Assembly: GCA_039028615.1 (NCBI GenBank)
Contig: JBCCHT010000039.1
Location: forward strand, 1-64,000
Origin: Myxococcota bacterium
Lineage (GTDB): Bacteria; Myxococcota_A; Polyangia; Nannocystales; Nannocystaceae
Length of the DNA stretch: 64,000 nt
Reading direction: 5' to 3'
In this document: positions 1-64,000 of the stretch, piece after piece
Position numbering within the stretch: the stretch's first letter is position 1
How the letters are laid out: every line of letters begins with the position of its first letter
Position numbers and translations under genes: made by a program
Notes under the pieces: model-generated
Seen by the model: only the letters and a program-made list of their open reading frames with translations
What the model was told of the DNA's origin: nothing
The model's database searches: none

Positions 1-2
1 CG

Positions 3-410
3 GGTGGCTCGCACTCTCTCCGAAGTCCTCGGGCTTCTCCACGCTCTGCCGCAACCGTCCTAGCTCTCCGGTGGCTCGCACTCTCTCCGAAGTCCTCGGG
101 CTTCTCCACGCTCTGCCGCAACCGTCCTAGCTCTCCGGTGGCTCGCACTCTCTCCGAAGTCCTCGGGCTTCTCCACGCTCTGCCGCGACCGTCCGAACGC
201 GCCGCGACTCATCCGACCTCCGACACTCTCTGGCTTCTCCATGCACTGCCGCAGCGTCCGACCTCTACGACGGTTCGCACTCTCTGCGAAGTATTCCCGC
301 TTCTCCACGCACGTCCGTAGTCCGTTCGCGCGTCATGCCGACGCGCACTCGCTACGAAAGTTCTCTCGCTTCTCCGCGCGTTGCCGTAGTCGTTCGCGCT
401 CTACGGTGAC
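3..410. repeat. 67-bp tandem repeat array: 3 near-identical copies then about 3 degenerate copies; probably continues left of the window
   Basis: Unit GGTGGCTCGCACTCTCTCCGAAGTCCTCGGGCTTCTCCACGCTCTGCCGCAACCGTCCTAGCTCTCC starts at 3, 70 and 137. The core CTTCTCC recurs at 34, 101, 168, 234, 300 and 369 (period 66-69). Confidence 0.9.
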
Positions 411-475
411 TCGCACTGGTGCTCGGAAGCCCTGCTGGTGCGGCGGGGTGGGTCGTTATCGACGTTCGCGATCGG

Positions 476-1693
476 TTATTGCCAGCCGCAGAGGTCGCCT
501 TTGAAGGTGGTGGTGGATTTGGCTTCGGAGAGGGAGAGGATTTTGTTGGCGTGCAGGCCCCAGGTGCCGTCGGGGCTGGGGGTGATGGCGGACTCGGCGT
601 CTTCGGTGGGGGTTTTGGAGTGGGTTTCTTTGGCGGGGTCCCACCAGGACTTGGTCTTGGTGTCATAGATGTGGTGGGACTCGTGATAGAAATCGCCGCG
701 CGAGTTGTAGGTGACGAGTCGCCATAGGCGGCCTCCGCCGAGGTACTCGCCCGTGCCGCAATCGTCGGGGTTTTCTTCGCACTGGGTGCGGTCGACTTTG
801 GGCTTGGGGGCGGGTGGGGTCTCGAGGTCGGGCCAGGTGTGCATGCCGTCTTTGGCGAAGCGGGCGGCGAGGGTCTCGAGATACTTGGGGTCGAGGAGCT
901 TGGCTTTGTCGTAGCGGGCTTTGATGGCGGATTCGTCGGCGTTGAGGCGCTGCTTCGATCGGTCTTCGCCGACGTCTTCGTCGTCCTCGAAGCAGTACCA
1001 CTCGCGATCGCCTTCCGCGATGATGGTGCCGCCGACCCGAGGGTTCTCGTCGCTGACGGCGATGACGAGGGCGACGCACTCGTCGAGGCCCTCGACGTTG
1101 CCCGCGGTCATGAGGCCGTACTCCTTGGTGTGTCCGTCGCGCTGGGCCTGCCAGGAGATGCCTCCGTAGCCGTCGTCCGGGACTTCGATGCCGTCGACGA
1201 CGCGGTGGAGGGCACCGTCGGCAGGGTCGTAGGCGGAGATGGACTCTTCCGCGACGAGCCAGACGACGTGGTGGTACGGGTCTTGGTCGCACTCGGTGGC
1301 GCCGGGGACTTCGGCGATGAGCTCGGTCTTGCCGCTCGGTGCGAGGCTGAGCAGCTTGCCGTCGGCCAGCACGATGGCGCGTCGAGGGGAGATTTCCGAG
1401 TCGGCCTTCGGCTCCTCGGGCTTCGCTTCGTCGGGTTTCGCGTCCTCGGCCTCGGCGTCGTCGGGCTTGGGCTCCGTGGGCTTGGGGTCTTCGGCCTTCT
1501 TCTCGTCCGGCGTAGCGCCCTTCGTTTCCTTGGCGTCGGCGGTGGCCTTCTTCGCTTCGCTCTGGTCGGCCTTCGCCTTGGCGCTCGCGTCGTCGGTCTT
1601 GGCTTTCGATGGCTCGGCACCCCCGGTCCCTTGGGTGCAAGCCATGACGATGCTGAGCAACAACAATCCGCGGCGTCTCACGGGTACGAGCAT
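476..1693 (-). CDS. Hypothetical lipoprotein with Lys/Ala/Glu-rich linker and Cys-containing C-terminal domain
   Basis: 405-aa ORF with lipobox-like IVMAC, low-complexity linker and strong GC3 bias. Confidence 0.8.
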   Translation of the reverse strand: MLVPVRRRGLLLLSIVMACTQGTGGAEPSKAKTDDASAKAKADQSEAKKATADAKETKGATPDEKKAEDPKPTEPKPDDAEAEDAKPDEAKPEEPKADSEISPRRAIVLADGKLLSLAPSGKTELIAEVPGATECDQDPYHHVVWLVAEESISAYDPADGALHRVVDGIEVPDDGYGGISWQAQRDGHTKEYGLMTAGNVEGLDECVALVIAVSDENPRVGGTIIAEGDREWYCFEDDEDVGEDRSKQRLNADESAIKARYDKAKLLDPKYLETLAARFAKDGMHTWPDLETPPAPKPKVDRTQCEENPDDCGTGEYLGGGRLWRLVTYNSRGDFYHESHHIYDTKTKSWWDPAKETHSKTPTEDAESAITPSPDGTWGLHANKILSLSEAKSTTTFKGDLCGWQ

Positions 1694-1783
1694 CGCATCT
1701 TCCGCGACGGCGCGAGGTGGAGTTCCGCCACCTGTTCAGCGCCCACGGCGATCCGCTGCTGGACACCGCCCGCGAGGGGCGGC

Positions 1784-2662
1784 TCAGGTCGGGCTGCGGG
1801 GTCTTCGGCCTTCGATCAGATCGCGATCGCGATCGATCAGCTGCCGCATGAAGTCGCGAAAGGCCCGGATCCTCGGAGAGGCGCGGAGCTTGGGGTGGGT
1901 GAGCACCCACAGGTGCACGCCGACCGCGGCCACGTAGTCGCCCACGCGCACGAGTGACGGGTTCGCGTCACCGATCATGCAGGGGAGCAAGGCGAGGCCG
2001 ATGCCCGACTCCGCCGCCCAGGTCAGGGCGGGCAGCGAGGTCAGGCGCATGGCGATCGCGGCCTCGGGCACGTTGTCATCCATCCAGGTGCGGAACGACT
2101 CCAACGCGACCCACGGGTACTCGGCGTAGGGCGTCGCGGCACCCATCCGCACCACGAGCGACGGGGCGCCGTACACCGCATGAAAGGGCTTCGCGTGCTT
2201 GCGACCGACGAGGTGATCGGGAGGGTCGATCGCCAGGCGTACCGCCACGTCGGCTTCGCGCTGGGTCAGGTTGGCGAGCGACATGCTCGCGGTGAGCTCG
2301 AGCTCGATGTTGGGGTAGTCCTCCACGAAGACCGCGAAGTCCGGCATCCATAGGCGGATCAGCGTCTCGGTCGAGGCCACGCGAACGCTGCCCGCGAGCT
2401 TCGAGTCGAGTCCGTTGATCGCAGCGTCGAGGTCGTCGGTGACCTCCTCCACCGCGATGGCGGCTTGCAGCACGCGCTCGCCCGCCGCGGTCAGAACGGC
2501 CCCGTGCTTGAGCCGCTCGAAGAGCACCGCGCCCTGGTCTTCTTCGAGGGTCCGCAACCGCCGGGACATCGTCGTCGGGCTGACCTTCAGGGCCCGCGAC
2601 GCGGTGAGCAGCGTGCCGTGCCGCGAGAGCGCGAGGATGTATCGCAGGTCGTCCCAGTTCAT
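1784..2662 (-). CDS. LysR-family transcriptional regulator
   Basis: MNWDDLRY...TLLTASRALKVSPTTMSRRLRTLEE HTH; substrate-binding domain (LTQREADVAVR); 292 aa. Confidence 0.95.
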   Translation of the reverse strand: MNWDDLRYILALSRHGTLLTASRALKVSPTTMSRRLRTLEEDQGAVLFERLKHGAVLTAAGERVLQAAIAVEEVTDDLDAAINGLDSKLAGSVRVASTETLIRLWMPDFAVFVEDYPNIELELTASMSLANLTQREADVAVRLAIDPPDHLVGRKHAKPFHAVYGAPSLVVRMGAATPYAEYPWVALESFRTWMDDNVPEAAIAMRLTSLPALTWAAESGIGLALLPCMIGDANPSLVRVGDYVAAVGVHLWVLTHPKLRASPRIRAFRDFMRQLIDRDRDLIEGRRPRSPT

Positions 2663-2676
2663 GGCGTGGTCTCTGT

Positions 2677-2734
2677 ATTCTCGTTTTCGAGAATCATCAT
2701 CCCGAACATCGCGATTGTAATCGCATTTTCGAGA
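2677..2734. promoter_or_regulatory. AT-rich divergent promoter region with candidate LysR operator dyads
   Basis: Inverted repeats ATTCTCG-tttt-CGAGAAT (2677-2694) and GCGATT-gt-AATCGC (2711-2724); TTTTCGAGA repeated at 2684 and 2726; directly upstream of the lysR start. Confidence 0.55.
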
Positions 2735-2961
2735 TTATACGGTGTGAACACGCCGCAACGGCCGCCCATCAGGCCACAACGCGACGTGAAGCGCGGAGGT
2801 CGAACCAGACCGCCGCCCTGCTGCAGCGGACCCCAGCCCACCGTGATGAGGCTCGGTCCGCGCCACCCAGATCGGTCGAATCTGCCAGCGAAGGCGAGGT
2901 CCCGGCGTGCCGCCGTGGCCACGCCTCGGGGGTGGTGGCCGCGAAAGAAGCGAGTCGAGCC

Positions 2962-3357
2962 ATGAAGATCAAAGTTCCCGTGTTCGTAGTCGTCATCACC
3001 ACCCTCACGGGGCTCATCGCCACCGCCCTGGGGCTATGGGCTTCGCTGTCGCCACAGACGCATCCCCAGTTCATCGAGGGCGCCACCAAGATCGTGCTGT
3101 CGTGGTCGGGTCGCGAGCTGGGCCAGGGGCTCGCCGCGCTGGCGACGGTGGCGTTCATCCGAGACGCGAGGGGTTATGCGATCGCCATCGGGAGCTCCTG
3201 GGTCCGCGAGGTCATCGACTTCGTCGACTTCTTCCGCATCGCCGATACGCCGACGCGCCTGTACTTCGTGGTCGGCACCTCCGTCATCCTGCACAGCATC
3301 GCGCTGTGGATGACAATCAAGGCCATCCGCGAGCGCTCGTCGGAGACGAGCGTCTGA
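2962..3357 (+). CDS. Small 4-TM membrane protein, probable LysR target
   Basis: ATG at 2962 (MKIKVPVFVVV); four hydrophobic segments; divergent from lysR. Confidence 0.75.
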   Translation: MKIKVPVFVVVITTLTGLIATALGLWASLSPQTHPQFIEGATKIVLSWSGRELGQGLAALATVAFIRDARGYAIAIGSSWVREVIDFVDFFRIADTPTRLYFVVGTSVILHSIALWMTIKAIRERSSETSV

Positions 3358-3375
3358 GCGGACCGCGGCCGGACT

Positions 3376-4551
3376 TCAGCGCTCTTCGATCACCGCCAGC
3401 TGATCACCGTCGACGATCTCGAGCATCTTGATCTCTCCGCCGCCCCACGGCAGGTAGTACGAGCTGAGGCCCACGTCGATCATGATCAGCTGGTTGTCGC
3501 AGTCCGCCGCCAGGTCGTAGCGCACCGAGTGCCCCACCACCATCCGGTCCACATCGAGCGCGGCCAGGACCTCGGAGACGACCTCGCAGTAGTTGCGGAC
3601 GCGATCGCCCCGAGGCTCGAACTCGGTATCCGACAGGACCCGCGTCCACAGCGGCCCATCGGTGCTGCTGGCCACCAGGTCGTAGGGCATGGGCGCGTTG
3701 CCGAGCAGCCACTGACGCACGTCGGTGTTGATGTTGTCGATGCCGTACTCGACGTGCCAGGGCAGCACCCCGCCGTGCACATAGAGCGTGCGCTGCAGGA
3801 TGAGGATGACGTCGCGCTCGGCGAAGTACTCCGCGTAGGGCCCCCCGGGGTGATAGGCGGTGAGGTGCCCCTTCCACTCGTCGGGCGTGGTCTGCAGCTC
3901 TTCTTCGGTATAGGTCAGGTACTCGAAGTCCTCGGGATCGGGAATGCCGTACTTCCCCTCGATGAACGCGATGTACTCCTCGTCCCACTCGATGTCGTCG
4001 AACTGCGCGAGCGTCTCTTCGTGCGCATAGGCGGCGAGGTAGTTCATCGCCTGGTCCTCGCGCACGTTCTGGGTCTCGTGGTTGCCGAGCAGCGAGTGCA
4101 TGGCCCCGCCCGCCGCTTCAGCCTCCGCCGCCAGCTGACGCATGTAGTCCATGAGCGGACGGTTATCGAGGCCGCGATCGATGAGGTCGCCGACCTGGAC
4201 GATCGCCAGTTGATCGCCGCCGATCCACGCGCCCGTCTCGTCGATGGCCCCCGCCAGCATCAGCGCGGCCTGGGCGTTCTGCAGGTCGCCATGCATGTCA
4301 CCGATCGCGACCACCCGCGGAAACCGGAGTTCCTCCTTCTCGCCCGTGGACGTGCCGGTTGCTTCGACCGTACCCGTGGAAGAATCCGCCCCCGTGTCGG
4401 TGGTGGCCGGCTCGACGAGGGTCGTACCGCCACTGGTCGACGTCGACGCACTCGCCGTACTCCCCTCGGTCGCGCCCGACGTGGGCTCGCTCGGCTGACA
4501 CGCAATGGGGGCCAACGCCAAGGCGAACGCAATGGGGCGACTGCGCGACAT
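3376..4551 (-). CDS. Metallophosphoesterase, Shewanella-like (Shelph-type) phosphatase, lipoprotein
   Basis: GDMHGD, GDLIDRG, GNHE, HGG, GHS and IDVG motifs; lipobox PIAC followed by a Ser/Thr linker. Confidence 0.9.
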   Translation of the reverse strand: MSRSRPIAFALALAPIACQPSEPTSGATEGSTASASTSTSGGTTLVEPATTDTGADSSTGTVEATGTSTGEKEELRFPRVVAIGDMHGDLQNAQAALMLAGAIDETGAWIGGDQLAIVQVGDLIDRGLDNRPLMDYMRQLAAEAEAAGGAMHSLLGNHETQNVREDQAMNYLAAYAHEETLAQFDDIEWDEEYIAFIEGKYGIPDPEDFEYLTYTEEELQTTPDEWKGHLTAYHPGGPYAEYFAERDVILILQRTLYVHGGVLPWHVEYGIDNINTDVRQWLLGNAPMPYDLVASSTDGPLWTRVLSDTEFEPRGDRVRNYCEVVSEVLAALDVDRMVVGHSVRYDLAADCDNQLIMIDVGLSSYYLPWGGGEIKMLEIVDGDQLAVIEER

Positions 4552-4659
4552 CTGGAGAGACTACCACCGCAAATTCACCCGACGATGTTCGGGGTTGCGT
4601 AAGATCGGCGTGATCCGCCCACGCGCCTCGTGACTCTTGGCACTCCAGACGAGTCCCGC

Positions 4660-5571
4660 ATGACCCGCCCACTTCGCATGGTTTGCTTCTGGTCCGTCGT
4701 CACGGTGGCGTGTGGCCCCGCGGTCGTCGTTCCGAGTGGTGGCGCGAGCACCAGTGACGGGTCGACCACCCGGGGCGAGCCGCTCCCGACGACGTCGGCG
4801 GACCCGCCATCCCGAACGTCTTCGTCGACCTCGAGTACGGGCGCGCACAGCGACGGCCTCGATTCGGGCTTCGCCACCGGGAACCCGTCGTTCATCGACG
4901 ACCCCGACCTGGGTCCGGGCTCTGGAGCCGAGTGCGACATCGTCGTGCAGGACTGCCCCACGGGCGAAAAGTGCACGTGGGGGCAGGGCAACCCGGTGTG
5001 TGTGCCCCTCGCCGACGACCCGGCCGCGCCCGGCGAGCCGTGCACCATCGACGACACCGGACCCTTCGGCCCCGTCGACGATTGCGAGCAAGGCGGCTTG
5101 TGTTGGTTCATCGATCAAGAAACGGGCGTGGGCACCTGCTACTCGATGTGTACCGCCTCCAGCTCGTACCCCGTGTGCGACGACCCCGAGACCTTCTGCG
5201 CCCTCTCGGGCGAAGGCCCGCCGCTATGCCTGCGATGGTGCGACCCCTTGGGCTCCGACTGTGCGGAAGGACAAGGGTGCTATCCCATCAACGACTGGTG
5301 GCGCTGTGCGCCGACCATCGACGACGCGAGCCAGCTCGGAGAACCCTGCGAGTTCATCAACGGGTGCGAAGCCGGTCTCATTTGCCTCTCGATCGAGGTG
5401 TTCGTCTCGTGCGAAGGGATCGGGTGCTGTGGGGAAGTCTGCTCGTTGGACGATCCTTCCTGCACGAGCACCGCCCCCGAGACGATGTGCGCCCCCTGGT
5501 ACGAAGAGGGCGACGCACCGCTCCAACTCGAAGACGTCGGCGCGTGCGTCGAGGTGCCGCTACGGCGATGA
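4660..5571 (+). CDS. Cys-rich myxobacterial lipoprotein
   Basis: Lipobox TVAC, Ser/Thr linker, ECDIVVQDCPTGEKC and DDCEQGGLCW repeats. Confidence 0.8.
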   Translation: MTRPLRMVCFWSVVTVACGPAVVVPSGGASTSDGSTTRGEPLPTTSADPPSRTSSSTSSTGAHSDGLDSGFATGNPSFIDDPDLGPGSGAECDIVVQDCPTGEKCTWGQGNPVCVPLADDPAAPGEPCTIDDTGPFGPVDDCEQGGLCWFIDQETGVGTCYSMCTASSSYPVCDDPETFCALSGEGPPLCLRWCDPLGSDCAEGQGCYPINDWWRCAPTIDDASQLGEPCEFINGCEAGLICLSIEVFVSCEGIGCCGEVCSLDDPSCTSTAPETMCAPWYEEGDAPLQLEDVGACVEVPLRR

Positions 5572-5579
5572 CGCCCGGC

Positions 5580-6878
5580 TCAGCTCGCGGACCACAGCTC
5601 GTCGTAGGCAAACGGCACGCTCGCCGGATCCATCAGCTCGTCGAGGGTCCACTCCGTCGCCCCGCCCCACGTCTTGAACAGCCGGTCCTCACCCTCGAGC
5701 GGAGGCTGGTCGGAGTGCGTCTGCAGCCAGGTGGCGAAGTAGCGATCGAGCTCGCAGTGCAGCATATAAAAGTGCGGGTCGGCCCCTGCGTCCTGGAAGT
5801 AGGCCGAGCTGCCGTATAGGCCCCGCACGCCGGGCTCGCGGCTCTCCCCCGCCGAGAAGAAGTGCAGCACGGCATGGGGTGAGCGCTGGATGTGGGCGTT
5901 GATCACCGCCACCACCGCGAGGAAGCGCTCCTCGGTCCACGCCTGGATCCCATACTCGTCGTAGGCCCGGCCGCGGTCGATGGCGGTCAGGGCCGGCAAG
6001 ATTCCGAAGACCTCCATGGGATCGGTGGTCACCCACCCTCCCGCTTCGACGATGTCGGCGATGCTCAGGAAGCTGCCGTACACCATGGCGTTGGCCCCTT
6101 CCTTGTCGACGACCTCCTCGGCCCCTTCGCGCACCATCGCCGCGCCGGCCGGGTCCGGCCCCTCGGTGATCAGGCCGGGAATGGACTCGAGCGCGCGGCT
6201 CATCGCATCGAACCCGTCGTGGGCGATCGCGGCCGCGATCATGCGGGGCGAGGGCGGAGCCGTCGGGCACGTCCAGCTCTGCCCTTCGTACGCACGCATC
6301 ACCGCCTGGTAGGTCTCGCCGATGGCCAGCCCGTTGCTCTCGTGGCCCGAGTCGGGATCGATGGTCTCGTCGATATGGGGCACGGATACGCCGGTCGGGG
6401 TCCCCGTGGGCATCCACTCGCGCAGCCAGTCGGGATACTGCGCGCCATCGAAGTAGGGCACGAACACCGAGTCGGCCTCGCGGCAATCGAGCCCCCGCGC
6501 CGCGTAGTCGGCCACCAGCGCGGCCCGCATGGCCTGCTCGAGGTCGAGGACGTACGCGCGATGCCAGCATAAGAAGCGCCACGCATAGTTGTCTGGATTG
6601 ACGATGGCGGTGTAGTCGGCCCGAATCTGCGTCCCGTGGTGACGCTGGCCATCGAGATCGGCGTGTCCCATCGCGAGCTGCTCGAGCTCGCCGTTGAGCA
6701 CCAGCAGACCCCACGCCTGCTTGAACCGCTCGATTTCGTCCAGAGTCATCTGCGACGCCCCCTTGCGCACCACCACCGCCTGACCGGGCTCGACGCAGGA
6801 ATCGCTGGGGTCACCGTTGCAACTCAGGCCCGCTATGGGGGCACAGGAGATGAGCTGAAGCACTCGCCGTCGTTTCAT
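5580..6878 (-). CDS. Tyrosinase-family (type-3 copper) protein, probable Tat-exported lipoprotein
   Basis: CuA H...HHG...FLCWHR and CuB PHAVLH...DPHFYMLH motifs; N-terminal KRRRVL plus GLSC. Confidence 0.85.
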   Translation of the reverse strand: MKRRRVLQLISCAPIAGLSCNGDPSDSCVEPGQAVVVRKGASQMTLDEIERFKQAWGLLVLNGELEQLAMGHADLDGQRHHGTQIRADYTAIVNPDNYAWRFLCWHRAYVLDLEQAMRAALVADYAARGLDCREADSVFVPYFDGAQYPDWLREWMPTGTPTGVSVPHIDETIDPDSGHESNGLAIGETYQAVMRAYEGQSWTCPTAPPSPRMIAAAIAHDGFDAMSRALESIPGLITEGPDPAGAAMVREGAEEVVDKEGANAMVYGSFLSIADIVEAGGWVTTDPMEVFGILPALTAIDRGRAYDEYGIQAWTEERFLAVVAVINAHIQRSPHAVLHFFSAGESREPGVRGLYGSSAYFQDAGADPHFYMLHCELDRYFATWLQTHSDQPPLEGEDRLFKTWGGATEWTLDELMDPASVPFAYDELWSAS

Positions 6879-7132
6879 CGTTCATTCCTCGAATTTGGCC
6901 CGTCGACGCAGCAGCGCGGCGATCGGCGAGCATTCGCCCGATCGTCCGGCACCGCCGACACGACGAGGTTGGACGCGGTCACGATAGTCCATCCCTCGCA
7001 CCAGTCGCCGTCCGAAACCGGTCGGTGGCTTGCCGGATTCGGACTGGGCTGCCCCATGGGACACGGCGTATGTCCCATGGACCGAAGCGCGACCGAGGCG
7101 GCCAACCCTGCGATGAGCCGCCGCCTCGGCCT

Positions 7133-7148
7133 TGGCACGACGCTCGCA
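7133..7148 (+). promoter_or_regulatory. Candidate sigma54 (-24/-12) promoter
   Basis: TGGCACG-acgc-TCGCA has GG-N10-GC spacing and one mismatch to TGGCACG-N4-TTGCW; lies just upstream of the 7161 gene. Confidence 0.35.
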
Positions 7149-7160
7149 AACCAAGGGGGC

Positions 7161-7556
7161 ATGCTGAAGACTCCCTCGAAGCTCGTGATGCTCGGCTCGC
7201 TCCTGCTCGCCTCCCTCGGCGGCTGCGACCAGGGCCCGGGCGACTCGCTCGACCAAGACCCGGCCTTTCGCTACTTCAACGACGACCTCGAGCTGAACGT
7301 CGCGTTCAAGGCCATCGAGAACCTCGAGATCGCCGTCGTGGCCGGACGTACCTTCAACTTCGAGTGCTTCGAAGGCATGCAGATCCAGAGCGAGTACACG
7401 CTGACCTACCCAATCTGCATCCCCCCGCTACCCGGCTTCTGCACCGACACCTATCAGCTCATCGAAGAGTGCATCGACGGCCAGTTCGAGCCCGTCTCCA
7501 ACGACCTCATCGAACACGAATGCGACTACAGCTACTCGGGTGCGACATGCGGCTGA
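7161..7556 (+). CDS. Small Cys-containing lipoprotein
   Basis: ATG after AAGGGGG; MLKTPSKLVMLGSLLLASLGGC lipobox; an alternative start at 7188 is possible. Confidence 0.75.
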   Translation: MLKTPSKLVMLGSLLLASLGGCDQGPGDSLDQDPAFRYFNDDLELNVAFKAIENLEIAVVAGRTFNFECFEGMQIQSEYTLTYPICIPPLPGFCTDTYQLIEECIDGQFEPVSNDLIEHECDYSYSGATCG

Positions 7557-7575
7557 CTCCCGCATGATGGAGCAC

Positions 7576-7619
7576 GGAGACCGGGGGGCCCCGCTGGGTC
7601 GTGGGGTCCCTCGGTTTCC
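7576..7619. terminator. GC-rich hairpin between convergent genes
   Basis: GGAGACCGGGGGGCCCCGC pairs with GTGGGGTCCCTCGGTTTCC (with G-U pairs). Confidence 0.55.
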
Positions 7620-7634
7620 GATTTTGGGCGGCGA

Positions 7635-9008
7635 CTAGAGCTCGGCGAGCGCCGCCTCGAGCTTCGCCCGGGCCGCCTTGCCGCTCGCGTCGTCGTACAG
7701 GTTGCGAGTCTCCCCCGGGTCACGCTCGAGATCGAAGAGCGCATGGTTGCCGTCCTCGAACACGATGAGCTTGTAGCGCTCGTCGCGAATCGCCTTGCCG
7801 CCCACGTTCTTGGCCTTCGCCTTGCGCTCGTGAGAACGGTTTTGCTGCGAGAAGATCACCGCATGCCCGGCCTGCGACTCCCCGCGTAGATAGGGCACCA
7901 GGCTCGAGGAATCGCCGGCCGTCGAGGCGGGCAGCGGGTCGGCTCCGAGAAGCTCGGCCACGGTGGCGTACAGGTCGACCGAAGAGACCAGCGCGTCTTC
8001 GCTGCGCGAGCCCTTCACGGTGGGCCCCGAGACGCATAGCGGCACGTGCAGCCCGCCCTCGTATAGCGTGCCCTTGCTGTGCTTCTTGTCGAGCGGACGC
8101 CGAATGGTGCGAGCGGGCGAGCCGTTGTCCCCCAAGAACACCACGTCCACGCCGTCGGGCAGCGCGGCGAGCAACCGACCGAGCTCCGTGTCGAGGGCCT
8201 CGACCATCGCGTCGTAGTGCTCGGCCGGGTCGGTCGCGCCCGCGTGGGCATGCAACGACTCCGGCGGCAGGTGAAACGGACCGTGGGGCGCATTGAAGGC
8301 CAGCCACACCAGCCACGAATCCTCGGCGCCCTGCGTGCCGATGAAGCGCAGCGCATCGTCCACCGTCTCGGTGGTGGCGTAGTTGTCGACCGCGACCTCT
8401 TTGCCGTCCACCACCTTCGTGTACTCGAAGTAGCCATCGAGGTTGTCGATGGCCCCCGCGTAGTGGTCCCAGCCCATCTCGTTGGGCGTCCGCAGGCCAC
8501 CGATGGAATCGTCGTGGCCGAGGTGCCACTTGCCGATGTTGGCCGTGTTGGCCAGGTTGCCCACCAGCTTGGGCAGGGTCATCTGCCCGGCACGAATCTC
8601 CTTGCCGCGCCCGACCCCGTCGAGCCCCGTCCGAAACCCGTACTGGCCGGTGATGATGCTGCCCCGCGTGGGGGTGCAGGTCGGCGTCGCCCAGGCCCGC
8701 GTAAAGCGAACGCCCTTGCAGATCGAGTCGATCGTCGGGGTGGCGGGATAAGGACGCTCGCCCGAGTCGACGCCATTGATGTCGGCATACGCCGCGATGG
8801 CATCGACGCCGAGATCGTCGGCGATGACCAGCAGCACCCGCCGGGGCCCACCCGAGTTTCTGGCCGGCAACGCAGCGCCATCACCCGGCGGGGACTGAGC
8901 CGCCGAACCATCGCTCGGCTTGGGTGCGGGCCGCTCGGAGCCCGAGCATGCGCCCAGGGCCAGGCCCAACGACAACGTCAATCCGAGTCGGCCGTACATG
9001 GTGTTCAT
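7635..9008 (-). CDS. Sulfatase (formylglycine-dependent, Cys-type), lipoprotein
   Basis: IADDLG, CTPTRGSIITG (CxPxR), GKWHLG, FNAPH, GDNG and KGTLYEGG motifs; start overlaps the upstream stop (ATGA); lipobox LGAC. Confidence 0.92.
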   Translation of the reverse strand: MNTMYGRLGLTLSLGLALGACSGSERPAPKPSDGSAAQSPPGDGAALPARNSGGPRRVLLVIADDLGVDAIAAYADINGVDSGERPYPATPTIDSICKGVRFTRAWATPTCTPTRGSIITGQYGFRTGLDGVGRGKEIRAGQMTLPKLVGNLANTANIGKWHLGHDDSIGGLRTPNEMGWDHYAGAIDNLDGYFEYTKVVDGKEVAVDNYATTETVDDALRFIGTQGAEDSWLVWLAFNAPHGPFHLPPESLHAHAGATDPAEHYDAMVEALDTELGRLLAALPDGVDVVFLGDNGSPARTIRRPLDKKHSKGTLYEGGLHVPLCVSGPTVKGSRSEDALVSSVDLYATVAELLGADPLPASTAGDSSSLVPYLRGESQAGHAVIFSQQNRSHERKAKAKNVGGKAIRDERYKLIVFEDGNHALFDLERDPGETRNLYDDASGKAARAKLEAALAEL

Positions 9009-10108
9009 CGGCCTCCTCGGGGCGGGCGAGGGCCGGGTCGTCCCGGTCTCGGTCCACCGCCAGGCGGCTGACCCGGACGGCGTGGCGGAGCTCCTGCGCC
9101 CGGCCCTCGATCGATCACCGAAGGATGCGGCGTCCCGCGATAGCAGCGGGGGATCACCGGCCAGTCGCGGCTGAGGAAGTACGCGTAGCTGCCCTGCGGA
9201 AAGTCGGCGGTGACGATCGTCCGCCCATTGCACTCGTCGAGCTCGCCTTTGCCCGCCACGTAGCGATAGTCCGCCACGAAGGTACCGTCGTAGGTGCCCC
9301 CGGGGTGGCCCTCGCCCCCCGGCCGTTGCCCTTCGCGCAGCACATAGCTCGAGCCGTACTCCGTGGGAGGCGAGCTCGCGTCCTCGGGATCGCTGGGACC
9401 GTAGAGCGCATAGATCGGAAAGCCGTCCGCGGCCCACCCGATGACCGGGCTGACCTTGCCCTCGCGCACCCCGAGCTCGTCGAGCAGCTGCGTCGGCAGC
9501 CCGTGATAGTGGTACGCGCCCGTCGGCTGCACATGGGCGTGGTTCTCGTCGATGCCCAGCGGCACCGCTCCGCCGAGCGCCTCGTATTGCCACGTCGTGT
9601 TGCGATCACCCAGGTAGAACTCGGCCGCCCCGGGATCGAAGGGCACCCCGTTGATCGCAAAACCGAAGTTGTGGTTGCCCAGCGGGGTCGTCGACGACGC
9701 GAAGCTCGGCTTGGCCGGCACCTTCACCTCGTAGGACTGCTCTTCGATCGCATGCGGGTTGCCGCGATTGGGAAACGACCCCACGTGGTGGTTCGGCGCT
9801 CCGTTGCCTCGCAGCACCCGAAACTCCCCCTCGACCTCGATCTGAACCCGAGCGGGAAATCCCAGCGCCGAGTCGGCCGGGACCAACGACAACGCTCGCC
9901 GCTGGTTGGACTCGTGCGGCCGACGATTGCTCGCACCACGAGAGGCCGGCGTGGGATCGAAGGATTCCTCCGGGGCCTTCGCCTGCTCACCGACGGGCGT
10001 CGGCTTCGAGGTATCGGGGGCGGGGTGCGTCTCGCTGGACGAGCACGCGGCCGCCCCGACGACGGACCCAAAGACGACGAGGGACAGGGCAATTCGATCC
10101 CGAGCCAC
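9005..10108 (-). CDS. YHYH-domain lipoprotein
   Basis: GFAINGVPF, HVQPTGAYHYHG, GWAADGFPIY and LDECNG motifs; GTG start with lipobox AAAC; Pro/Gly/Arg tail. Confidence 0.9.
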   Translation of the reverse strand: MARDRIALSLVVFGSVVGAAACSSSETHPAPDTSKPTPVGEQAKAPEESFDPTPASRGASNRRPHESNQRRALSLVPADSALGFPARVQIEVEGEFRVLRGNGAPNHHVGSFPNRGNPHAIEEQSYEVKVPAKPSFASSTTPLGNHNFGFAINGVPFDPGAAEFYLGDRNTTWQYEALGGAVPLGIDENHAHVQPTGAYHYHGLPTQLLDELGVREGKVSPVIGWAADGFPIYALYGPSDPEDASSPPTEYGSSYVLREGQRPGGEGHPGGTYDGTFVADYRYVAGKGELDECNGRTIVTADFPQGSYAYFLSRDWPVIPRCYRGTPHPSVIDRGPGAGAPPRRPGQPPGGGPRPGRPGPRPPRGGR

Positions 10109-10314
10109 GTGCAGAGGATACGGACGTCCCCTGGCACTGGCCAGCTCGCTGTCTACAACACGCTCGAACGCGATCCCAGGCACGCCGGCGATAGAAAAGC
10201 TGAGCGAGAACAGCTCCGAGTTCCAAGTCGGCTCCAGGATTTTTTGACGGATCCTCTCGGCATCTCCACTACCACGGCAGCCTCGAAGAACAGAGGCAGA
10301 AAGCAGACGAAACC

Positions 10315-10707
10315 ATGGCCGAAGGATCAACCACATCGAACTCCGACTTCTTCACCTACGAGTGCCTTCCCGGACCTGCGATCGACGAAGGAACTGGTAC
10401 CAACGTAACGCTCAACTATCCGCCGTCCCCCGGCTCGAACTTCACGAACGCCAACAACAAGATCGTCGGGTTCGTTCGATACGACCTCGACACCGAGAAC
10501 AGCGCGAGCCTTCGACTCCAGTGGTACAACGGCACAGATCCGGGGAAGCCAGTCTTCCTCACCGACGCCGAGGTCGCGGTTACCCAGGGCACCGACTACT
10601 ACGATTGCGTGTTCGAGAAGCCTGATTCGGGGGATCCGGACTCGGTCTGGGAGCTAAAGACCGACAGCCCTGGATTCAAGCTTCAGGTCAAGGTGAAGCG
10701 AAAGTAG
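10315..10707 (+). CDS. Hypothetical protein (130 aa, beta-rich)
   Basis: Clean ATG ORF with protein-like composition, 7 bp upstream of the next gene. Confidence 0.65.
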   Translation: MAEGSTTSNSDFFTYECLPGPAIDEGTGTNVTLNYPPSPGSNFTNANNKIVGFVRYDLDTENSASLRLQWYNGTDPGKPVFLTDAEVAVTQGTDYYDCVFEKPDSGDPDSVWELKTDSPGFKLQVKVKRK

Positions 10708-10714
10708 GTCGGCC

Positions 10715-11818
10715 ATGAAACCGCTCCTGTCATCAGGGTCTATGATAGTTGTGCTCACCGCTCTCGCTCACGTCCAGGCCGCATGCTCCCCGTGCGCCCC
10801 TTGCGACGAAAACAGCACGAGGTCGCCCTCCCACCGCGAAGAGATCAACCAAGTCGAGTTTGACAGTGATCTCGAAGGGGATCCCCCGATCGTTGGCCAC
10901 GTGAAAGTGACCATCCCCGCGCAGCAGGAGCGTGTACTTGCTTCCATCGCGCTGCTCGACAGCAAGGCGATCGTTCAAAGCCCAGAACAGGTCGCAATCA
11001 AGAATGTACACAAGATCTCTGAAGTTCAATGGAGCGCGTGCGATCCCAAAGGACTACACCCTTTTCGATGGTGCCACGCGGAGCCGCTGTTCGACGGACC
11101 CCATTTGGATCTGAGAAGCGGTGTCGAGATCGCTTCGGGATACGTGCTCACCACGCTGCACGGACTCCAGAGGTTCGACAAGAAGACGAGTTTCGCGATG
11201 GTCCGTGGGTACCACGCAGACAAAACAAAGGTCTCAAAGGGCAACGAACTCACCATCGATGGAGCAGAAGTTCTTCATCCGAATCGAATCCACTGCATCC
11301 CCGGCCAAGACACCGTGCTCGTGGTCGCAGACGGAGCGCAGCCCAACCCGAAGGCCATCGCGGTTTCCGAGAAAGTCACCGCGCTGAAGAACAAGAAACT
11401 CAAGCGAGTCAAAGCGTACTCGGTTGCTTTTCCACTCGGGGTCCCCGCCCTCGTGGACCAGGATCCTTACGTCTCGAGTAACCCGGTACTCGACGGAGAC
11501 AAGAACGTCATTGGACACAAGGCCGCCATCGATGTCATGAACGGGAGCAGCGGTGGTGGTGTCTACGAACGTGCCACGGGGCACCTGCTGGGGCTCATCA
11601 GCGGGGCGGAAACCGTCGAACCCGCCGCGCGATCAACCGGCAACTCGGTGGTGAAGTCGAAATGTTGCTGGATCCCCAAGAACTCGAACAAGGTACCGCA
11701 GGGCAGGGTCCACCTCATCGACGAAGACCAACTGAAGACCCTCATCGAGTGCCGAGAGGAGAGTGGCTGCATTCGGGCGAACGAGAACAAGTGGCGTGCG
11801 TCCTGCTCCGCCTCCTGA
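10715..11818 (+). CDS. Trypsin-like serine protease, probable lipoprotein
   Basis: Catalytic-triad-like motifs VLTTLH, QDTVLV and NGSSGGGV; QAAC lipobox-like. Confidence 0.75.
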   Translation: MKPLLSSGSMIVVLTALAHVQAACSPCAPCDENSTRSPSHREEINQVEFDSDLEGDPPIVGHVKVTIPAQQERVLASIALLDSKAIVQSPEQVAIKNVHKISEVQWSACDPKGLHPFRWCHAEPLFDGPHLDLRSGVEIASGYVLTTLHGLQRFDKKTSFAMVRGYHADKTKVSKGNELTIDGAEVLHPNRIHCIPGQDTVLVVADGAQPNPKAIAVSEKVTALKNKKLKRVKAYSVAFPLGVPALVDQDPYVSSNPVLDGDKNVIGHKAAIDVMNGSSGGGVYERATGHLLGLISGAETVEPAARSTGNSVVKSKCCWIPKNSNKVPQGRVHLIDEDQLKTLIECREESGCIRANENKWRASCSAS

Positions 11819-11937
11819 CCGCGTCGAAAAAGCGCGGCCGCCACATCAACACCTGCGTCCTTGAACCGATCTGCTATCCTGTGTCCCAACTCAGCCTCGT
11901 GCTGAGTCCTTATTGCTTGGGATTAGCGGTTCAAACA

Positions 11938-12768
11938 ATGTTCAAAACGCTGTTGGTAGGCGGTATCGCGCTCATGGGCGTGGTGGTGGTGGGCTGTGAG
12001 GCCTCCGAGATTCCAGATATTCCGCTCGAGGACGCCGAGGTGGAGCTGCGCGCAGCGGTCTGCGATCGGGTGATCGAGTGCGGGTGTCGCGATGTCCAGT
12101 ACGCGAACATCGAGGAGTGCCACGAGGACGTCGATGAGCTGGTGACCGAGCTGTACGCCAACGTGGACACGCTCGAGTACAACCCGTCGTGCATGGGGTA
12201 CATCGTGCAGCGCTTCCTGGACCTGGGGTGCTCACCCGATGCAGACCGCCCGACCTTCAACGATCCTCCGTGTTGGCTGCTCAACGGGGACAAACAGGCC
12301 GGGGATTCCTGCAATCACATCCGCCAAGCGGCCACCGAGTGCGCTCCCGGGCTGTACTGCCGCGCGGGCATCTGCACCGACGTCGCGCTGATCGACACGC
12401 CACCGGTTCAGGCCGCACTGGGAGAGCCCTGCCCCGACCGATGGTGCGAGGGCGGGTCGTACTGCAACGCCAACTCGATATGTCAGCGACTCCCCACGGT
12501 GGGAGAGCCCTGCTGGAGCCGCGAGTGCTACAACGCGCGATGTGAGTCGGTCGAGGACGAGTGGGTCTGCGTCCCGCGGATCGCGGAGGGCGAGCAGTGC
12601 AGGGGCCATAGCCAGTGCGCCACGGGCTACTGCCCCGCCGGGTTCTGCCTGCCCCGGCCCAAGCTGGGCGAGGAGTGCTTCAACGTGTGCGTCGAGGGCC
12701 TGGTGTGCTCCGACAACGTTTGCGTCCCCCCCAACGGCGCCGTGTGTGAAGCCCGGCTCCCGCGGTGA
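11938..12768 (+). CDS. Cys-rich repeat lipoprotein (Dickkopf-like myxobacterial repeats)
   Basis: MFKTLLVGG...VVGC lipobox; repeated GEPC...C..G.YC units. Confidence 0.8.
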   Translation: MFKTLLVGGIALMGVVVVGCEASEIPDIPLEDAEVELRAAVCDRVIECGCRDVQYANIEECHEDVDELVTELYANVDTLEYNPSCMGYIVQRFLDLGCSPDADRPTFNDPPCWLLNGDKQAGDSCNHIRQAATECAPGLYCRAGICTDVALIDTPPVQAALGEPCPDRWCEGGSYCNANSICQRLPTVGEPCWSRECYNARCESVEDEWVCVPRIAEGEQCRGHSQCATGYCPAGFCLPRPKLGEECFNVCVEGLVCSDNVCVPPNGAVCEARLPR

Positions 12769-12825
12769 AGGCCCGTACGAGGTCCCCCGGGGGCGGAGTC
12801 CGCGGACCCGCGCTACGATGGCCCC

Positions 12826-13455
12826 GTGTCAGCTGCGGACGACGACCGTGCCCTCGTGCTCGCGTGGCGAGCGGGTGACAAGCGAGCGGGCGGCGAGATC
12901 ATCGACAAGTACCTCGCCCCGCTGCTGAGGTTCTTCCGCAACAAGGTCGGCAGCGTCGACGAGGCGGAAGAGCTGACGCAGCGCACCTTCACCGGGGCCA
13001 TCGAGGGCGTCGTCCGGTTTCGCGACGAGTCGACGGTGCGCACGTGGATGTTTGCGATCGCCCGCAACGTGCTGCGGCAGTGGGCCGAAGAGATGGCCCG
13101 CCAACGGGGCCGTAGCGGGTCGCTGGGCGATGCCTCGGTGGCCGATCTGGGGGCAGGCCCGAGCACGGCGATGGCCAAGCGTCGCGAGCAACGACTCATG
13201 CTCGAGGCGCTGCGAAAGCTGCCCATCGAGTCGCAGCTGGTGCTGGAGCTGTTCTACTGGGAGCAGCTCACGGCGCGGCAGATCGGCGAGGTCCTCGATT
13301 GCCCCGAGGGCACCGCCCGCAGCCGCCTTCGCAAGGCCAAGCTCGAGCTCCGGGGCACCCTCGACGAGCTGGCTCGCGATGCGGCCGAGCTCGAGAGCAC
13401 CGTGCACGGGCTGGAGACCTGGGCGCAGCAGCTGCGCGCCGACTGGGGGGCGTAG
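12826..13455 (+). CDS. ECF sigma-70 factor (kinase-associated type)
   Basis: Region 2 AEELTQRTF...VRTWMFAIARN; region 4 IGEVLDCPEGTARSRLRKA; C-terminal extension; adjacent kinase. Confidence 0.93.
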   Translation: MSAADDDRALVLAWRAGDKRAGGEIIDKYLAPLLRFFRNKVGSVDEAEELTQRTFTGAIEGVVRFRDESTVRTWMFAIARNVLRQWAEEMARQRGRSGSLGDASVADLGAGPSTAMAKRREQRLMLEALRKLPIESQLVLELFYWEQLTARQIGEVLDCPEGTARSRLRKAKLELRGTLDELARDAAELESTVHGLETWAQQLRADWGA

Positions 13456-13622
13456 CGGCGGATTGAACGACGTCTGTCGCATTTGTCGGCGTTTCTCTGA
13501 TCGAATTGCTCGGAGGCCGGACCACCGATGCGTTCGTGATGGACCGAACCGCATCCTCGACCAGCACGTCGCCAGGGCGTGACTGGTACGCTCCCTCCCC
13601 GGGCCGATCCCCGCGTGGCGGC

Positions 13623-16508
13623 ATGAAGGAGCGAGACACCGACGACGGGCCGACGCCGGCACCCCCGATGGTGTCGACGCTCGGGCATGCGGTGGCACGC
13701 CAGCGACTGCGGGCGGCACTGTTGGGCGAGACCATGCCCGCAGTACGGGTCGATCGCTTCGCTCTGCAGCGTGAGCTCGGCCGCGGAGGCATGGGCACGG
13801 TGTGGCTGGCCCGCGACGAGCAACTCGATCGCCAGGTCGCGCTGAAGTTCCTGCGGCGGACCTCCAGCGGCGACGAAGGCGAGCAGCGACTGCTCGCCGA
13901 AGCCCAGAGCCTCGCCCAGCTGTCTCACCCGAACGTGGTCCCCGTGTACGACGCGGGTCGGCACGAGGGTCGGGTATGGGTCGCCATGGAGTTCGTGCCC
14001 GGTCGGACCTTGCGGGAGTGGGGGCAGACCGAGCGCCCCAGCCCGCGGCAGCGTCTCGATGCATGGCTCGAGGCGGGACGAGGCCTCGCCGCGGTGCATG
14101 CCGCCGGCCTCGTCCATCGCGACATCAAGCCGGACAACGTGCTCCGCGGCGATGACGGGCGGGTGCGCATCATCGACTTCGGCTTGGTGCGGCGGCTGTC
14201 GGACACCGCTTCGAAAAGCCGCACGACCATGGAGCACGCGGACGACTCGGTCTCGGCTCCGGTATCGAGCTCCGAGCGGGCACAGACCCGCGAGGGCCAG
14301 TTCCTGGGCACCCCCGCCTATGCCCCGCCCGAGCAGCGCCGCGGGGAGACGGTCGATGCCCGCGCCGACCAGTTCTCGTTCGCGCTGTCGTTGTGGGAGT
14401 CGCTGACCGGCCAGCGACCGGACCGCGAAGGGCTCCCGTCGCGCGCCGGAGAGCTGATGCGAGGGGCTGGCGAGGAGCACCTGTCCAAGCGAGTGCACCG
14501 GGCCCTGTCGCGCGGCCTGTGCCGTGACCCCAGCCAGCGCTTCGAGACCATCGAGGCGCTCCTGCACGCCCTGACCCCACGGACGGGGCGCAAGGTCCTG
14601 GCCGCAGTGCTGGCCACGGGCACGGTGATGGGCGCGAGTGGACTCGCCGTGGGCCTCACCTCGGCCCCCGACGCCGCGCCGCCCCCGTGCGTCGCCACCG
14701 GGCAGCCCATGGACCAACGGTGGACCGGTACGCGACGAGGCTCGGTGTCGGACTTGCCCGGGGGCGCGGGAGCCCACGCCGTCACGGCGCTCGACGACTT
14801 CGCCGACCGGTGGCGAGACGCCGCCCGACAAAGCTGCGAAGAAGTGAAGGTCGAGCAGATCCGCTCTCCGCGGAGCCTGGATGTGCGTCGGCACTGCCTC
14901 GAGGGCCAGCTCGACCGCTTCGATACCCTGACCGAAACGCTCGCGAACGGGGGCAGCACCGCCCTCGGGCAGGTGGGCCCCGGCCTCGCCGCCCTCGAAG
15001 ACCCGGCGCAGTGCCTCGCTCCCGCCCTGCTCCAAGGCGCCGACGAACCGAGCGCGGTCGAGCACGCGGAGCCGCTCCGGGAGATCCGCCGAGAGTTGTT
15101 TTCCGTGCGCTTGGGACTCGACGAGCCCGCCCTCGCTGCGCGTCGGGATCGGGCCGCGGAGCTGATGGAGCGTGCTCGCATGCTCGGCCATCGCGGTACC
15201 GAGGCCAAGGCCGCTTCGCTGGCGGGATTCCTCGCCCTGCGGGACTCCGATGCCGATTCTGCTCGGGCTCACTACGGCGACACCCTCGACCTCGCCACGG
15301 GCCTGGGTGACGTGGCCCTGATGAGCGACGGATGGTTCGGGCTCGGCATCGTCGCCCTGGAGCTCGACCTCGATCTGGATCGAACCGACTGGGTTCACCA
15401 ACGGCAGGAGCGCCTGCTCGAACCGCTCGGGCACACGCCCAAGCTCGACGCTCGCCTGTGGCTGCAGCAAAGCCGCCTGCACTTCGTTCGTGGCGAGCTG
15501 GCCTCCGCGGAGGCCCTCGCTCGCAAGACGGTTGCCCGACTGGAGGAGGCCGGCCCCACCGCGACGTGGCTGCTGGCCAGCGCCCTGCGGCAGCTCGCCG
15601 ACATCCTGGTCGCCCGAGGCCAGCCCGAGCGGGCGTCTGCGCTGCAGCGGCGGGCCGGAGACCTCGAGCTCCACCGCCAGTCCGCGGACCAGGCCAGTGC
15701 TCGAGCGTCTCGGGCGGACGCGCTGCTGAGCGAGGGCATGACGCAGATGGCCGCTGGCGAGCTCGAGCAAGCCGTGGCCACGCTCGAGCGAGCGCTCGAC
15801 GAGCAGCGCGCCACCCATGGCCCGCGCGGGGCCGATGTCGCCGCGACGCACATCACCCTCGCCGCCGTCCACGATGCGCTCGGGGACGTGGACGCCAGCG
15901 AGCGTCATGCTCGGCAAGGAGACGCGCTGCTGCTCGATGCCCACGGCACGGTGCACCCCCAACGCGTGAACGCGCTGTCGGCCTTGGGCACCGTGGCCTT
16001 TCGTCGCTCCTCCTTCGCCGATGCGGCGCGCCAGTACGAGCGAGCGCTACGGGTGGCGGAGCTGCAGTCCGATACCGATCCGGTCGATCTGGCCACCCAT
16101 CGCGCCAACCTCGGAGAGGCGCTGTACCGCAACGGCGAACTGCCCCGCGCCCGGGTCATGCTCGAGCGCGGGGTGGAAGAGCTTCGAGCGGCGCTCGGCG
16201 AAGACGCACCCGAGCTCGCCATCCCCTCCAAGGCCCTGGGTGAGGTGCTGCTGAAGCAAGACGACGGCGCGGCCGCCCGGCAGCGGCTCGAGCACGCGCT
16301 GCGGTTGCTGGAGCGCTACGGCATCAGCGATGTCGAGCGAGCCGAGACCCGGTGGGCGCTCGCCCGGGCGCTTCGAGCCACCGAAGACCACGCGCTCGCC
16401 CGCACCGCGGCCGAGCGGGCCGCCGAAGAATTCGATGCGATGGGCCCGACATGGAAGGCCCGCAGTCGCGAGATCAGAGACTGGCTCACCAACGAACCCA
16501 AGGAGTAG
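13623..16508 (+). CDS. Ser/Thr protein kinase with TM segment and C-terminal TPR repeats
   Basis: GRGGMG, VALK, HRDIKPDN, DFG and GTPAYAPPE motifs; TM near 14600; TPR-like helices; start uncertain. Confidence 0.92.
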   Translation: MKERDTDDGPTPAPPMVSTLGHAVARQRLRAALLGETMPAVRVDRFALQRELGRGGMGTVWLARDEQLDRQVALKFLRRTSSGDEGEQRLLAEAQSLAQLSHPNVVPVYDAGRHEGRVWVAMEFVPGRTLREWGQTERPSPRQRLDAWLEAGRGLAAVHAAGLVHRDIKPDNVLRGDDGRVRIIDFGLVRRLSDTASKSRTTMEHADDSVSAPVSSSERAQTREGQFLGTPAYAPPEQRRGETVDARADQFSFALSLWESLTGQRPDREGLPSRAGELMRGAGEEHLSKRVHRALSRGLCRDPSQRFETIEALLHALTPRTGRKVLAAVLATGTVMGASGLAVGLTSAPDAAPPPCVATGQPMDQRWTGTRRGSVSDLPGGAGAHAVTALDDFADRWRDAARQSCEEVKVEQIRSPRSLDVRRHCLEGQLDRFDTLTETLANGGSTALGQVGPGLAALEDPAQCLAPALLQGADEPSAVEHAEPLREIRRELFSVRLGLDEPALAARRDRAAELMERARMLGHRGTEAKAASLAGFLALRDSDADSARAHYGDTLDLATGLGDVALMSDGWFGLGIVALELDLDLDRTDWVHQRQERLLEPLGHTPKLDARLWLQQSRLHFVRGELASAEALARKTVARLEEAGPTATWLLASALRQLADILVARGQPERASALQRRAGDLELHRQSADQASARASRADALLSEGMTQMAAGELEQAVATLERALDEQRATHGPRGADVAATHITLAAVHDALGDVDASERHARQGDALLLDAHGTVHPQRVNALSALGTVAFRRSSFADAARQYERALRVAELQSDTDPVDLATHRANLGEALYRNGELPRARVMLERGVEELRAALGEDAPELAIPSKALGEVLLKQDDGAAARQRLEHALRLLERYGISDVERAETRWALARALRATEDHALARTAAERAAEEFDAMGPTWKARSREIRDWLTNEPKE

Positions 16509-16513
16509 ACGAA

Positions 16514-17197
16514 ATGCCTCAGTGGCAGACCCCAGACAACACCCTCGGCACCAACATCGGTGTCATCAACGACGACGACGGCACCCTGGTCTTCGAGCGA
16601 GCGGGTACGCTGCCGACCGATCAATCCGGCAACGTGATCGCGGACAACGGGATCATCAACTGCACCAACAACACGGGGCAAAAGCTTCGCGTGACCCTTC
16701 AGTACACGATCGGCGGCGACACCTTCCAGTCCCCCGGCAGCCTCGCCCGCAATGGGCGTTCGACCTTTCTCGTGGTCGACCCCGGCAGCAACTCGCCGGC
16801 CCCGGTGACGGTCGAAATCTACGCGTGGTACGGCGATAGCTCCGGACAACCAACGGACTCCCTCGCGACGATCGACGTCGCCATGCCCGTCATCGGCCTC
16901 ACCGAGACCAACACGGTGGAGATCTGGGACTACGCGGGCACCCCACAGTCTCCGGTCGCGATCGCCGTCGCGGAGAGTTCCGGCTCCTATCCGCTGACCT
17001 TCGTCAATCGAACGAGCACGGACGTCAAGGTATGGGTCAACGGCGGCTCGATCAGCGACCCCATCGCTCCGGGCCAGATCCTCACCAACTTCGTGGACAT
17101 GGGTGAAGTCGGCCCGCAGTGGATCCTCGGATACGAAGAGAGTGACGACCCATCGATCGTGATCCGACGGCCACCCAACTACAAAACGGGCGGCTGA
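16514..17197 (+). CDS. Hypothetical beta-rich protein co-transcribed with the kinase
   Basis: AAGGAG RBS; ATG 5 bp after the kinase stop; 227 aa. Confidence 0.75.
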   Translation: MPQWQTPDNTLGTNIGVINDDDGTLVFERAGTLPTDQSGNVIADNGIINCTNNTGQKLRVTLQYTIGGDTFQSPGSLARNGRSTFLVVDPGSNSPAPVTVEIYAWYGDSSGQPTDSLATIDVAMPVIGLTETNTVEIWDYAGTPQSPVAIAVAESSGSYPLTFVNRTSTDVKVWVNGGSISDPIAPGQILTNFVDMGEVGPQWILGYEESDDPSIVIRRPPNYKTGG

Positions 17198-18048
17198 AGG
17201 TCGATCCACAGCGGAGTGTGGTCGCTCGCGTCCGTCTGTACCCGGCCGGCCTCGAGCACACGGGGCGCGAGCGCTTCATCGACGAACACGAAGTCGATGC
17301 GCTCGCCCTGACGGGTCGGGCCGGGATCCCAGCTAGAAAACAAGTCGACCAGCCCGGTCGACAGCACCGCCTGCACGCCCGGGGCCTCGTCCACGGCGTT
17401 GAAATCCCCCGCGACGACGATCGGGCCCGGGGGGTTCGGACCGAGAAAATCGCGGAGGTCCTCCAGGTTGCGGAGGTTGGCCTCTTCGAGGAAGTCGGCG
17501 TGCACATCGAGCAGGCGCAGCGGCTGCGAGCCCGCGCAGACGCGAACATCGAACACGATCCGCGGCTCGTCGGCGCCTTCGGAGTCCAGCGAGACCCGGC
17601 GGGCCGAGAAAAAGGGCAGCCGCGAGAGCACGGCGAGGCCGAAGTCTCCGCCGTCCCACTCCAGCGCAGCGGCGAAGCCGAAGTCCATGCCGAGCGCCTC
17701 GGCCAGCGCCCGGGGCTGATCGACGCCGTTGGTCCTTCGCGTCCCGACGTCGAGTTCTTGCAGCAGCAGCACATCGGCGTCGATCTGCTCGAGCTGGGCC
17801 TGCACCTGCGAAAGCGACGAGCGGCGCCCCGCGGAGATGTTCCACGAGGCCACGCGGATCGACTCGGGCGCCGGGCCCTCGGCGACACACGGCTGCAACG
17901 GGGGCAGGACCAAGAGCCGATCGTCGGAGGGTGCAGTGGACCCTCCCAGGCCCGGAGGTTCATCGGTGCACGCGGACGACGACAGCAGCAGGCTCAGGAC
18001 CAGCCCCCAGCGCGCAGACCCGCGGCCCCTCGAGCCGCCACCGCTCAC
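17179..18048 (-). CDS. Endonuclease/exonuclease/phosphatase (EEP) family lipoprotein
   Basis: SWNI, LLQELD, AGDFN, IDFVF and SDH motifs; GTGA overlap with the upstream gene. Confidence 0.9.
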   Translation of the reverse strand: MSGGGSRGRGSARWGLVLSLLLSSSACTDEPPGLGGSTAPSDDRLLVLPPLQPCVAEGPAPESIRVASWNISAGRRSSLSQVQAQLEQIDADVLLLQELDVGTRRTNGVDQPRALAEALGMDFGFAAALEWDGGDFGLAVLSRLPFFSARRVSLDSEGADEPRIVFDVRVCAGSQPLRLLDVHADFLEEANLRNLEDLRDFLGPNPPGPIVVAGDFNAVDEAPGVQAVLSTGLVDLFSSWDPGPTRQGERIDFVFVDEALAPRVLEAGRVQTDASDHTPLWIDLQPPVL

Positions 18049-18542
18049 ACACGCGTTTCGTCGGCCTCGTACCACTCCAGCAGGCTCCTGCGCCCCTCAT
18101 TGTCACGCGTCACCGTCTCGATGCGCAGCACCTTCACGCCTTCTTTCCACAGCACACAGCCCGAGGGCGTGCGCGCGTGGGCATTGGCTGCCTTCACCAT
18201 CTCGTGCGCCGCGGGACAAAAGCGCAGCGCATAGCCGGCCCGGGCCGCCCGCGTGATGCCCACGTCCCCCGCGGCCTTCCACGAAAGCTCGGCCACCCCG
18301 TGGAGCTCTTCGCCGACGGGCTCGAGGCGCTTGGCATCGATGGTCCAGCCAGGGTGCTCCTTGTTCAGTGCGTCACCTTCGACATAGTCCTCGACGATGG
18401 TGCGGTAGTCCCCCGGATCGGAGCCCTCGAGCGTCCAGCGAATGGTGGCGGTTCGTTGCTCGAGGTCGATCACGATCGATCGACCGGCGTGACCCGGGCA
18501 GGCGGTGAGCAGGAGCAAGCCTGCGATCAAGACTCGTTTCAT
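18045..18542 (-). CDS. Hypothetical lipoprotein
   Basis: MKRVLIAGLLLLTAC; TGATG overlap with the upstream gene. Confidence 0.75.
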   Translation of the reverse strand: MKRVLIAGLLLLTACPGHAGRSIVIDLEQRTATIRWTLEGSDPGDYRTIVEDYVEGDALNKEHPGWTIDAKRLEPVGEELHGVAELSWKAAGDVGITRAARAGYALRFCPAAHEMVKAANAHARTPSGCVLWKEGVKVLRIETVTRDNEGRRSLLEWYEADETRV

Positions 18543-19873
18543 CACAGCGCCTCCTCCAGTCGGGCATCCGCGGCTTCGGCCTCGGCCCGCTGCTTGGCTC
18601 GGCGCGCATCGAAGACCGCCTGAGCCTCCTGGCCCGCGATCACCGTCGCGAAGTCGAGCCGCCACCGATCGACGACCTCGGTCCCGCGACGGATCTTCGA
18701 CACGGCATCGAAGTTCGACATCTCGTACTCCGCAAAGAAGAACACCAGCGTGCCGTCTTCTTCGAGCTCGAAGCGCCCCCAGACCTGATTGGAGTACGCC
18801 AGGTTGGCAAACTCGAGCACCGCCCCCCGACGCTCGGGAGGCACGGTGAGCCCCATGTCGCCGCGAAAGAACACGTTGCGCCGGTTGAACCGGACCACGT
18901 AGCGGGCGGGGCCCGCCTGGAAGCGGAACATCGGCCCGTTGCGCTCGTAGGGGATGAGCGACTCCTCCAGCACGGTCTCGAAGTGCACGTCCAGGTCGGG
19001 GTGCTCGAGCGCGGACTCGAGATCCGCCAAGGCGGGCGGCGCCTTCACCCGCGCGAGCCGATGCTCCGTGTACATGGCCAGCACCCGATCGGCGCTGTCC
19101 TGCGCGGGGTTGCGCCCGGTGGTGATGGCCTCCACCCGATGCTCGTTCATCAGCTTGTAGTGGCGCATGAACGCCAGCCTTCGCTTCTGCGGCTCGGTGG
19201 GCAGCTCGTCGAGCAACCCGGGTGGCGCCGCCTCGAGAAGCACCCGGTTGAACGCCTCGTAGTCGTCCATCCACCGCGGGGGCAGCTGCCCGGTGGCGAC
19301 CAAGTCGGCTGCGATCGCCACCTCGAAGTCGATCGCCCGCATCTCCTCGAGATACGCATTGTCCTCGCTCACATCACGGACCTGGGCAATGGCGTGGGCG
19401 AGCTCGTGCAGCAGCATCGCGAGCATGAAGGCGTCATAGGCCGCGCGAGCTTCGGCCGGACCTTCGAACGAGTCGGCATAGTCATGAAGCTCCCCGCGAT
19501 AGAACGCGGTCGAGACCACGGCGAGATGCTCGGTCATCGCCTGCTCTGGACCAATGAAGGGCGGACTGACGATGGTGCCGTCGCTGGCGAAGGGAATGGC
19601 CGCGTGGGTGTCGAGCTCGAGGGGGATGCCACCCGCCTCCGGCCACCCGCGCTGGACATAGGCCTGACGAGCCCACTCGAAGGCCTCGTACTCGTCGGTG
19701 AACGCGACCGACCCCTCTTGGCCGGCCAAGGGCAACGCGTACATCGCCACCAGCGGCGGATCGGGAGACACGGACGGCGCCTCGGGCGGGCGAGCACAGC
19801 CCACGGCCAACACCGCGAGCACGCCCGCGGCGGCCCCCGGCAGCCTGCGACGGCGTTTGAAGCTATTCGGCAT
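18542..19873 (-). CDS. Lipoprotein with HExxH motif and C-terminal YbjN-like domain
   Basis: LAVGC lipobox; LLHELAHAI with downstream EEMRA; C-terminal VPPERRGAVLEFAN...WGRFEL resembles YbjN/T3SS-chaperone fold proteins. Confidence 0.65.
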   Translation of the reverse strand: MPNSFKRRRRLPGAAAGVLAVLAVGCARPPEAPSVSPDPPLVAMYALPLAGQEGSVAFTDEYEAFEWARQAYVQRGWPEAGGIPLELDTHAAIPFASDGTIVSPPFIGPEQAMTEHLAVVSTAFYRGELHDYADSFEGPAEARAAYDAFMLAMLLHELAHAIAQVRDVSEDNAYLEEMRAIDFEVAIAADLVATGQLPPRWMDDYEAFNRVLLEAAPPGLLDELPTEPQKRRLAFMRHYKLMNEHRVEAITTGRNPAQDSADRVLAMYTEHRLARVKAPPALADLESALEHPDLDVHFETVLEESLIPYERNGPMFRFQAGPARYVVRFNRRNVFFRGDMGLTVPPERRGAVLEFANLAYSNQVWGRFELEEDGTLVFFFAEYEMSNFDAVSKIRRGTEVVDRWRLDFATVIAGQEAQAVFDARRAKQRAEAEAADARLEEAL

Positions 19874-20801
19874 CCCGCTCCTTCGGCTGTGCAGGGCCGT
19901 CACCGGTGGGATCGGCCGCGGGCGCATCGTCGGCCAGGGGCGCGCTCCCGCGGGGGCGAAGCCGTGACTGCCCCGAGAGTTTCCCGCGAACGACCTTCCC
20001 GGTGGGCGGCCCGAGTCTCATCTCCGCCGTCACGTTCATCTCCGAGCGCGGCACCCCGAGCGTGCCGGGCACGAGACGGATCGTACCGCGAAGGTCACTG
20101 CCCCCCTTGGCGCTGAAGTGGTCGGTCGAGTCCCCGCCGTAGACGGTCAGCACCGCTTCCTCTTCGCTCAGCGAGTCCAGCCGATACGTGCGCGCGTGCG
20201 AGACCTTGACGCCCCCGGTACGGTCGTCCCACTTCCAGGTCCAGCTCGCCCCCACGCCGATGGGCTCTTCGGGCACGGGCACCAACACCTCGACGAGCCA
20301 CCGCCTCACGTCGGCCATCCAGGCGTGCTTGGCTTCGTTGGCGGCATCGAGCGGGGGCGCACCGTCGAAACGCACGCGGTCGATCTCCTGCCACGCTCCG
20401 AGCGTGGCTCGACCCGAGTTCGGCAGGTCGTCGGCGTCGTCGATCCGGGTGCCTTTGATGTCGGAGACGGCAAAGCGCACCGCGACGGGCCCGTCGTTCT
20501 TGCCGTCGATGAACTCGAGCCGCACGGTCGCCGAGCCCTCGGTCGGCGTCCGAGCACTCGATCGCCAGTCGCTGCTCAGGGTCAGATCCTGGTCGTAGTC
20601 GATGGTCGCCTCGAGCGTGGCGCCGACCGACAACGCCGGGCGCAGCGCCATGCGAGGTTCTTCGCCGGTCATCAGCAGCTTGAAGTTCTTTTCAGTGGTG
20701 AACTTCGGCGGCGGCTCGTCCTTCTTGGACCGGTCGCCGCATGCGGGTGCACTCGCCAGCACGACGGCCCAGAGCACGCGACGAGCGAGACGCAACGACA
20801 T
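19863..20801 (-). CDS. Hypothetical lipoprotein (DUF6263-like)
   Basis: APAC lipobox; LLMTGEEPRMALR and VPEEPIGVGASW motifs. Confidence 0.7.
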   Translation of the reverse strand: MSLRLARRVLWAVVLASAPACGDRSKKDEPPPKFTTEKNFKLLMTGEEPRMALRPALSVGATLEATIDYDQDLTLSSDWRSSARTPTEGSATVRLEFIDGKNDGPVAVRFAVSDIKGTRIDDADDLPNSGRATLGAWQEIDRVRFDGAPPLDAANEAKHAWMADVRRWLVEVLVPVPEEPIGVGASWTWKWDDRTGGVKVSHARTYRLDSLSEEEAVLTVYGGDSTDHFSAKGGSDLRGTIRLVPGTLGVPRSEMNVTAEMRLGPPTGKVVRGKLSGQSRLRPRGSAPLADDAPAADPTGDGPAQPKERDAE

Positions 20802-20939
20802 GTACGCATGGTAGCAACGGAAGGCCCGCTACAGTGCGTTCTCGCGCTCCTGCATCCCCGACGACGTGTCGGTCCCATCCCTCGAAAAATTCCGGCCGAC
20901 TGATGATCCGAATCGACCGCGGGTGACTCTTGGGCAGAC

Positions 20940-22268
20940 GTGAATGCATCGCCGACTCTGTGGTGCCTCTCCGTGGTTGGACATCCCGACCCCAGTCGGC
21001 TGGGTGATCGTTTGCGCCTTCGGGCGGGCAGCGGCGTCGTACTCGGTCGCACACGCCCTTGCCTCGGCCCTCGCACCCTCGACCACCGCAGCGTTGCCCC
21101 CGCGCATGCGGTGGTCGAGGTCCGCGACGACGGCTCGGTCGGCCTGCACGGCCTCACCTCGACCTCGACCCGCGTCAACGGCGAGACGGTCGCCAGCCGC
21201 AGCCTCGAGATCGGCGACATCGTCAGCCTGGGCGACGTGCTCGTCCGCCTGCAACGCGACGAGCCCCTCGCGTCCGTGCCGACGTGCCCCGATCTGGCCG
21301 GCTCGGGCTCGACGCATGCGGCCTTGGTTCGAGCGCTGGAACGCGCCGCGCGTGACCATGGTTCGGTGGAGCTGTTTGGAGAGCCGGGCAGCGGGCGACA
21401 TCAGTGGACGACGGCGTTGCATCGTCGCCGTCGCCGACCGGGTCGGTTGGTGGTGTTGCACCGTGGCGCCGATCGATCGGCGCGCCCCGACAGCGAGCGC
21501 CTGGACGATGCCGCCGGAGGTACGGTGCTCCTCCGCGGCCTCGACGGGCTCCCGCCCCCCGAGCGTGCGCGGATGCTGGCTACCATCTCGCAGCGCGCCG
21601 CCACGTTGGATGCCGACCTCGTCGTGTCGTCGTCGCGCCCCTCGACCCACGCGCCATGGACGAGCGCGACCCATCGCGTCGACATCCCGCCGCTGCGAGA
21701 CCGTCGCGAGGACATCCCCGCCATCGCGGCCCACCTGGTGCGGCGACATCTCGGTCGGCCCGTCGCACTCCGCCCCGCGTCGACGCTGGAGATCATGCGC
21801 TACGAGTGGCCGGGCAACATCGCCGAGCTCGAAGCGTCGATCCGCCGCGCCGCCGCCCGCGACCCCGGCCATGGCGCCCTGAGGCTGCCGAACCCGTTCG
21901 AGACGCCCTGGCCCATCGCCGCGCCGCAGCCCTCGGCCTCCGCGGGCGTGCTTCAGCTGGGCCCCACGTGGTTTCGGCCGCCCGGCGCCACCGTGGTCGA
22001 GCTGAAGCGCCGTCGGGTGATCTGCCGGGTCTACGGGGCGCTGTACGAACGCCGGCTCACCCGCCCCGGCGAACCGGTGCTGCTCGGAGAGCTGCTCGCG
22101 GAAGGATGGCCGGGCGAGCGGGTCCTCGCCCGCTCGGGAGCCAACCGCGTCTATGTGGCCCTGACCACCCTTCGAAAGCTCGGCCTGCGGGGGGCCATCA
22201 TCCGCACCAAGCGGGGGTACCTGCTCGACCCGGAGCTCGAAGTCGGAGCCGAGGCCGCCGCCGCCTGA
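20940..22268 (+). CDS. FHA domain + degenerate sigma54-activator AAA+ + C-terminal winged-helix regulator
   Basis: LGR...SVAPAHA...TRVNG FHA; GEPGSGR; IPPLRDRREDIP; YEWPGNIAELE; GWPGE...NRVYVALTTLRKLG. Confidence 0.8.
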   Translation: MNASPTLWCLSVVGHPDPSRLGDRLRLRAGSGVVLGRTRPCLGPRTLDHRSVAPAHAVVEVRDDGSVGLHGLTSTSTRVNGETVASRSLEIGDIVSLGDVLVRLQRDEPLASVPTCPDLAGSGSTHAALVRALERAARDHGSVELFGEPGSGRHQWTTALHRRRRRPGRLVVLHRGADRSARPDSERLDDAAGGTVLLRGLDGLPPPERARMLATISQRAATLDADLVVSSSRPSTHAPWTSATHRVDIPPLRDRREDIPAIAAHLVRRHLGRPVALRPASTLEIMRYEWPGNIAELEASIRRAAARDPGHGALRLPNPFETPWPIAAPQPSASAGVLQLGPTWFRPPGATVVELKRRRVICRVYGALYERRLTRPGEPVLLGELLAEGWPGERVLARSGANRVYVALTTLRKLGLRGAIIRTKRGYLLDPELEVGAEAAAA

Positions 22269-22423
22269 CCGGCCGCAATGATGCCGGCCGCGCTCCTTCA
22301 CCGGATGCAACCGCCCGGCGACCGAAACACTTCCGTCACCGCATCGCGACCTCACGACCCGAGGCCCGACAAGACGGAGCGGATCTGTCGCGCCCCCGTG
22401 CAACCGCGACTACAATCCGGCGC

Positions 22424-23221
22424 ATGGGCTCCGTCACGTTCGAGACTTTCGATCCCACGCCGTACCAACGAGTCCCGCGACTCACCGTCGAAGGGGCGCT
22501 GGCCCTGGCCAAGGCGCTGCTCCAAGCCAAGCCGGCCGATGCCACCGAGCTGGCCCGCGTGGCCGACAAGCTCCAGCGACTCGTCGACGAGGTCCAGGGC
22601 GCGATCGCCAGCCGCGAGAACGAGGCCATGCCCATCGACTACACGATGCAGGTCGAGCTCGACGGCGTGACCGATGCGCTGTGGGGCACCCTGCGGGGCC
22701 GGCTCGACTCTTGGGCGGCGTTCGGACACCCCGGCCTCACCGACGTGATCGAAACCCTCGGTGACGATGCCGCCGCGCAGGCCTCCCTGACCGACGCGCA
22801 GCACAAGGCCTCGCAGGCTCGCGCGCTGGTCGGCCAGCTCTTCGGCGCCGACGGCCTCAAGTTCACCCAGACCACCTTCGCCGAGCAGGCCCGCACGATG
22901 GCCGGCATCCTCGAGCTCATCGACCAAGAGGGCATCGGCAGCCAGCTCGACGCGCTCGTGGGTACCGAGGTGCTCGCCGGTCTGCGTGCCTGCCAGCGGC
23001 AGTACGTAGCCATGGTCGAGGGGCGCATGGCCGGGGCGGAGCGCAAGTCGGCCGACCTCGTCGGTCTGCGCGGCAAGCTCCAGCGGGCCATCACTCGCTA
23101 CAACAGCGCCGTGCTGCTGATCCTCGACGAAGACGAGCCCGCCTCTCTCGACCGGGTGATCGCGGCGCTTCAGCCGGTCATCGATTCGAACAGTGACAGT
23201 CCGAATCAGGACGCAGGCTGA
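22424..23221 (+). CDS. Hypothetical helical protein
   Basis: ATG (MGSVTFETFDP); 265 aa with strong GC3 codon bias. Confidence 0.7.
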   Translation: MGSVTFETFDPTPYQRVPRLTVEGALALAKALLQAKPADATELARVADKLQRLVDEVQGAIASRENEAMPIDYTMQVELDGVTDALWGTLRGRLDSWAAFGHPGLTDVIETLGDDAAAQASLTDAQHKASQARALVGQLFGADGLKFTQTTFAEQARTMAGILELIDQEGIGSQLDALVGTEVLAGLRACQRQYVAMVEGRMAGAERKSADLVGLRGKLQRAITRYNSAVLLILDEDEPASLDRVIAALQPVIDSNSDSPNQDAG

Positions 23222-23234
23222 CGTCAAACCTCAC

Positions 23235-23261
23235 CCGGCTGGCCAGCCCATGGCCAGCCGG
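23235..23261 (+). terminator. Perfect 11-bp-stem hairpin downstream of CDS
   Basis: CCGGCTGGCCA-gccca-TGGCCAGCCGG. Confidence 0.55.
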
Positions 23262-23383
23262 AATAGTGACTGGCACGACCGGTTGGCCCAAACGAGATAG
23301 AAGAGGGCCCATCGTCGATCGATTCGACACACCGCTCAATTGGAAGGGAACGATTTCACACTAAGGAGCAGTAGGAAGCGCCA

Positions 23384-23785
23384 GTGCACGAACACTCATC
23401 GACCTCGATCGCGACCCGACGAATCTCGCCGGGGTCATGGCCTCGACTCGTCGCCACATCGATCGTCCTGCTCAACGCCTTCGATGCGTTGCTCACCCTC
23501 GTCTGGGTGCACGCCGACGTCGCCGAAGAGGCCAACGAGCTATGGGGCGACATGGTGAAGCAACAGCCGCTGGGGTTCTTGCTCCTCAAGCTGCTGGTCG
23601 TCACCGCCGGGGTCTGGTTCCTGCACCGCGTGCGCCACCATCGACTCGCGCGGGTCGGCCTCGTGCTCGCCTTTGCCGCCTACGCCATCGTCTTGGCGTG
23701 GCACCTGACCATCGCGGCCATCGTCCACGGGGCACCGCCCCCGCCGCCCCCCGGGCTCGAGTTCGGCGGTCTACAGGCGGTTTGA
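23384..23785 (+). CDS. DUF5658-like small membrane protein
   Basis: LNAFDALLT...AEEAN...FLLLK motif; 3 TM segments. Confidence 0.75.
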   Translation: MHEHSSTSIATRRISPGSWPRLVATSIVLLNAFDALLTLVWVHADVAEEANELWGDMVKQQPLGFLLLKLLVVTAGVWFLHRVRHHRLARVGLVLAFAAYAIVLAWHLTIAAIVHGAPPPPPPGLEFGGLQAV

Positions 23786-23819
23786 ATCATCGCCGGCGTG
23801 ATGGCTACGCTTCGGGTGC

Positions 23820-25841
23820 ATGTCCGAGCCGAGTCTGCTGACGCAACGCTGCGCCCGAGCGCTGGAGGACCTCGAGCCCGAAGAGGACATCCTCGAGCTC
23901 ATCGACGAAGGCGCCGAGCTCGAGCAGCTGCTGCCGTGCTTTCGCTACGCGGTGGAGATCGGAGGCGAAGAGCTGGTCCGTCACTTCCTCGATGCAGGGG
24001 CCGAGCCCGACGCTCCGCTCGATGACGACGATGACGACGACGGCGACGAGTCGGCGCTCTCGTTGGCGGCACGGCTCGACTCGCCCGAGATCGTGGGCAT
24101 ACTGCTCGAGCAGACGTCCTCGCACGACCGACAGACCCTGCGGGAGCCGCTGCGAGCGGCCATCGAGCACGGCAGCTACGAGTCGGCCGCCTTGCTCGCC
24201 CGCACGATGACGCACGAAGTTCGCCGAGGGGGCGCCGGTCCGCTCGCGCTCGACGACACGAATCGATCGGCCGCCAAGGCCGACGACTTCAAGCCGCTGG
24301 TGCTCGTCGCGTACTACGGCTGGGACACCGTGGCGCGGAGCTTGATCGCCCGCGGGCACTCGGCGGACGAGCGGGCCCGCATGGTCGACCGCGAAACGCA
24401 GAGCACCTACGAGGACGTCCCGGCCCTCGTGGCCGCCGCCATGGCGGGTCACCTGTCGATGGTCGAGCTACTGCTCGCGGCCGGAGCCGATGCCAGTGTC
24501 ACCGATGACGGAGGGCGCACGGCGGTGGACTACGCCAGGGACCACGGCAACCGGACCATGCAGCGGCGACTCGCGGGTGACGATCGCGAGGAGCCGTCGG
24601 TCGACACCCTGCATCGCGCAGCCCAGCGGGGCGACCTACAGGAGGTCCAGCGAGCCATCGAGGCGGGGGTGGACGTCGATGGCACGATGGACCAAGGCCC
24701 GAGCCGAGACCACAGCGCGCTGAGTCTCGCCGCTGGCGCGGGCCAGAGCGAGGCTGTCGACGCGCTGCTGCGAGCCGGGGCCAGCCCCGACCATCCGCCT
24801 CGGCATCCGCCCCTGGTCGAAGCATCGAGCGAAGGGCATGTCGAGGTCGTGCGGACTCTGCTGCGTGCCGGGGCTGCTCTGCAAGCACGCAATCTCGAGG
24901 GTGACGACGCGCTCTTCTGCGCCGTGGGGGCCGATGAGGCCGAGACTGCCCTCGTCCTGATCGAAGCGGGCGCCGACGTGGATGCCTTCGATCTCGAGGG
25001 CCAGACCCCGCTCGCGATCGCGTCGTCGTACGGCACGAAGCCCGTGGTCGAGGCCCTGCTGCTGTACGGCGCCGACCCTCGGGCCATCGATCGCGAGGGC
25101 GAGTCGATCCTCGAGCGCCTGAACCCAGGCGCAAACCGAGAGTTGTACGCATTGATTGAACAGGCCGCTGCCAAAGCCGACGCCGCGGGACGGCCCATCA
25201 CCGATGGGCACCCCTGTCGCCAACGCATGGCGAACATGAAACGGGAAATGCAGGCGGTCGATCTGCGGCGCTACGATTGCGACGACGTCTTCGCCCGCCT
25301 GCAGGAAAGGCTCTCGACCTCGGGTTTTCAGAAGGTCGCCGAGCAGCTACACCGCGAACTTGGCGCAAAGCCGCAACCGCTGTCGTCGCTCGCCGCGGGC
25401 TACCGAGTGCCGGGGCTCGCCTTCCAGATCCCGCGGATGCTCGATGTCGCCGAGCTGGTCGAGCGCCATACCAGCCCCGATGCCCTCTTGTTCGGCCTGA
25501 GCGAGGGCCGATACGCGGGGCGGACCACGCTGGCCTTGCTCGCCACCCACGACCCCCTGGAGGCCATCAGCGCGTTCGCCCCCGCCGGGCCCAACGACGA
25601 CGTCAGCGACGAAGACGTCTTGCGCTGGGCCGTGCACGTGTACCGGGCTCATCCCTTTCGCCTCACCTACCTGCACCACGACTTGCTGGAGGGCACCTTC
25701 ACCGACGACCTGCCCGATCCCGAGTTCATGGCCCAACGCGTCTACGAGATCTGCCCCGATGCCGTCGGTCAGGCCGCGGGGAGCATCGAGGCCGTGGCCG
25801 AGAGCCTGGCCAAGCGGCGCCTGGCGCTGTGGTGGGACTGA
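23820..25841 (+). CDS. Ankyrin-repeat protein with C-terminal DUF4253-like domain
   Basis: Multiple G.TPL..A...G....V..LL..GAD repeats; C-terminal GPND...CPDAV.Q...LALWWD. Confidence 0.88.
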   Translation: MSEPSLLTQRCARALEDLEPEEDILELIDEGAELEQLLPCFRYAVEIGGEELVRHFLDAGAEPDAPLDDDDDDDGDESALSLAARLDSPEIVGILLEQTSSHDRQTLREPLRAAIEHGSYESAALLARTMTHEVRRGGAGPLALDDTNRSAAKADDFKPLVLVAYYGWDTVARSLIARGHSADERARMVDRETQSTYEDVPALVAAAMAGHLSMVELLLAAGADASVTDDGGRTAVDYARDHGNRTMQRRLAGDDREEPSVDTLHRAAQRGDLQEVQRAIEAGVDVDGTMDQGPSRDHSALSLAAGAGQSEAVDALLRAGASPDHPPRHPPLVEASSEGHVEVVRTLLRAGAALQARNLEGDDALFCAVGADEAETALVLIEAGADVDAFDLEGQTPLAIASSYGTKPVVEALLLYGADPRAIDREGESILERLNPGANRELYALIEQAAAKADAAGRPITDGHPCRQRMANMKREMQAVDLRRYDCDDVFARLQERLSTSGFQKVAEQLHRELGAKPQPLSSLAAGYRVPGLAFQIPRMLDVAELVERHTSPDALLFGLSEGRYAGRTTLALLATHDPLEAISAFAPAGPNDDVSDEDVLRWAVHVYRAHPFRLTYLHHDLLEGTFTDDLPDPEFMAQRVYEICPDAVGQAAGSIEAVAESLAKRRLALWWD

Positions 25842-25864
25842 CCGGGGCCGAGACTCGCAGACTA

Positions 25865-25958
25865 AAGCTCATCTCAAAAACCCTCGTGGGGTGGACAACG
25901 CGGCCCCCCGTCGACGGGGGCCGCGTTATCGCCTCGCGAGGGGTTTTGAGATGAGCTT
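25865..25958. repeat. 94-bp long palindrome (REP/MITE-like; may act as a bidirectional terminator)
   Basis: AAGCTCATCTCAAAA...TTTTGAGATGAGCTT perfect 15-bp ends; imperfect inner arm; CGTCGACG centre; lies between convergent genes. Confidence 0.8.
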
Positions 25959-28747
25959 CAGCCCCCCTTCGCGGGGGCCGGCAACTCCTCGGGCCTCAAC
26001 GCCTCCTCGAGTCGCGCGATGACGGTGTCGAGCTTGTTCACCCGCCCCACGTTGGCTTGGGCAAACGACGGCAGCCGATCGCGAGAGCGACGCGCATGCT
26101 CCAGCGCTTCCTTCAGGTTGCCGCGACGCTCCTCGATGCGCGCCATGATGAACTCGAGGTGACACCCGGTGTTGATGTCCTTGTTCTTCTCGAACATCGC
26201 GACCGCGACGTCCCAGGCCTCTTCGTCGCGATCGAGCCGTATCAGCGCGTTGGCGAGCCCGAGGCCGACGAAGCCATCGGGCTCGGTGTCGGGACCGACC
26301 AGGTCGTTGGCCCGGTGAAAGATCTCGATGGCCTCCTCGTGCTGGCCAGACGACGACAAGGCGTTGCCCAGCTGCCCGAGGTAGCGCGATCGCTCCTGCG
26401 CCGGTCGTTCCGCGCTGCGGGCATCGGTCACCAAGCGACGGGCCTGCTCGAGCTCGCGCGGCCGATCGGCGACGCCTCGCAGCGACTGCACCCAGGTGGC
26501 TCGCGCGGCGATGGTCTCACGGTGCTCCGGCCCGTGCACGCGCTCCATGGTGGCCACCGCTGGCTCGAGCAACGCACAGGCGGCCTCCGACTCGCCCCGC
26601 ACGGCCAGAAACCGCCCCAGGTTGTTACGCGCGCGCGCCAGCCGAGGGTGATCGGGCTCGAGCGTCTCCTCGAGGATGCTCATGCCCGCGCCCAGCTGCT
26701 CGAGCGCCTGCTCCTGCTCGTCGCTCACCGCCAGCGCCACGCCGTAGTTGTTGTGGGCCACGGCCAGCCACGGGTGCCGATCTCCGAGCAAGGTCTGGCG
26801 GATCTTCAACGCTTCGGCGAACAGCTCCAGCGCCTCGGCCCGCTTGTCGGTGTGCAGCTTGGCGCGACCCAGCCCCTCGAGCGAGTTGGCCAGCGGCAAC
26901 GAGGCCCGACCGCTGCTGCGGCGGATCGCCAGCGCCCGCTCGTTGAGCTCGAGCCACGACGCGATCTGGTCCGTCTCGAGCGCATGCTCGGCGCGGGCGG
27001 TGAGCAGCTGGGCGAGCGCCTCTTGCCGCGGCGAGCCCCGGCTCATCAGCGACTGCGCGGTGCGATCCCAAAAGTCGGCGGCCGTCGGATCGGGGCGCCC
27101 CCGAATCGTCACCAGCAGCAGGTTCACCGCGGCATCACGGGCGGTGTCGTCGTCCCCCGCTTCGATCGCGCCGTAGTACGCCGCCTCGAGGTGCTCTTGG
27201 CCTTCCTCGTGCTGCGCCAGCTCGATGTGGGCCTGCCCCTGTTCGAACTGGGCCCGCGCGATGAAGCGCTCCGCCTCGGCATCCCGGGCGGCCTCGACCG
27301 CCCGCCGGGACAGCTGCAGCGCGTCGTCGAAGCGACCGGCGTAGCGATGAGCCTGCGCCGACGCGATGCGAGACTCGAGCCGACGCCAGGTCCCCTCGTC
27401 GTAGGTGGTCGGCAACCCGGGCCAGCTCAGGCACTCGCTGGGGTGCGGGAGCGACTCGGCCGCTCGCACCGCGTACTCGGCCATCGACGGATCCGCCTGG
27501 GCGAGCACCGTCGTCAACGCATCGAACTGCATGCGCGCCCGCTGCAGGCACTCGTCCACCCCCTGGAACTCGGTACGACGGATCGGCCGCGAGTCGGCCA
27601 TGCCCTCGCAGACCTGCGCCCGCGTGTCGGTCAGCTCGCCTTCGTAGTCGGAGAGTATCTGGTCGACCTGCATCGCGGTGGAATCGGTGAAGGGCTCGGG
27701 CGCCTCGTCGAGAGCTCGCCGCACCCGCTCGGCTTCACCGATGGACCACAGCGTCGTCTCGGCCTCGGGACACGGGGTCTGCACCGCGGGCGCGAAGGCC
27801 AGTGCCGTACCGCCGACCCCGGCCAGCAGCGACAACGCGGGCAACCATCGCCGGGCCCGGCCGCGCCCCTCGATCGCTGCGATCAGGGCATCGACCGACG
27901 GATAGCGAGCGCTCGGGTCGGCCGACATCCCCCGCGCCAGCGCTCGGTACACGCGACGAGGCACGCCCGCGACCTTGGGCGGCGCCAGCACTCGCCCCGC
28001 CTCCTTGGCTTCGAGCAGCTCTTCGTGGGTCTCGCCCGCGAAGGGATAGCGCCCGTACAGCGCCCGATACAGCGCCACACAGACCGCGAACTGGTCGGCC
28101 GTGGCCCCGCTCGGCTCGGCCCGATGCTGCTCGGGCGCCATATAGGGCAGGGTGCCCGTACGCCGCGGGGCTTGCTCGGCATCGGCCCGACAGGCGAGCC
28201 CAAAGTCCATGACCAGCACGCGCCCCGTCTTGGAGACGAGCACGTTGTCGAGCTTGAAGTCGCGGTGGATGAGGCCCTGGCCGTGCGCGTGGGCCAGGCC
28301 GCGAGCCGCCTGCACCGCGACGTCGATGACCTCCGCCGGGGTCGGCCGGGCCCGCGCCAGCCACCGTCGCATCGAGCCGCCATCGACCAGCTCCATCACG
28401 ATGAAGGAACGACCGCGATCGGTGCCCGCGTCGTAGACGGTGAGGATGTTGGGATGACTCAGCTCGGCCAGCGCCTGCGCCTCGCGGGCCAGCGCCTCGG
28501 GATCGTTGACCCCGCGCCACAGCACCTTGAGTGCCACCTGCCGATCGAGCACGTCGTCGTGGGCCTCGTAGACGACCCCACCGCCGCCCATGCCCAAGCG
28601 CTTGATCACCCGATAGCGATCGAAACGAATCCCGGGGCGGATCTGGCCGACGCCGCCCCAGTCCTCGTCACGTGCCTCTCGGGCGCCGCTTTGCTGCGTC
28701 GTGGATCGCTCGGGGTCGACGACGCCCCGCGTGTTCGAGTGTTCCAT
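25958..28747 (-). CDS. Ser/Thr protein kinase with TM segment and TPR repeats
   Basis: GMGGGG, VALK, HRDFKLDN, DFG and GTLPYMAPE motifs; kinesin-light-chain-like TPRs (LGDRHPWLAVAHNNYG). Confidence 0.93.
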   Translation of the reverse strand: MEHSNTRGVVDPERSTTQQSGAREARDEDWGGVGQIRPGIRFDRYRVIKRLGMGGGGVVYEAHDDVLDRQVALKVLWRGVNDPEALAREAQALAELSHPNILTVYDAGTDRGRSFIVMELVDGGSMRRWLARARPTPAEVIDVAVQAARGLAHAHGQGLIHRDFKLDNVLVSKTGRVLVMDFGLACRADAEQAPRRTGTLPYMAPEQHRAEPSGATADQFAVCVALYRALYGRYPFAGETHEELLEAKEAGRVLAPPKVAGVPRRVYRALARGMSADPSARYPSVDALIAAIEGRGRARRWLPALSLLAGVGGTALAFAPAVQTPCPEAETTLWSIGEAERVRRALDEAPEPFTDSTAMQVDQILSDYEGELTDTRAQVCEGMADSRPIRRTEFQGVDECLQRARMQFDALTTVLAQADPSMAEYAVRAAESLPHPSECLSWPGLPTTYDEGTWRRLESRIASAQAHRYAGRFDDALQLSRRAVEAARDAEAERFIARAQFEQGQAHIELAQHEEGQEHLEAAYYGAIEAGDDDTARDAAVNLLLVTIRGRPDPTAADFWDRTAQSLMSRGSPRQEALAQLLTARAEHALETDQIASWLELNERALAIRRSSGRASLPLANSLEGLGRAKLHTDKRAEALELFAEALKIRQTLLGDRHPWLAVAHNNYGVALAVSDEQEQALEQLGAGMSILEETLEPDHPRLARARNNLGRFLAVRGESEAACALLEPAVATMERVHGPEHRETIAARATWVQSLRGVADRPRELEQARRLVTDARSAERPAQERSRYLGQLGNALSSSGQHEEAIEIFHRANDLVGPDTEPDGFVGLGLANALIRLDRDEEAWDVAVAMFEKNKDINTGCHLEFIMARIEERRGNLKEALEHARRSRDRLPSFAQANVGRVNKLDTVIARLEEALRPEELPAPAKGG

Positions 28748-28753
28748 CGCGAC

Positions 28754-29359
28754 TCAGGCGCACGTCTCGTCTTCGAGGCCACGCTCCATGAGCCAGCGGG
28801 TGAGCTCCGTGCGCGAGCCGATGCCCAGCGCGCGATAGGTCCGCTCGAGGTGGCTGGCCACCGTGCGGGGCGTGACGTTGAGGCTCCGGGCAATCTCGGC
28901 GTTGCGGGCCCCCGCGGCCACGAACCGGGCGATCTCCAGCTGGCGCGGCGTGAGCTCTTCGACGGGCTCGTCGGCGTTGGCCGATGCTTTCCGAGACAAG
29001 GTCAGGGTCACGTTGGCCCCGAGCTGAATGCGGTCGCGCTCGCGGATCAACGACACGTCGACCCGACCGCGATTGACGAAGGTTCCATTGGTCGAGTCGA
29101 GATCCACGATGTTGACCACCGTCTTGGAGCCATCGTCGACCAGGATCACCTTGGCGTGCTCACGAGACACTCCTCGTGCCACGATCTGGAAGTCGGCCGC
29201 GGGGCTCTTGCCGATCGATGACACGCGCTTGTTGAGCGCGAATTTCCTCCCCGGCTGCGGACCCGTGACGATTTGCAGCTCGAGCATGCCATCGGGCTCC
29301 TCGAAGGCCACGGGATCCAGCGTCGTCGCGCCCAGCGAATCGTCGGGGTTCATGGTCAT
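28754..29359 (-). CDS. FHA domain + LuxR-type HTH regulator
   Basis: GK...GVSREHA...DLDSTNGTFVN FHA; LTPRQLEI...RNAEIARSLNVTPRTVASHL LuxR; start uncertain. Confidence 0.9.
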   Translation of the reverse strand: MTMNPDDSLGATTLDPVAFEEPDGMLELQIVTGPQPGRKFALNKRVSSIGKSPAADFQIVARGVSREHAKVILVDDGSKTVVNIVDLDSTNGTFVNRGRVDVSLIRERDRIQLGANVTLTLSRKASANADEPVEELTPRQLEIARFVAAGARNAEIARSLNVTPRTVASHLERTYRALGIGSRTELTRWLMERGLEDETCA

Positions 29360-30126
29360 CCTCGTCGTTCCACGAGTCTGGGTTGGGTTTTGGTTCCGTT
29401 CAACCGTCGCGATTCGTTTCCTATCAAAACCGTCAAAGCGCGGCACGAACTGCGTCGTCGGCATCAATGAAATCAGCGCATTACCGGCTCGTCCCCGCTC
29501 GTCATCAACACTACGAAAATTGGCATGAACGGTGACTCGCTTCGTTCATGCGGAACCGAACTCCGACTGCGCAACAGGCGGAGGTCCAGCCCACTCGATC
29601 GGTGACAATTTTCGGCAACGCGGACGTTTTTCGGCCCGCAGATCGAGCGAACGACACGGCTCGCGGCAGGCAAAATCGACCGCTAGGATCGGTCCGTAGC
29701 CGGTAGCATCATCAAAACAGGAATGCTAGTGGTTGGTTTACCACTGACGCTGGACGGAGTCGGTTGCTACCGTCATGAGGTGAGCTGTCGTATCCCGAGA
29801 CGCGCCAAAAATGGCCGTAATCGGCCGCTATTGGCCATTTGTATGGAAACGGCCGAGATCGCGGTCGGAGATCTTCAGCCCCCCTCGTCGCCTCCGGTCT
29901 GGAACCGCGCCCCGCTTCCGCTGAGTGCACGGCTCGATTCCGGCGGTGGAGATGGCGACGACGACGACGCGCGGGGCCACGAGTTCGGCGGCGCCGACGA
30001 CACCTTCGACCGCGACTCGGACCGACGCTGACCATGCCGGGGACGAGTCGCGTCATGCTTCGGTCGAACGACCACTTCCGCGTGCCGTCGTGATCGCTCA
30101 CTGTCGTGATGTCGAAAGACGACATC

Positions 30127-30588
30127 ATGAACATTCGTAGTATCGCAATCAGTACTTCCTTCGGTCTCGCCGCGTTTACCCTCATCGGCTCTGCCTGTGA
30201 CGTCTCGGACGATGGGTCCGAGCCGGGCAACGACGGTCTTCGCCACATCTATTTCGATGCCGCCGAGGTCAACGAAGCGCTCGCCGACAACCCCAACACC
30301 TCGTTCCTCGTCGACCTGTCCGAGGGCAACGTGGTCCACTTCGATCAGCAAGACGAGGACTTCGACTTCTCGGCCTTCACCGCGAAGTGCCCCTCCATGC
30401 CCGCCCCCGTGCCCTTCACACAGATGATCGACAATCTCGATCTGCAGATCGAAGGGGAAGAAGAATGGAGCATGCAGTCCGACCTCACGGACCAGACCCG
30501 CTTCCGCTACATCGGCGGCTGCTGGACCGAGCGTAGCTGCAACAGCGCGGGCACCGACTGCGTCATCACGATGATCGGCGACTGCTGA
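30127..30588 (+). CDS. Lipoprotein with short Cys-rich C-terminal peptide
   Basis: MNIRSIAI...IGSAC lipobox; acidic body; ends FRYIGGCWTERSCNSAGTDCVITMIGDC. Confidence 0.75.
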   Translation: MNIRSIAISTSFGLAAFTLIGSACDVSDDGSEPGNDGLRHIYFDAAEVNEALADNPNTSFLVDLSEGNVVHFDQQDEDFDFSAFTAKCPSMPAPVPFTQMIDNLDLQIEGEEEWSMQSDLTDQTRFRYIGGCWTERSCNSAGTDCVITMIGDC

Positions 30589-30687
30589 GCCACGGCTGGG
30601 CCGAACTCGCCCCCTGGGAGGGTTCGGCTCGGCGCCCTCGGGGGCGCGCTTGACCGCGGGCCGAACCCGGCGCACCATCGCCGCGCC

Positions 30688-31335
30688 GTGGCCCGCAGTC
30701 GCTCGAAAAACAAGATCTACATCGTAGACGTCAACGGTACGCTACGAGAGTTCGACAACTGGCCCGCCTGCCAGGCCTTCGTGCACGGCAAGCCCTATCC
30801 CTTCGCAGGGGGTGTCGACCGCGAGGCGGCCCTGGCCAAGCTCGGCCGCAGCCGCGGTGCCCAGCTGCGGCACCACGACCGCAAGGCCAGCGGCTCGGGC
30901 GGCACCTCCAGCCGGTCCTCGAGTGGTCGCGGCGTGCGGTCCATCGGCGCGAAGCCGACCGAGGGCATCTGCGCCGATGCGGGCACGCACGGCAACCCCG
31001 GCCCTTGCGAGTACCAGGTCTGCGATCTGGCGGGCACCCGCCTCGCCCACGAGCACCTGGGCGTGCACTCGAACAACTACGCCGAGCTCAGCGGCATCGA
31101 GGCGATGATCGAGCATGCCCTCGCCCACGGCCAGACCAAGCTGTGGACCGACTCCAAGATCGCCATGGGCTGGATCGCCACCGGGCGGGTGGGCGCGACG
31201 GTGCACGAGCGTGACGTCATCGTCGCCATGGCCAAGCGCATCGCCAACAAGCTCGACGACAACCCGACGCTCGAGCTGTGCAAGTGGCACACCAAGGTCT
31301 GGGGCGAGATCCCGGCCGACTTCGGCCGCAAGTAG
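30688..31335 (+). CDS. rnhA: Ribonuclease HI with N-terminal hybrid-binding (viroplasmin-like) domain
   Basis: FDNWPACQAFVHG hybrid-binding domain; DAGTHGNPG, NNYAEL, WTDS..A..W and KWHTKVWGEIPADFGRK motifs. Confidence 0.88.
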   Translation: MARSRSKNKIYIVDVNGTLREFDNWPACQAFVHGKPYPFAGGVDREAALAKLGRSRGAQLRHHDRKASGSGGTSSRSSSGRGVRSIGAKPTEGICADAGTHGNPGPCEYQVCDLAGTRLAHEHLGVHSNNYAELSGIEAMIEHALAHGQTKLWTDSKIAMGWIATGRVGATVHERDVIVAMAKRIANKLDDNPTLELCKWHTKVWGEIPADFGRK

Positions 31336-31399
31336 CGTCCCCAAACGACGACGCCAGGGACATGCCCTGGCGTCGGTGGTCGTGGGAACCGGTAGTGCG

Positions 31400-32806
31400 C
31401 TATGGCATCACGCACTGGCCCGTGCCGTCGTCGACGCCGCCCGTCTGCCAGCACACGACCCACTCGTCCAGGTAGTCGTAGCGGCCCTGGACATACTCCC
31501 GAAGCTCTTCGACCTTGTTGTAGTAGAGGTCGTTGTCGTAGGGCTTGTTGGGATCGGTGATGACCGCCTCTTCGATCTGGTTGGACATCATGTCGATCCA
31601 GCCCAGCATCTTCTCGGGGTCGTAGCTGTCGTGCACCATCGTGTCGATGGTGTCGACGTAGAAGTCGAAGTACGCCGGGTCGGTGAGCGCCATCGTGTAG
31701 AAGGGGCGCCCGTGCGTGGTCGGCTTCTCGAACAAGTACGGATCGGGGTTGATCGGGTACTCACCGTCGGGCTCGTCGTTGAAGCGCTCGAAGGTGTTGT
31801 CCAGGTCCCAGGGCAGGAGCACGAAGCGCCCCCGCACGGGGTCGTCGTACATGTAGAAGTTGAGCCCGCCCGCCCAGGAGCCGTCGGAGTCCGGGATGAT
31901 CGCCTCGGCCGCGTAGGTCCGCAGCGCCTGCTCGATGTCGAGGAACTCCTCGAGCTCCTCCAGCGTCTTCGCGTCTCGCATGTCGTCGAGACGGTCGTCG
32001 TTGCTGGTGTCCTTGTTGGTCTTGAGCTGCCAGTTCGCGCGCTTCCACAGGTCGCCTGAAGGGTCCTCCATGGCGCGCTGCAGGTAGGCCTCGTCGATCT
32101 TCTCGAGGTTGGTGAAGACGCCGTAGTACTCGCCGTTGACGACCAGCCGGGCATTGTTGGCACAGCCCGCCCGCACCCCGGCGTCACGCATGAACATCAG
32201 GCCGAGACGGTCGCGCAGCAGGTGCCGGTTGTAGGTCGCGGCGTCGAGGGCCAGGCGCTTGAGGCCAAGGAAGTGACCGTCGGGATCCTGCGTGTGGAAC
32301 CCGATCTGAAATTGCATCTTGTCCTCGGGCAGGGGATCCCAGTAGGTCGGGTTGCCGCGGAGGCGAATCGCCGCGTCCGTGATGACGACGTCCTGGTACT
32401 TGAACTCGACGAGCGAATGGTAGGGCTTGGTCTCGACGCCCGCGTCCTCGTTGGCCTGCCCGTTGTTCCATTCCCACTCGAGCTGCTCCCACAGCGCTTC
32501 GTGAATGGTGATCTCGAAGGTGGGCAGGTTGTCCTGCGCATAGATGGCGTGACAGCCCTCTTCGTCGGTCGGCGGAATGTCCTCGTTGGGATCGGGACCC
32601 GGGTCGCCCATGTCTGGAGCCATGCCCGTCGAGCTTTCTCCCTCCGACGATTCATCGGCAGGGGAAACCTCCGTGGTGCCCACGGGAGCGGTGGTGGAGC
32701 TGCTTCCACCGGAGTCGCCTGCGGTCGCGGGCGCATCCGAGTTACACGCCAGCAGACCGCCGCAGGCGGTGGCGAACAACCACTGTTTGGAGAGTGCAAG
32801 CTTCAT
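31400..32806 (-). CDS. CotH kinase-family lipoprotein
   Basis: IRLRGN, VNGEYYGVFTNLEKID, DG..AG..NFYMY and LLPWDLDNTF motifs; LLAC lipobox. Confidence 0.9.
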   Translation of the reverse strand: MKLALSKQWLFATACGGLLACNSDAPATAGDSGGSSSTTAPVGTTEVSPADESSEGESSTGMAPDMGDPGPDPNEDIPPTDEEGCHAIYAQDNLPTFEITIHEALWEQLEWEWNNGQANEDAGVETKPYHSLVEFKYQDVVITDAAIRLRGNPTYWDPLPEDKMQFQIGFHTQDPDGHFLGLKRLALDAATYNRHLLRDRLGLMFMRDAGVRAGCANNARLVVNGEYYGVFTNLEKIDEAYLQRAMEDPSGDLWKRANWQLKTNKDTSNDDRLDDMRDAKTLEELEEFLDIEQALRTYAAEAIIPDSDGSWAGGLNFYMYDDPVRGRFVLLPWDLDNTFERFNDEPDGEYPINPDPYLFEKPTTHGRPFYTMALTDPAYFDFYVDTIDTMVHDSYDPEKMLGWIDMMSNQIEEAVITDPNKPYDNDLYYNKVEELREYVQGRYDYLDEWVVCWQTGGVDDGTGQCVMP

Positions 32807-33099
32807 CGGATCGAATCGGGAATGGGTCCAGTCCACGACGCGGCGCGCCAAAATGCACCTGCCGCCAACGCAATCAGACTAACACGGAAGACTGCTGAAC
32901 CGTGGCCCATCGTGCGCCGTGCAGCGACGGCGGCGGCGCCAGACAATGCCAGTACACCGCACCGTAGACACTCACCTCGTCCGACCTCGGTGCCACCTTC
33001 ACCACAAGGATCGTGTTCAGCATCGTCGCGAAAAACGAGCGCCGAACCATCGCCATGTCGTGATGCCGCCGCGATCTGATAGGGTCTTTGTCGTTCAAC

Positions 33100-33882
33100 A
33101 TGCTTACGCTTTCTCGCCAGCCCCGTTGCGCCTCCCTCGCCTTCGCTACCAGTCTGTCGTGCTTTGCGTTCGGCTGTAACCAGGCCGATCCGATGGTGGC
33201 CGACGGCTCCTCGTCGGGCGGCGACGCGGGAGACACCACCGGGGTGGCCGACAGCAGCGATGGTGGAGAGGAAAGCACCACCGCCCCCGCCGATACCGAA
33301 GAGCCCCCGGCCGAGGCCGACTACTTCCCGCTGGCCGACGGGGCGACCTGGACGTACCAGCACACCACGCAGGATCAGCAGGTGTGGGACGAGGTGGTCG
33401 TCATGCGCGAGGTCGAGTTCAACGGCATGACCGCCTACGAGCAGGAGGACAACGGCAACAACGGCGAGAGCAGCACCAGCACCCTCGTTCGCGACGGCAC
33501 GGCCACGATGCGGGTGCACAAGCAGGTCAACCTCGGCAGCGCGGTGCTGATGGACGTCGAGTACGATCCCGGCTTCCTGCGCTTCGACAACAGCTGGGGC
33601 GAGGGCGACTCGGTCGTGTGGGCCTACAGCCGGGCGGAGTACGACGCCAACGGCATGCTGGTGGACGACACCCCGCGCAATCAGCTCTACACGGTGGAGT
33701 CGATGTCGGTGGAGGTCACCGTACCCGCGGGGACCTTCGACTGCGTGCAGGTCCTGCGCGAGCGGGTGGAGACGGGCGAGCTCAAGCGCTTTTGGTTCGC
33801 CGACGGCGTCGGCAAGATCAAGCACGAGACGGTGCAGACCGGCGCCACCGAGGAGCTGTCGGCCTACGACATCCCGGGATGA
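33100..33882 (+). CDS. Hypothetical lipoprotein (YFPL / VTVPAGTF family)
   Basis: AFGC lipobox; DYFPLADGATWTY, VTVPAGTFDC and WFADGVGKIK motifs. Confidence 0.8.
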   Translation: MLTLSRQPRCASLAFATSLSCFAFGCNQADPMVADGSSSGGDAGDTTGVADSSDGGEESTTAPADTEEPPAEADYFPLADGATWTYQHTTQDQQVWDEVVVMREVEFNGMTAYEQEDNGNNGESSTSTLVRDGTATMRVHKQVNLGSAVLMDVEYDPGFLRFDNSWGEGDSVVWAYSRAEYDANGMLVDDTPRNQLYTVESMSVEVTVPAGTFDCVQVLRERVETGELKRFWFADGVGKIKHETVQTGATEELSAYDIPG

Positions 33883-33893
33883 AGGGCCGCGCC

Positions 33894-33916
33894 CGCGGGC
33901 CTCGGAAAGGCCCGCG
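33894..33916. terminator. Hairpin between convergent genes
   Basis: CGCGGGCCT-cggaa-AGGCCCGCG. Confidence 0.55.
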
Positions 33917-33943
33917 TCGCCAGTACGATTGCCGACCGCACGC

Positions 33944-35284
33944 TCAGGTCAGACCGGGCAGCTCGCCGTCGCTATACGCCGGGTTGCCGAACTGATCGTC
34001 GGGGATGCCCATCGCGTTTTGTAGCGACACGAACAGCTGGTTGTGCGTGGCCGTGCTGCCCTGCACCACGTAGCGCCCCGTGTTGAAGAAGCCACCCGCA
34101 CTCCCCGCGGTGACGTAGGGCATGGCGCGGCGGTCATGGTTGTTGCCCTTGGCCTGCTCGTTGACCCACACCAACACGCAGTTGTCGAAGAGCGTGCCGT
34201 CGCCCTCGGGGATCGACTTGAGTCGATCGATGAGGTACGCGAACTGCTCGGCGAACCAGATGTTGACCCGGGTGTTCTGCTCGACCTTGGGCGTGTCCTC
34301 GTCGCCCTTGTGGGCGAGCGAGTGATGCCCTTCCCTGAGGTCCTCGCCCAAGAACCCATAGACGTAGTCGGCCACCGAGTGGGTCCACATCAGCGTGCCG
34401 ACGCGTGTCAGATCGCAGGCCATGGCCATGACCATGATGTCCATCTGCAGCTGACCGATCTCCGGCAGCAGGTCGACCCGGGTGGGATCGATCTCGGGGA
34501 TGTCGATCATCTGGCACTCGCCCCCGAACTCCACGCCGTTGCGTTGCAGGCGGCCCTGGATGTCGGCGAGCGAGGAGATGTGAATCTCGAGCTTCTCGCG
34601 GTCCTGGTCCTCCATGCGGTCGGCCAGGCGCTGGTAGTCCATGGAGACCTGCTCCAGCAGTCGCTGCCGACGAACGCGTTGGTCCTCGATCTCGTTCGAC
34701 GACGCCTCGGGGTCGCCGAAGATCCGCGTGTACGCGGCGGCAGGATCGTTCTCCGGGGGGATGGGCTCGCCCGCGCCGCGGTAGTTGATGCGCCCGCTGA
34801 CGTCGGACTTGCCCACCAGCACCCCGAGCTCGAGCGAAGGGAACAAGGTGTCTTGGCCGACCGCCTGGGCGATCTTTTGGTCGATGGAGATGCCGCCCGC
34901 CCAACCGGCGGACTCGCCCGCGTCGCCGGCGAAGTTGCCTTCGAGCAGCTCGGTGGCGGTCAGGCACTGCCCCGTGCCCTTTTGGTGGGCATCGCCGGGA
35001 CCGCTGAACGCCGACTCCATGTCGACATTGCCCAAGATGAGCAGGTCCTCGCGATGGGCCTCGAGCGGGGTGAGGATGGGGCTGAGCTCGAAGTCGGTCT
35101 CGCCCCCCTCCGGCCAGAAGTTGTGCGGCACCGTGCCGTTGGGCGTGTAAAAGAAGATGATGCGCTTGTGCGGCTCACCGTGATCGGCAAAGGCCGGGCG
35201 GTAGCTCGAGACCAGCGGCAGCGCGAGAGCCGAGGTGCCCAGGTAGCGCAGCATGTCCCGGCGCGTCGGACGAATGATGCTCAT
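33944..35284 (-). CDS. DUF1552-domain protein (Tat signal)
   Basis: TRRDML Tat motif; YTPNGT, SIDQKIA, ACDLTRV, HHSLAH and EGDGTLFDN motifs. Confidence 0.9.
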   Translation of the reverse strand: MSIIRPTRRDMLRYLGTSALALPLVSSYRPAFADHGEPHKRIIFFYTPNGTVPHNFWPEGGETDFELSPILTPLEAHREDLLILGNVDMESAFSGPGDAHQKGTGQCLTATELLEGNFAGDAGESAGWAGGISIDQKIAQAVGQDTLFPSLELGVLVGKSDVSGRINYRGAGEPIPPENDPAAAYTRIFGDPEASSNEIEDQRVRRQRLLEQVSMDYQRLADRMEDQDREKLEIHISSLADIQGRLQRNGVEFGGECQMIDIPEIDPTRVDLLPEIGQLQMDIMVMAMACDLTRVGTLMWTHSVADYVYGFLGEDLREGHHSLAHKGDEDTPKVEQNTRVNIWFAEQFAYLIDRLKSIPEGDGTLFDNCVLVWVNEQAKGNNHDRRAMPYVTAGSAGGFFNTGRYVVQGSTATHNQLFVSLQNAMGIPDDQFGNPAYSDGELPGLT

Positions 35285-36954
35285 TGTTCTTCCTCCCACT
35301 GCCCGGGGACCCGGCGGTAGCGGAATGCGTGGGTCTGCGTGAGCGCCACGAGTAGCTCTTGGATGCGGAACTCCGAGCGGGCGAAGGCCTCACGCACCAG
35401 CGCGAGGCTCTCGTCGTCGGCATCGGTCTCGCCTCGACCGTGGGCGAAGCGGAACCATTGGGTGGTCACGCAGTCGCGGACCTGTTGGCTGCCGCCCATG
35501 GCCGCGCCGAACTCGACGACGCCGTTGAACGCTCCGTCGATGTCGGTGGTGGCGATGAACTCTCCGCTCGCGTCGATGGGCAGGCCGTTTTCATCGTCGC
35601 GCCAGCGCCCCATCGCGTCGAAGTGCTCGAAGCCGAGGCCGAGCGGGTCGAGCATCTGGTGACAGCTGCTACACAACGGATCGGTCTTGTGCTGCTCGAG
35701 CTGCTGCCGGGTCGTCTGCGAGATGTCGACGTCGGGCGCCTCGGGGACGACGTCGGGGGGTGGCGGAGGGATCTGGCACAGCAGACGCTCGCGCACGAAC
35801 TTGCCGCGGTGGACGGGCGAGGTGCGGTTGGGCTTGGCGTACAGCGCCAGCAGCCCCGCCTGGGTCAGGAAGCCGGAGTAACGCGCCGGGTCGAGCTCGA
35901 CCCGCACGAACTGCTCCTCGGTCGCCCCCGGAGCATCGAAGCCGTAGAACTCGGCCAGCGGCTGGTTGACGATGGTGAAGGGCGCGGTGAACAGGGTGTC
36001 GAGCGTCGCGTCGGCATCGAAGACCGCGAACTCGAAGAAGCCCTCGGTCTCCTGCTGCAGCAGCGGCAGGATGTCGGGGTCGTAGTCGGGGAACATCTCG
36101 GTGTCCTTGCCGATGCCGGCGAGGACCTCGGTGACCTTCTCGAGCTCGAGCCACTGACGATGGAAATTGCGCACGGCCTCGCGGGCCCGCGGCGCCCGGA
36201 GCAAGCGTCGCGCCTGCTGCTCGAGCTGCTCGGGGGTGCGGAGCTCGTCGGCATCGGCCGCGTCGATGAGGATGCGATCGGGCGGGCTGTTCCAGAACAA
36301 GAACGAAAGCCGCGTCGCCATCTCGTGCGGCGACAGCTCGTCGATGCCCTCGGCGTTGGGCTCGTTGCGCCCGAACTCCACCCGGTACAGGAAGTGGGGC
36401 GATTGCAGCATGCCCGCCACCACCAGCTCGACACCGCTGAGCGCATCGAAGCCGCCGTCCAGCGCGGTGCCGTCGGAGAAGACGGCAAACCACTCGGTGA
36501 CCTCGTCGTCGGCCATGGGACGACGGAAGACCTCCTTGCCGAAGCTGCGGATCCACGCCTGCGACTGCGTCGTGCAGCCTCCGTCGAGGCTCGTGGCGTT
36601 GGCACAGCTGGCCAGCGTGGCGAGGATGGTGGGGCTGTGCTTGACCGCGAGATTCTCGGCTGCGGTGAGGAACTGCTCGGCGAGCAAGGGGCTCACCACC
36701 AGCGCGGAGGCCTGGTTGTTGAAGCCCAGCGCGGTCTCCTCGGGCGCGAAGGCCAGGGCCGGCTGCGAGGTGTCACCGAAGATCTGAAAGACCGCGTTGT
36801 TGTACTCGAGCCGCGTGAGTCGGCGCAGCGGCGACGGACCCGGGTCACCGATCGAGATGCCCTCGTCGGGATCCTCGCCGCCGCAGCTGCTGGCCGCGAC
36901 CAGCAGCGAGGCGACCGCCCCCCACGCCACGCTCCGGGCCGCCGTAGTCTTCAT
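35281..36954 (-). CDS. DUF1587/1595/1592/1588/1585 (PSCyt-type) c-type heme protein
   Basis: LRRLTRLEYNN, LQSPHFLYR, TSPVHRG, CSSCH heme motif and DPLGLGFEHFD. Confidence 0.9.
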   Translation of the reverse strand: MKTTAARSVAWGAVASLLVAASSCGGEDPDEGISIGDPGPSPLRRLTRLEYNNAVFQIFGDTSQPALAFAPEETALGFNNQASALVVSPLLAEQFLTAAENLAVKHSPTILATLASCANATSLDGGCTTQSQAWIRSFGKEVFRRPMADDEVTEWFAVFSDGTALDGGFDALSGVELVVAGMLQSPHFLYRVEFGRNEPNAEGIDELSPHEMATRLSFLFWNSPPDRILIDAADADELRTPEQLEQQARRLLRAPRAREAVRNFHRQWLELEKVTEVLAGIGKDTEMFPDYDPDILPLLQQETEGFFEFAVFDADATLDTLFTAPFTIVNQPLAEFYGFDAPGATEEQFVRVELDPARYSGFLTQAGLLALYAKPNRTSPVHRGKFVRERLLCQIPPPPPDVVPEAPDVDISQTTRQQLEQHKTDPLCSSCHQMLDPLGLGFEHFDAMGRWRDDENGLPIDASGEFIATTDIDGAFNGVVEFGAAMGGSQQVRDCVTTQWFRFAHGRGETDADDESLALVREAFARSEFRIQELLVALTQTHAFRYRRVPGQWEEEQ

Positions 36955-38951
36955 GGTGCGGCAACCTTGGCGACGTAGCCGTCGCTGCTGCCGTACCCGG
37001 TGATGGACCCCAGGGGAGCGAAGTCGAAGCCCGAGGAGAAGAAGCGACCGGCGACGACGGAGTGGCCTTCGGGGCTGACGTCGACGGAGAGCGCGGACTC
37101 GGTGCCCGCTCCGCCCCAGCGCTGCGCATCGATGAAGCCCCCGTCGGCGTCGAAGCGAGCGAGGTAGGCGTCGATCTTGCCCGCGCTGATGGTGTCACCC
37201 GAGCCGCCGAAGAAGGCCGCGCCCGCGATGGAGCCCGCCAAGTGGATGGTGTCGTCGGGCCCGATGGCGAGCCCCGGCCACGTGTTGGTCTCGAAGTCGC
37301 TTTCGAACTGGTCGCGGTCGTCACCGAAGCCGTAGGCCCAGATCGCGTTGCCGTCGGGATCGAAGCGCGCGAGGAAGATGTCACGCAAGCCGCCGCTCTC
37401 GATGAGTCCCGTGGCCCCGCCGAACTCGAGCTGATCGGTGAACGACCCGGTGACGACGATGTCGCCGTTGTTGGCCAGCGCCAGGTCGTAGCCCTGGTCG
37501 GCTCCGCTGTCGCCCGCGGACAAGACCCACAGCGGCGCGCCGTCGGGGTCGTACTTGCCGATGATGACGTCGGTGCCGTCGTTGGCATCGAGCTGCTCGG
37601 CGCCGAAGCTCACCGACTCGGAGAAGTAGCCGGTGAAGTAGACGCCCGAGGCATCGGCCGCGATGCCCCAGCCGTAGTCGTCCCCCGCCCCGCCGATGCG
37701 GTTGGCCCACAGGACCTGACCGTTTTGCGCGGCCAGCTTGATCACGAACAGGTCGCGAAGACCCTGGCTGGCGAATTGGGTGCCGCCGAAGGTGCCGTCG
37801 CCCGTGAAGGTACCCGCCACGTAGACGTTGCCCGAAGGATCGACCGCCACTCGCTCGCTGCGGTCGGGGTCGATGCCGCCGACCATGTTGCTCCACTGCA
37901 GCGAACCGTTGCTGCCGAAGCGGGCGATGAACACGTCGTCGGTGCCCAAGGCATCGTGCGGCGTGCCGCCGAAGTCGATGATGCCGAAGGCCCGGCCGAT
38001 GACCACGATGTTGCCATCGCCGTCGACGACCACGTCGCCCGCGTACTGGTTGCTGCTGTCGCCGAACTGCCGCGTCCAGATCGGGTTGCCGAACTCGTCG
38101 AGGCGCTCGAGGAAGATGTCGTGCTTGCCGTTGTCGGAGACGTGCGGGCCGTCGCCGAAGATGACCGTGCCCTCGAAGTCACCGGCCACGATGACGTCAC
38201 CCGTGGAGCGATCGACCGCGACCGCCCGCGCCTGCTGGCTGTCTTCTTGATGGAAGCCGAGCAGCCAAGTGTCGGTGCACTCGGGGGTCAGGCCATCGCA
38301 GTTGTCGTCGGTATCGGTGAAGCAGTCCTCGAAGACGGGCGCCGTCTCGCCCTCGCAGGGGCCCCACAGCGCGTCGTCGAGGCACCGCTGCATGCCGCCG
38401 ATGCAGGCGGCCACGCCCTCGGTCTCGGGCAGGCCGGAGTAGCACTCGCGCATGTCGCCGGGCGTGCACATCTCGGGCACGGGACCGTCGTCGTCTTCGG
38501 TCTCGCCCTCGTCGTCTTCGGTCTCGCCGTCGTCACCCGTGGTGCCTTCACCACCGCCGGGAGGCACCAGGCCCGAGACCCACTCCACGACGCACTGCAC
38601 GTCTTCTTCGGGCAGAGGCGGCATACCGAGCGGCATGACCACGCCGCACGAGGGGTCGGGCATCATCTTTTCGATCAGCACGCTGCCCTGGGGATCCGAA
38701 GGATCGGCGATCACCCCGGGACACTGCGTCGCCGGCTGGAGCACGATGCGGGTCTCGAGACCCGGCGAGACCAGGTCGAGGTTGGCCGCAGGCGTCGTGC
38801 CTTCGTGGCATGCAGCGGTCGAACAATTGTCGACGAACAACTGCGGCACATCGACCTCGGCACATCGATCTTCGGTGCTCGGACCGGGGTCCGAACCCTT
38901 GCACCCCGATGTCGCCGCGATGAGCCCCGCTAGGGTTATCCAATGCTTCAT
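36951..38951 (-). CDS. Lipoprotein: c-type-cytochrome-like domain + Cys-rich linker + beta-propeller repeats
   Basis: TSGC lipobox; CSTAACH...MP heme-like motif; about seven D.F..R.D..G...W....G repeats. Confidence 0.8.
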   Translation of the reverse strand: MKHWITLAGLIAATSGCKGSDPGPSTEDRCAEVDVPQLFVDNCSTAACHEGTTPAANLDLVSPGLETRIVLQPATQCPGVIADPSDPQGSVLIEKMMPDPSCGVVMPLGMPPLPEEDVQCVVEWVSGLVPPGGGEGTTGDDGETEDDEGETEDDDGPVPEMCTPGDMRECYSGLPETEGVAACIGGMQRCLDDALWGPCEGETAPVFEDCFTDTDDNCDGLTPECTDTWLLGFHQEDSQQARAVAVDRSTGDVIVAGDFEGTVIFGDGPHVSDNGKHDIFLERLDEFGNPIWTRQFGDSSNQYAGDVVVDGDGNIVVIGRAFGIIDFGGTPHDALGTDDVFIARFGSNGSLQWSNMVGGIDPDRSERVAVDPSGNVYVAGTFTGDGTFGGTQFASQGLRDLFVIKLAAQNGQVLWANRIGGAGDDYGWGIAADASGVYFTGYFSESVSFGAEQLDANDGTDVIIGKYDPDGAPLWVLSAGDSGADQGYDLALANNGDIVVTGSFTDQLEFGGATGLIESGGLRDIFLARFDPDGNAIWAYGFGDDRDQFESDFETNTWPGLAIGPDDTIHLAGSIAGAAFFGGSGDTISAGKIDAYLARFDADGGFIDAQRWGGAGTESALSVDVSPEGHSVVAGRFFSSGFDFAPLGSITGYGSSDGYVAKVAAP

Positions 38952-39930
38952 ACCGACTTCCACCGTCGGCCACGGTAACACCCCATCGCGCGCACGACCA
39001 TGGTGCAGACATCGACGACGATGCGAGTCACAGTGTCGAGTTGGTCCTCGCTCGAACTCGACCTACCGCGATGTGGGACCTTCGTGGGCGTCGCGCCCGC
39101 GAACCATGAGTCGATTGCGAAGCAGTCGATTCGACCTACACCGGGACCGTCGATGAACTCGGCCGCCGAACAACCAGGCGTGTCGTGGGTCGAGTTTCCA
39201 CGAGGCACTACGTGGCCGGATCGTTGGGGATGCTCGAGTGTCCGACTCGCACTCCCACCTCGCCCGCGTTGTCGGTGCAGTCTTCGATTTATGCCCATGA
39301 ACGACGTTCAGCTCACCTTTGCGCGCTCATGATGTCGTACTCGCTGCGCTGGACTTCGTCGCCGTTTTCGTCGACGACGTGCTGCGGATCTCCGTCCGAC
39401 GAGACCGTCGGTATGCAGGCTCTGCACATCGGCCGCGACGCTCTCTCCGATTTCGATCGCACGCATGTTCGGTCGTCGTACTCAGATACGCATGCCAGGT
39501 TCTCGCCCTTTGTCCTACTGCGGCTGCAAGATCCTGACACCAAGCATCGGCGCCCTCGATGCCACCCATCCCGCCCACGCTCGACGCTAGTGACAACGAA
39601 CGACGGCGGTGGAAAGAGGATCGAGGATACGCAACCCCATCGTCGGTCACCGCTCGGTGTCAGTTTCGCGCACGCGCGATCACGGCGGCGGTTCGGGGGG
39701 TGAACGCTCGTCCCGTTGTGGCACTCGCCACCACCCGCCGCCGGGTCCGACAACCCCTCTGAATGTTTGAATACTTGATCGTATCCGCCCCCCGGGCGAT
39801 CCTAACGTTCAGGCCTCGGCCAAGGAGGGCCAAAGCCCCACGGAAGCGGCGCAAAGGGGCAGGAAACGGTCAATGTTCAGCGTTGAGCGCAAGGGTGCCC
39901 GGTGCCCAGGGTTCGACCACGGAGTCGGTG

Positions 39931-41883
39931 GTGGCTGAGCAGACGTGGGTGCAGCGGCTACGCGGGGGGCAGGGCGTCGGCATGCTCTTGCTGCTGTCGT
40001 TGCTGTTCGTGGCCGCGTTGCACTCGACTTCGATTCCCGACGCGATCGACGCGTCGCTGCAGTCGGCCTACTACCGCGCGGGCATTCCCTCGAGCACCGA
40101 GCAGCGCGTGCTGCTGGTCGAGGCCGACGACGAGACGACCCAACACTGGGGCTCGCCGCCGTGGACGGAGCAACGACGCCGAGCCCTGCTCGACCGCATC
40201 GCCCAGGGTCAGCCCGCGGCGCTGGTGGTCGTGGATGGTGCACGGATGTTCCCGGTCCGTTCGGACACCGCCGACGCCCCCCCGCCCGACGATGGCCTCC
40301 CGTCGTCGCTGGTGTACGTGGAGCTGTCCACCCACATCGACCCCGGCTCGAACCAGGTCGACTCGCTGAGCGACGGGGATGTACGACTCCGTAGGTTGGA
40401 CCCCGTGCTCGAGGTGCTCGAGCACGACGAGCCCCGCGCCGAGCAGCTGCCGATCCACTATCTATGGCCGCGCTCGCGACTGCCGACCATGTCGTTCAAG
40501 CGCATCGAGCAGGGCGACGTGCCGCCGTCGATCTTCGAGGACAAGGTCGTGGTCGTGGGCCTGACCAGCCCCGATCATCGCGACGCGCTGGCGACCCCGA
40601 TCGGCGCCCTGACCTCGCCCGAGATCATCAGCCACACCTTCGCCATGGTCGCCGACGGCCGCCGCTTCCACGAGCCGAGCTGGTTGGTACGCGTGGGCGG
40701 CCTGCTGCTCGTGCTCGCTGCGACCATGCTCGCCATGCGGGGCACCACGCCATCGCAGGCGGTGGTGCGCGTGGCCGCGCTGCTCGCCGTGCTGCTGGCG
40801 ATCGACCTGGTGCTCTTCTCCCGCGGGCTGATGCGCTGGGGCGTGAGCACCGAGCTCATCGTGGTGGTCTCGATCCTGATGGGGCACTGGTATCGCAGCC
40901 AGCAGGACAGCGCGGCGCTGGTGCAGACGGTCTCCAGCAAGATCTCCGAGCAGCTCGAGTCCGAGACCGTCGGCGAGCCCGCCCCCGAGGATGGCTTCTG
41001 GCAGGACATCGCCGAGACGGCCAGCGCCTACCTCGAGCTCGACTTCACCGGGGCGCTCATCGAGCTCCCCGAGGGCCAGTGGCACCTGCAGACGCGGGCC
41101 TTCATGAACATGGACGAGGAGGGCATCGCCGAGCGGCGCCGCGACGTCCGGCGTCCGCCCTACCGCGCCGCGTTCCTCACCCACAAGCCGCACCGCTGCG
41201 AGCGGCCCTTCATGGCCGACGAGTCTCGCTACACCCTGGCCGTGCCGCTGGCCTTCGAGGGTCGACTCTACGGCATGTGGATGGTCGGCCTCGACAAACA
41301 GACCGAGCTCGAGCGCTCCGACAAGACCTTGCTCGAGCAGCTCGGCCACGAGCTGGGCCGCAGCATCGCGGCCGCCCGGCGGGGCAAGCCCTTCGGCGAG
41401 TCCCTGCCGCTCAGCTCCGGCGACATGGCTCACCGCTTCGCGCAGCTCATCCACGGGGTCGAGGCCCTCGGCCAGGACAAGCGCCGCGTCGTCGACACCT
41501 TCGACGCCCTGCCCATGGGGCTGTTGGTCGCGAACATCTGGGGCCACATCGTGCAGAGCAACGCCGCGCTGCGCTCCGAGCTGGCCGACCAGTTCCCCGA
41601 CGGCATCCCCAACAACGACCTGCGTGCCGTGCTGTCGCGCGTCACGGGCACCTCGCTCGAGGGGGTGCACGGGATCATGCGGACGGTGATCCGCACGGGC
41701 AATACCGTCCGGCTGCGCTCGGCCGAGGCCAACGCGCGCGACTCGAGCTTCCTGCTCATGCCCATGCAGACGGAGGGCTCGACCGGTGCCCATGCGTCCA
41801 GCGAGCCCGCGACGCACCTGGTGCTGATGATCGTGCCCGAAGACATGGGCCCCACGGTGGACATGCTCGTCCGAATCGCCTGA
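39931..41883 (+). CDS. CHASE2-domain membrane sensor with GAF and PAS-like domains, no recognisable output domain
   Basis: LLVEADDET..WG.PPW, FEDKVVVVG and TPIG CHASE2 motifs; 3 TMs; LAVPLAFEGRLYG GAF; FDALPMGLLV PAS; start uncertain. Confidence 0.8.
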   Translation: MAEQTWVQRLRGGQGVGMLLLLSLLFVAALHSTSIPDAIDASLQSAYYRAGIPSSTEQRVLLVEADDETTQHWGSPPWTEQRRRALLDRIAQGQPAALVVVDGARMFPVRSDTADAPPPDDGLPSSLVYVELSTHIDPGSNQVDSLSDGDVRLRRLDPVLEVLEHDEPRAEQLPIHYLWPRSRLPTMSFKRIEQGDVPPSIFEDKVVVVGLTSPDHRDALATPIGALTSPEIISHTFAMVADGRRFHEPSWLVRVGGLLLVLAATMLAMRGTTPSQAVVRVAALLAVLLAIDLVLFSRGLMRWGVSTELIVVVSILMGHWYRSQQDSAALVQTVSSKISEQLESETVGEPAPEDGFWQDIAETASAYLELDFTGALIELPEGQWHLQTRAFMNMDEEGIAERRRDVRRPPYRAAFLTHKPHRCERPFMADESRYTLAVPLAFEGRLYGMWMVGLDKQTELERSDKTLLEQLGHELGRSIAAARRGKPFGESLPLSSGDMAHRFAQLIHGVEALGQDKRRVVDTFDALPMGLLVANIWGHIVQSNAALRSELADQFPDGIPNNDLRAVLSRVTGTSLEGVHGIMRTVIRTGNTVRLRSAEANARDSSFLLMPMQTEGSTGAHASSEPATHLVLMIVPEDMGPTVDMLVRIA

Positions 41884-41899
41884 CCTCGCCCCGATCGAC

Positions 41900-44800
41900 A
41901 TGGAATCGAGCCCCGAGCTGCTGTTCGAGATACCGCGCGGGCTCGAGCAATCGATCCTCCTGGCGGTGCTGATCGGCTTTTTGGTCACGCTCTTTTTGGT
42001 CGAGAGCTTCGGCTGGGTGTTCGTGGGCGTGGTCGTGCCCGGCTACCTCGCCTCGGTGCTCGTCATCCAGCCGCCCGCCGCCCTGGCCGTGGTGCTCGAC
42101 GCGAGCCTGACCTACATCGTGGCCAAGATGCTCGAGATGATACTGGGTCGAGGCGGGGCCAGTAGCGAGTTCTTCGGGCGAGAACGGTTCTTCTTGTTGG
42201 TGCTCGTCTCGGTCTTCGTGCGCCAGCATACCCAGACGTGGTTGTGGCCCTTGGCGCTGGAGACGGTCGACCCCATGGTCGACATCCCCGTCGACTTCGC
42301 CCGCAGCTTCAGCAGCATCGGCATCGTGCTGGTCCCGCTGATGGCCAACATCATGTGGAAGCTCGATCTGCGGCGCGGCATGTGGCACCTGGCGCTGACC
42401 AGCCTGGTGACCTACGCCCTGCTCGCGTGGTGGCTGCTGCCCGAGACGACCCTTTCGTATAGCGCCCTCGAGCTGAGCTACGAGGACACCGCCATCGACT
42501 TTCTGGGCAACGCCAAGGCCTACATCATCTTCCTGACCACGGCCTATGTGGCCTCGCAGCTGAACCTCTACTACGGCTGGGACTTCAACGGGATCTTGGT
42601 GCCCGCCCTGCTGGGCCTGCTGTGGTTTCATCCCGCCAAGCTCGCGACCACCTTCGGCGAGGCGATGGTCGTGTACATGGTCACCGTTCGCATGCCGCGG
42701 GCGCCGATCTTGCGCTCGATCAACCTCGAGGGTCCGCGTCGGCTCGCGCTGGTATTCACCACCAGCGTCACCCTCAAGTGGCTCATCGGCTGGATCCTCG
42801 GCGACAGCCTGCCCACCCTGAAGATCACCGACGCCTATGGCTTCGGGTACCTGCTGCCCTCCCTGCTCGTCATCAAGATGATGCAGCGCAAGTCGATGCG
42901 AGCGGTGCTGCTGCCCACCGCGGTGGCCTCGTGCATGTGCTTCGTCATCGGCAACCTGATCGGCTTCGCCCTGAGCTTTGCCGACCCCGCGCCCAAGGGC
43001 CCCGACGAAGCCGCCCAGCTGCAGACCAACGACAGCACGCGGCTATTGAGCAGCGCGGCGGGAGTGGGCGCGCTGGGGCACCTGCATGCGCTCGAGCGCG
43101 CGACGACCTTCGCCGACCACGGGCAGAACGTGGCCTACCGCCGGGTGTGGGAGACCGCCTCGCGGTGGCTCGACACGCCCACGCCTCACAACCAGGCGGC
43201 GGTCCTCGAAGCCCTGGGGCCCACCAAGCTCGAGCTGGTCGCGGTGGGGGAGCACGAGGGGCGGCCCGCCTACGCGCTGGTCGAGCGCGACCTGGGGCCG
43301 CGGCAGGGCTGGGACACCGCCTTGCTCGTGCCCGGAGCGCCCGGCCCGGTGATCGCGGTGCCCCGACCCGTGGCCGAGGCGCCCATCGCCGAGTCCGCCT
43401 CGGTGCTGTGTCGGCGCATGCGCTGCCGGGCCCTGCTGATCGCGGGCGTCGACGTCGAGCGCGACCCGATGATGCGCATGAGCACGTCGTCCTTCGACAT
43501 CGCTCGCGGCGCGCTGCGGGACACGCCCATGATGATCCTGCGCTCGGACGACGCCATGGGCCGCAAGCCCATCCTGCACATCGGCGCCGAGCTTCCGTCG
43601 TCCGTCGACCTGCGTCGCGCCTGGCCGACCGAGGTGGGCCTCGAGTGGTCCGATCCCCCCGTCGAGTTCGCCGCGCGTCCTCCCGCGCAGGGCGGCACGC
43701 TGCGGATCCACCCCTTGGACATCGAGGCGATGCTGGCCTCCAGCTCGCCGTCGCTGGTCAATGCCTCGACCCCGCCGCCGTGGGTCATGCTTCGCGACCG
43801 CGATCCGCTGCTGCGCACGCTCCCGCCCGGGCAGACCCCGTCCAAGCGAGAGGCTCGATACCTCGAGCTGGAAGTGGTGGCCCCGTTGGTGGAGATCGCC
43901 GCGGGTCGTCGGCCGACCTCGGAGCTCGAGCGGCTGTCGTGGGCGGCCGAGCGCCTGGGCATGGAGCTGTGGCGGATCGATGACTGCGGCGCGGGTCGAC
44001 CCTGTCTCGGGCTCATCGATCCGCTGGGCGACGATGGCATGGGCTGGGGCTCGCTGCTGGTGCGCTGGGGGGAGACCCGGGAGATCGGCATCGAGCTGCT
44101 GCGCCCGGGCATGGCCTTCGGTACGCAACAGCTGGGGCTCGAGCTGTGGCAGCAGGCCAATGCCCGCGCCATCTATGTCGGCCCCAGCAACGCGCACGAG
44201 GGGCAGAACCCGCTGGCCCTGGGCAACATCCAGGCCCCGCTGATGCCCTTTCATCAGGCGCTCGATCGCTCGCTCGGCGACGACGTCACGCGACCGCTCT
44301 TGGTGCAGGTGCTGGGCTTCGGCGTCGAGCGGCAGCTCGATACGCCCATGGTCGTGGGCCTCGGCCGGCCCGTGCTCGACGAGGGCCAACAGCCGCTCAA
44401 GCTGCGCTGGCTGCTCGAGCAGGGGCCTCTGCAATGGGTCGAGCGCCCGCTGTTCAGCGACGGCTCCCCGCTGCTGCACGCGCTGTCCGGCCTGGGTAGC
44501 CCCGCGGTGGAGTACTCGCTGGAGCTGGGCCAGGCCGATGTCGCCTTGCTGTGGTTTTCGCCGCAGGTGCGTGGCCGCTACGTTCGCCGGGCCCAGGGCG
44601 GAGAGCAGCGACGCTCGCGAGCGCTGGGGCTCGAGTACCAAGACAACTCCGAGCTGGAGCGACTGGCTCCCGAAGGGATCACCAACGAGACCACGGCCCC
44701 CCCCGCCCCGATGATCGAGGAGATCGACGAGCTGCTGCGCCTGGCCACCAGCTATCGGCTCTCCCACGACATCCACGCGCTGCGGCGGATCCAAAACCGC

Positions 44801-45070
44801 GCCCGGGGCCTGACCACCGAAGAGGTGACCGTGCGCGTGTCGGTGGGCGGCGGGACGATCAGCAAGCTGCCCATGGTGTGGGTCGAGGCCACCGGTCCGC
44901 AGTGGGGCCTGCGCGGCATGGTGCTGCTGGAGTCGGCCGTCGACCGTCGCACCACCCTCGTCGCCACCGAGGCCGACCTTCGCGAGCAGATCGGCCTGGC
45001 GCTGTTCCGCCGTGACGGGATCGTCGTCGTACGCAGCGGGCCGCCGTCGGGAGGTCCCGATGCTCCGTGA
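41900..45070 (+). CDS. Poly-gamma-glutamate biosynthesis PgsC/CapC-like protein (tandem CapC domains) with a ~700-aa soluble extension
   Basis: GVVVPGYLA, FFGRERF and SIGIVLVPLMAN match CapC motifs; second copy GILVPALLG, EGPRR, GFGYLLPSLL. Confidence 0.8.
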   Translation: MESSPELLFEIPRGLEQSILLAVLIGFLVTLFLVESFGWVFVGVVVPGYLASVLVIQPPAALAVVLDASLTYIVAKMLEMILGRGGASSEFFGRERFFLLVLVSVFVRQHTQTWLWPLALETVDPMVDIPVDFARSFSSIGIVLVPLMANIMWKLDLRRGMWHLALTSLVTYALLAWWLLPETTLSYSALELSYEDTAIDFLGNAKAYIIFLTTAYVASQLNLYYGWDFNGILVPALLGLLWFHPAKLATTFGEAMVVYMVTVRMPRAPILRSINLEGPRRLALVFTTSVTLKWLIGWILGDSLPTLKITDAYGFGYLLPSLLVIKMMQRKSMRAVLLPTAVASCMCFVIGNLIGFALSFADPAPKGPDEAAQLQTNDSTRLLSSAAGVGALGHLHALERATTFADHGQNVAYRRVWETASRWLDTPTPHNQAAVLEALGPTKLELVAVGEHEGRPAYALVERDLGPRQGWDTALLVPGAPGPVIAVPRPVAEAPIAESASVLCRRMRCRALLIAGVDVERDPMMRMSTSSFDIARGALRDTPMMILRSDDAMGRKPILHIGAELPSSVDLRRAWPTEVGLEWSDPPVEFAARPPAQGGTLRIHPLDIEAMLASSSPSLVNASTPPPWVMLRDRDPLLRTLPPGQTPSKREARYLELEVVAPLVEIAAGRRPTSELERLSWAAERLGMELWRIDDCGAGRPCLGLIDPLGDDGMGWGSLLVRWGETREIGIELLRPGMAFGTQQLGLELWQQANARAIYVGPSNAHEGQNPLALGNIQAPLMPFHQALDRSLGDDVTRPLLVQVLGFGVERQLDTPMVVGLGRPVLDEGQQPLKLRWLLEQGPLQWVERPLFSDGSPLLHALSGLGSPAVEYSLELGQADVALLWFSPQVRGRYVRRAQGGEQRRSRALGLEYQDNSELERLAPEGITNETTAPPAPMIEEIDELLRLATSYRLSHDIHALRRIQNRARGLTTEEVTVRVSVGGGTISKLPMVWVEATGPQWGLRGMVLLESAVDRRTTLVATEADLREQIGLALFRRDGIVVVRSGPPSGGPDAP

Positions 45071-47678
45071 CGTGCTCTCGGCCGTGGTCCTGGTCGGCAC
45101 GCTGTGGGCCCTGTGGCAGCTGGGCCACGTTCGCGACGCGCTGTCGCAAGCCACCGACACCCCCATGCAGCGCAAGATCCAGGGGGCGGACCGCGTGGTG
45201 CACTACCGCTTCGACCAGGACGGCGGCCCCTCGTTTCACCTCGATGGCGACGAGGTCGAGCTGCGCCTGGTCACCCACTTGTTCCTCGAGCCCGGCCGGC
45301 TCTACTCCGCGTTCGCGACCTACGACTATGGCCTGCGCCTGCGCATCGACGACCCCGAGGGCAACGTGCTGTGGGAGCGCGACATCTACACCTCCACCCG
45401 CCAGAGCAAGGACGAGTGGTCCGACGGGCTGTGGATGCAGGAGAACGCCTTCGGGCTCGACCCGGGCATGGAGATCACCGACGACCGGGTGCACCTCATC
45501 ACCCTGCCGCGCGACATCCCCTGGGGCTCCACCTTCCACGCCCGGCTCGAGGCGCCCGCGGCCGAGTACGGGGTCATCCGGGCCTACGAGCGCTCGCTCG
45601 ACTCGTCGCTGGGCGTGCTGCTGAGCTATTTCGGGCCCGCGCCCGATCAGGAGTCGCGGCTCATCGGGCGCCTGACCTACCTGCCCTGGGATGCACTCTC
45701 GACCGAGCAACGGCTCACCCGGCTGCGCTTGCGCTGGAATCGAATGTCGGCGCTGGGCGAGCTGGGCACGGACTACGAAGTCGAGACCGTCTTCTACACC
45801 GGCTTTCGCATGCCGCCGCCGCAGCTACCTCCGCGCCCACCGACCGAGCTGGTCGACGACCGAGCCACCGCGTTCACGGCCTGGGGACCAGGTGAGCTGC
45901 GCCTGGCGATCGAGGCCGACTGCCCGGAGCACCCCGGCCTCGGTCTCGACCGCCCGGCGATCGAGCTTCTGCACCTCGACGCGATGGGCGTGGTGGATGG
46001 TCGGCACGTCGATCCCTGCAAGGGACAGAGCCACGAGGTGTGGCTACCCCCGGGGCCGCACACCATGCACGTGCGAGGCAAGGCCCTGCCGCCGACCACC
46101 ATCGAAGCCTGGTACGACGACCACACCCAAGATCCGCCCGAGCTGCCCGGGCTCGAGCTGGGGCACCCCTTCCGCCCCACCATCACCCGCTCGCCGCGGG
46201 TCCGCCTGCACACGGGGTCGGTGCCCGCCAGCTACGCCCTGGTCGAGCCCGAGGACCTCGAGTCGGCCATGATTCGCCTGCGAGCGCGGCTGCCCGTGCC
46301 TTCGCGCTCGGGGCCCGAGGCACAGCGCCCCGCCACCATCGGCTACACCTTCATCGATCGACACGGTGAGCCGCTCGAGCGCGGCGAGTGGCGGGTCGAG
46401 CCCTCGCCCGAGCTCGCCGAGTACGAGTCGGTCGTCAGCGCCTCGGATGCCGAGCGCACCTGGTGGGTCAGCCCGCCCAAGACTACCCGCTTCATCGCCC
46501 CCGAAGGCACGCGGCGGCTCGAGCTCGATGCACAGGGGGACGCTATTGTGTCCGTGTATGCGTACTGGTCGGGCGCCACCGAAAAGCCCCGCCCCCACCC
46601 GCCCTACGACGAGGCGATGCTGGTCAACACGCAGTGGCGACGCGTGCCCATCGACTACCAGTGGTGGTTTCCGCTGTCGCCCCACAACGTGCACATCCTC
46701 CAGCGCCACAACCAGACGGTGGACCTGCACGGGCCGATTCGGCTCGAGCTCGAGGGGGCCTTCGAACGCGAGTCGCCTCGCCTCGCCCGCAAGCCCAAGG
46801 CCTCGGACATCCAAGAGCCCGGCGGCGGCACCTCGCCCTGGGTCAGCCTGTCGCCCTATACGCCCAACGAGCGGCGCACCGTGCTGCTGAAGACCTCGGC
46901 CGACTCGCCGTGGGCTCGGTATGCACGCTGGCGACCGGGCGCCGCGACCCTGAGCGTCGACGACGACTGGGGTGCGGCCGCCGTGTACCTGGTCGAAGGC
47001 GATCCCGAGCTCGCGCTGGGCCAGGTGCTCACCGCGACCGTCGACGGCGTCCCGGTCGAACACACCATCTTGAGCACCCGCGGGGTCTGGAAGCTGCCCG
47101 GTCTGGGTCGCGGCGAGCACGACGTCGAGCTCGGACCCCTGCCTCCTGGTGTGCGCGTGTACCTCGACCGACCGGGGCTCGATCCACGCCGCGGCAGCAC
47201 CGACGTCTTCCGCGTGATCACCCTGTATCGGCTCGAGGACGACCCCATGGGCCTGAAGGTCGACAAGACGGGCGACGACGGCGAGTACATCAACGCGCTG
47301 ATGATCCGCTGCGACGATCGAGAGCCGAGCCAGCTGAGCGTGCTGCTCGACAACGGCTCGCCGCGACGGCGCCGCGGCGTGCCCATCCAGCGGGTCACCC
47401 GAGCCGTGCGCGAGCGGGAGCTGCCCGCCCGCGGCCCGTCGACCGAGCTGGTGTTCTTCGACCGCCCGCAAGCGCGCTGCGAGGCGCTGGGGCGGGTGCC
47501 CATTCCGCTCGGCGCCGACCTGGCCCTCGGCCCTCATCGCGTCACGCTGCGCATGAAGGACGGCCCCGGGGTCTGGGTTCGGTTCTTCCGACGGGGGGTC
47601 GACGACTCACAGGACCTGCGCGCATTCGAGTGGACCGAACGACTACTCGACCTCGGCGACACCGCGGGGGCACCATGA
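45060..47678 (+). CDS. Hypothetical membrane-anchored multi-beta-sandwich protein (operon member)
   Basis: MLRDVLSAVVLVGTLWALWQL N-terminal TM; overlaps both neighbours; 872 aa. Confidence 0.8.
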   Translation: MLRDVLSAVVLVGTLWALWQLGHVRDALSQATDTPMQRKIQGADRVVHYRFDQDGGPSFHLDGDEVELRLVTHLFLEPGRLYSAFATYDYGLRLRIDDPEGNVLWERDIYTSTRQSKDEWSDGLWMQENAFGLDPGMEITDDRVHLITLPRDIPWGSTFHARLEAPAAEYGVIRAYERSLDSSLGVLLSYFGPAPDQESRLIGRLTYLPWDALSTEQRLTRLRLRWNRMSALGELGTDYEVETVFYTGFRMPPPQLPPRPPTELVDDRATAFTAWGPGELRLAIEADCPEHPGLGLDRPAIELLHLDAMGVVDGRHVDPCKGQSHEVWLPPGPHTMHVRGKALPPTTIEAWYDDHTQDPPELPGLELGHPFRPTITRSPRVRLHTGSVPASYALVEPEDLESAMIRLRARLPVPSRSGPEAQRPATIGYTFIDRHGEPLERGEWRVEPSPELAEYESVVSASDAERTWWVSPPKTTRFIAPEGTRRLELDAQGDAIVSVYAYWSGATEKPRPHPPYDEAMLVNTQWRRVPIDYQWWFPLSPHNVHILQRHNQTVDLHGPIRLELEGAFERESPRLARKPKASDIQEPGGGTSPWVSLSPYTPNERRTVLLKTSADSPWARYARWRPGAATLSVDDDWGAAAVYLVEGDPELALGQVLTATVDGVPVEHTILSTRGVWKLPGLGRGEHDVELGPLPPGVRVYLDRPGLDPRRGSTDVFRVITLYRLEDDPMGLKVDKTGDDGEYINALMIRCDDREPSQLSVLLDNGSPRRRRGVPIQRVTRAVRERELPARGPSTELVFFDRPQARCEALGRVPIPLGADLALGPHRVTLRMKDGPGVWVRFFRRGVDDSQDLRAFEWTERLLDLGDTAGAP

Positions 47679-48697
47679 ACGAGATGCCGCGCGCGCGAAA
47701 CCTGCTGTGGGTCACCACCACGGCGAGCTGCTTGCTCGCGGGGGGTCCCGACGAGGCTTCGCAGCGCCAGCGCGGCTCCTCGCACGCCACCGATCCCGGC
47801 GAGCGCCTGGGTCCCGAGCGAGACATGAGCGCGCGACAGGCCCGGGCCGCGCTGTGGCCCAACCTGCGAGGCCAGGGCTACGAGGCCGCGTCGACCGAGC
47901 ACGTCGAGGCCACCCAGCAGCTGCTCGCCGCGACCATGACCTACGCCACCGGGAGCACCGACGGCCAGGCGCTGCCCCAGCTCGCGCTCGCGGCCGGGCT
48001 GCTGCTGCAGCGCTGGAAGATCGACGAGCACCACTACCTGGCGATCCTCGAGGGCCCCGACGGCTCCGGTCGCACGGGGGCCTTCCTGCTGCGCCTGGGC
48101 CCCCCGCCCGCCGATGGGCGAGAACGACTGCTGCAAGCGCCCCACGCCTTCTTCGACATGGGTACGGGCCGGGTGACGCTCGACGTGCTGCTCGCTCGCC
48201 CCGCCGACTTCCGGGGGCTAGCCACCAACACGCTGCAGCGCTACGTGCAGCCCGACGGCACCAAGAAAAAGTCCGCCCGCAACCCGGCCGACGTCTGCCA
48301 CAACCACCGGCATCCCTTCGTGGCCGCCACCGTGGGCATGGCCGAGGCGAGTGATGCCCTCGAGGTCATTCAGCTGCACGGGTTCGGGGACGACCGCACC
48401 ATCCCCGAGCTGCCCGAGGCCTGGGCCATCGTCAGCGCGGGCTCGCTCGACCCCGGCTGGCCGCGCGTCACCGCGGTCGCCACCGCGCTCGAGCGAGACT
48501 TCGGCGTCACCATTGCCCGCTACCCCGAGGACGTCGAGCTGCTCGGGGGCACCACCAACGTCATCGGACAGCGCGTGCGCTCCATCCCGGACGCGACCTT
48601 CCTGCACCTCGAGCTGTCCTCGAACTTCCGCACCAAGCTCCGCCAAAAGCCCGAGTGGTCACGACGGTTCGCCGCCGCGCTGGTCTCTGCTCCGTGA
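47675..48697 (+). CDS. Putative secreted Zn-dependent hydrolase resembling poly-gamma-glutamate hydrolase / N-formylglutamate amidohydrolase fold
   Basis: ATGA overlap; LLQAPHAFFDMGT, IQLHGF, LLGGTTNVIG and FLHLELSSNFR occur in PghP-like order. Confidence 0.6.
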   Translation: MNEMPRARNLLWVTTTASCLLAGGPDEASQRQRGSSHATDPGERLGPERDMSARQARAALWPNLRGQGYEAASTEHVEATQQLLAATMTYATGSTDGQALPQLALAAGLLLQRWKIDEHHYLAILEGPDGSGRTGAFLLRLGPPPADGRERLLQAPHAFFDMGTGRVTLDVLLARPADFRGLATNTLQRYVQPDGTKKKSARNPADVCHNHRHPFVAATVGMAEASDALEVIQLHGFGDDRTIPELPEAWAIVSAGSLDPGWPRVTAVATALERDFGVTIARYPEDVELLGGTTNVIGQRVRSIPDATFLHLELSSNFRTKLRQKPEWSRRFAAALVSAP

Positions 48698-51600
48698 TGG
48701 CCCGGTGGCTGCTGACCCTGCTGCTGTTGTCCATGGTGGGGCTGTGCTCGCGCCCCGCCGCCGCCGTTCCCCCTCCCCTGGCCACCGATCGGGCGGAGTG
48801 GACCTGGAGCCCCACACCCGTGCACTACGGGGTCGATCCCGCCGACGTACGAGCGAGCGCGCCCTTCGTGCCCCGAGGAACACCCCGCGTCGAGGGCAAG
48901 GTCGTCATCGAGCCCGGTCGCGCGGTGGTGGTGTGGATGAGCGCCCTGTCCACGGTTCGCGTGCGAAAGACCCGGCCGGAGTCGAGGGGCACGCTGAGCT
49001 TCTCGCGGGTCGAGCCCAGCGCGGGCCTGGCCACGGCGCGGGTCGATGAAGACGGGATCGCGGTCGCCCCCGGGACGTGGCTGCTTCGGCACCCGGTCGG
49101 CTGGGGCGCGCCGTGGCTCGTGCAGAGCGATCGACGAGTGGAGATCGTGGTGGAGCAGGCCGTCGCTCGTCGGGGGCAGCGGATCTGGGAGCACGTGCAC
49201 GACAACGTCTTGCAGTGGGTGCAGCTGCGCGGCTCCATGCCCCACCTGCCTTCGACGGCGGGCTCCGAGCGCTATGTCCGACGGCGCCTGGCCGATCGCG
49301 AGGTCGCGCGGGAGATCCAGGACCTGTCGGGGGGCAACGCCGAGGTGCGCCAGGCCCTGATCGCATGGCGCATGATTCGAGCCGCCGATGAACTCGACCT
49401 GCTGCGCCCCCTGGGCCAGGTCGAGGAGATCGTGCCCAAGGCCGCGCCGACGGTGGAGCTGCCCCACCTCCGCGACGACCCCACCTCCGCCTCGGCCGAC
49501 CTGCACTTCGTTCGCGTGGAGCCGGAGCAGCCGTGGCACTTCGGGGTGCGTGGTCCGGGGGTGCTGCGGCTGGGCCTGCGAGCGTTGCTGCCCCCCGATG
49601 GCCCGCGCTCGCGACCGCTGTCCGCGGTGGTGAAGACCCGAGGCGACGACGGTCGCGAGCACGTGGTGAGGCGCCTGGACGTGCTCGCATCGGTCGCGCG
49701 AGTCCGTGACGTCGGCGATCCACAGGCGCCCATCCCCACGCTGGTCGACGCCCGCACCGAAGCCGGAGAGCTCGCGTCGCTGGAGCACACGCTGACGGTG
49801 CCCCTGCGGCCGGGCAAGCACGAATACTGGGTGGAAATCGCGGGCAGCCCGGTGGCCCTGCGCGCCCGGCTGGGCCGCGTGGTTCCGCAGGCGCACGGTC
49901 GAGACTCGACACAATGGCGGGCCCGCACCCGTCGTCGCGCCCTCGCCCGACTCGACGATCAGCGCACGGTGGCCGCCCACGTGACGCGCCTTTTGTTGGC
50001 CGATCCCTGGGTCGCGCCGTGGCGCCTGCCGCTGCCCCTGCGCAAGACCCTGGGCCGCGATGCGCCGCGCGTCCGCGTGTTCATGGAGCTTCACTCGCTG
50101 CGGCGGCGAGACATCGATGCCGTCAGCCGCATGGCGCGAGGTCGCCAGGTGAATGCATGGCTGCCCTTGGCCCCCGAGGCCGACGCCCTCGACATCGAGC
50201 TGCGCATGCAGATGTTCGAGCTGCGCATGGCCGCCGGGCGACACCTGCGAGCGGTGGAGATGCTGCGCAGCCACGCGGGGGCCCTCAACGGCGACGAGCT
50301 GCCCGCCCTGGTCGACGCGGTGCAGGAGCCCGGACGCGCGTGGCCGCTGATGGGTGCGCTCGATGCCGTGGCCGCCCGCGCCCCGCTGGCCAGCCGACTG
50401 CGGGCCGCCCATGCGCGCCTGTGGTCGTGGACGAGCTGGGCGCGGCTGCACCCCACCACCGACGTTCCCGCGTGGCGCTGGGTCGAGCCACCGACCGCCC
50501 GCTCGCCGACCGCCGACTCGCCGCCCGGGGCCCTGTGGTCCATGCCCCTGCGGACCGCGGTGAAGCTCGTCGCCCCCGCGCACCCCTTCGAGCGCGATCG
50601 GACCCCCGTGCTGCGGATCTCCGTGCACGCCGACGCCCCCGTGAAAGGTCCGCTGAAGCTTCAGGTCGGCGACGACGTATTCACCACGCCCATGCTCGGC
50701 CTCTCGGAGGTGTTCGAGGTCGCGGTGCCCGTGGGGACTCACTTGGTCTGGCTCGATGCCCCCGAAGGCGTGCACGCGCTGAGCAACTTGCACCCTGCCC
50801 CCGGACAGACGCACGCCAAAGGGCCGAGCCCGCTGCGGACCACGATGTGGCCGGCCCACCGCGACGGTCGGGCGACCCAGTTCGACCTCGGTGCGCTGCC
50901 CCGCGACACGCTGGTCCAGGTGGGACTGCGGGTCATCGATCCTCCCTCGTCGCCGGCCGAGCCCGTCACCGCGTGGGTCTGCTTCGACGACGGCCAGCGG
51001 CGTCGGGTCGTCGTCGCGCCCGGGTCTCGCCCCACCGAGCTCATCACCATGCCGGGCGCGCCGACCGTGTCCGATCGCGTGCACGTGGTGGTACCGGCCT
51101 CGCGTCGCGCGACGCGGGTGTGGGTCGAATCCGAGACGCCGCTGGCGGTGGCGGCCAAGGTGCGGCGCTGGGATCCGCCACCCGCCCAGGCCTTCGCAGA
51201 GACCACCACCGTGGCCACCCGAGGCCCGGGCGCTCGACTCACGCCGCAAACACGCCACGCCGCCACGAACCGACGCCGCGTCCGACGAGGTGAGCCCTAC
51301 GAGCGACTGCGGCAATCGACGCGGCGCATCGCAGCCCAGCCCAAGTCCATTCGCGCCCGGGTGGAGCATGCCCATCGCCTGCTCGACGTCGGCGATCGCC
51401 AGCGCGCCCAGTGGGAGCTGCTCGACGTGCTCGAGGCCAACCCGCTGCGCCCCGACGATCCACGCGTGCCCCTGGTGCAGGCCCTTCAGGCGCGCATCGA
51501 TGCGTTCTTGACCGACGACTACATTCGCCAGCCGAACACCCCGTATCCGCAGCCGTTGCTGCTACGGCCGGCCATGGCTGCGCTGGGACCCGACCACCCC

Positions 51601-53757
51601 TCGCGCTCGCAGGTCGCCGAGGCCACCGCCGCCGCGCACGAGGGACGGCTGCGCGAGGCGTTCGAGGGTCACGCCGACGCCTATGCGCACAGCGAGGCCC
51701 TGGGCCCGGGCTATGCCGCCGCGCTCGCCTACGCCGATGCACTGTGGGGAACGCCGGGTCAGCCCCTCGATCCCTCGTGGGTCCCCCTGCGCTCGCTGGC
51801 CTACGGCGTCACCAGCCGAGTGCGCGCACAGATCGACACGCCGCGCCTCCGTCGGCTGCACAACGAGCTGGCCACCCCCGGTCAGTGGCAGCCCCTCCAG
51901 CTCGCCGAGCGAAGCGCGGGCACCCAGGATCGAGGGCGTCGCGCCAACACCCGAGCGCTCACCGACACCGAGCGGCTGTGGTGGGCCCTGCTCGCTCCGC
52001 CCTGGGCCGAAGGCGAGGGGCAGCTGCTGCGCTCGGGGGCGCGGAGCATCATCAAGCTCGAGCTGCCCGACCCCCACGCGATCGAGCTGGAGGTGTTCTG
52101 CGACGATCGCCGCAGCGATGCGGACGAGCTGTCGGTCGAGCTGCGCACTGAAGACTCGACCACGCCCATGCAGGACGACACGCTGGTGCTGCCTCGCCGC
52201 CGCGCACGACGACATCGGCTCCCGGCTCGTCGCGGCTCGGTGCGCATCGAGTTGCGGCTCCCGCCGGGCGCTCCCGAGCGACGCTGTGCGGTGCGCTGGC
52301 AGCTGGTGCGCTCGGCCACCGAGGCCCTCGTCTCCGAGCGACCCCTGCGGTGGCTGCGAGCCGAGCCGGGGCGACCGGTGGAGATGATCGTGCTGGGCCC
52401 CACCGCCTTGCGCCTGAACCTCGAGCCGCGCCGTGAAGACACGTCCACCACCGCCACCGTGCAGATCGCCGACCTGGCGGGCAAGGACCCGCAATTCGTG
52501 TCGCTCCCCGTCGAGGCGGTCGGCGACGGCGGCTCGGACCCCGTCACTCTGCTCATACCGCAGGCGGGGGCGCAGCGGCTGACGATCAACACCGACGACG
52601 AAGGCGTGCTCGCCCGGGTGGCCGTGCGTCGCTCGAGCGACGGCAGCGACGAGGCCGTCGCCGAGCAGATCGCCGCCCTCGCTCCCACCACCCACGGCTC
52701 GGACACCGCCGCCGTTTCGGCCGCCCTCGACCTCGACCCACCGGGTCCCTACTGGCCCTCGGGCGCCGATGCACGCCCCACCGAGCGCATCGCCGACGCT
52801 CCCTCCGACGCCACCGGGCGGCTCGGCTCCTTCGAGGCCGAGCTCGGCTTCAGCCGCACCGACATCGCCGAGGCCGACGACCCCCGCCCCCGCAGTCGAT
52901 TGCGCGGCAGCGTGCTGTGGCGGCGCGAGCTGTACCCCGATCACATCTGGCTCAAGCTGGCCACCCACGGTCAGGGGCGCGACGGGGCCGGGGGCGCGGG
53001 AGGAGCGGCCGCCACCGCCTACGCCCAGCTCGGCTCGCGGCGCCTGCGGGGATGGGCCTCGGTCGCCTCGTGGGCGGAGCGCTACGGCGACATCCCGGCG
53101 TCGAGCGTCCGCGCCACGCTGCATCTCGATCGACCGCTGGGCATCACCCCGTCGCTCGCCGTCATCCCCTACTTCCGCAGCTCGTATCGCCACCAATCCC
53201 TCGACGACGCCCAGTTCGACATCGACATCGACCCCTCGCACGCCCAGGTGTTCTCGGCCTACGTCGAAGACCACCCGCTGGTGCTCACCCCCGGGGCGCG
53301 GCTGCGCTGGAATCCGTATCGCGACCTGCAGGTCTCGGGTGAGGTCAGCGCCACGCCCAACTCCGTGCCCGACTCGCTCGACCACGTCGACGGCGCGGTG
53401 AACCTCCAGGGCATCATCGACACCCGGCTGCCCCTGCTGGTGCGCTACGGCGGCGCCTACCGGGCCTCGCTGCGCTTCGAGGACGACGACCGCGTCCAGA
53501 CCTTCGTTCGCCACAGCCCCAGCCTCAATGCGGGCGTGACCTGGATCTTCCGCTCTGTCGGTCGCCTGAACCTCGATCTCCGCGATACCGTCTACCTGTC
53601 GCGCCCCTTTGCCCCCCGCAATGGTGTGCACGTGGTGCTGTCCTTCGAGCTGACCTTGGACCGAGGCGTCCGCGATACCTCCCCCATGGAGCTGCTGTTC
53701 CGCCCCGCCTACCGCTACCGATGGTGGCAAGCCCCGCCGCGGAGGTCGGCGCGGTGA
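48697..53757 (+). CDS. Large secreted protein with beta-sandwich and helical/TPR-like regions and probable C-terminal outer-membrane beta-barrel
   Basis: Signal peptide MARWLLTLLLLSMVGL...AAA; TGATG overlap; alternating amphipathic strands in the last ~300 aa. Confidence 0.7.
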   Translation: MARWLLTLLLLSMVGLCSRPAAAVPPPLATDRAEWTWSPTPVHYGVDPADVRASAPFVPRGTPRVEGKVVIEPGRAVVVWMSALSTVRVRKTRPESRGTLSFSRVEPSAGLATARVDEDGIAVAPGTWLLRHPVGWGAPWLVQSDRRVEIVVEQAVARRGQRIWEHVHDNVLQWVQLRGSMPHLPSTAGSERYVRRRLADREVAREIQDLSGGNAEVRQALIAWRMIRAADELDLLRPLGQVEEIVPKAAPTVELPHLRDDPTSASADLHFVRVEPEQPWHFGVRGPGVLRLGLRALLPPDGPRSRPLSAVVKTRGDDGREHVVRRLDVLASVARVRDVGDPQAPIPTLVDARTEAGELASLEHTLTVPLRPGKHEYWVEIAGSPVALRARLGRVVPQAHGRDSTQWRARTRRRALARLDDQRTVAAHVTRLLLADPWVAPWRLPLPLRKTLGRDAPRVRVFMELHSLRRRDIDAVSRMARGRQVNAWLPLAPEADALDIELRMQMFELRMAAGRHLRAVEMLRSHAGALNGDELPALVDAVQEPGRAWPLMGALDAVAARAPLASRLRAAHARLWSWTSWARLHPTTDVPAWRWVEPPTARSPTADSPPGALWSMPLRTAVKLVAPAHPFERDRTPVLRISVHADAPVKGPLKLQVGDDVFTTPMLGLSEVFEVAVPVGTHLVWLDAPEGVHALSNLHPAPGQTHAKGPSPLRTTMWPAHRDGRATQFDLGALPRDTLVQVGLRVIDPPSSPAEPVTAWVCFDDGQRRRVVVAPGSRPTELITMPGAPTVSDRVHVVVPASRRATRVWVESETPLAVAAKVRRWDPPPAQAFAETTTVATRGPGARLTPQTRHAATNRRRVRRGEPYERLRQSTRRIAAQPKSIRARVEHAHRLLDVGDRQRAQWELLDVLEANPLRPDDPRVPLVQALQARIDAFLTDDYIRQPNTPYPQPLLLRPAMAALGPDHPSRSQVAEATAAAHEGRLREAFEGHADAYAHSEALGPGYAAALAYADALWGTPGQPLDPSWVPLRSLAYGVTSRVRAQIDTPRLRRLHNELATPGQWQPLQLAERSAGTQDRGRRANTRALTDTERLWWALLAPPWAEGEGQLLRSGARSIIKLELPDPHAIELEVFCDDRRSDADELSVELRTEDSTTPMQDDTLVLPRRRARRHRLPARRGSVRIELRLPPGAPERRCAVRWQLVRSATEALVSERPLRWLRAEPGRPVEMIVLGPTALRLNLEPRREDTSTTATVQIADLAGKDPQFVSLPVEAVGDGGSDPVTLLIPQAGAQRLTINTDDEGVLARVAVRRSSDGSDEAVAEQIAALAPTTHGSDTAAVSAALDLDPPGPYWPSGADARPTERIADAPSDATGRLGSFEAELGFSRTDIAEADDPRPRSRLRGSVLWRRELYPDHIWLKLATHGQGRDGAGGAGGAAATAYAQLGSRRLRGWASVASWAERYGDIPASSVRATLHLDRPLGITPSLAVIPYFRSSYRHQSLDDAQFDIDIDPSHAQVFSAYVEDHPLVLTPGARLRWNPYRDLQVSGEVSATPNSVPDSLDHVDGAVNLQGIIDTRLPLLVRYGGAYRASLRFEDDDRVQTFVRHSPSLNAGVTWIFRSVGRLNLDLRDTVYLSRPFAPRNGVHVVLSFELTLDRGVRDTSPMELLFRPAYRYRWWQAPPRRSAR

Positions 53758-56700
53758 AGATCGGCCCGCTGAAGCTCGGCGTGCCCTCGCTGGCGCGGGT
53801 GCGGCACCACGACGATCCGAGCTCGCCCGCCTACGTGGGACGAGACAGCCATCGCCGCGCGGTCATCGACCTCATCGCGCGCCACATGTCTCCGCTGCAG
53901 GCCAAGGTGCGGCGTCGGGTGCTGGACGAGCTGTCGCGGCGCATCGTCGACCGCGAGGGCGAGATCGATCTGTTCTTCCAGCTCGACGAATCGGAGCGCC
54001 TGGCCGCGACCCTGCTGCACGCCCGCCATGTGATCCCCGTGCTCGAGGCCGAAGAGGAGCGCTTCGTGGTCGAGTTTCGCCGGCTGGTGCGAGCCCACGA
54101 CGCCCTCGATTCCCAGGCCGAGCAGCGGCGCTTCTTGGCCGATCACCTGCAACGTACCGCGTCGAGCCGCGGGCAGGCCCGGGCCGACCGTGCCGCCCTG
54201 CGTCGCAACCTCAACCTCGAGGCGCTCAAGGAACGGCACGATGGCGATCGGCATCGGGTGTTGGTGCAGGTCGAGGTCTCGCTCGACTTCATGGCCGGGG
54301 CCCTGGTCACGCTGGGCCCCGACGCGCCCGCCCCGACTGAATCCAAGGCCTCGGCGCTGGCGCTGTTGGGTGACTCCGACGTGCTCGAGTTCCTGGTGAC
54401 CTACGCCCGGACCCAAGCGCGCTGGCAGACCCGCTGGGCCGCCGCCCGAGCGCTGGAGGCCTACGTCTGCACGGGCATCACGCTCACGGACGCGCAGATC
54501 GAGGGCCTGCGCGGGCGCATCGCCGACAAGAACGAGCACCCGTGGGTGGTCTCGGTGTTGGTGAGCACGCTGTGGACGACCCGGCCGCAGCTCGCTCGTA
54601 CGATCACCGAGGAGCGCCTACGCACGCCTCTGGAGCACCCGCTGGACTTTCTGGTACGGCGGCTGCTGCTCGACCAGACCCATCGCGACGGGCCCTGGGC
54701 GCTGGGCGTCATCGAGGCCCTGCTGCACCGAGGAGACCCCGCCCAGCACGTACGCCTGGGCATCAACCGGGTACTGCGGCGTCTGCTCGACGAGCACCCC
54801 GAGGCGCTCGATCTCATCGTCTCGCAAGTCGGCATCTTGCCCGCGAGCGCGCCCGAGCCCGAGCCCGCCCCGCGGCGCAAGAGGAAGAAGGCCAAAGCCG
54901 AGCCCGCGCCCGCGCCGAAGCTCGAGCTGCCGTCGGAGACCGTCAGCACCGAGGACGTCGCATCCTCCAACGACGCCAATTACGACTCCGCCGATCGCAA
55001 GAAGAAGCAACGCCGCAAGCGACGGCGAAAGAAGAAGGACAACAAAGAAAAGAAGAAACGGAAGAAGACGGAGAAGCCCGCTCCGCCACAACAGCCCGCG
55101 CAGGACGAGCCGACCGAGGCCGTCGAGGAGCCCGCGAAGGACGAGCCGACGCCGGCCGAGCCCGAGGCACCGACCGAAGACTCCGGGCCCAGCGAGCATG
55201 CCGTCGTGCCCGACGTGGGCGATGCCGCGGCACGGGTTCGAGCCGTGGCGGGGCGAGCATTGGTCGTCACCCTGGGCGAGCGCCTCGCCTGCCCCGAAGC
55301 GGGCCCGCGGGGCAAACAGAGCCTCGCGTACCTCCACACCTGGCTACGGCGTGAGCGCGACGAGCTACCCCTGCTGGTCACCTTCGAGGCCCTCCGTCGC
55401 GTGCTCGAAGACATCCACGAGGACCACGACGGTCGCGAGGCGCTACGGATCCTCGCCCCCGTGCTCGCCGAGCTGTCCCGTGACGGCGCTGCGTCGCCCG
55501 CCATCCACGAAGACGCTGCCGCCACCCTCGAGACCCTCGATCGCGTGCTCAGCCCACCGCGCCGGGCCCTGGTCGCCCGGCTGCGCTCCGCCTTGTCGCA
55601 GACCTCGGTGCCCGGCTCGTGCCGCGTGCCCCTGACCGAGGACAACGAGCGCGCCGACGTGGGCCGAGCCCTGGCCGAGATCACCCGCGATGACTGGGGC
55701 GTCTCTGCGTCGCTGTCACCTCGCCGGGCACGCCTGCGCCGTGGCGACCGCTTCACCACCAAGCTGTGGCGAGTGCTGCACGAGATCCGCAACCCCGCGC
55801 CCAACAAGCGCCAGGGCTTTCGCCACACCGTCGGCCGCGTGCTCACGGGCGACCTGCGAGCCCACAGCGGACAGCTGCACGAGGTCACCCCCACCGTGGT
55901 CCCCGGCGAGCGCGTGCACATCCGGGGCGAGGGCGGCTGGGGTCGACACGTGCCCTCGGCCGACGACGTGACCACCGTGCCCCTGCTTCGGCCGCGCCCG
56001 GTGGAGCTTTACAGCAGCTTCGGCGTCACTCGACTGCGCGCCACCGGATCGCTCGCCAAGCGCCTGTGGTCGCGCGCGCGGCTGACCTTCCGCTACGCCG
56101 AGGTGGCCGCCCAGCGCAGCACCAGCCTCGACTCCGACGAGCCCGAGGAGTCGCGCCGCTACCTGACGATGCTGCGCGATCGCTACGGCATCGAGGTGGA
56201 GATCGAGCCCGCGCCCCCCTGCGGCGAGCACCCGCGGGCCCTGCCCGAGCGCATCACCGCCCTGCTGCCCGGCGAACCGGAGCCCCCCGCCGACGCGTCG
56301 TCCAAGCCGTCGACGAAGGTCGCCGCGCTCGCGCTGGCCCCCGACGCGCTCACCCCCGGCGTGCTGCCCCGCCTCGACGAGTGGCTCGACACCCACGTCC
56401 ACTACTTCCTGTCGATGCAGGCCAACCAACAGGCCTCGCTCGCCGCGTTCTTCCTCGGGGCCTTCGCGCTGTTCTTCGGCGACTCGTTCCGCCGCCGCCA
56501 CTCCATCGATCGCGCCCGCAAGAAGATCCCCCTGTGCATCGGCGGCTGGGGCACCCGCGGCAAGTCGGGCACCGAGCGGATCAAGGCGGGCCTGTTCCAC
56601 GGCCTCGGCTACCAGGTCTTCTCCAAGACGACCGGCTGCGAGGCGATGATGATCCACTCCGTACCCGAGGGCCCTCCCGCCGAGGTCTTCGTGTTCCGCC

Positions 56701-58643
56701 CCTACGGCAAGGCCACCATCTGGGAGCAGCGCAACCTGCTGGAGCTCGGCGCCGCCCTCGAGGCCGACGTGTTCCTGTGGGAGTGCATGGCGCTCAACCC
56801 CAAGTATGTCGAGATCATCCAGCACAAGTGGATGCGCGACGACCTGTCCACGCTGACCAACGCCTATCCCGATCACGAGGACATCCAGGGCCCGGCCGGC
56901 ATGGACGTGGCCAACACCATCTCGCGCTTCATCCCCGATGACGGGATCATCCTGACCAGCGAGATCAACTTCCTGCCCCTGTTCCGCGAGGTCTGCCGCG
57001 AGCGAGACAGCGAGCTGGTGGCCATCGGGCCTCACGAGGGCGACCTCATCGCACCCGAGCTGCTCGACCTGTTCCCCTACCAGGAGCACCCCCGCAACAT
57101 CGCGCTGGTGGCTCAGATGGCGGAGCAGCTCGACGTCGACCACGACCTGGCCATCGTCACCATGGCCCAGCACGTGGTCGCCGACCTCGGCGTGCTCAAG
57201 AGCTATCCGCCCGTGCGGGTCTGCGGGCGCGTGCTCAAGTTCATCAACGGCTGCTCCGCCAACGAGCGCGCCGGGTTCTTGGGCAACTGGGAGCGCACGG
57301 GCTGCGCTGCGCTGGCCGAGAGCGAAGACCCCGAGCAGCTGGTGATCACCGTGGTCAACAACCGGGACGACCGCATCAGCCGCAGCGAGGTCTTCGGTCG
57401 CATCCTGGTCAACGACTGCGTGGTCGATCGTCACGTGCTCATCGGCACCAACCTACGCGGGCTGCTCTCGTACCTGCGCGGGAGCATGGCGATCTTCCTG
57501 CAAAACATTCAGCTCGTGCGTGCGGCCGACCTCGAGGACCCCGAGGGACGGGAGCGGGCGCTCGGGCGCCTGGCGGCGTTGATGCAGCGGCTGCGGATCT
57601 CTCCGCTGTCTGCCAATGCCCTGCTCGCCCGCCTCCGCACCTATGCAGCCGGTTGCGGCCTCGAGCTGCGCGACCCCGAGCCCGCCCGCAAGGTCCTCGA
57701 GCAAGCCCTGGCCAGCGACGGCGGCCTCGAGCTGGCCAAGCTCCGCAAGGACTTCGAGCAAGACGCCAAGCTCCGCGCCGCCCTCGATGCCGGCCTGAGC
57801 GAGCCCACCGAGGCCTCCACCCAGACGCCGCCAGAGGTCCTGATCCCCTGCGAACGCAAGGAACTCGAGGTGCACTTCGCCCGCCAGCTCGCGCGCGCGG
57901 TGATCCATGCTCGCCTGCGACGACAGCTCGAGGCCCTGTTCGACAACAAGTCGACGTCCGAGCTGGGGGCCTACGAGGATCGGGTCCGCGAGACCTATCG
58001 GGTGATGTTCGATGACATGTTGGTGGTCGTCGAAGATCCCAAGACCAAAGGTGACGCAATCGTGCAAGCGTGTGCACGGTGTGTACCGCCCGGGACCCAT
58101 GTACGCATCATGGGTACCCAGAACATCAAGGGTACCGGTCTCGACTTCGTGTATCGATGGTTGGCCGTCGATGCCGTGGTGGCGGAGCTGAAGATCCTGC
58201 AAGGGCCGGAAGACGACGGGCGACTCGGGGCGCTCGAACGACTGCAGGCCTTTGCCGATCACGGGGTGATGGATCTCGGCCTCCTCCATCGATACCTGCG
58301 CGAGAACGAGCCTCGGGGGGCCGCCGAGCGAGCGCCCTTCGATCGCCTCAAATCCAAGGTAGAGCCCGCCTACAAGAAGAAACGGGCTCCTTTCGAAGCG
58401 GCGACGGGCCCCGATGCACCGGGCGGCAAGAAGAAGAAGACGTGGGTCGAGTCGGCCGCGAGCTGGATCGAGGGATGGCTCGATTTCCTCGACGGTGCCC
58501 GTCGGTTCCACGGATCGGCCGCGATCATGAAGGACCTGGTGCACGGCCGTGTCTCCCACCCCCGCGCCGCCGTGCTCATGCGCGAAATCTACGCGAGAGA
58601 AAAGGGAGGTTGGTTGCTGGCACGCTTTTCCAACAAGGGGTGA
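53754..58643 (+). CDS. Giant PgsB/CapB-like ATP-dependent amide ligase (Mur-ligase superfamily) with a ~900-aa N-terminal extension
   Basis: GTRGKS P-loop (56550), [35 protein letters not shown] and [10 protein letters not shown] match CapB; GTGA overlap. Confidence 0.88.
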
Positions 58644-58719
58644 GTGTAGGACGTCCCAATACGAAATCAGACCATTTCATGATCCTCGAAGGGGCACTTC
58701 GACCTTATCGTTGCCCCGT

Positions 58720-60843
58720 ATGACTGGACTCGCGTTGTTCCTGCCGTCGACCCTTGGTTCAAAGTATGGGCGCTCGATCGTCGGGCCCGGGCTGGCCGCG
58801 ATGTGCATGCTGCTGGCGAGCGATGCCGCCCAGGCGGCCGTCGTGCCCGCGCAGATCGTAGTGCGGACCGGCGACACCCCGACCGGACCGATGGTCATCG
58901 ACGTGCACGGAGCGGTCGTCAACGATGCGGGGGAGCCGGGGTTCATCGTCGATCTCGCGGATGGCGATCACCTGGTGTGGGTCGGCGCGGGGCCGGTTTG
59001 GGAGGGCAGCGACGACGCCGTCAACATCCTCAGCGACGTCGAAGCCACCATGGGCACCAACGGCCTGGGCGACTTCGTCTACGCGCCCGACATCAATGGC
59101 ATCGACGGCCTGTATACGAACAGCGGCCCCTTGGCGATCGCGGGCGACCCTGCGGTGGGGCACCCCGCAGGTGCGATCTACACCTTCCATCGCCGCCCCT
59201 CGATGAGCGCCGACGGATCCGTCTACTGGAGCGCGGGCGTCGACCTCGACGGCGGAGGCACAGACGTCCTCACTTTCTACCGCAGCCCCGACGGCACCCC
59301 GGGCTCCATCGAGCGGCTGCTGTCCAGCGGCGACGCGGTCGGAGCCTTGATCGTCGACGACTCGGGCGGCGGCACCGATGGCGGCATCGACAGCGACTAC
59401 CAGGTCTCCGAAGACGGCACCCACCGAATCCACGTGCTCAACATGGAGGGCCCCTCGACCATGGACGGCATCGTGTGGGTCGATGGCGCGGTCGCCATGC
59501 AGGAGGGGACCCCCACGGGCGGCGGAGACAACTGGGACAACTTCGATCTCGTCTCGATCAACAACGCGGGCAACTACCTCGTCACCGGCAATACCGATGG
59601 CCCCGAGGGCACCGACGAGTTCGTCGCCTACAACGGGACCGTCGGCATTCGCGAGGGCGACCTGGTGGGCGGGGTGGCCCTGCAGACGAGCGCCAGCCTC
59701 CGCTTCGCCTCGATCAACGACAGCAACCAGGCCGCGTTTTCCTGGGGCTACCAGTCGGTGGCCGGCTTCCGGGAGGCGGTGTTCTTTTCCTGCAACGCGG
59801 CCGACCTCGGGGCGTCGTCGCTGCCCGTGCTCACCACCGACGACGACACCATCGACATCGACGGCGACATGATCGGCGACTTCGTCGTCGACGAGATCGT
59901 CAGCTCTACCGCGGTCACGGCCAAGGTCCTGGGCAACACCCCCTTCATCTATGCCGAGGTCGACCTCGACGACGGCGAGGCGGTCTACAACGCCGTCGTG
60001 CAGATCCCCGTGATCTGCTGCGGCAACGGCCTGGTCGATCCGATGGAGGACTGCGACGACCAGAACGCCGACAACACCGATGGCTGCCTCGACAGCTGCA
60101 TCGCGGCCAGCTGCGGCGACGGCTTCATCCAAGCGGGGGTGGAGACCTGCGACGACGGCAACGACGACGATACCGACGACTGCCCCGGCACCTGCCAGCC
60201 CGCGACCTGCGGCGACGGCTTCGTGCAGGCCGGCGTGGAGGAGTGCGACGACGCCAACGCCGACGACACCGATGACTGCATCGCGGGCTGCGTGGCGGCC
60301 TCGTGCGGTGACGGGTTCGTGCAGGCCGGCGTCGAAGACTGCGACGATCAGAACGACGACGACACCGACGACTGCGTGGCCGGCTGCGTGGCGGCCTCGT
60401 GCGGCGACGGGTTCGTGCAAGACGGCGTCGAGGAGTGCGATGATGGCAACGACGACGATGACGACGAGTGCCTGAGCGACTGCACCATACCCGTGCCCCC
60501 CTCCGACACCGGGTCCGAAGGTGGCGACACCACGGGCGGTGATACCAGCGAAGACACCACGGCGGGGGAAGGCGAAAGCGGCGTCGACAGTGCGAGCACG
60601 GGCGACGGCGGCAGCGCGGAAGGGGTGGACCCCGATGATGCGGGCAATGCCACCGACTCGGCCGGAGACGCGACCGGCTCGGGCAGCGACGGCGGCAGCG
60701 GCAGCACGGCCGGGGTGGGCGACGACGGGGGCGGCTGTGGCTGTCGCACCAGCGACGAGCGCCCAGTCTCCGGCATCGTGTGGAGCCTGTTCGGGCTGGG
60801 CCTGCTGGGCCTGAGGCGCCGACGTCCCACGCTCGGTCGCTAA
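58720..60843 (+). CDS. Surface protein with myxococcal Cys-rich (DUF4215) repeats and MYXO-CTERM sorting signal
   Basis: Five CG.G....E.CDD.N.D..D.C repeats; C-terminal GGGCGCRT...[10 protein letters not shown]; start uncertain. Confidence 0.88.
60017..60485 (+). repeat. Intragenic ~96-bp tandem Cys-rich repeats
   Basis: TGCGGCGACGGCTTC...TGCGACGAC units recurring five times. Confidence 0.85.
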
Positions 60844-60898
60844 AGCCGGGCTCCGCTTCGAACGGCACCGGTCGACGGTATTGCAGTACTGTCGACCG

Positions 60899-62008
60899 GT
60901 GGCGGACGACGATCAACCCGCTCCCTACAGCGCGGACTCGATCACGGTGCTCGAGGGCCTCGAGGCCGTGCGTCGGCGGCCCGGGATGTTCGTGGGCAGC
61001 GTGGACGCCGAGGGGGTGCATCACCTGCTGTGGGAGGTCGTGGCCAATGCCCTGGATGAGCACCTCGCCGGGCATGCCCAGCGGGTGCAGGTCTGCCTCG
61101 ACGGCAGCACGGCCACGGTGGAGGACGACGGCCGGGGGATCCCCACCGCGCTGCACCCTTCCGGGAAGACGGCGCTCGAGGTCGTGCTGACCACCCTGCA
61201 AGCAGGGGCGACCGCGGACGGGCACACCCCCCACGTGCACATTGCCCCGTGTCTACACGGCGTGGGGCTGGCCGCCGTCAATGCCCTCTGCGAGCACCTG
61301 CACGCCCGGGTGCACCGCCACGGCCGACGCTTCGAGATCGCCTGCGCCCGGGGGCAGGTCGTCTCGCCCCTGCGGGATCACGGGCCCAGCGACGGCCGGG
61401 GGACTCGGATCGAGCTGCGGCCCGACGCCACCCTCTTCAGCGACACCACCTTCGACCGGGCCCTCGTACGCGAGCACCTGCGCCGGCTCGCGTACTTCAA
61501 CCCGACGCTGCGCATCGGCCTCGACGACGAATCGTTCCACGAGCCCGCCGGTCTCGCCGCCTTCGTCCGCGAGCACGCCTGCGCCCGAGACGAGGCGACC
61601 CCCGTCATCCACCTGTGCGAGGTCGCCCGGGACGTGCGGGTCGAGGTCGCGATCACCTTTGGGGAGCCCGCCGCCCCTCGCACGCACTCCTTCGTCTGCC
61701 AGCGACCCACGAAGGAGGGCGGCACCCATGTGGAGGGCCTGCGGCGCGGCCTCGAGCGAGGCATGCGGGCGTGGTTCCAGGCTCGACCGGCGCTGTCCCC
61801 CGTCCGCCTCGATCGCGTGCCCGGCTTCGTGGGCGCGGTGCACGTCGGCCTCTACGACCCTCGCTTCGGCGGCCCCACCCGGGATCTGCTCGCCGACGGT
61901 GAAGCGCGATCGGCCGTGCACGAGGTCGTGGCGCATCGCCTGCCGCAGTGGCTCGAAGACCACCCCGATCACGCTCGCTGGCTGGCGGCTCGGATCGCGC
62001 CTTCGTGA
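60899..62008 (+). CDS. Stand-alone GyrB/ParE-like N-terminal ATPase + transducer protein (no TOPRIM)
   Basis: YSADSITVLEGLEAVRRRPGMFVG, EVVANALDE, DDGRGIP, LHGVGLAAVNAL and EGGTHVEG motifs; ends at about 370 aa. Confidence 0.85.
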   Translation: MADDDQPAPYSADSITVLEGLEAVRRRPGMFVGSVDAEGVHHLLWEVVANALDEHLAGHAQRVQVCLDGSTATVEDDGRGIPTALHPSGKTALEVVLTTLQAGATADGHTPHVHIAPCLHGVGLAAVNALCEHLHARVHRHGRRFEIACARGQVVSPLRDHGPSDGRGTRIELRPDATLFSDTTFDRALVREHLRRLAYFNPTLRIGLDDESFHEPAGLAAFVREHACARDEATPVIHLCEVARDVRVEVAITFGEPAAPRTHSFVCQRPTKEGGTHVEGLRRGLERGMRAWFQARPALSPVRLDRVPGFVGAVHVGLYDPRFGGPTRDLLADGEARSAVHEVVAHRLPQWLEDHPDHARWLAARIAPS

Positions 62009-62155
62009 GCCTCTACGGCGACCGGTTGTGCGCCTCGGGACGGCGACCGACGATCCGCTTTCGCGGCCATTGAACAATTCCGCCTCCGAGGGGGTGACCG
62101 ACGACCCCATGAAGAGGAGCCCCGGCGATGAAGCCTCGGCTCCTCTTTGTTCCTC

Positions 62156-62689
62156 TCACTCGCCGGTAGAGCCCGCGTCCTTGGGCAGGTTCTCGCAGGC
62201 CGTGCCCGCGTGCTCGCAGGTGAACCCGGGCCACGACACGCAATCGGCGTCGTTGGCCTGGCACTCGAGCAGGCAATAGCCGTGGGCGCACAAGAAGCCC
62301 TCGTCGCACACCGTCTGATCGATGCCGCAGAACACCAGGCACGTGTCGAAACACTGCGGGCTTCGGCAGCACATCTCGCCCTGGTCGCAGGCGGGCACCG
62401 TGGCGCAAGGCTGACCCAGCGTAGGCGCAGGACCGGTGGATTCGCTCGACCCCGCCCCCGTGCTCGTGGACGTCGTCGCGCCGCTCGCCTCACCCGTGGT
62501 CTCGGCGGCGGCTTGGGTCGTAGACGCCGACGAATCGGTCGCGGCGTCGGACGTGCTCGACGCCGCACTCTGGCCGCCGCCGGCATTGGCATTCCACAGC
62601 GGGTTCTCGCCGATGAAACAACCACCGAGCGACACGAGCATGACCAACGACCACGCCCTACGGCGAGATCGCGAGCCCTTCGTCGGCAT
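62156..62689 (-). CDS. Small Cys-rich lipoprotein
   Basis: LGGC lipobox; Ser/Thr linker; Cys-rich C-terminus; start uncertain. Confidence 0.7.
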   Translation of the reverse strand: MPTKGSRSRRRAWSLVMLVSLGGCFIGENPLWNANAGGGQSAASSTSDAATDSSASTTQAAAETTGEASGATTSTSTGAGSSESTGPAPTLGQPCATVPACDQGEMCCRSPQCFDTCLVFCGIDQTVCDEGFLCAHGYCLLECQANDADCVSWPGFTCEHAGTACENLPKDAGSTGE

Positions 62690-62817
62690 GGTCTGTGGAT
62701 GCAGCATGCGTCGTTTCCGACCCAGGAGAGCATCATACCGCACTCCGAGGTGAGCCCGATCGCCGGTCGGCGGGATTTGTGACGCAGGCGCTTGGCGCCG
62801 CGGTGGGCCGCGCTACC

Positions 62818-63825
62818 ATGCGCTCCGTGCCCGCGATCGCCTGGAAACGGTGGTGCGTCACGCTGCTCGGCCTCAGCGTCTCCACCGCGCTCGCTTCACC
62901 CGCCATGGCGGGCGAGTCGGACGTCTCCACCGTTGTCCTACCGATCTCCACCGAAGGCGAGCTGAGCCAAGTCGCGCTCGACCGGATCGACGCTTCGCTG
63001 CGCAAGGGCCTGACCTCGGGCGGACTGTCCATCGTCGACGGCGGCGGCACGAGCCCGTGTGCCGATGCGCAATGCGTGGCCGATCGGGCCACACAAGCCG
63101 AAGCAAACACCGCCGTGCAGCTCCAGCTCGTGCTCGAAGGTCGCGACTATCGCATCGAGCTATTGGCCACCGATCGCGATGGCAAGCCGCTCACGGCATC
63201 GGCCGAGTGTGCCATCTGTGGCTTCGACGAGGCCGCGACCGTCGTCGGAGACGAAGCCACGATCCTGGCCGGAAAGCTCACCGAGGGCCCTGAACCGGCC
63301 CAGGTCACCGTCGACACGACCCCCGCAGGCGCAGCCGTCTATCTCGACGACGAGCCGGTCGGGACGTCACCCTTGTCCATCGACGTCACCGAAGGCGAGC
63401 ACGAGATCCGCCTCGAGAAAGAGGGCTTCGGTACCAAGCGCGCCACGTACTCGGCGGTGGGCGGGGTGAAGGAAAAACTCAGCTACGAGATGGTCGCCCA
63501 GACGGCCCCGAGCAAGTCGATGCGCACGGGAGGCTGGGCCGCGGTGGGAGCCGGGGCCGCGGCGTTCATCGCCGGAGTGGGCTCGCTGGCAATCAACGGG
63601 CGCGACGTCCCGTGGCGCTGCGACGACCCGGTCAACATCGACGCCAACGGAATCTGCCGCTACCAGTTCACCTCGGTGCCGGTCGGCGCGACGCTGCTGG
63701 CGCTGGGCTCGGCGAGCGTGGCCGCGGGCACGGTGTGGCTGCTCGTCGATCGCAACCGCCGTCGCGCCGACGCCAAGCAGGTGCGCATCATCCCCACCGG
63801 GCTGGGCATCGCGGGTCGGTTCTGA
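62818..63825 (+). CDS. PEGA-domain protein
   Basis: Signal peptide; VDTTPAGAAVYLDDEPVGTSPL...GEHEIRLEKEG; C-terminal hydrophobic segments ending GRF. Confidence 0.88.
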   Translation: MRSVPAIAWKRWCVTLLGLSVSTALASPAMAGESDVSTVVLPISTEGELSQVALDRIDASLRKGLTSGGLSIVDGGGTSPCADAQCVADRATQAEANTAVQLQLVLEGRDYRIELLATDRDGKPLTASAECAICGFDEAATVVGDEATILAGKLTEGPEPAQVTVDTTPAGAAVYLDDEPVGTSPLSIDVTEGEHEIRLEKEGFGTKRATYSAVGGVKEKLSYEMVAQTAPSKSMRTGGWAAVGAGAAAFIAGVGSLAINGRDVPWRCDDPVNIDANGICRYQFTSVPVGATLLALGSASVAAGTVWLLVDRNRRRADAKQVRIIPTGLGIAGRF

Positions 63826-63913
63826 GCCTCCACTCACACATCAGACTTTCCCTGACAGCAACGCTCGCCGGGCCGCGATTTCGGGCGCCTGCGAGCGATG
63901 TGCCCGGTGGCAC

Positions 63914-64000
63914 TTACAACAGATCGTAGAACTCGCCAGGCCCGAGGAACAGCACCGGAGTCGAGCCGAAGCGGATCCGGTCGCCCGTGTTGACCACGAT
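63914..64000 (-). CDS. 3' end of a probable FHA-domain protein (truncated by window)
   Basis: Reverse strand reads ...IVVNTGDRIRFGSTPVLFLGPGEFYDLL*; GD.I.FG is typical of an FHA C-terminus. Confidence 0.55.
   Translation of the reverse strand: MVVNTGDRIRFGSTPVLFLGPGEFYDLL

Follow-up and report, generated by a model that had tools for sequence, protein, structure and literature searches.

A six-gene myxobacterial operon resembling a two-membrane export machine for a gamma-glutamyl polyamide

In Bacillus, the synthase of poly-gamma-glutamate (PGA) is formed by CapB together with CapC (PMC10090944). The PGA model of CapsuleFinder treats CapB and CapC as mandatory, CapA and CapE as accessory and the PGA-degrading PgsS as forbidden; it assigns capB+capC loci from different phyla to PGA capsules, and its supplementary list may include loci of the kind described here (PMC5542703). 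Few Gram-negative producers of PGA are known (bioRxiv 2025.11.11.687785), and an enrichment of CapB and CapC in Pacific clam symbionts has been reported by annotation only (PMC11168628). Cellulose secretion needs an anchored periplasmic beta-sandwich protein, a scaffold-borne barrel and a hydrolase that clears stalled chains (PMC11379886). The searchable literature gives no account of how PGA passes through an outer membrane. Ordinary Gram-negative capB-capC(-third gene) clusters, as in Fusobacterium, Cloacimonadota and many Myxococcota, encode a CapB of ~400 aa. Among the exopolysaccharide systems that cross two membranes, Pel and Alg include a catalytically dead sensor-type regulator.

The locus studied here lies in a window, the whole stretch of 64,000 nucleotides that was analysed, from a genome of 12.27 Mb in 94 contigs. 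Six genes (g1 to g6), each present in one copy in the genome, follow one another on the + strand with a GC3 of 0.88-0.94. The preliminary description of this DNA had reported them as co-directional, with a CapC-like and a CapB-like gene among them, and all coordinates were reproduced exactly, including the five junctions (a 16-bp gap for g1/g2, an 11-bp overlap for g2/g3, and ATGA, TGATG and GTGA overlaps for g3/g4, g4/g5 and g5/g6). The closest named relative, Paraliomyxa miuraensis, has the six genes in identical order and a ligase core that is 80% identical. We place the start of g1 at the GTG at 39931, because the P. miuraensis gene likewise begins with Val-Ala-Glu behind a ribosome-binding-like site and because the longer frame upstream has a GC3 of 0.68. 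A terminator-like hairpin 3' of g6 (58686..58702, + strand) is a consensus match only, with 0.2 expected in shuffles, and gives weak evidence for a terminator.

The likeness to the Bacillus PgsBCA(E)/CapBCA(D,E) systems consists of an anchored CapB-type ligase with all motifs, a CapC unit and, beside some relatives of the operon, a CapA-family gene. In contrast to Bacillus, the ligase has 1629 aa, with an N-terminal part of ~890 aa and a helical insertion, and belongs to a separate clade; CapC is doubled and fused to what appear to be dead hydrolases, CapA, CapD and CapE are absent from the operon, and a sensor, a scaffold, a hydrolase and a barrel are added. The ordinary Gram-negative clusters likewise combine CapB and CapC in a two-membrane cell without a linked CapA, whereas the operon is of the long type and carries g3-g5. 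Compared by description with the CapsuleFinder model, the CapB- and CapC-like genes are present, four genes apart, and g4 belongs to a different hydrolase family. With Bcs, Pel, Pga and Alg the operon shares an inner-membrane synthase, an anchored periplasmic beta-sandwich protein, a periplasmic hydrolase, a barrel on a scaffold and, in comparison with Pel and Alg, a sensor-type regulator that is catalytically dead, but it has an amide ligase in place of a glycosyltransferase, no processive glycosyltransferase family being found in any of the six genes, and its scaffold is mostly beta-sandwich. No sequence homology to these systems was found, and the comparison is of the works-like kind only. 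Given oversized relatives of the PGA synthase together with a hydrolase-like enzyme and a pore, a glutamate polymer is likely made and threaded across both membranes; we consider it probable, by analogy, that the operon serves synthase-dependent export of a gamma-glutamyl polyamide and is built like cellulose, Pel and PNAG secretion.

The CapB-type ATP-dependent amide ligase is encoded by g6 (53754..58643). Its residues 915-1242 match TIGR04012 (PgsB) at 200.8 bits (E 3e-59, model positions 18-330 of 380; 204.8 bits in a second profile run), below the curated cut-off of 222.7, and this is the sole catalytic NCBIfam model that matches g6, FolC and cyanophycin synthetase models not being listed at E 0.1. 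The core is ~30% identical to CapB, and against reference CapB/PgsB all motifs align, the anchor being followed by the P-loop G.RGKS, KTTG and ECMA, and further by DH.D..GP, AN and N.R.DR. A quick maximum likelihood tree of 55 rows, which covered 37 long-type cores, 11 ordinary CapB/PgsB and 7 Mur ligases and left out FolC and cyanophycin synthetase, unites the long-type cores in one clade (SH-aLRT 98) that joins the ordinary CapB/PgsB rows apart from the Mur ligases (support 99). Since g6 is also not among the seven Mur_ligase_M matches of the genome, the grouping with CapB proposed earlier stands. By profile and motifs, the core is a CapB/PgsB ligase of a separate, long-branched clade; the branch amounts to 2.9 changes per column, and the tree tool flags long branches. 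Because of the score below the PgsB cut-off and the long branch in the quick tree, the substrate of g6 may have shifted.

N-terminal of the core, g6 comprises a HEAT-like helical part (HEAT_2 matches occur on many long-ligase relatives), a Lys-rich linker, a conserved orphan domain (residues ~601-862, 55554..56339, + strand) and a membrane anchor (residues 894-912, from hydropathy; 56433..57479, + strand, together with the core as delimited by TIGR04012), and the core itself carries the long helical insertion. The orphan domain shows 12 invariant positions in an alignment of 68 rows, Trp, Arg, Glu and His among them, with no PDB match and no consistent Pfam match. The N-part as a whole (~890 residues), including this highly conserved domain, is without counterpart in Bacillus. 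A strong hydrophobic segment directly precedes the core in 182 of 229 long ligases and occurs within the first 40 residues in 0/229, preceded at a distance of ~30 residues by a second, weaker hydrophobic stretch that is rich in Pro. In three loci the ligase gene is split at precisely this place, the N-part there having no anchor. The C-terminus of B. subtilis PgsB is cytoplasmic (PMC7490850), and for g6 we infer a predicted membrane hairpin that would leave both N-part and ligase in the cytoplasm.

The membrane partner, g2 (41900..45070, + strand, 1056 aa), matches Caps_synth_CapC (PF14102) in two stretches (123.7 bits, E 7e-36) and TIGR04011 at 53.5 bits, below its cut-off of 96.45. Two fused CapC/PgsC units occupy residues ~13-360; the halves align with each other at 95.7% HH probability and also with reference CapC. 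C-terminal of them follows a periplasmic part of ~690 residues containing two copies of the g4 fold (hhalign with g4: 98.9% probability, E 3e-17), and both g4-like domains are visible in g2 homologues. In these domains the second His and the catalytic Glu are kept in 0/42 and the first His in 5/42, many rows being gapped there. Its sequence thus marks g2 as a doubled CapC joined to two hydrolase domains that have been inactivated and which, since the second His and catalytic Glu are missing, are likely modules that bind the chain and do not cut it.

The active counterpart is predicted to be g4 (47675..48697, + strand, 340 aa), whose structure model shows an exported zinc hydrolase with the PghP/N-formylglutamate amidohydrolase fold (Zn-carboxypeptidase-like). 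In a search of 48,161 chains the top four matches were glutamyl-amide hydrolases or their structural-genomics relative, with equal scores for PghP-type and FGase-type enzymes (Z within 1). His157, Asp161 and His235 are the likely metal ligands, and Glu313 and Arg319, the catalytic Glu and the Arg six positions on, are kept in 67/67 homologues and align with a Glu/Arg pair that is invariant in 11 PF05908 members. Their spacing equals that of Glu165 and Arg171 of PghL, of which Arg171 anchors the PGA carboxylate (PMC6506827). There are differences from the PghP/PghL gamma-PGA hydrolases (PF05908, MEROPS M86): identity is 16%, the second metal ligand is an Asp at His+4 instead of a Glu at His+5, and g4 is exported and operon-encoded whereas PghP and PghL are phage-derived. 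The His77/Thr79/Ser80 region of PghL is unaligned to g4, which has an invariant Asn..Arg motif there. The g4 profile matches PF05908 members at only 49.9%, and g4 has no match to Pfam PF05908, with 1 of 27 homologues matching at E 0.0049. The model nevertheless favors the hydrolase that had been guessed from the sequence, and we regard g4 as a predicted polyglutamate-hydrolase-like enzyme.

The preliminary description had seen no CapA, CapD or CapE. For the six-gene operon this was confirmed with the PGA_cap profile, CapE (47 aa) being left out of the check; the one PGA_cap gene of the genome is unlinked (contig C45). As a general feature it does not hold, as a CapA-family gene of 700-820 aa lies next to the operon in some relatives, a minority of 11 loci (7 Myxococcota genomes and 4 metagenome loci out of the 49 that extend 2.5 kb downstream), and PGA_cap was above cut-off in 10/10 of those tested. 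This long linked CapA was not found in the present genome, the C45 gene matching it over the catalytic domain alone. The CapA-family gene is thus an accessory, and its repeated linkage adds guilt by association for PGA.

The possible shift in substrate bears on what the ligase makes. A different amide is an unlikely alternative: the product might be a heteropolymer, or gamma-glutamyl chains placed on a lipid, a protein or a wall peptide, with the orphan domain of g6 selecting the acceptor and the conjugate then being exported or displayed. CapC, the PghP-like Glu/Arg pair and the CapA in some loci point instead to gamma-glutamate, and the neighbour clusters present in at least 3 loci include no recurrent gene for a glycosyltransferase, a carrier protein or another acceptor.

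Export of a gamma-glutamyl chain would further require a periplasmic path and a pore, for which g3 and g5 are candidates. The product of g3 (45060..47678, + strand, 872 aa) is N-terminally anchored, its homologues having hydrophobic N-termini, and is made of repeated beta-sandwich modules common to g5 (hhalign 94.5%, segment pairs up to 96.7%); it has no Pfam match and no PDB sequence match, and is likely a periplasmic guide or scaffold. In g5 (48697..53757, + strand, 1686 aa), a signal peptide is followed by beta-sandwich repeats, a short TPR-like helical part (Pfam TPR_20, E 0.04), a C-terminal barrel and a conserved tail. The fold prediction, which covers the C-terminal 686 residues, gives a barrel of 14 strands (residues 1378-1652, 52828..53652, + strand), compared with 16 in BcsC (PMC11379886), and we predict that the C-terminus is an outer-membrane pore. 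The barrel suspected earlier is thereby supported, and it is joined to a periplasmic scaffold as in synthase-dependent exopolysaccharide systems; of the TPR/barrel arrangement, however, the TPR portion is only a short part of a scaffold that is mostly beta-sandwich. The net charge of the barrel is not consistently positive.

The closest folds of this barrel are the uptake porins CymA and OmpG, which would suit a polymer that stays in the periplasm or the cell for storage or osmotic buffering, while barrel and g4 take up or turn over oligomers. Work on Ca. Thiodiazotropha also filed CapB/CapC under storage compounds, by annotation alone (PMC11168628). We hold such a role to be improbable, since the closeness to CymA and OmpG may only reflect strand number, since among the top ten model matches only the BcsC alignments extend into the C-terminal tail as well, up to model residue 676, and since the barrel carries, in the manner of export barrels, a fused periplasmic scaffold of ~1350 residues. 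Moreover, no inner-membrane importer recurs near the operon among neighbour clusters in at least 3 loci.

An export machine of this kind draws further support from the distribution of its genes. Among 301 Myxococcota genomes, our own included, the ligase core was matched in 99, 35 of them with the long type, including one frameshifted copy, and 64 with the ordinary type only; both types occur together in some genomes. The barrel profile matches 35 genomes, that is 34/35 with a long ligase and 1/266 others, and because 29 of these contributed to the profile and kin are not independent, the informative figures are the 5 independent matches and the 1/266. From 32 of the 36 long-type places in Myxococcota, which were fetched, all of g2-g6 lie within 20 kb in 20, the other 12 being cut by contig ends, rearranged or with g3 or g4 missed at threshold. 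A g4 is present elsewhere in every intact long-type genome, unlinked in some, and g4-like genes without a long ligase are strong in 6 genomes and weak in 19 more. The ordinary capB loci of Myxococcota lack g3-g5 and the periplasmic part of g2 in 8/8 fetched. In the metagenome set (80 loci, 34 with 9.5 kb upstream), these 34 contain g2 in 33, g5 in 33, g3 in 32 and g4 in 31, with gene order kept in 31-33 and a GC of 36-73%. The genes g2-g6 thus travel together, as had been anticipated, and it is very improbable that ligase and CapC on one side and the envelope proteins g3-g5 on the other have separate functions and merely share an operon: rearrangements occur in a few loci (L042, L044 and L067) and g4 is sometimes far away, but the co-occurrence, the g4-like domains within g2 itself, and fusions across the block (g3-g4 in 4 loci of one family, g4-g5 in 1 locus) speak against it.

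The system is not confined to myxobacteria but conserved in many Gram-negative bacteria; among the named relatives outside the phylum are Zhongshania, Marinobacter, Alkalimarinus, Pseudidiomarina, Marinobacterium, Ca. Thiodiazotropha and Roseomonas. The ligase core is matched by 1874 protein clusters (748-2380 aa) at E 1e-60 or better. The long-type system is missing in 3/3 other sampled genomes of the family to which the window belongs, and its spread is therefore patchy.

The first gene, g1 (39931..41883, + strand, 650 aa), encodes a CHASE2-GAF-PAS membrane sensor (Pfam CHASE2 3e-13, a GAF match, two membrane segments and a PAS-like end; PAS matches in 2 of 14 homologues). Of the 26 Myxococcota loci with the CapC part, 22 have a g1 homologue ahead of g2; one search recovered 16 of these, and 6 more matched at 98.3% HH probability. 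The sensor proposed earlier is retained, but without a kinase module and not at every locus: g1 shows no kinase or cyclase output module, g1 and two of its relatives have nothing beyond the PAS, and longer relatives end in weak or degenerate HisKA/HATPase matches in which the usual His box was not seen. It is likely a regulator that acts by protein contact.

The resemblance to a polyamide synthesis and export machine is thus strengthened by structure models, CapB grouping and co-conservation. In the mechanism we propose, the cytoplasmic CapB-type core of g6 would add glutamate to the growing chain using ATP, and the tandem CapC of g2, paired with the g6 anchor, would provide passage through the inner membrane. 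The two dead hydrolase domains of g2 would hold the emerging chain without cutting it, g3 together with the periplasmic repeats of g5 would guide it across the periplasm, and it would leave through the g5 barrel, while g4 might cleave chain that has stalled or escaped, the part that BcsZ plays in cellulose secretion, and g1 might gate activity by contact, not phosphotransfer.

No description of the operon was found in the full-text literature searched (titles and abstract starts), subscription journals being outside its coverage, and this real and conserved operon, which sets catalytic parts of a known kind into a proposed new architecture for export across two membranes, is apparently undescribed. 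It names candidate parts for every step of PGA export, and, because it occurs in marine genera that are harmless and in culture (Marinobacter, Zhongshania, Pseudidiomarina), the question is directly testable. With somewhat less assurance than for the export function, we lean towards a wider reading: a dedicated envelope-spanning secretion of a non-ribosomal polyamide, the amino-acid counterpart of cellulose, Pel and PNAG secretion, equipped with a barrel family of its own, dead hydrolase domains as guides and a new cytoplasmic domain. PGA would then be widespread but overlooked, as a polymer of the surface or matrix, in myxobacteria, marine gammaproteobacteria and clam symbionts. Given the number of clusters, the polymer could be a common, unlooked-for matrix component, and a native two-membrane exporter would help PGA production. 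The tandem arrangement in g2 also suggests that Bacillus CapC may likewise work as a dimer.

A match to PF05908, the PghP/PghL gamma-PGA hydrolase family, lies outside the window on the same contig (C39:70703-72121, forward strand; locus L200), approximately 12 kb downstream of the end of g6, the long CapB-type ligase gene, and is the only one in the source genome (G000). The encoded protein carries the canonical PghP motif set and looks exported. Given that PF05908 matches are present in only two of the 35 long-ligase genomes and that none was found in the fetched flanks, the nearness of this gene to the operon may be due to chance.

Strong homologues of g4, the predicted PghP-fold zinc hydrolase, were also found in genomes without the long ligase (G024, G030, G060, G119, G129, and G227), five of these six harboring an ordinary capB (~400-aa type) at a separate place from the g4 homologue. 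In one family, the operon or the barrel gene is present a second time (G212, contigs C107 and C72; G122, C32; G137, C32).

The g6 product is longer than most of its relatives (1300-1570 aa) through a Lys/Glu/Pro-rich insertion of about 130 residues (54864-55250, +). Directly 3' of g6, a MYXO-CTERM surface protein with acidic, cysteine-rich repeats is encoded (58720-60843, +), and its gene likewise adjoins the operon in Paraliomyxa miuraensis. It is followed by a stand-alone N-terminal part of GyrB/ParE (60881-62008, +; 375 aa) that contains HATPase_c and DNA_gyraseB domains and is devoid of the Toprim and C-terminal domains.

Upstream of g1, the sensor gene, two short overlapping frames (39313-39753, -) look like the frameshifted remnant of a gene, of which no further copy was found in the source genome; they may resemble a myxobacterial secreted-protein family. 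Two additional MurE-like ligases, 459 and 409 aa long and close relatives of each other, are encoded elsewhere in the source genome (L082 and L083, on contigs C12 and C53).

Follow-up and report, generated by a model that had tools for sequence, protein, structure and literature searches.

A CapC/PgsB gene cluster of a Myxococcota bacterium encodes a predicted zinc hydrolase from an unnamed family related in predicted fold to PghP and N-formylglutamate amidohydrolases

A predicted zinc hydrolase, a distant relative of the phage poly-gamma-glutamate hydrolases, is encoded within a six-gene CapC/PgsB cluster on the 64,000-nucleotide stretch of Myxococcota DNA analysed here (the window). We consider it probable (about 0.6) that this protein is an exported zinc gamma-glutamyl endopeptidase, which would trim, release or clear the polymer of the cluster in the periplasm in the manner of AlgL. 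The doubt in this reading concerns what the enzyme cuts and where it acts; that the protein is an active metallohydrolase of the clan of PghP and the N-formylglutamate amidohydrolases (FGases) is very probable.

The hydrolase gene is the fourth in a conserved order of six genes, all on the same strand:

39763..41883 (the start may be 39928), + strand: membrane sensor with CHASE2 and GAF-like domains (PF05226, E 4.5e-13), the first gene of the cluster, conserved in position
41900..45070, + strand: CapC/PgsC fusion of 1056 aa with two CapC stretches and a long C-terminal part (PF14102, E 7.1e-36)
45060..47678, + strand: 872-aa protein of no known family with a hydrophobic N-terminus
47675..48697, + strand: predicted zinc hydrolase of 340 aa with a modelled Zn-carboxypeptidase-like fold, from a family without a name that is sister to PghP and FGase
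48697..53757, + strand: exported protein of 1686 aa with a predicted C-terminal 14-strand outer-membrane beta-barrel (about 52828-53652)
53721..58643 (the start may be GTG 53754), + strand: PgsB/CapB-like ligase fusion of 1640 aa with a core at about 56496-57479 and a long N-terminal part

The codon-position GC of the hydrolase ORF was 0.72/0.52/0.91, whereas that of the in-frame extension upstream from 46388 was 0.88/0.73/0.51, and ATG 47675 was taken as the start because of this difference. The ATG shares bases with the stop codon of the upstream gene (ATGA), and the stop codon shares bases with the ATG of the next gene (TGATG). The limits of the gene are thus fixed by the codon-position GC and by the overlaps at both ends. 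A 769-aa version from GTG 46388 was rejected, because it runs into the upstream gene and its codon bias is non-coding. The preliminary description had placed an unannotated ORF at these limits, and this was borne out: Pfam, NCBIfam and PDB sequence searches with the hydrolase and with the profile of its 43-row alignment gave no match. The closest named homologue is a hypothetical protein of Paraliomyxa miuraensis (53% identity). The genes around the hydrolase look myxobacterial, with a MYXO-CTERM match among them.

The setting in a synthase operon, which had been proposed earlier, was supported, the gene lying in a CapC/PgsB cluster with a predicted outer-membrane barrel. The CapC fusion scored above the cut-off of PF14102 and below that of TIGR04011 (53.5 bits, cut-off 96.45). 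The PgsB fusion matched TIGR04012 with E 2.9e-59 and 200.7 bits, below the cut-off of 222.7, and the PDB sequence search with its core gave no match. The motif G[TS]RGKS, of P-loop type, was found in 34 of 36 relatives; we label the PgsB motifs Mur-type/P-loop. The barrel model contained 14 long strands (pLDDT 82.5), and porins headed its fold search, the closest being CymA and OmpG. Thirteen alternating 9-mers were counted in the barrel region against one in the control alignment. The PDB sequence search with the barrel profile gave no match, and the Pfam search with the barrel alignment gave only weak matches. As to a TPR scaffold, the cluster contained a single TPR_20 match (E 0.042, below cut-off), and the barrel model excludes the first 1330 residues of its protein. 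The capA gene is absent from the cluster; the single PF09587 match of the genome lies on another contig.

Four motifs of the hydrolase were found in the order given in the preliminary description, together with one segment specific to the family:

48134..48166, + strand: QAPHAFFDMGT, with the predicted zinc ligands His157 and Asp161 (HxxxD) and with Thr164
48227..48301, + strand: N185..R189..D206xxH209, the family-specific segment, where PghP has HxTS
48371..48385, + strand: QLHGF, with the predicted third zinc ligand His235
48542..48568, + strand: LGGTTNVIG, with the conserved Asn295 (243/245 rows)
48599..48631, + strand: FLHLELSSNFR, with the predicted catalytic Glu313 and with Arg319 at Glu+6 (compare PghL Glu165/Arg171)

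Motif order was rejected as sufficient evidence, because a loose ordered pattern matched 46 of the 28,601 stop-free stretches of this genome. The motifs rise above chance because their residues are conserved across homologues and because of the predicted fold. Residues were counted in a 245-row alignment of 184 proteins and 61 domains from fetched loci, from which matches over ≤150 profile positions or weaker than 1e-10 had been dropped, whereby the dead copies described below were removed; as the rows were chosen by profile, the conservation figures lean high. His157 and His235 were present in all 245 rows, and position 161 was acidic in all of them (Asp in 224, Glu in 21). Thr164 was conserved in 235/245 rows, Gly236 in 244/245, Glu313 in 238/240 and Arg319 in 240/240. 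Within the family-specific segment, which is likely to serve in substrate recognition, R189 was found in 243/245 rows, D206 in 243/244 and H209 in 217/244. In PghL, according to PMC6506827, Glu165 is catalytic, Arg171 holds the substrate carboxylate, and His77, Thr79 and Ser80 form a substrate motif. When the families were joined in a global profile alignment, His157/Asp161/His235 and Glu313 aligned with the metal ligands and the catalytic Glu of PghP and PghL, as had been suggested.

The structure model of the hydrolase (pLDDT 88.9, pTM 0.86) retrieved PghP (3a9l), the PM1 hydrolase (21dc) and PghL (5onj) at ranks 1, 2 and 4 with Foldseek. In a wide fold search against 48,161 chains the top four were 2odf, 2q7s, 5onj and 3a9l, and the FGase-like entries scored equal to or above PghP and PghL. 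The predicted fold is thus the Zn-carboxypeptidase-like alpha/beta fold common to the PghP and FGase families, in agreement with the earlier proposal. In the profile comparison, PghP-type proteins matched at 75-80% (E 2.5e-5 to 1.7e-6; the PghP-type set comprised 13 sequences of this phylum, with Neff about 3), whereas FGases matched at only 3-7%. Membership in PF05908 was rejected, as the hydrolase gave no match up to E 1 (Pfam gathering score 22 bits); among the 43 homologues one matched, at E 0.0011. Membership in PF05013 was rejected likewise, with no match for the hydrolase or any of the 43 members (gathering score 28.9 bits). The PF05013 matches of the genome sit on contigs C13 and C46, and a genome-wide PF05908 search found only a separate canonical PghP-type gene at C39:71438, about 7 kb past the window. 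None of seven candidates from a viral-contig scan for PghP relatives was confirmed.

The hydrolase shares with PghP and PghL (PF05908; 3a9l, 5onj, 21dc) the predicted fold, a Gly after the second His (PghP-type 12/13, FGase 1/21, hydrolase family 244/245) and the Arg at Glu+6 (13/13, 0/17 scored and 240/240, respectively). It differs from them in the HxTS substrate motif, which was found in 13/13 PghP-type sequences and 0/244 rows of the family. As to the predicted ligands, both His are invariant in the hydrolase family, and the acid is Asp or Glu at +4, where PghP has Glu at +5 (HxxxxE). With FGases (PF05013; 2q7s, 2odf) it has the fold in common. The 21 fetched FGases mostly have Ser or Thr after the second His (19/21) and Tyr at Glu+6 (15/17 scored); their HS/HT pattern with Arg at Glu+3 is absent from the hydrolase family, which has HG and the Glu+6 Arg and mostly carries export signals. 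The proposed PghP-type identity is supported by the predicted fold, by the alignment of the predicted ligands and catalytic Glu and by the Glu+6 Arg, but not by membership in PF05908 or by the HxTS motif, and the hydrolase works like PghP at most.

These data bear on an alternative that we regard as unlikely, namely that the protein is an active zinc amidohydrolase of the cluster, more FGase-like than PghP-like, with a different target bond, whether in an N-acyl-glutamate cap, in the linkage to a primer or anchor, or in a polyamide that is not gamma-PGA. Such a role would account for the first two ranks of the FGase-like 2odf and 2q7s in the wide search, for the loss of HxTS and for the predominance of Asp as second ligand where PghP has Glu, and the spacing of R189..D206xxH209 appears similar to that of the FGase SR..D.NR segment; the PgsB match below cut-off also leaves room for it. 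The marginal FGase profile match argues against it, as do the Glu+6 Arg and the HG, which are PghP-type. The enzyme had also been taken as independent support for gamma-PGA. Its support is moderate and not independent, because the protein is not a PF05908 member, FGase-like entries score at least as high as PghP and PghL by fold, and HxTS is absent; the main support comes from the PgsB and CapC neighbours.

The initial homologue search gave 43 proteins including the hydrolase of the window, and the profile of their alignment matched 3,199 clusters at 50% identity (E ≤0.001). One feature of the N-terminus concerns export:

47675..47731, + strand: possible export signal of lipoprotein type with Cys19 as its last residue; the signal is weak in the hydrolase of the window itself

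Of 135 near-full-length members, 103 had a hydrophobic segment at the N-terminus; of 135 internal control segments, 25 were hydrophobic by this measure. Fifty-eight of the members showed a lipobox-like motif. Cys occupied the Cys19 position in 87 of the 97 rows with a residue there. Judged from these N-termini, the hydrolase is likely exported. The earlier claim of a secreted enzyme thus fits most of the family, but the N-terminal hydrophobicity of the hydrolase of the window is 1.46, below the cut-off of 1.8, although the conserved Cys19 is kept.

Within the phylum, 57 of 301 genomes carried the family. A PgsB match was present in 99/301, of a long, close type in 35. The family was carried by 34/35 genomes with the long PgsB, by 6/64 with ordinary PgsB only and by 17/202 without a PgsB match, counts in which kin are not independent; the one long-PgsB genome without it (G232) is 91% complete. 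Sixty regions were fetched (G092, G276, G222, G179 and weak second matches were omitted; G292 and G048 were added later). Among the best 40 loci, the hydrolase gene came immediately after the CapC fusion and the 872-aa gene in 25; another 3 loci were rearranged or partial and 12 were solo; the weaker loci were all solo (20/20). In five loci (L043, L049, L053, L054, L059) and in P0120, a single open frame encodes both the hydrolase and the 872-aa protein. The cluster recurs in several Gram-negative phyla. In named genomes the upstream pair was present in 16 of 18 loci, 12 of which also had PgsB within 10 kb. The named carriers include Aromatoleum, Methylovulum, Crenothrix, Pseudoalteromonas, Marinobacter, Sulfurovum and Pirellulaceae; no PgsB was found in the flank of the Marinobacter locus. 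Among close kin the hydrolase gene is patchy (6/41 genomes; 1/5 others in the genus). A rule that the gene always lies inside the cluster was rejected by G115, G042 and G048, in which the cluster lacks an intact hydrolase gene and the genome retains one elsewhere, a pattern in keeping with an enzyme that is needed yet stands on its own.

This distribution was weighed against a second alternative, by which the protein is a gamma-PGA hydrolase that acts extracellularly, in dispersal or in feeding on own or foreign polymer, rather than in periplasmic housekeeping. Carriers without a PgsB match, the ability of the gene to leave the cluster and a fully stand-alone clade of 23 sequences favour it, and a feeding role of pghP in non-producers is proposed in PMC4497714. 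In a FastTree of 80 domains (midpoint root), however, these 23 solo sequences were separate from a group to which the hydrolase of the window belongs and which comprises 45 sequences from clusters and 12 solo ones. The stop and start codons overlapping with both neighbours, the fusion with the 872-aa protein that certain relatives show, and the canonical PghP-type gene beyond the window, which could do the feeding, make extracellular action rather improbable. No family recurred among the 62 proteins encoded beside stand-alone homologues, and a plasmid search with P0038 gave one weak match. In one stand-alone homologue (L035) a gene with a PF09587 CapA domain lies directly downstream.

According to profile comparison, the CapC fusion bears two inactivated copies of the hydrolase domain:

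43091..43555, + strand: dead copy 1, a partial match (hhalign probability 98.6%)
43811..44590, + strand: dead copy 2 (hhalign probability 99.7%)

In dead copy 1, His remained at the two His positions in 3/43 and 5/43 rows. In dead copy 2, the two His were replaced by Arg in 21/43 and 30/43 rows and the Glu by Trp in 34/43, and the last Arg was kept in 32/43. That the hydrolase is itself a non-catalytic or transfer-type conduit subunit, binding the polymer or tying it to the envelope in place of CapD, is very improbable: the same domain does occur on CapC without catalytic residues and is occasionally fused to the 872-aa protein, but the predicted metal ligands and Glu of the hydrolase are near-invariant, unlike those of the dead copies, its gene may lie far from the cluster, and CapD is a GGT-family enzyme of a different fold (PMC4497714).

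For the preferred periplasmic gamma-glutamyl endopeptidase, the following mechanism may be proposed. The PgsB and CapC fusions would build the glutamate chain at the inner membrane. Both inactivated domains of CapC, in which Arg replaces the zinc-binding His, would hold and steer the polyanion but leave it uncut, and the 872-aa protein and the barrel protein would move the polymer through the periplasm and the outer membrane. The single live copy would trim, release or clear chains stalled in the periplasm, in analogy to AlgL and its substrate alginate. In its active site, His157, Asp161 and His235 would bind zinc, Glu313 would act as the general base, and Arg319 would hold the substrate carboxylate, like Arg171 of PghL. 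A broader reading, which we put forward tentatively, is that the cluster is a multi-phylum polypeptide secretion machine with a triplicated zinc-peptidase, of which two copies are Arg-swapped guides on CapC and the third sizes or clears the chain before the 14-strand barrel. It is similarly conceivable, at somewhat less than even odds, that this machine is the polyamide counterpart, in two-membrane bacteria, of the alginate, cellulose and Pel systems, with a cationic guide and a polyanionic nascent chain.

BcsZ acts in synthase-dependent polysaccharide secretion, and in the AlgL (alginate lyase) and BcsZ systems, as predicted for the present cluster, genes for a synthase, an outer-membrane barrel and a polymer-cutting enzyme stand together. 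The fold and chemistry of AlgL and BcsZ are unrelated to those of the hydrolase, a polyamide is the predicted product of the cluster, and the present cluster differs further in its CymA/OmpG-like barrel model and lone sub-threshold TPR_20 match. According to PMC9734138, AlgL removes alginate from the periplasm and remains outside the complex. PgsB/PgsC-like cores are common to this cluster, to the pgsBCAE-pgdS and capBCADE operons of Bacillus and to the three-gene diderm capB-capC-pgsF cassette. A hydrolase gene beside the synthase (PgdS and CapD; PMC4497714) is a further shared feature. The present cluster differs from the pgs/cap operons in the length of its PgsB and CapC fusions and in lacking capA. 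Nothing that corresponds to the CHASE2 gene, the 872-aa gene, the barrel or the dead copies occurs in the pgs/cap operons as described in the papers cited here. Among the literature matches listed, in a search with most subscription papers outside its reach, there was no description of the hydrolase family or the cluster; these organisms may be listed as PgsB/PgsC holders in S2 Table of PMC4497714 and in S1 Dataset of PMC5542703. Diderm PGA clusters are shown in Fig. S12 of bioRxiv 10.1101/2025.11.11.687785.

The hydrolase represents a family of about 3,200 clusters without a Pfam entry. If it cuts gamma-PGA through a substrate site other than that of PghP, another stereo- or length preference may follow, which would matter for sizing an industrial biopolymer. 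The cluster supplies candidate parts and named host species, Aromatoleum evansii, Methylovulum miyakonense and Pseudoalteromonas rubra, in which the question can be put to experiment. With both live and dead copies of one domain, the operon lends itself to a natural comparison of binding and cutting.

A canonical PghP-type gene was found on the contig of the window, 7 kb past its end (L104:811-2187 in the fetched locus, corresponding to about 70748-72124 of C39 in genome G000). It matched PF05908, the PghP family, above the cut-off, bears a long N-terminal extension and carries the motifs PHGGSIE, HVTS and HG as well as the Glu+6 Arg. Thus, the genome of the window holds both families, the PghP-type and that of the predicted Zn hydrolase encoded in the cluster.

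Relatives of the latter hydrolase were also observed outside the cluster, where a separate clade of solo members is formed by L070 and L072-L091. Most of these proteins have additional conserved Cys residues, with HRC and CG replacing HRY and GG, and multiple copies in one genome are common. Two degenerate matches to the family, L160 and L161, were detected outside any cluster in G305, a genome of the same genus as that of the window. At L035:6633-10786, a stand-alone member is followed immediately by a CapA-domain gene (PF09587, PGA_cap). The only PF09587 match in the genome of the window lies at 48701-49426 of C45, a contig other than that of the window.

Two further segments were assigned within the fusion proteins of the cluster:

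43091-44590, within the CapC fusion: two copies of the hydrolase domain, predicted from their residues to be catalytically dead, Arg being mostly in place of His
54860-55180, N-terminal part of the PgsB fusion (about residues 380-490): low-complexity insert rich in Lys/Arg and Glu/Pro

The cluster is rearranged or split in L044 and L157 (genome G031), L061 (G062) and L155-L156 (G081). In these loci, the halves point apart, PgsB is inverted, or the hydrolase and barrel genes are separate from the remainder.

The cluster is flanked in the window by the following genes:

33947-38963, minus strand, opposite to the cluster and upstream of it: DUF1552, DUF1585-1595 and beta-propeller trio
58720-60843, directly 3' of the PgsB gene: repeat protein, acidic and rich in Cys, that bears a MYXO-CTERM sorting signal
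60899-62005: short gyrB-like gene (369 aa), with ATPase and DNA_gyraseB as its only domains
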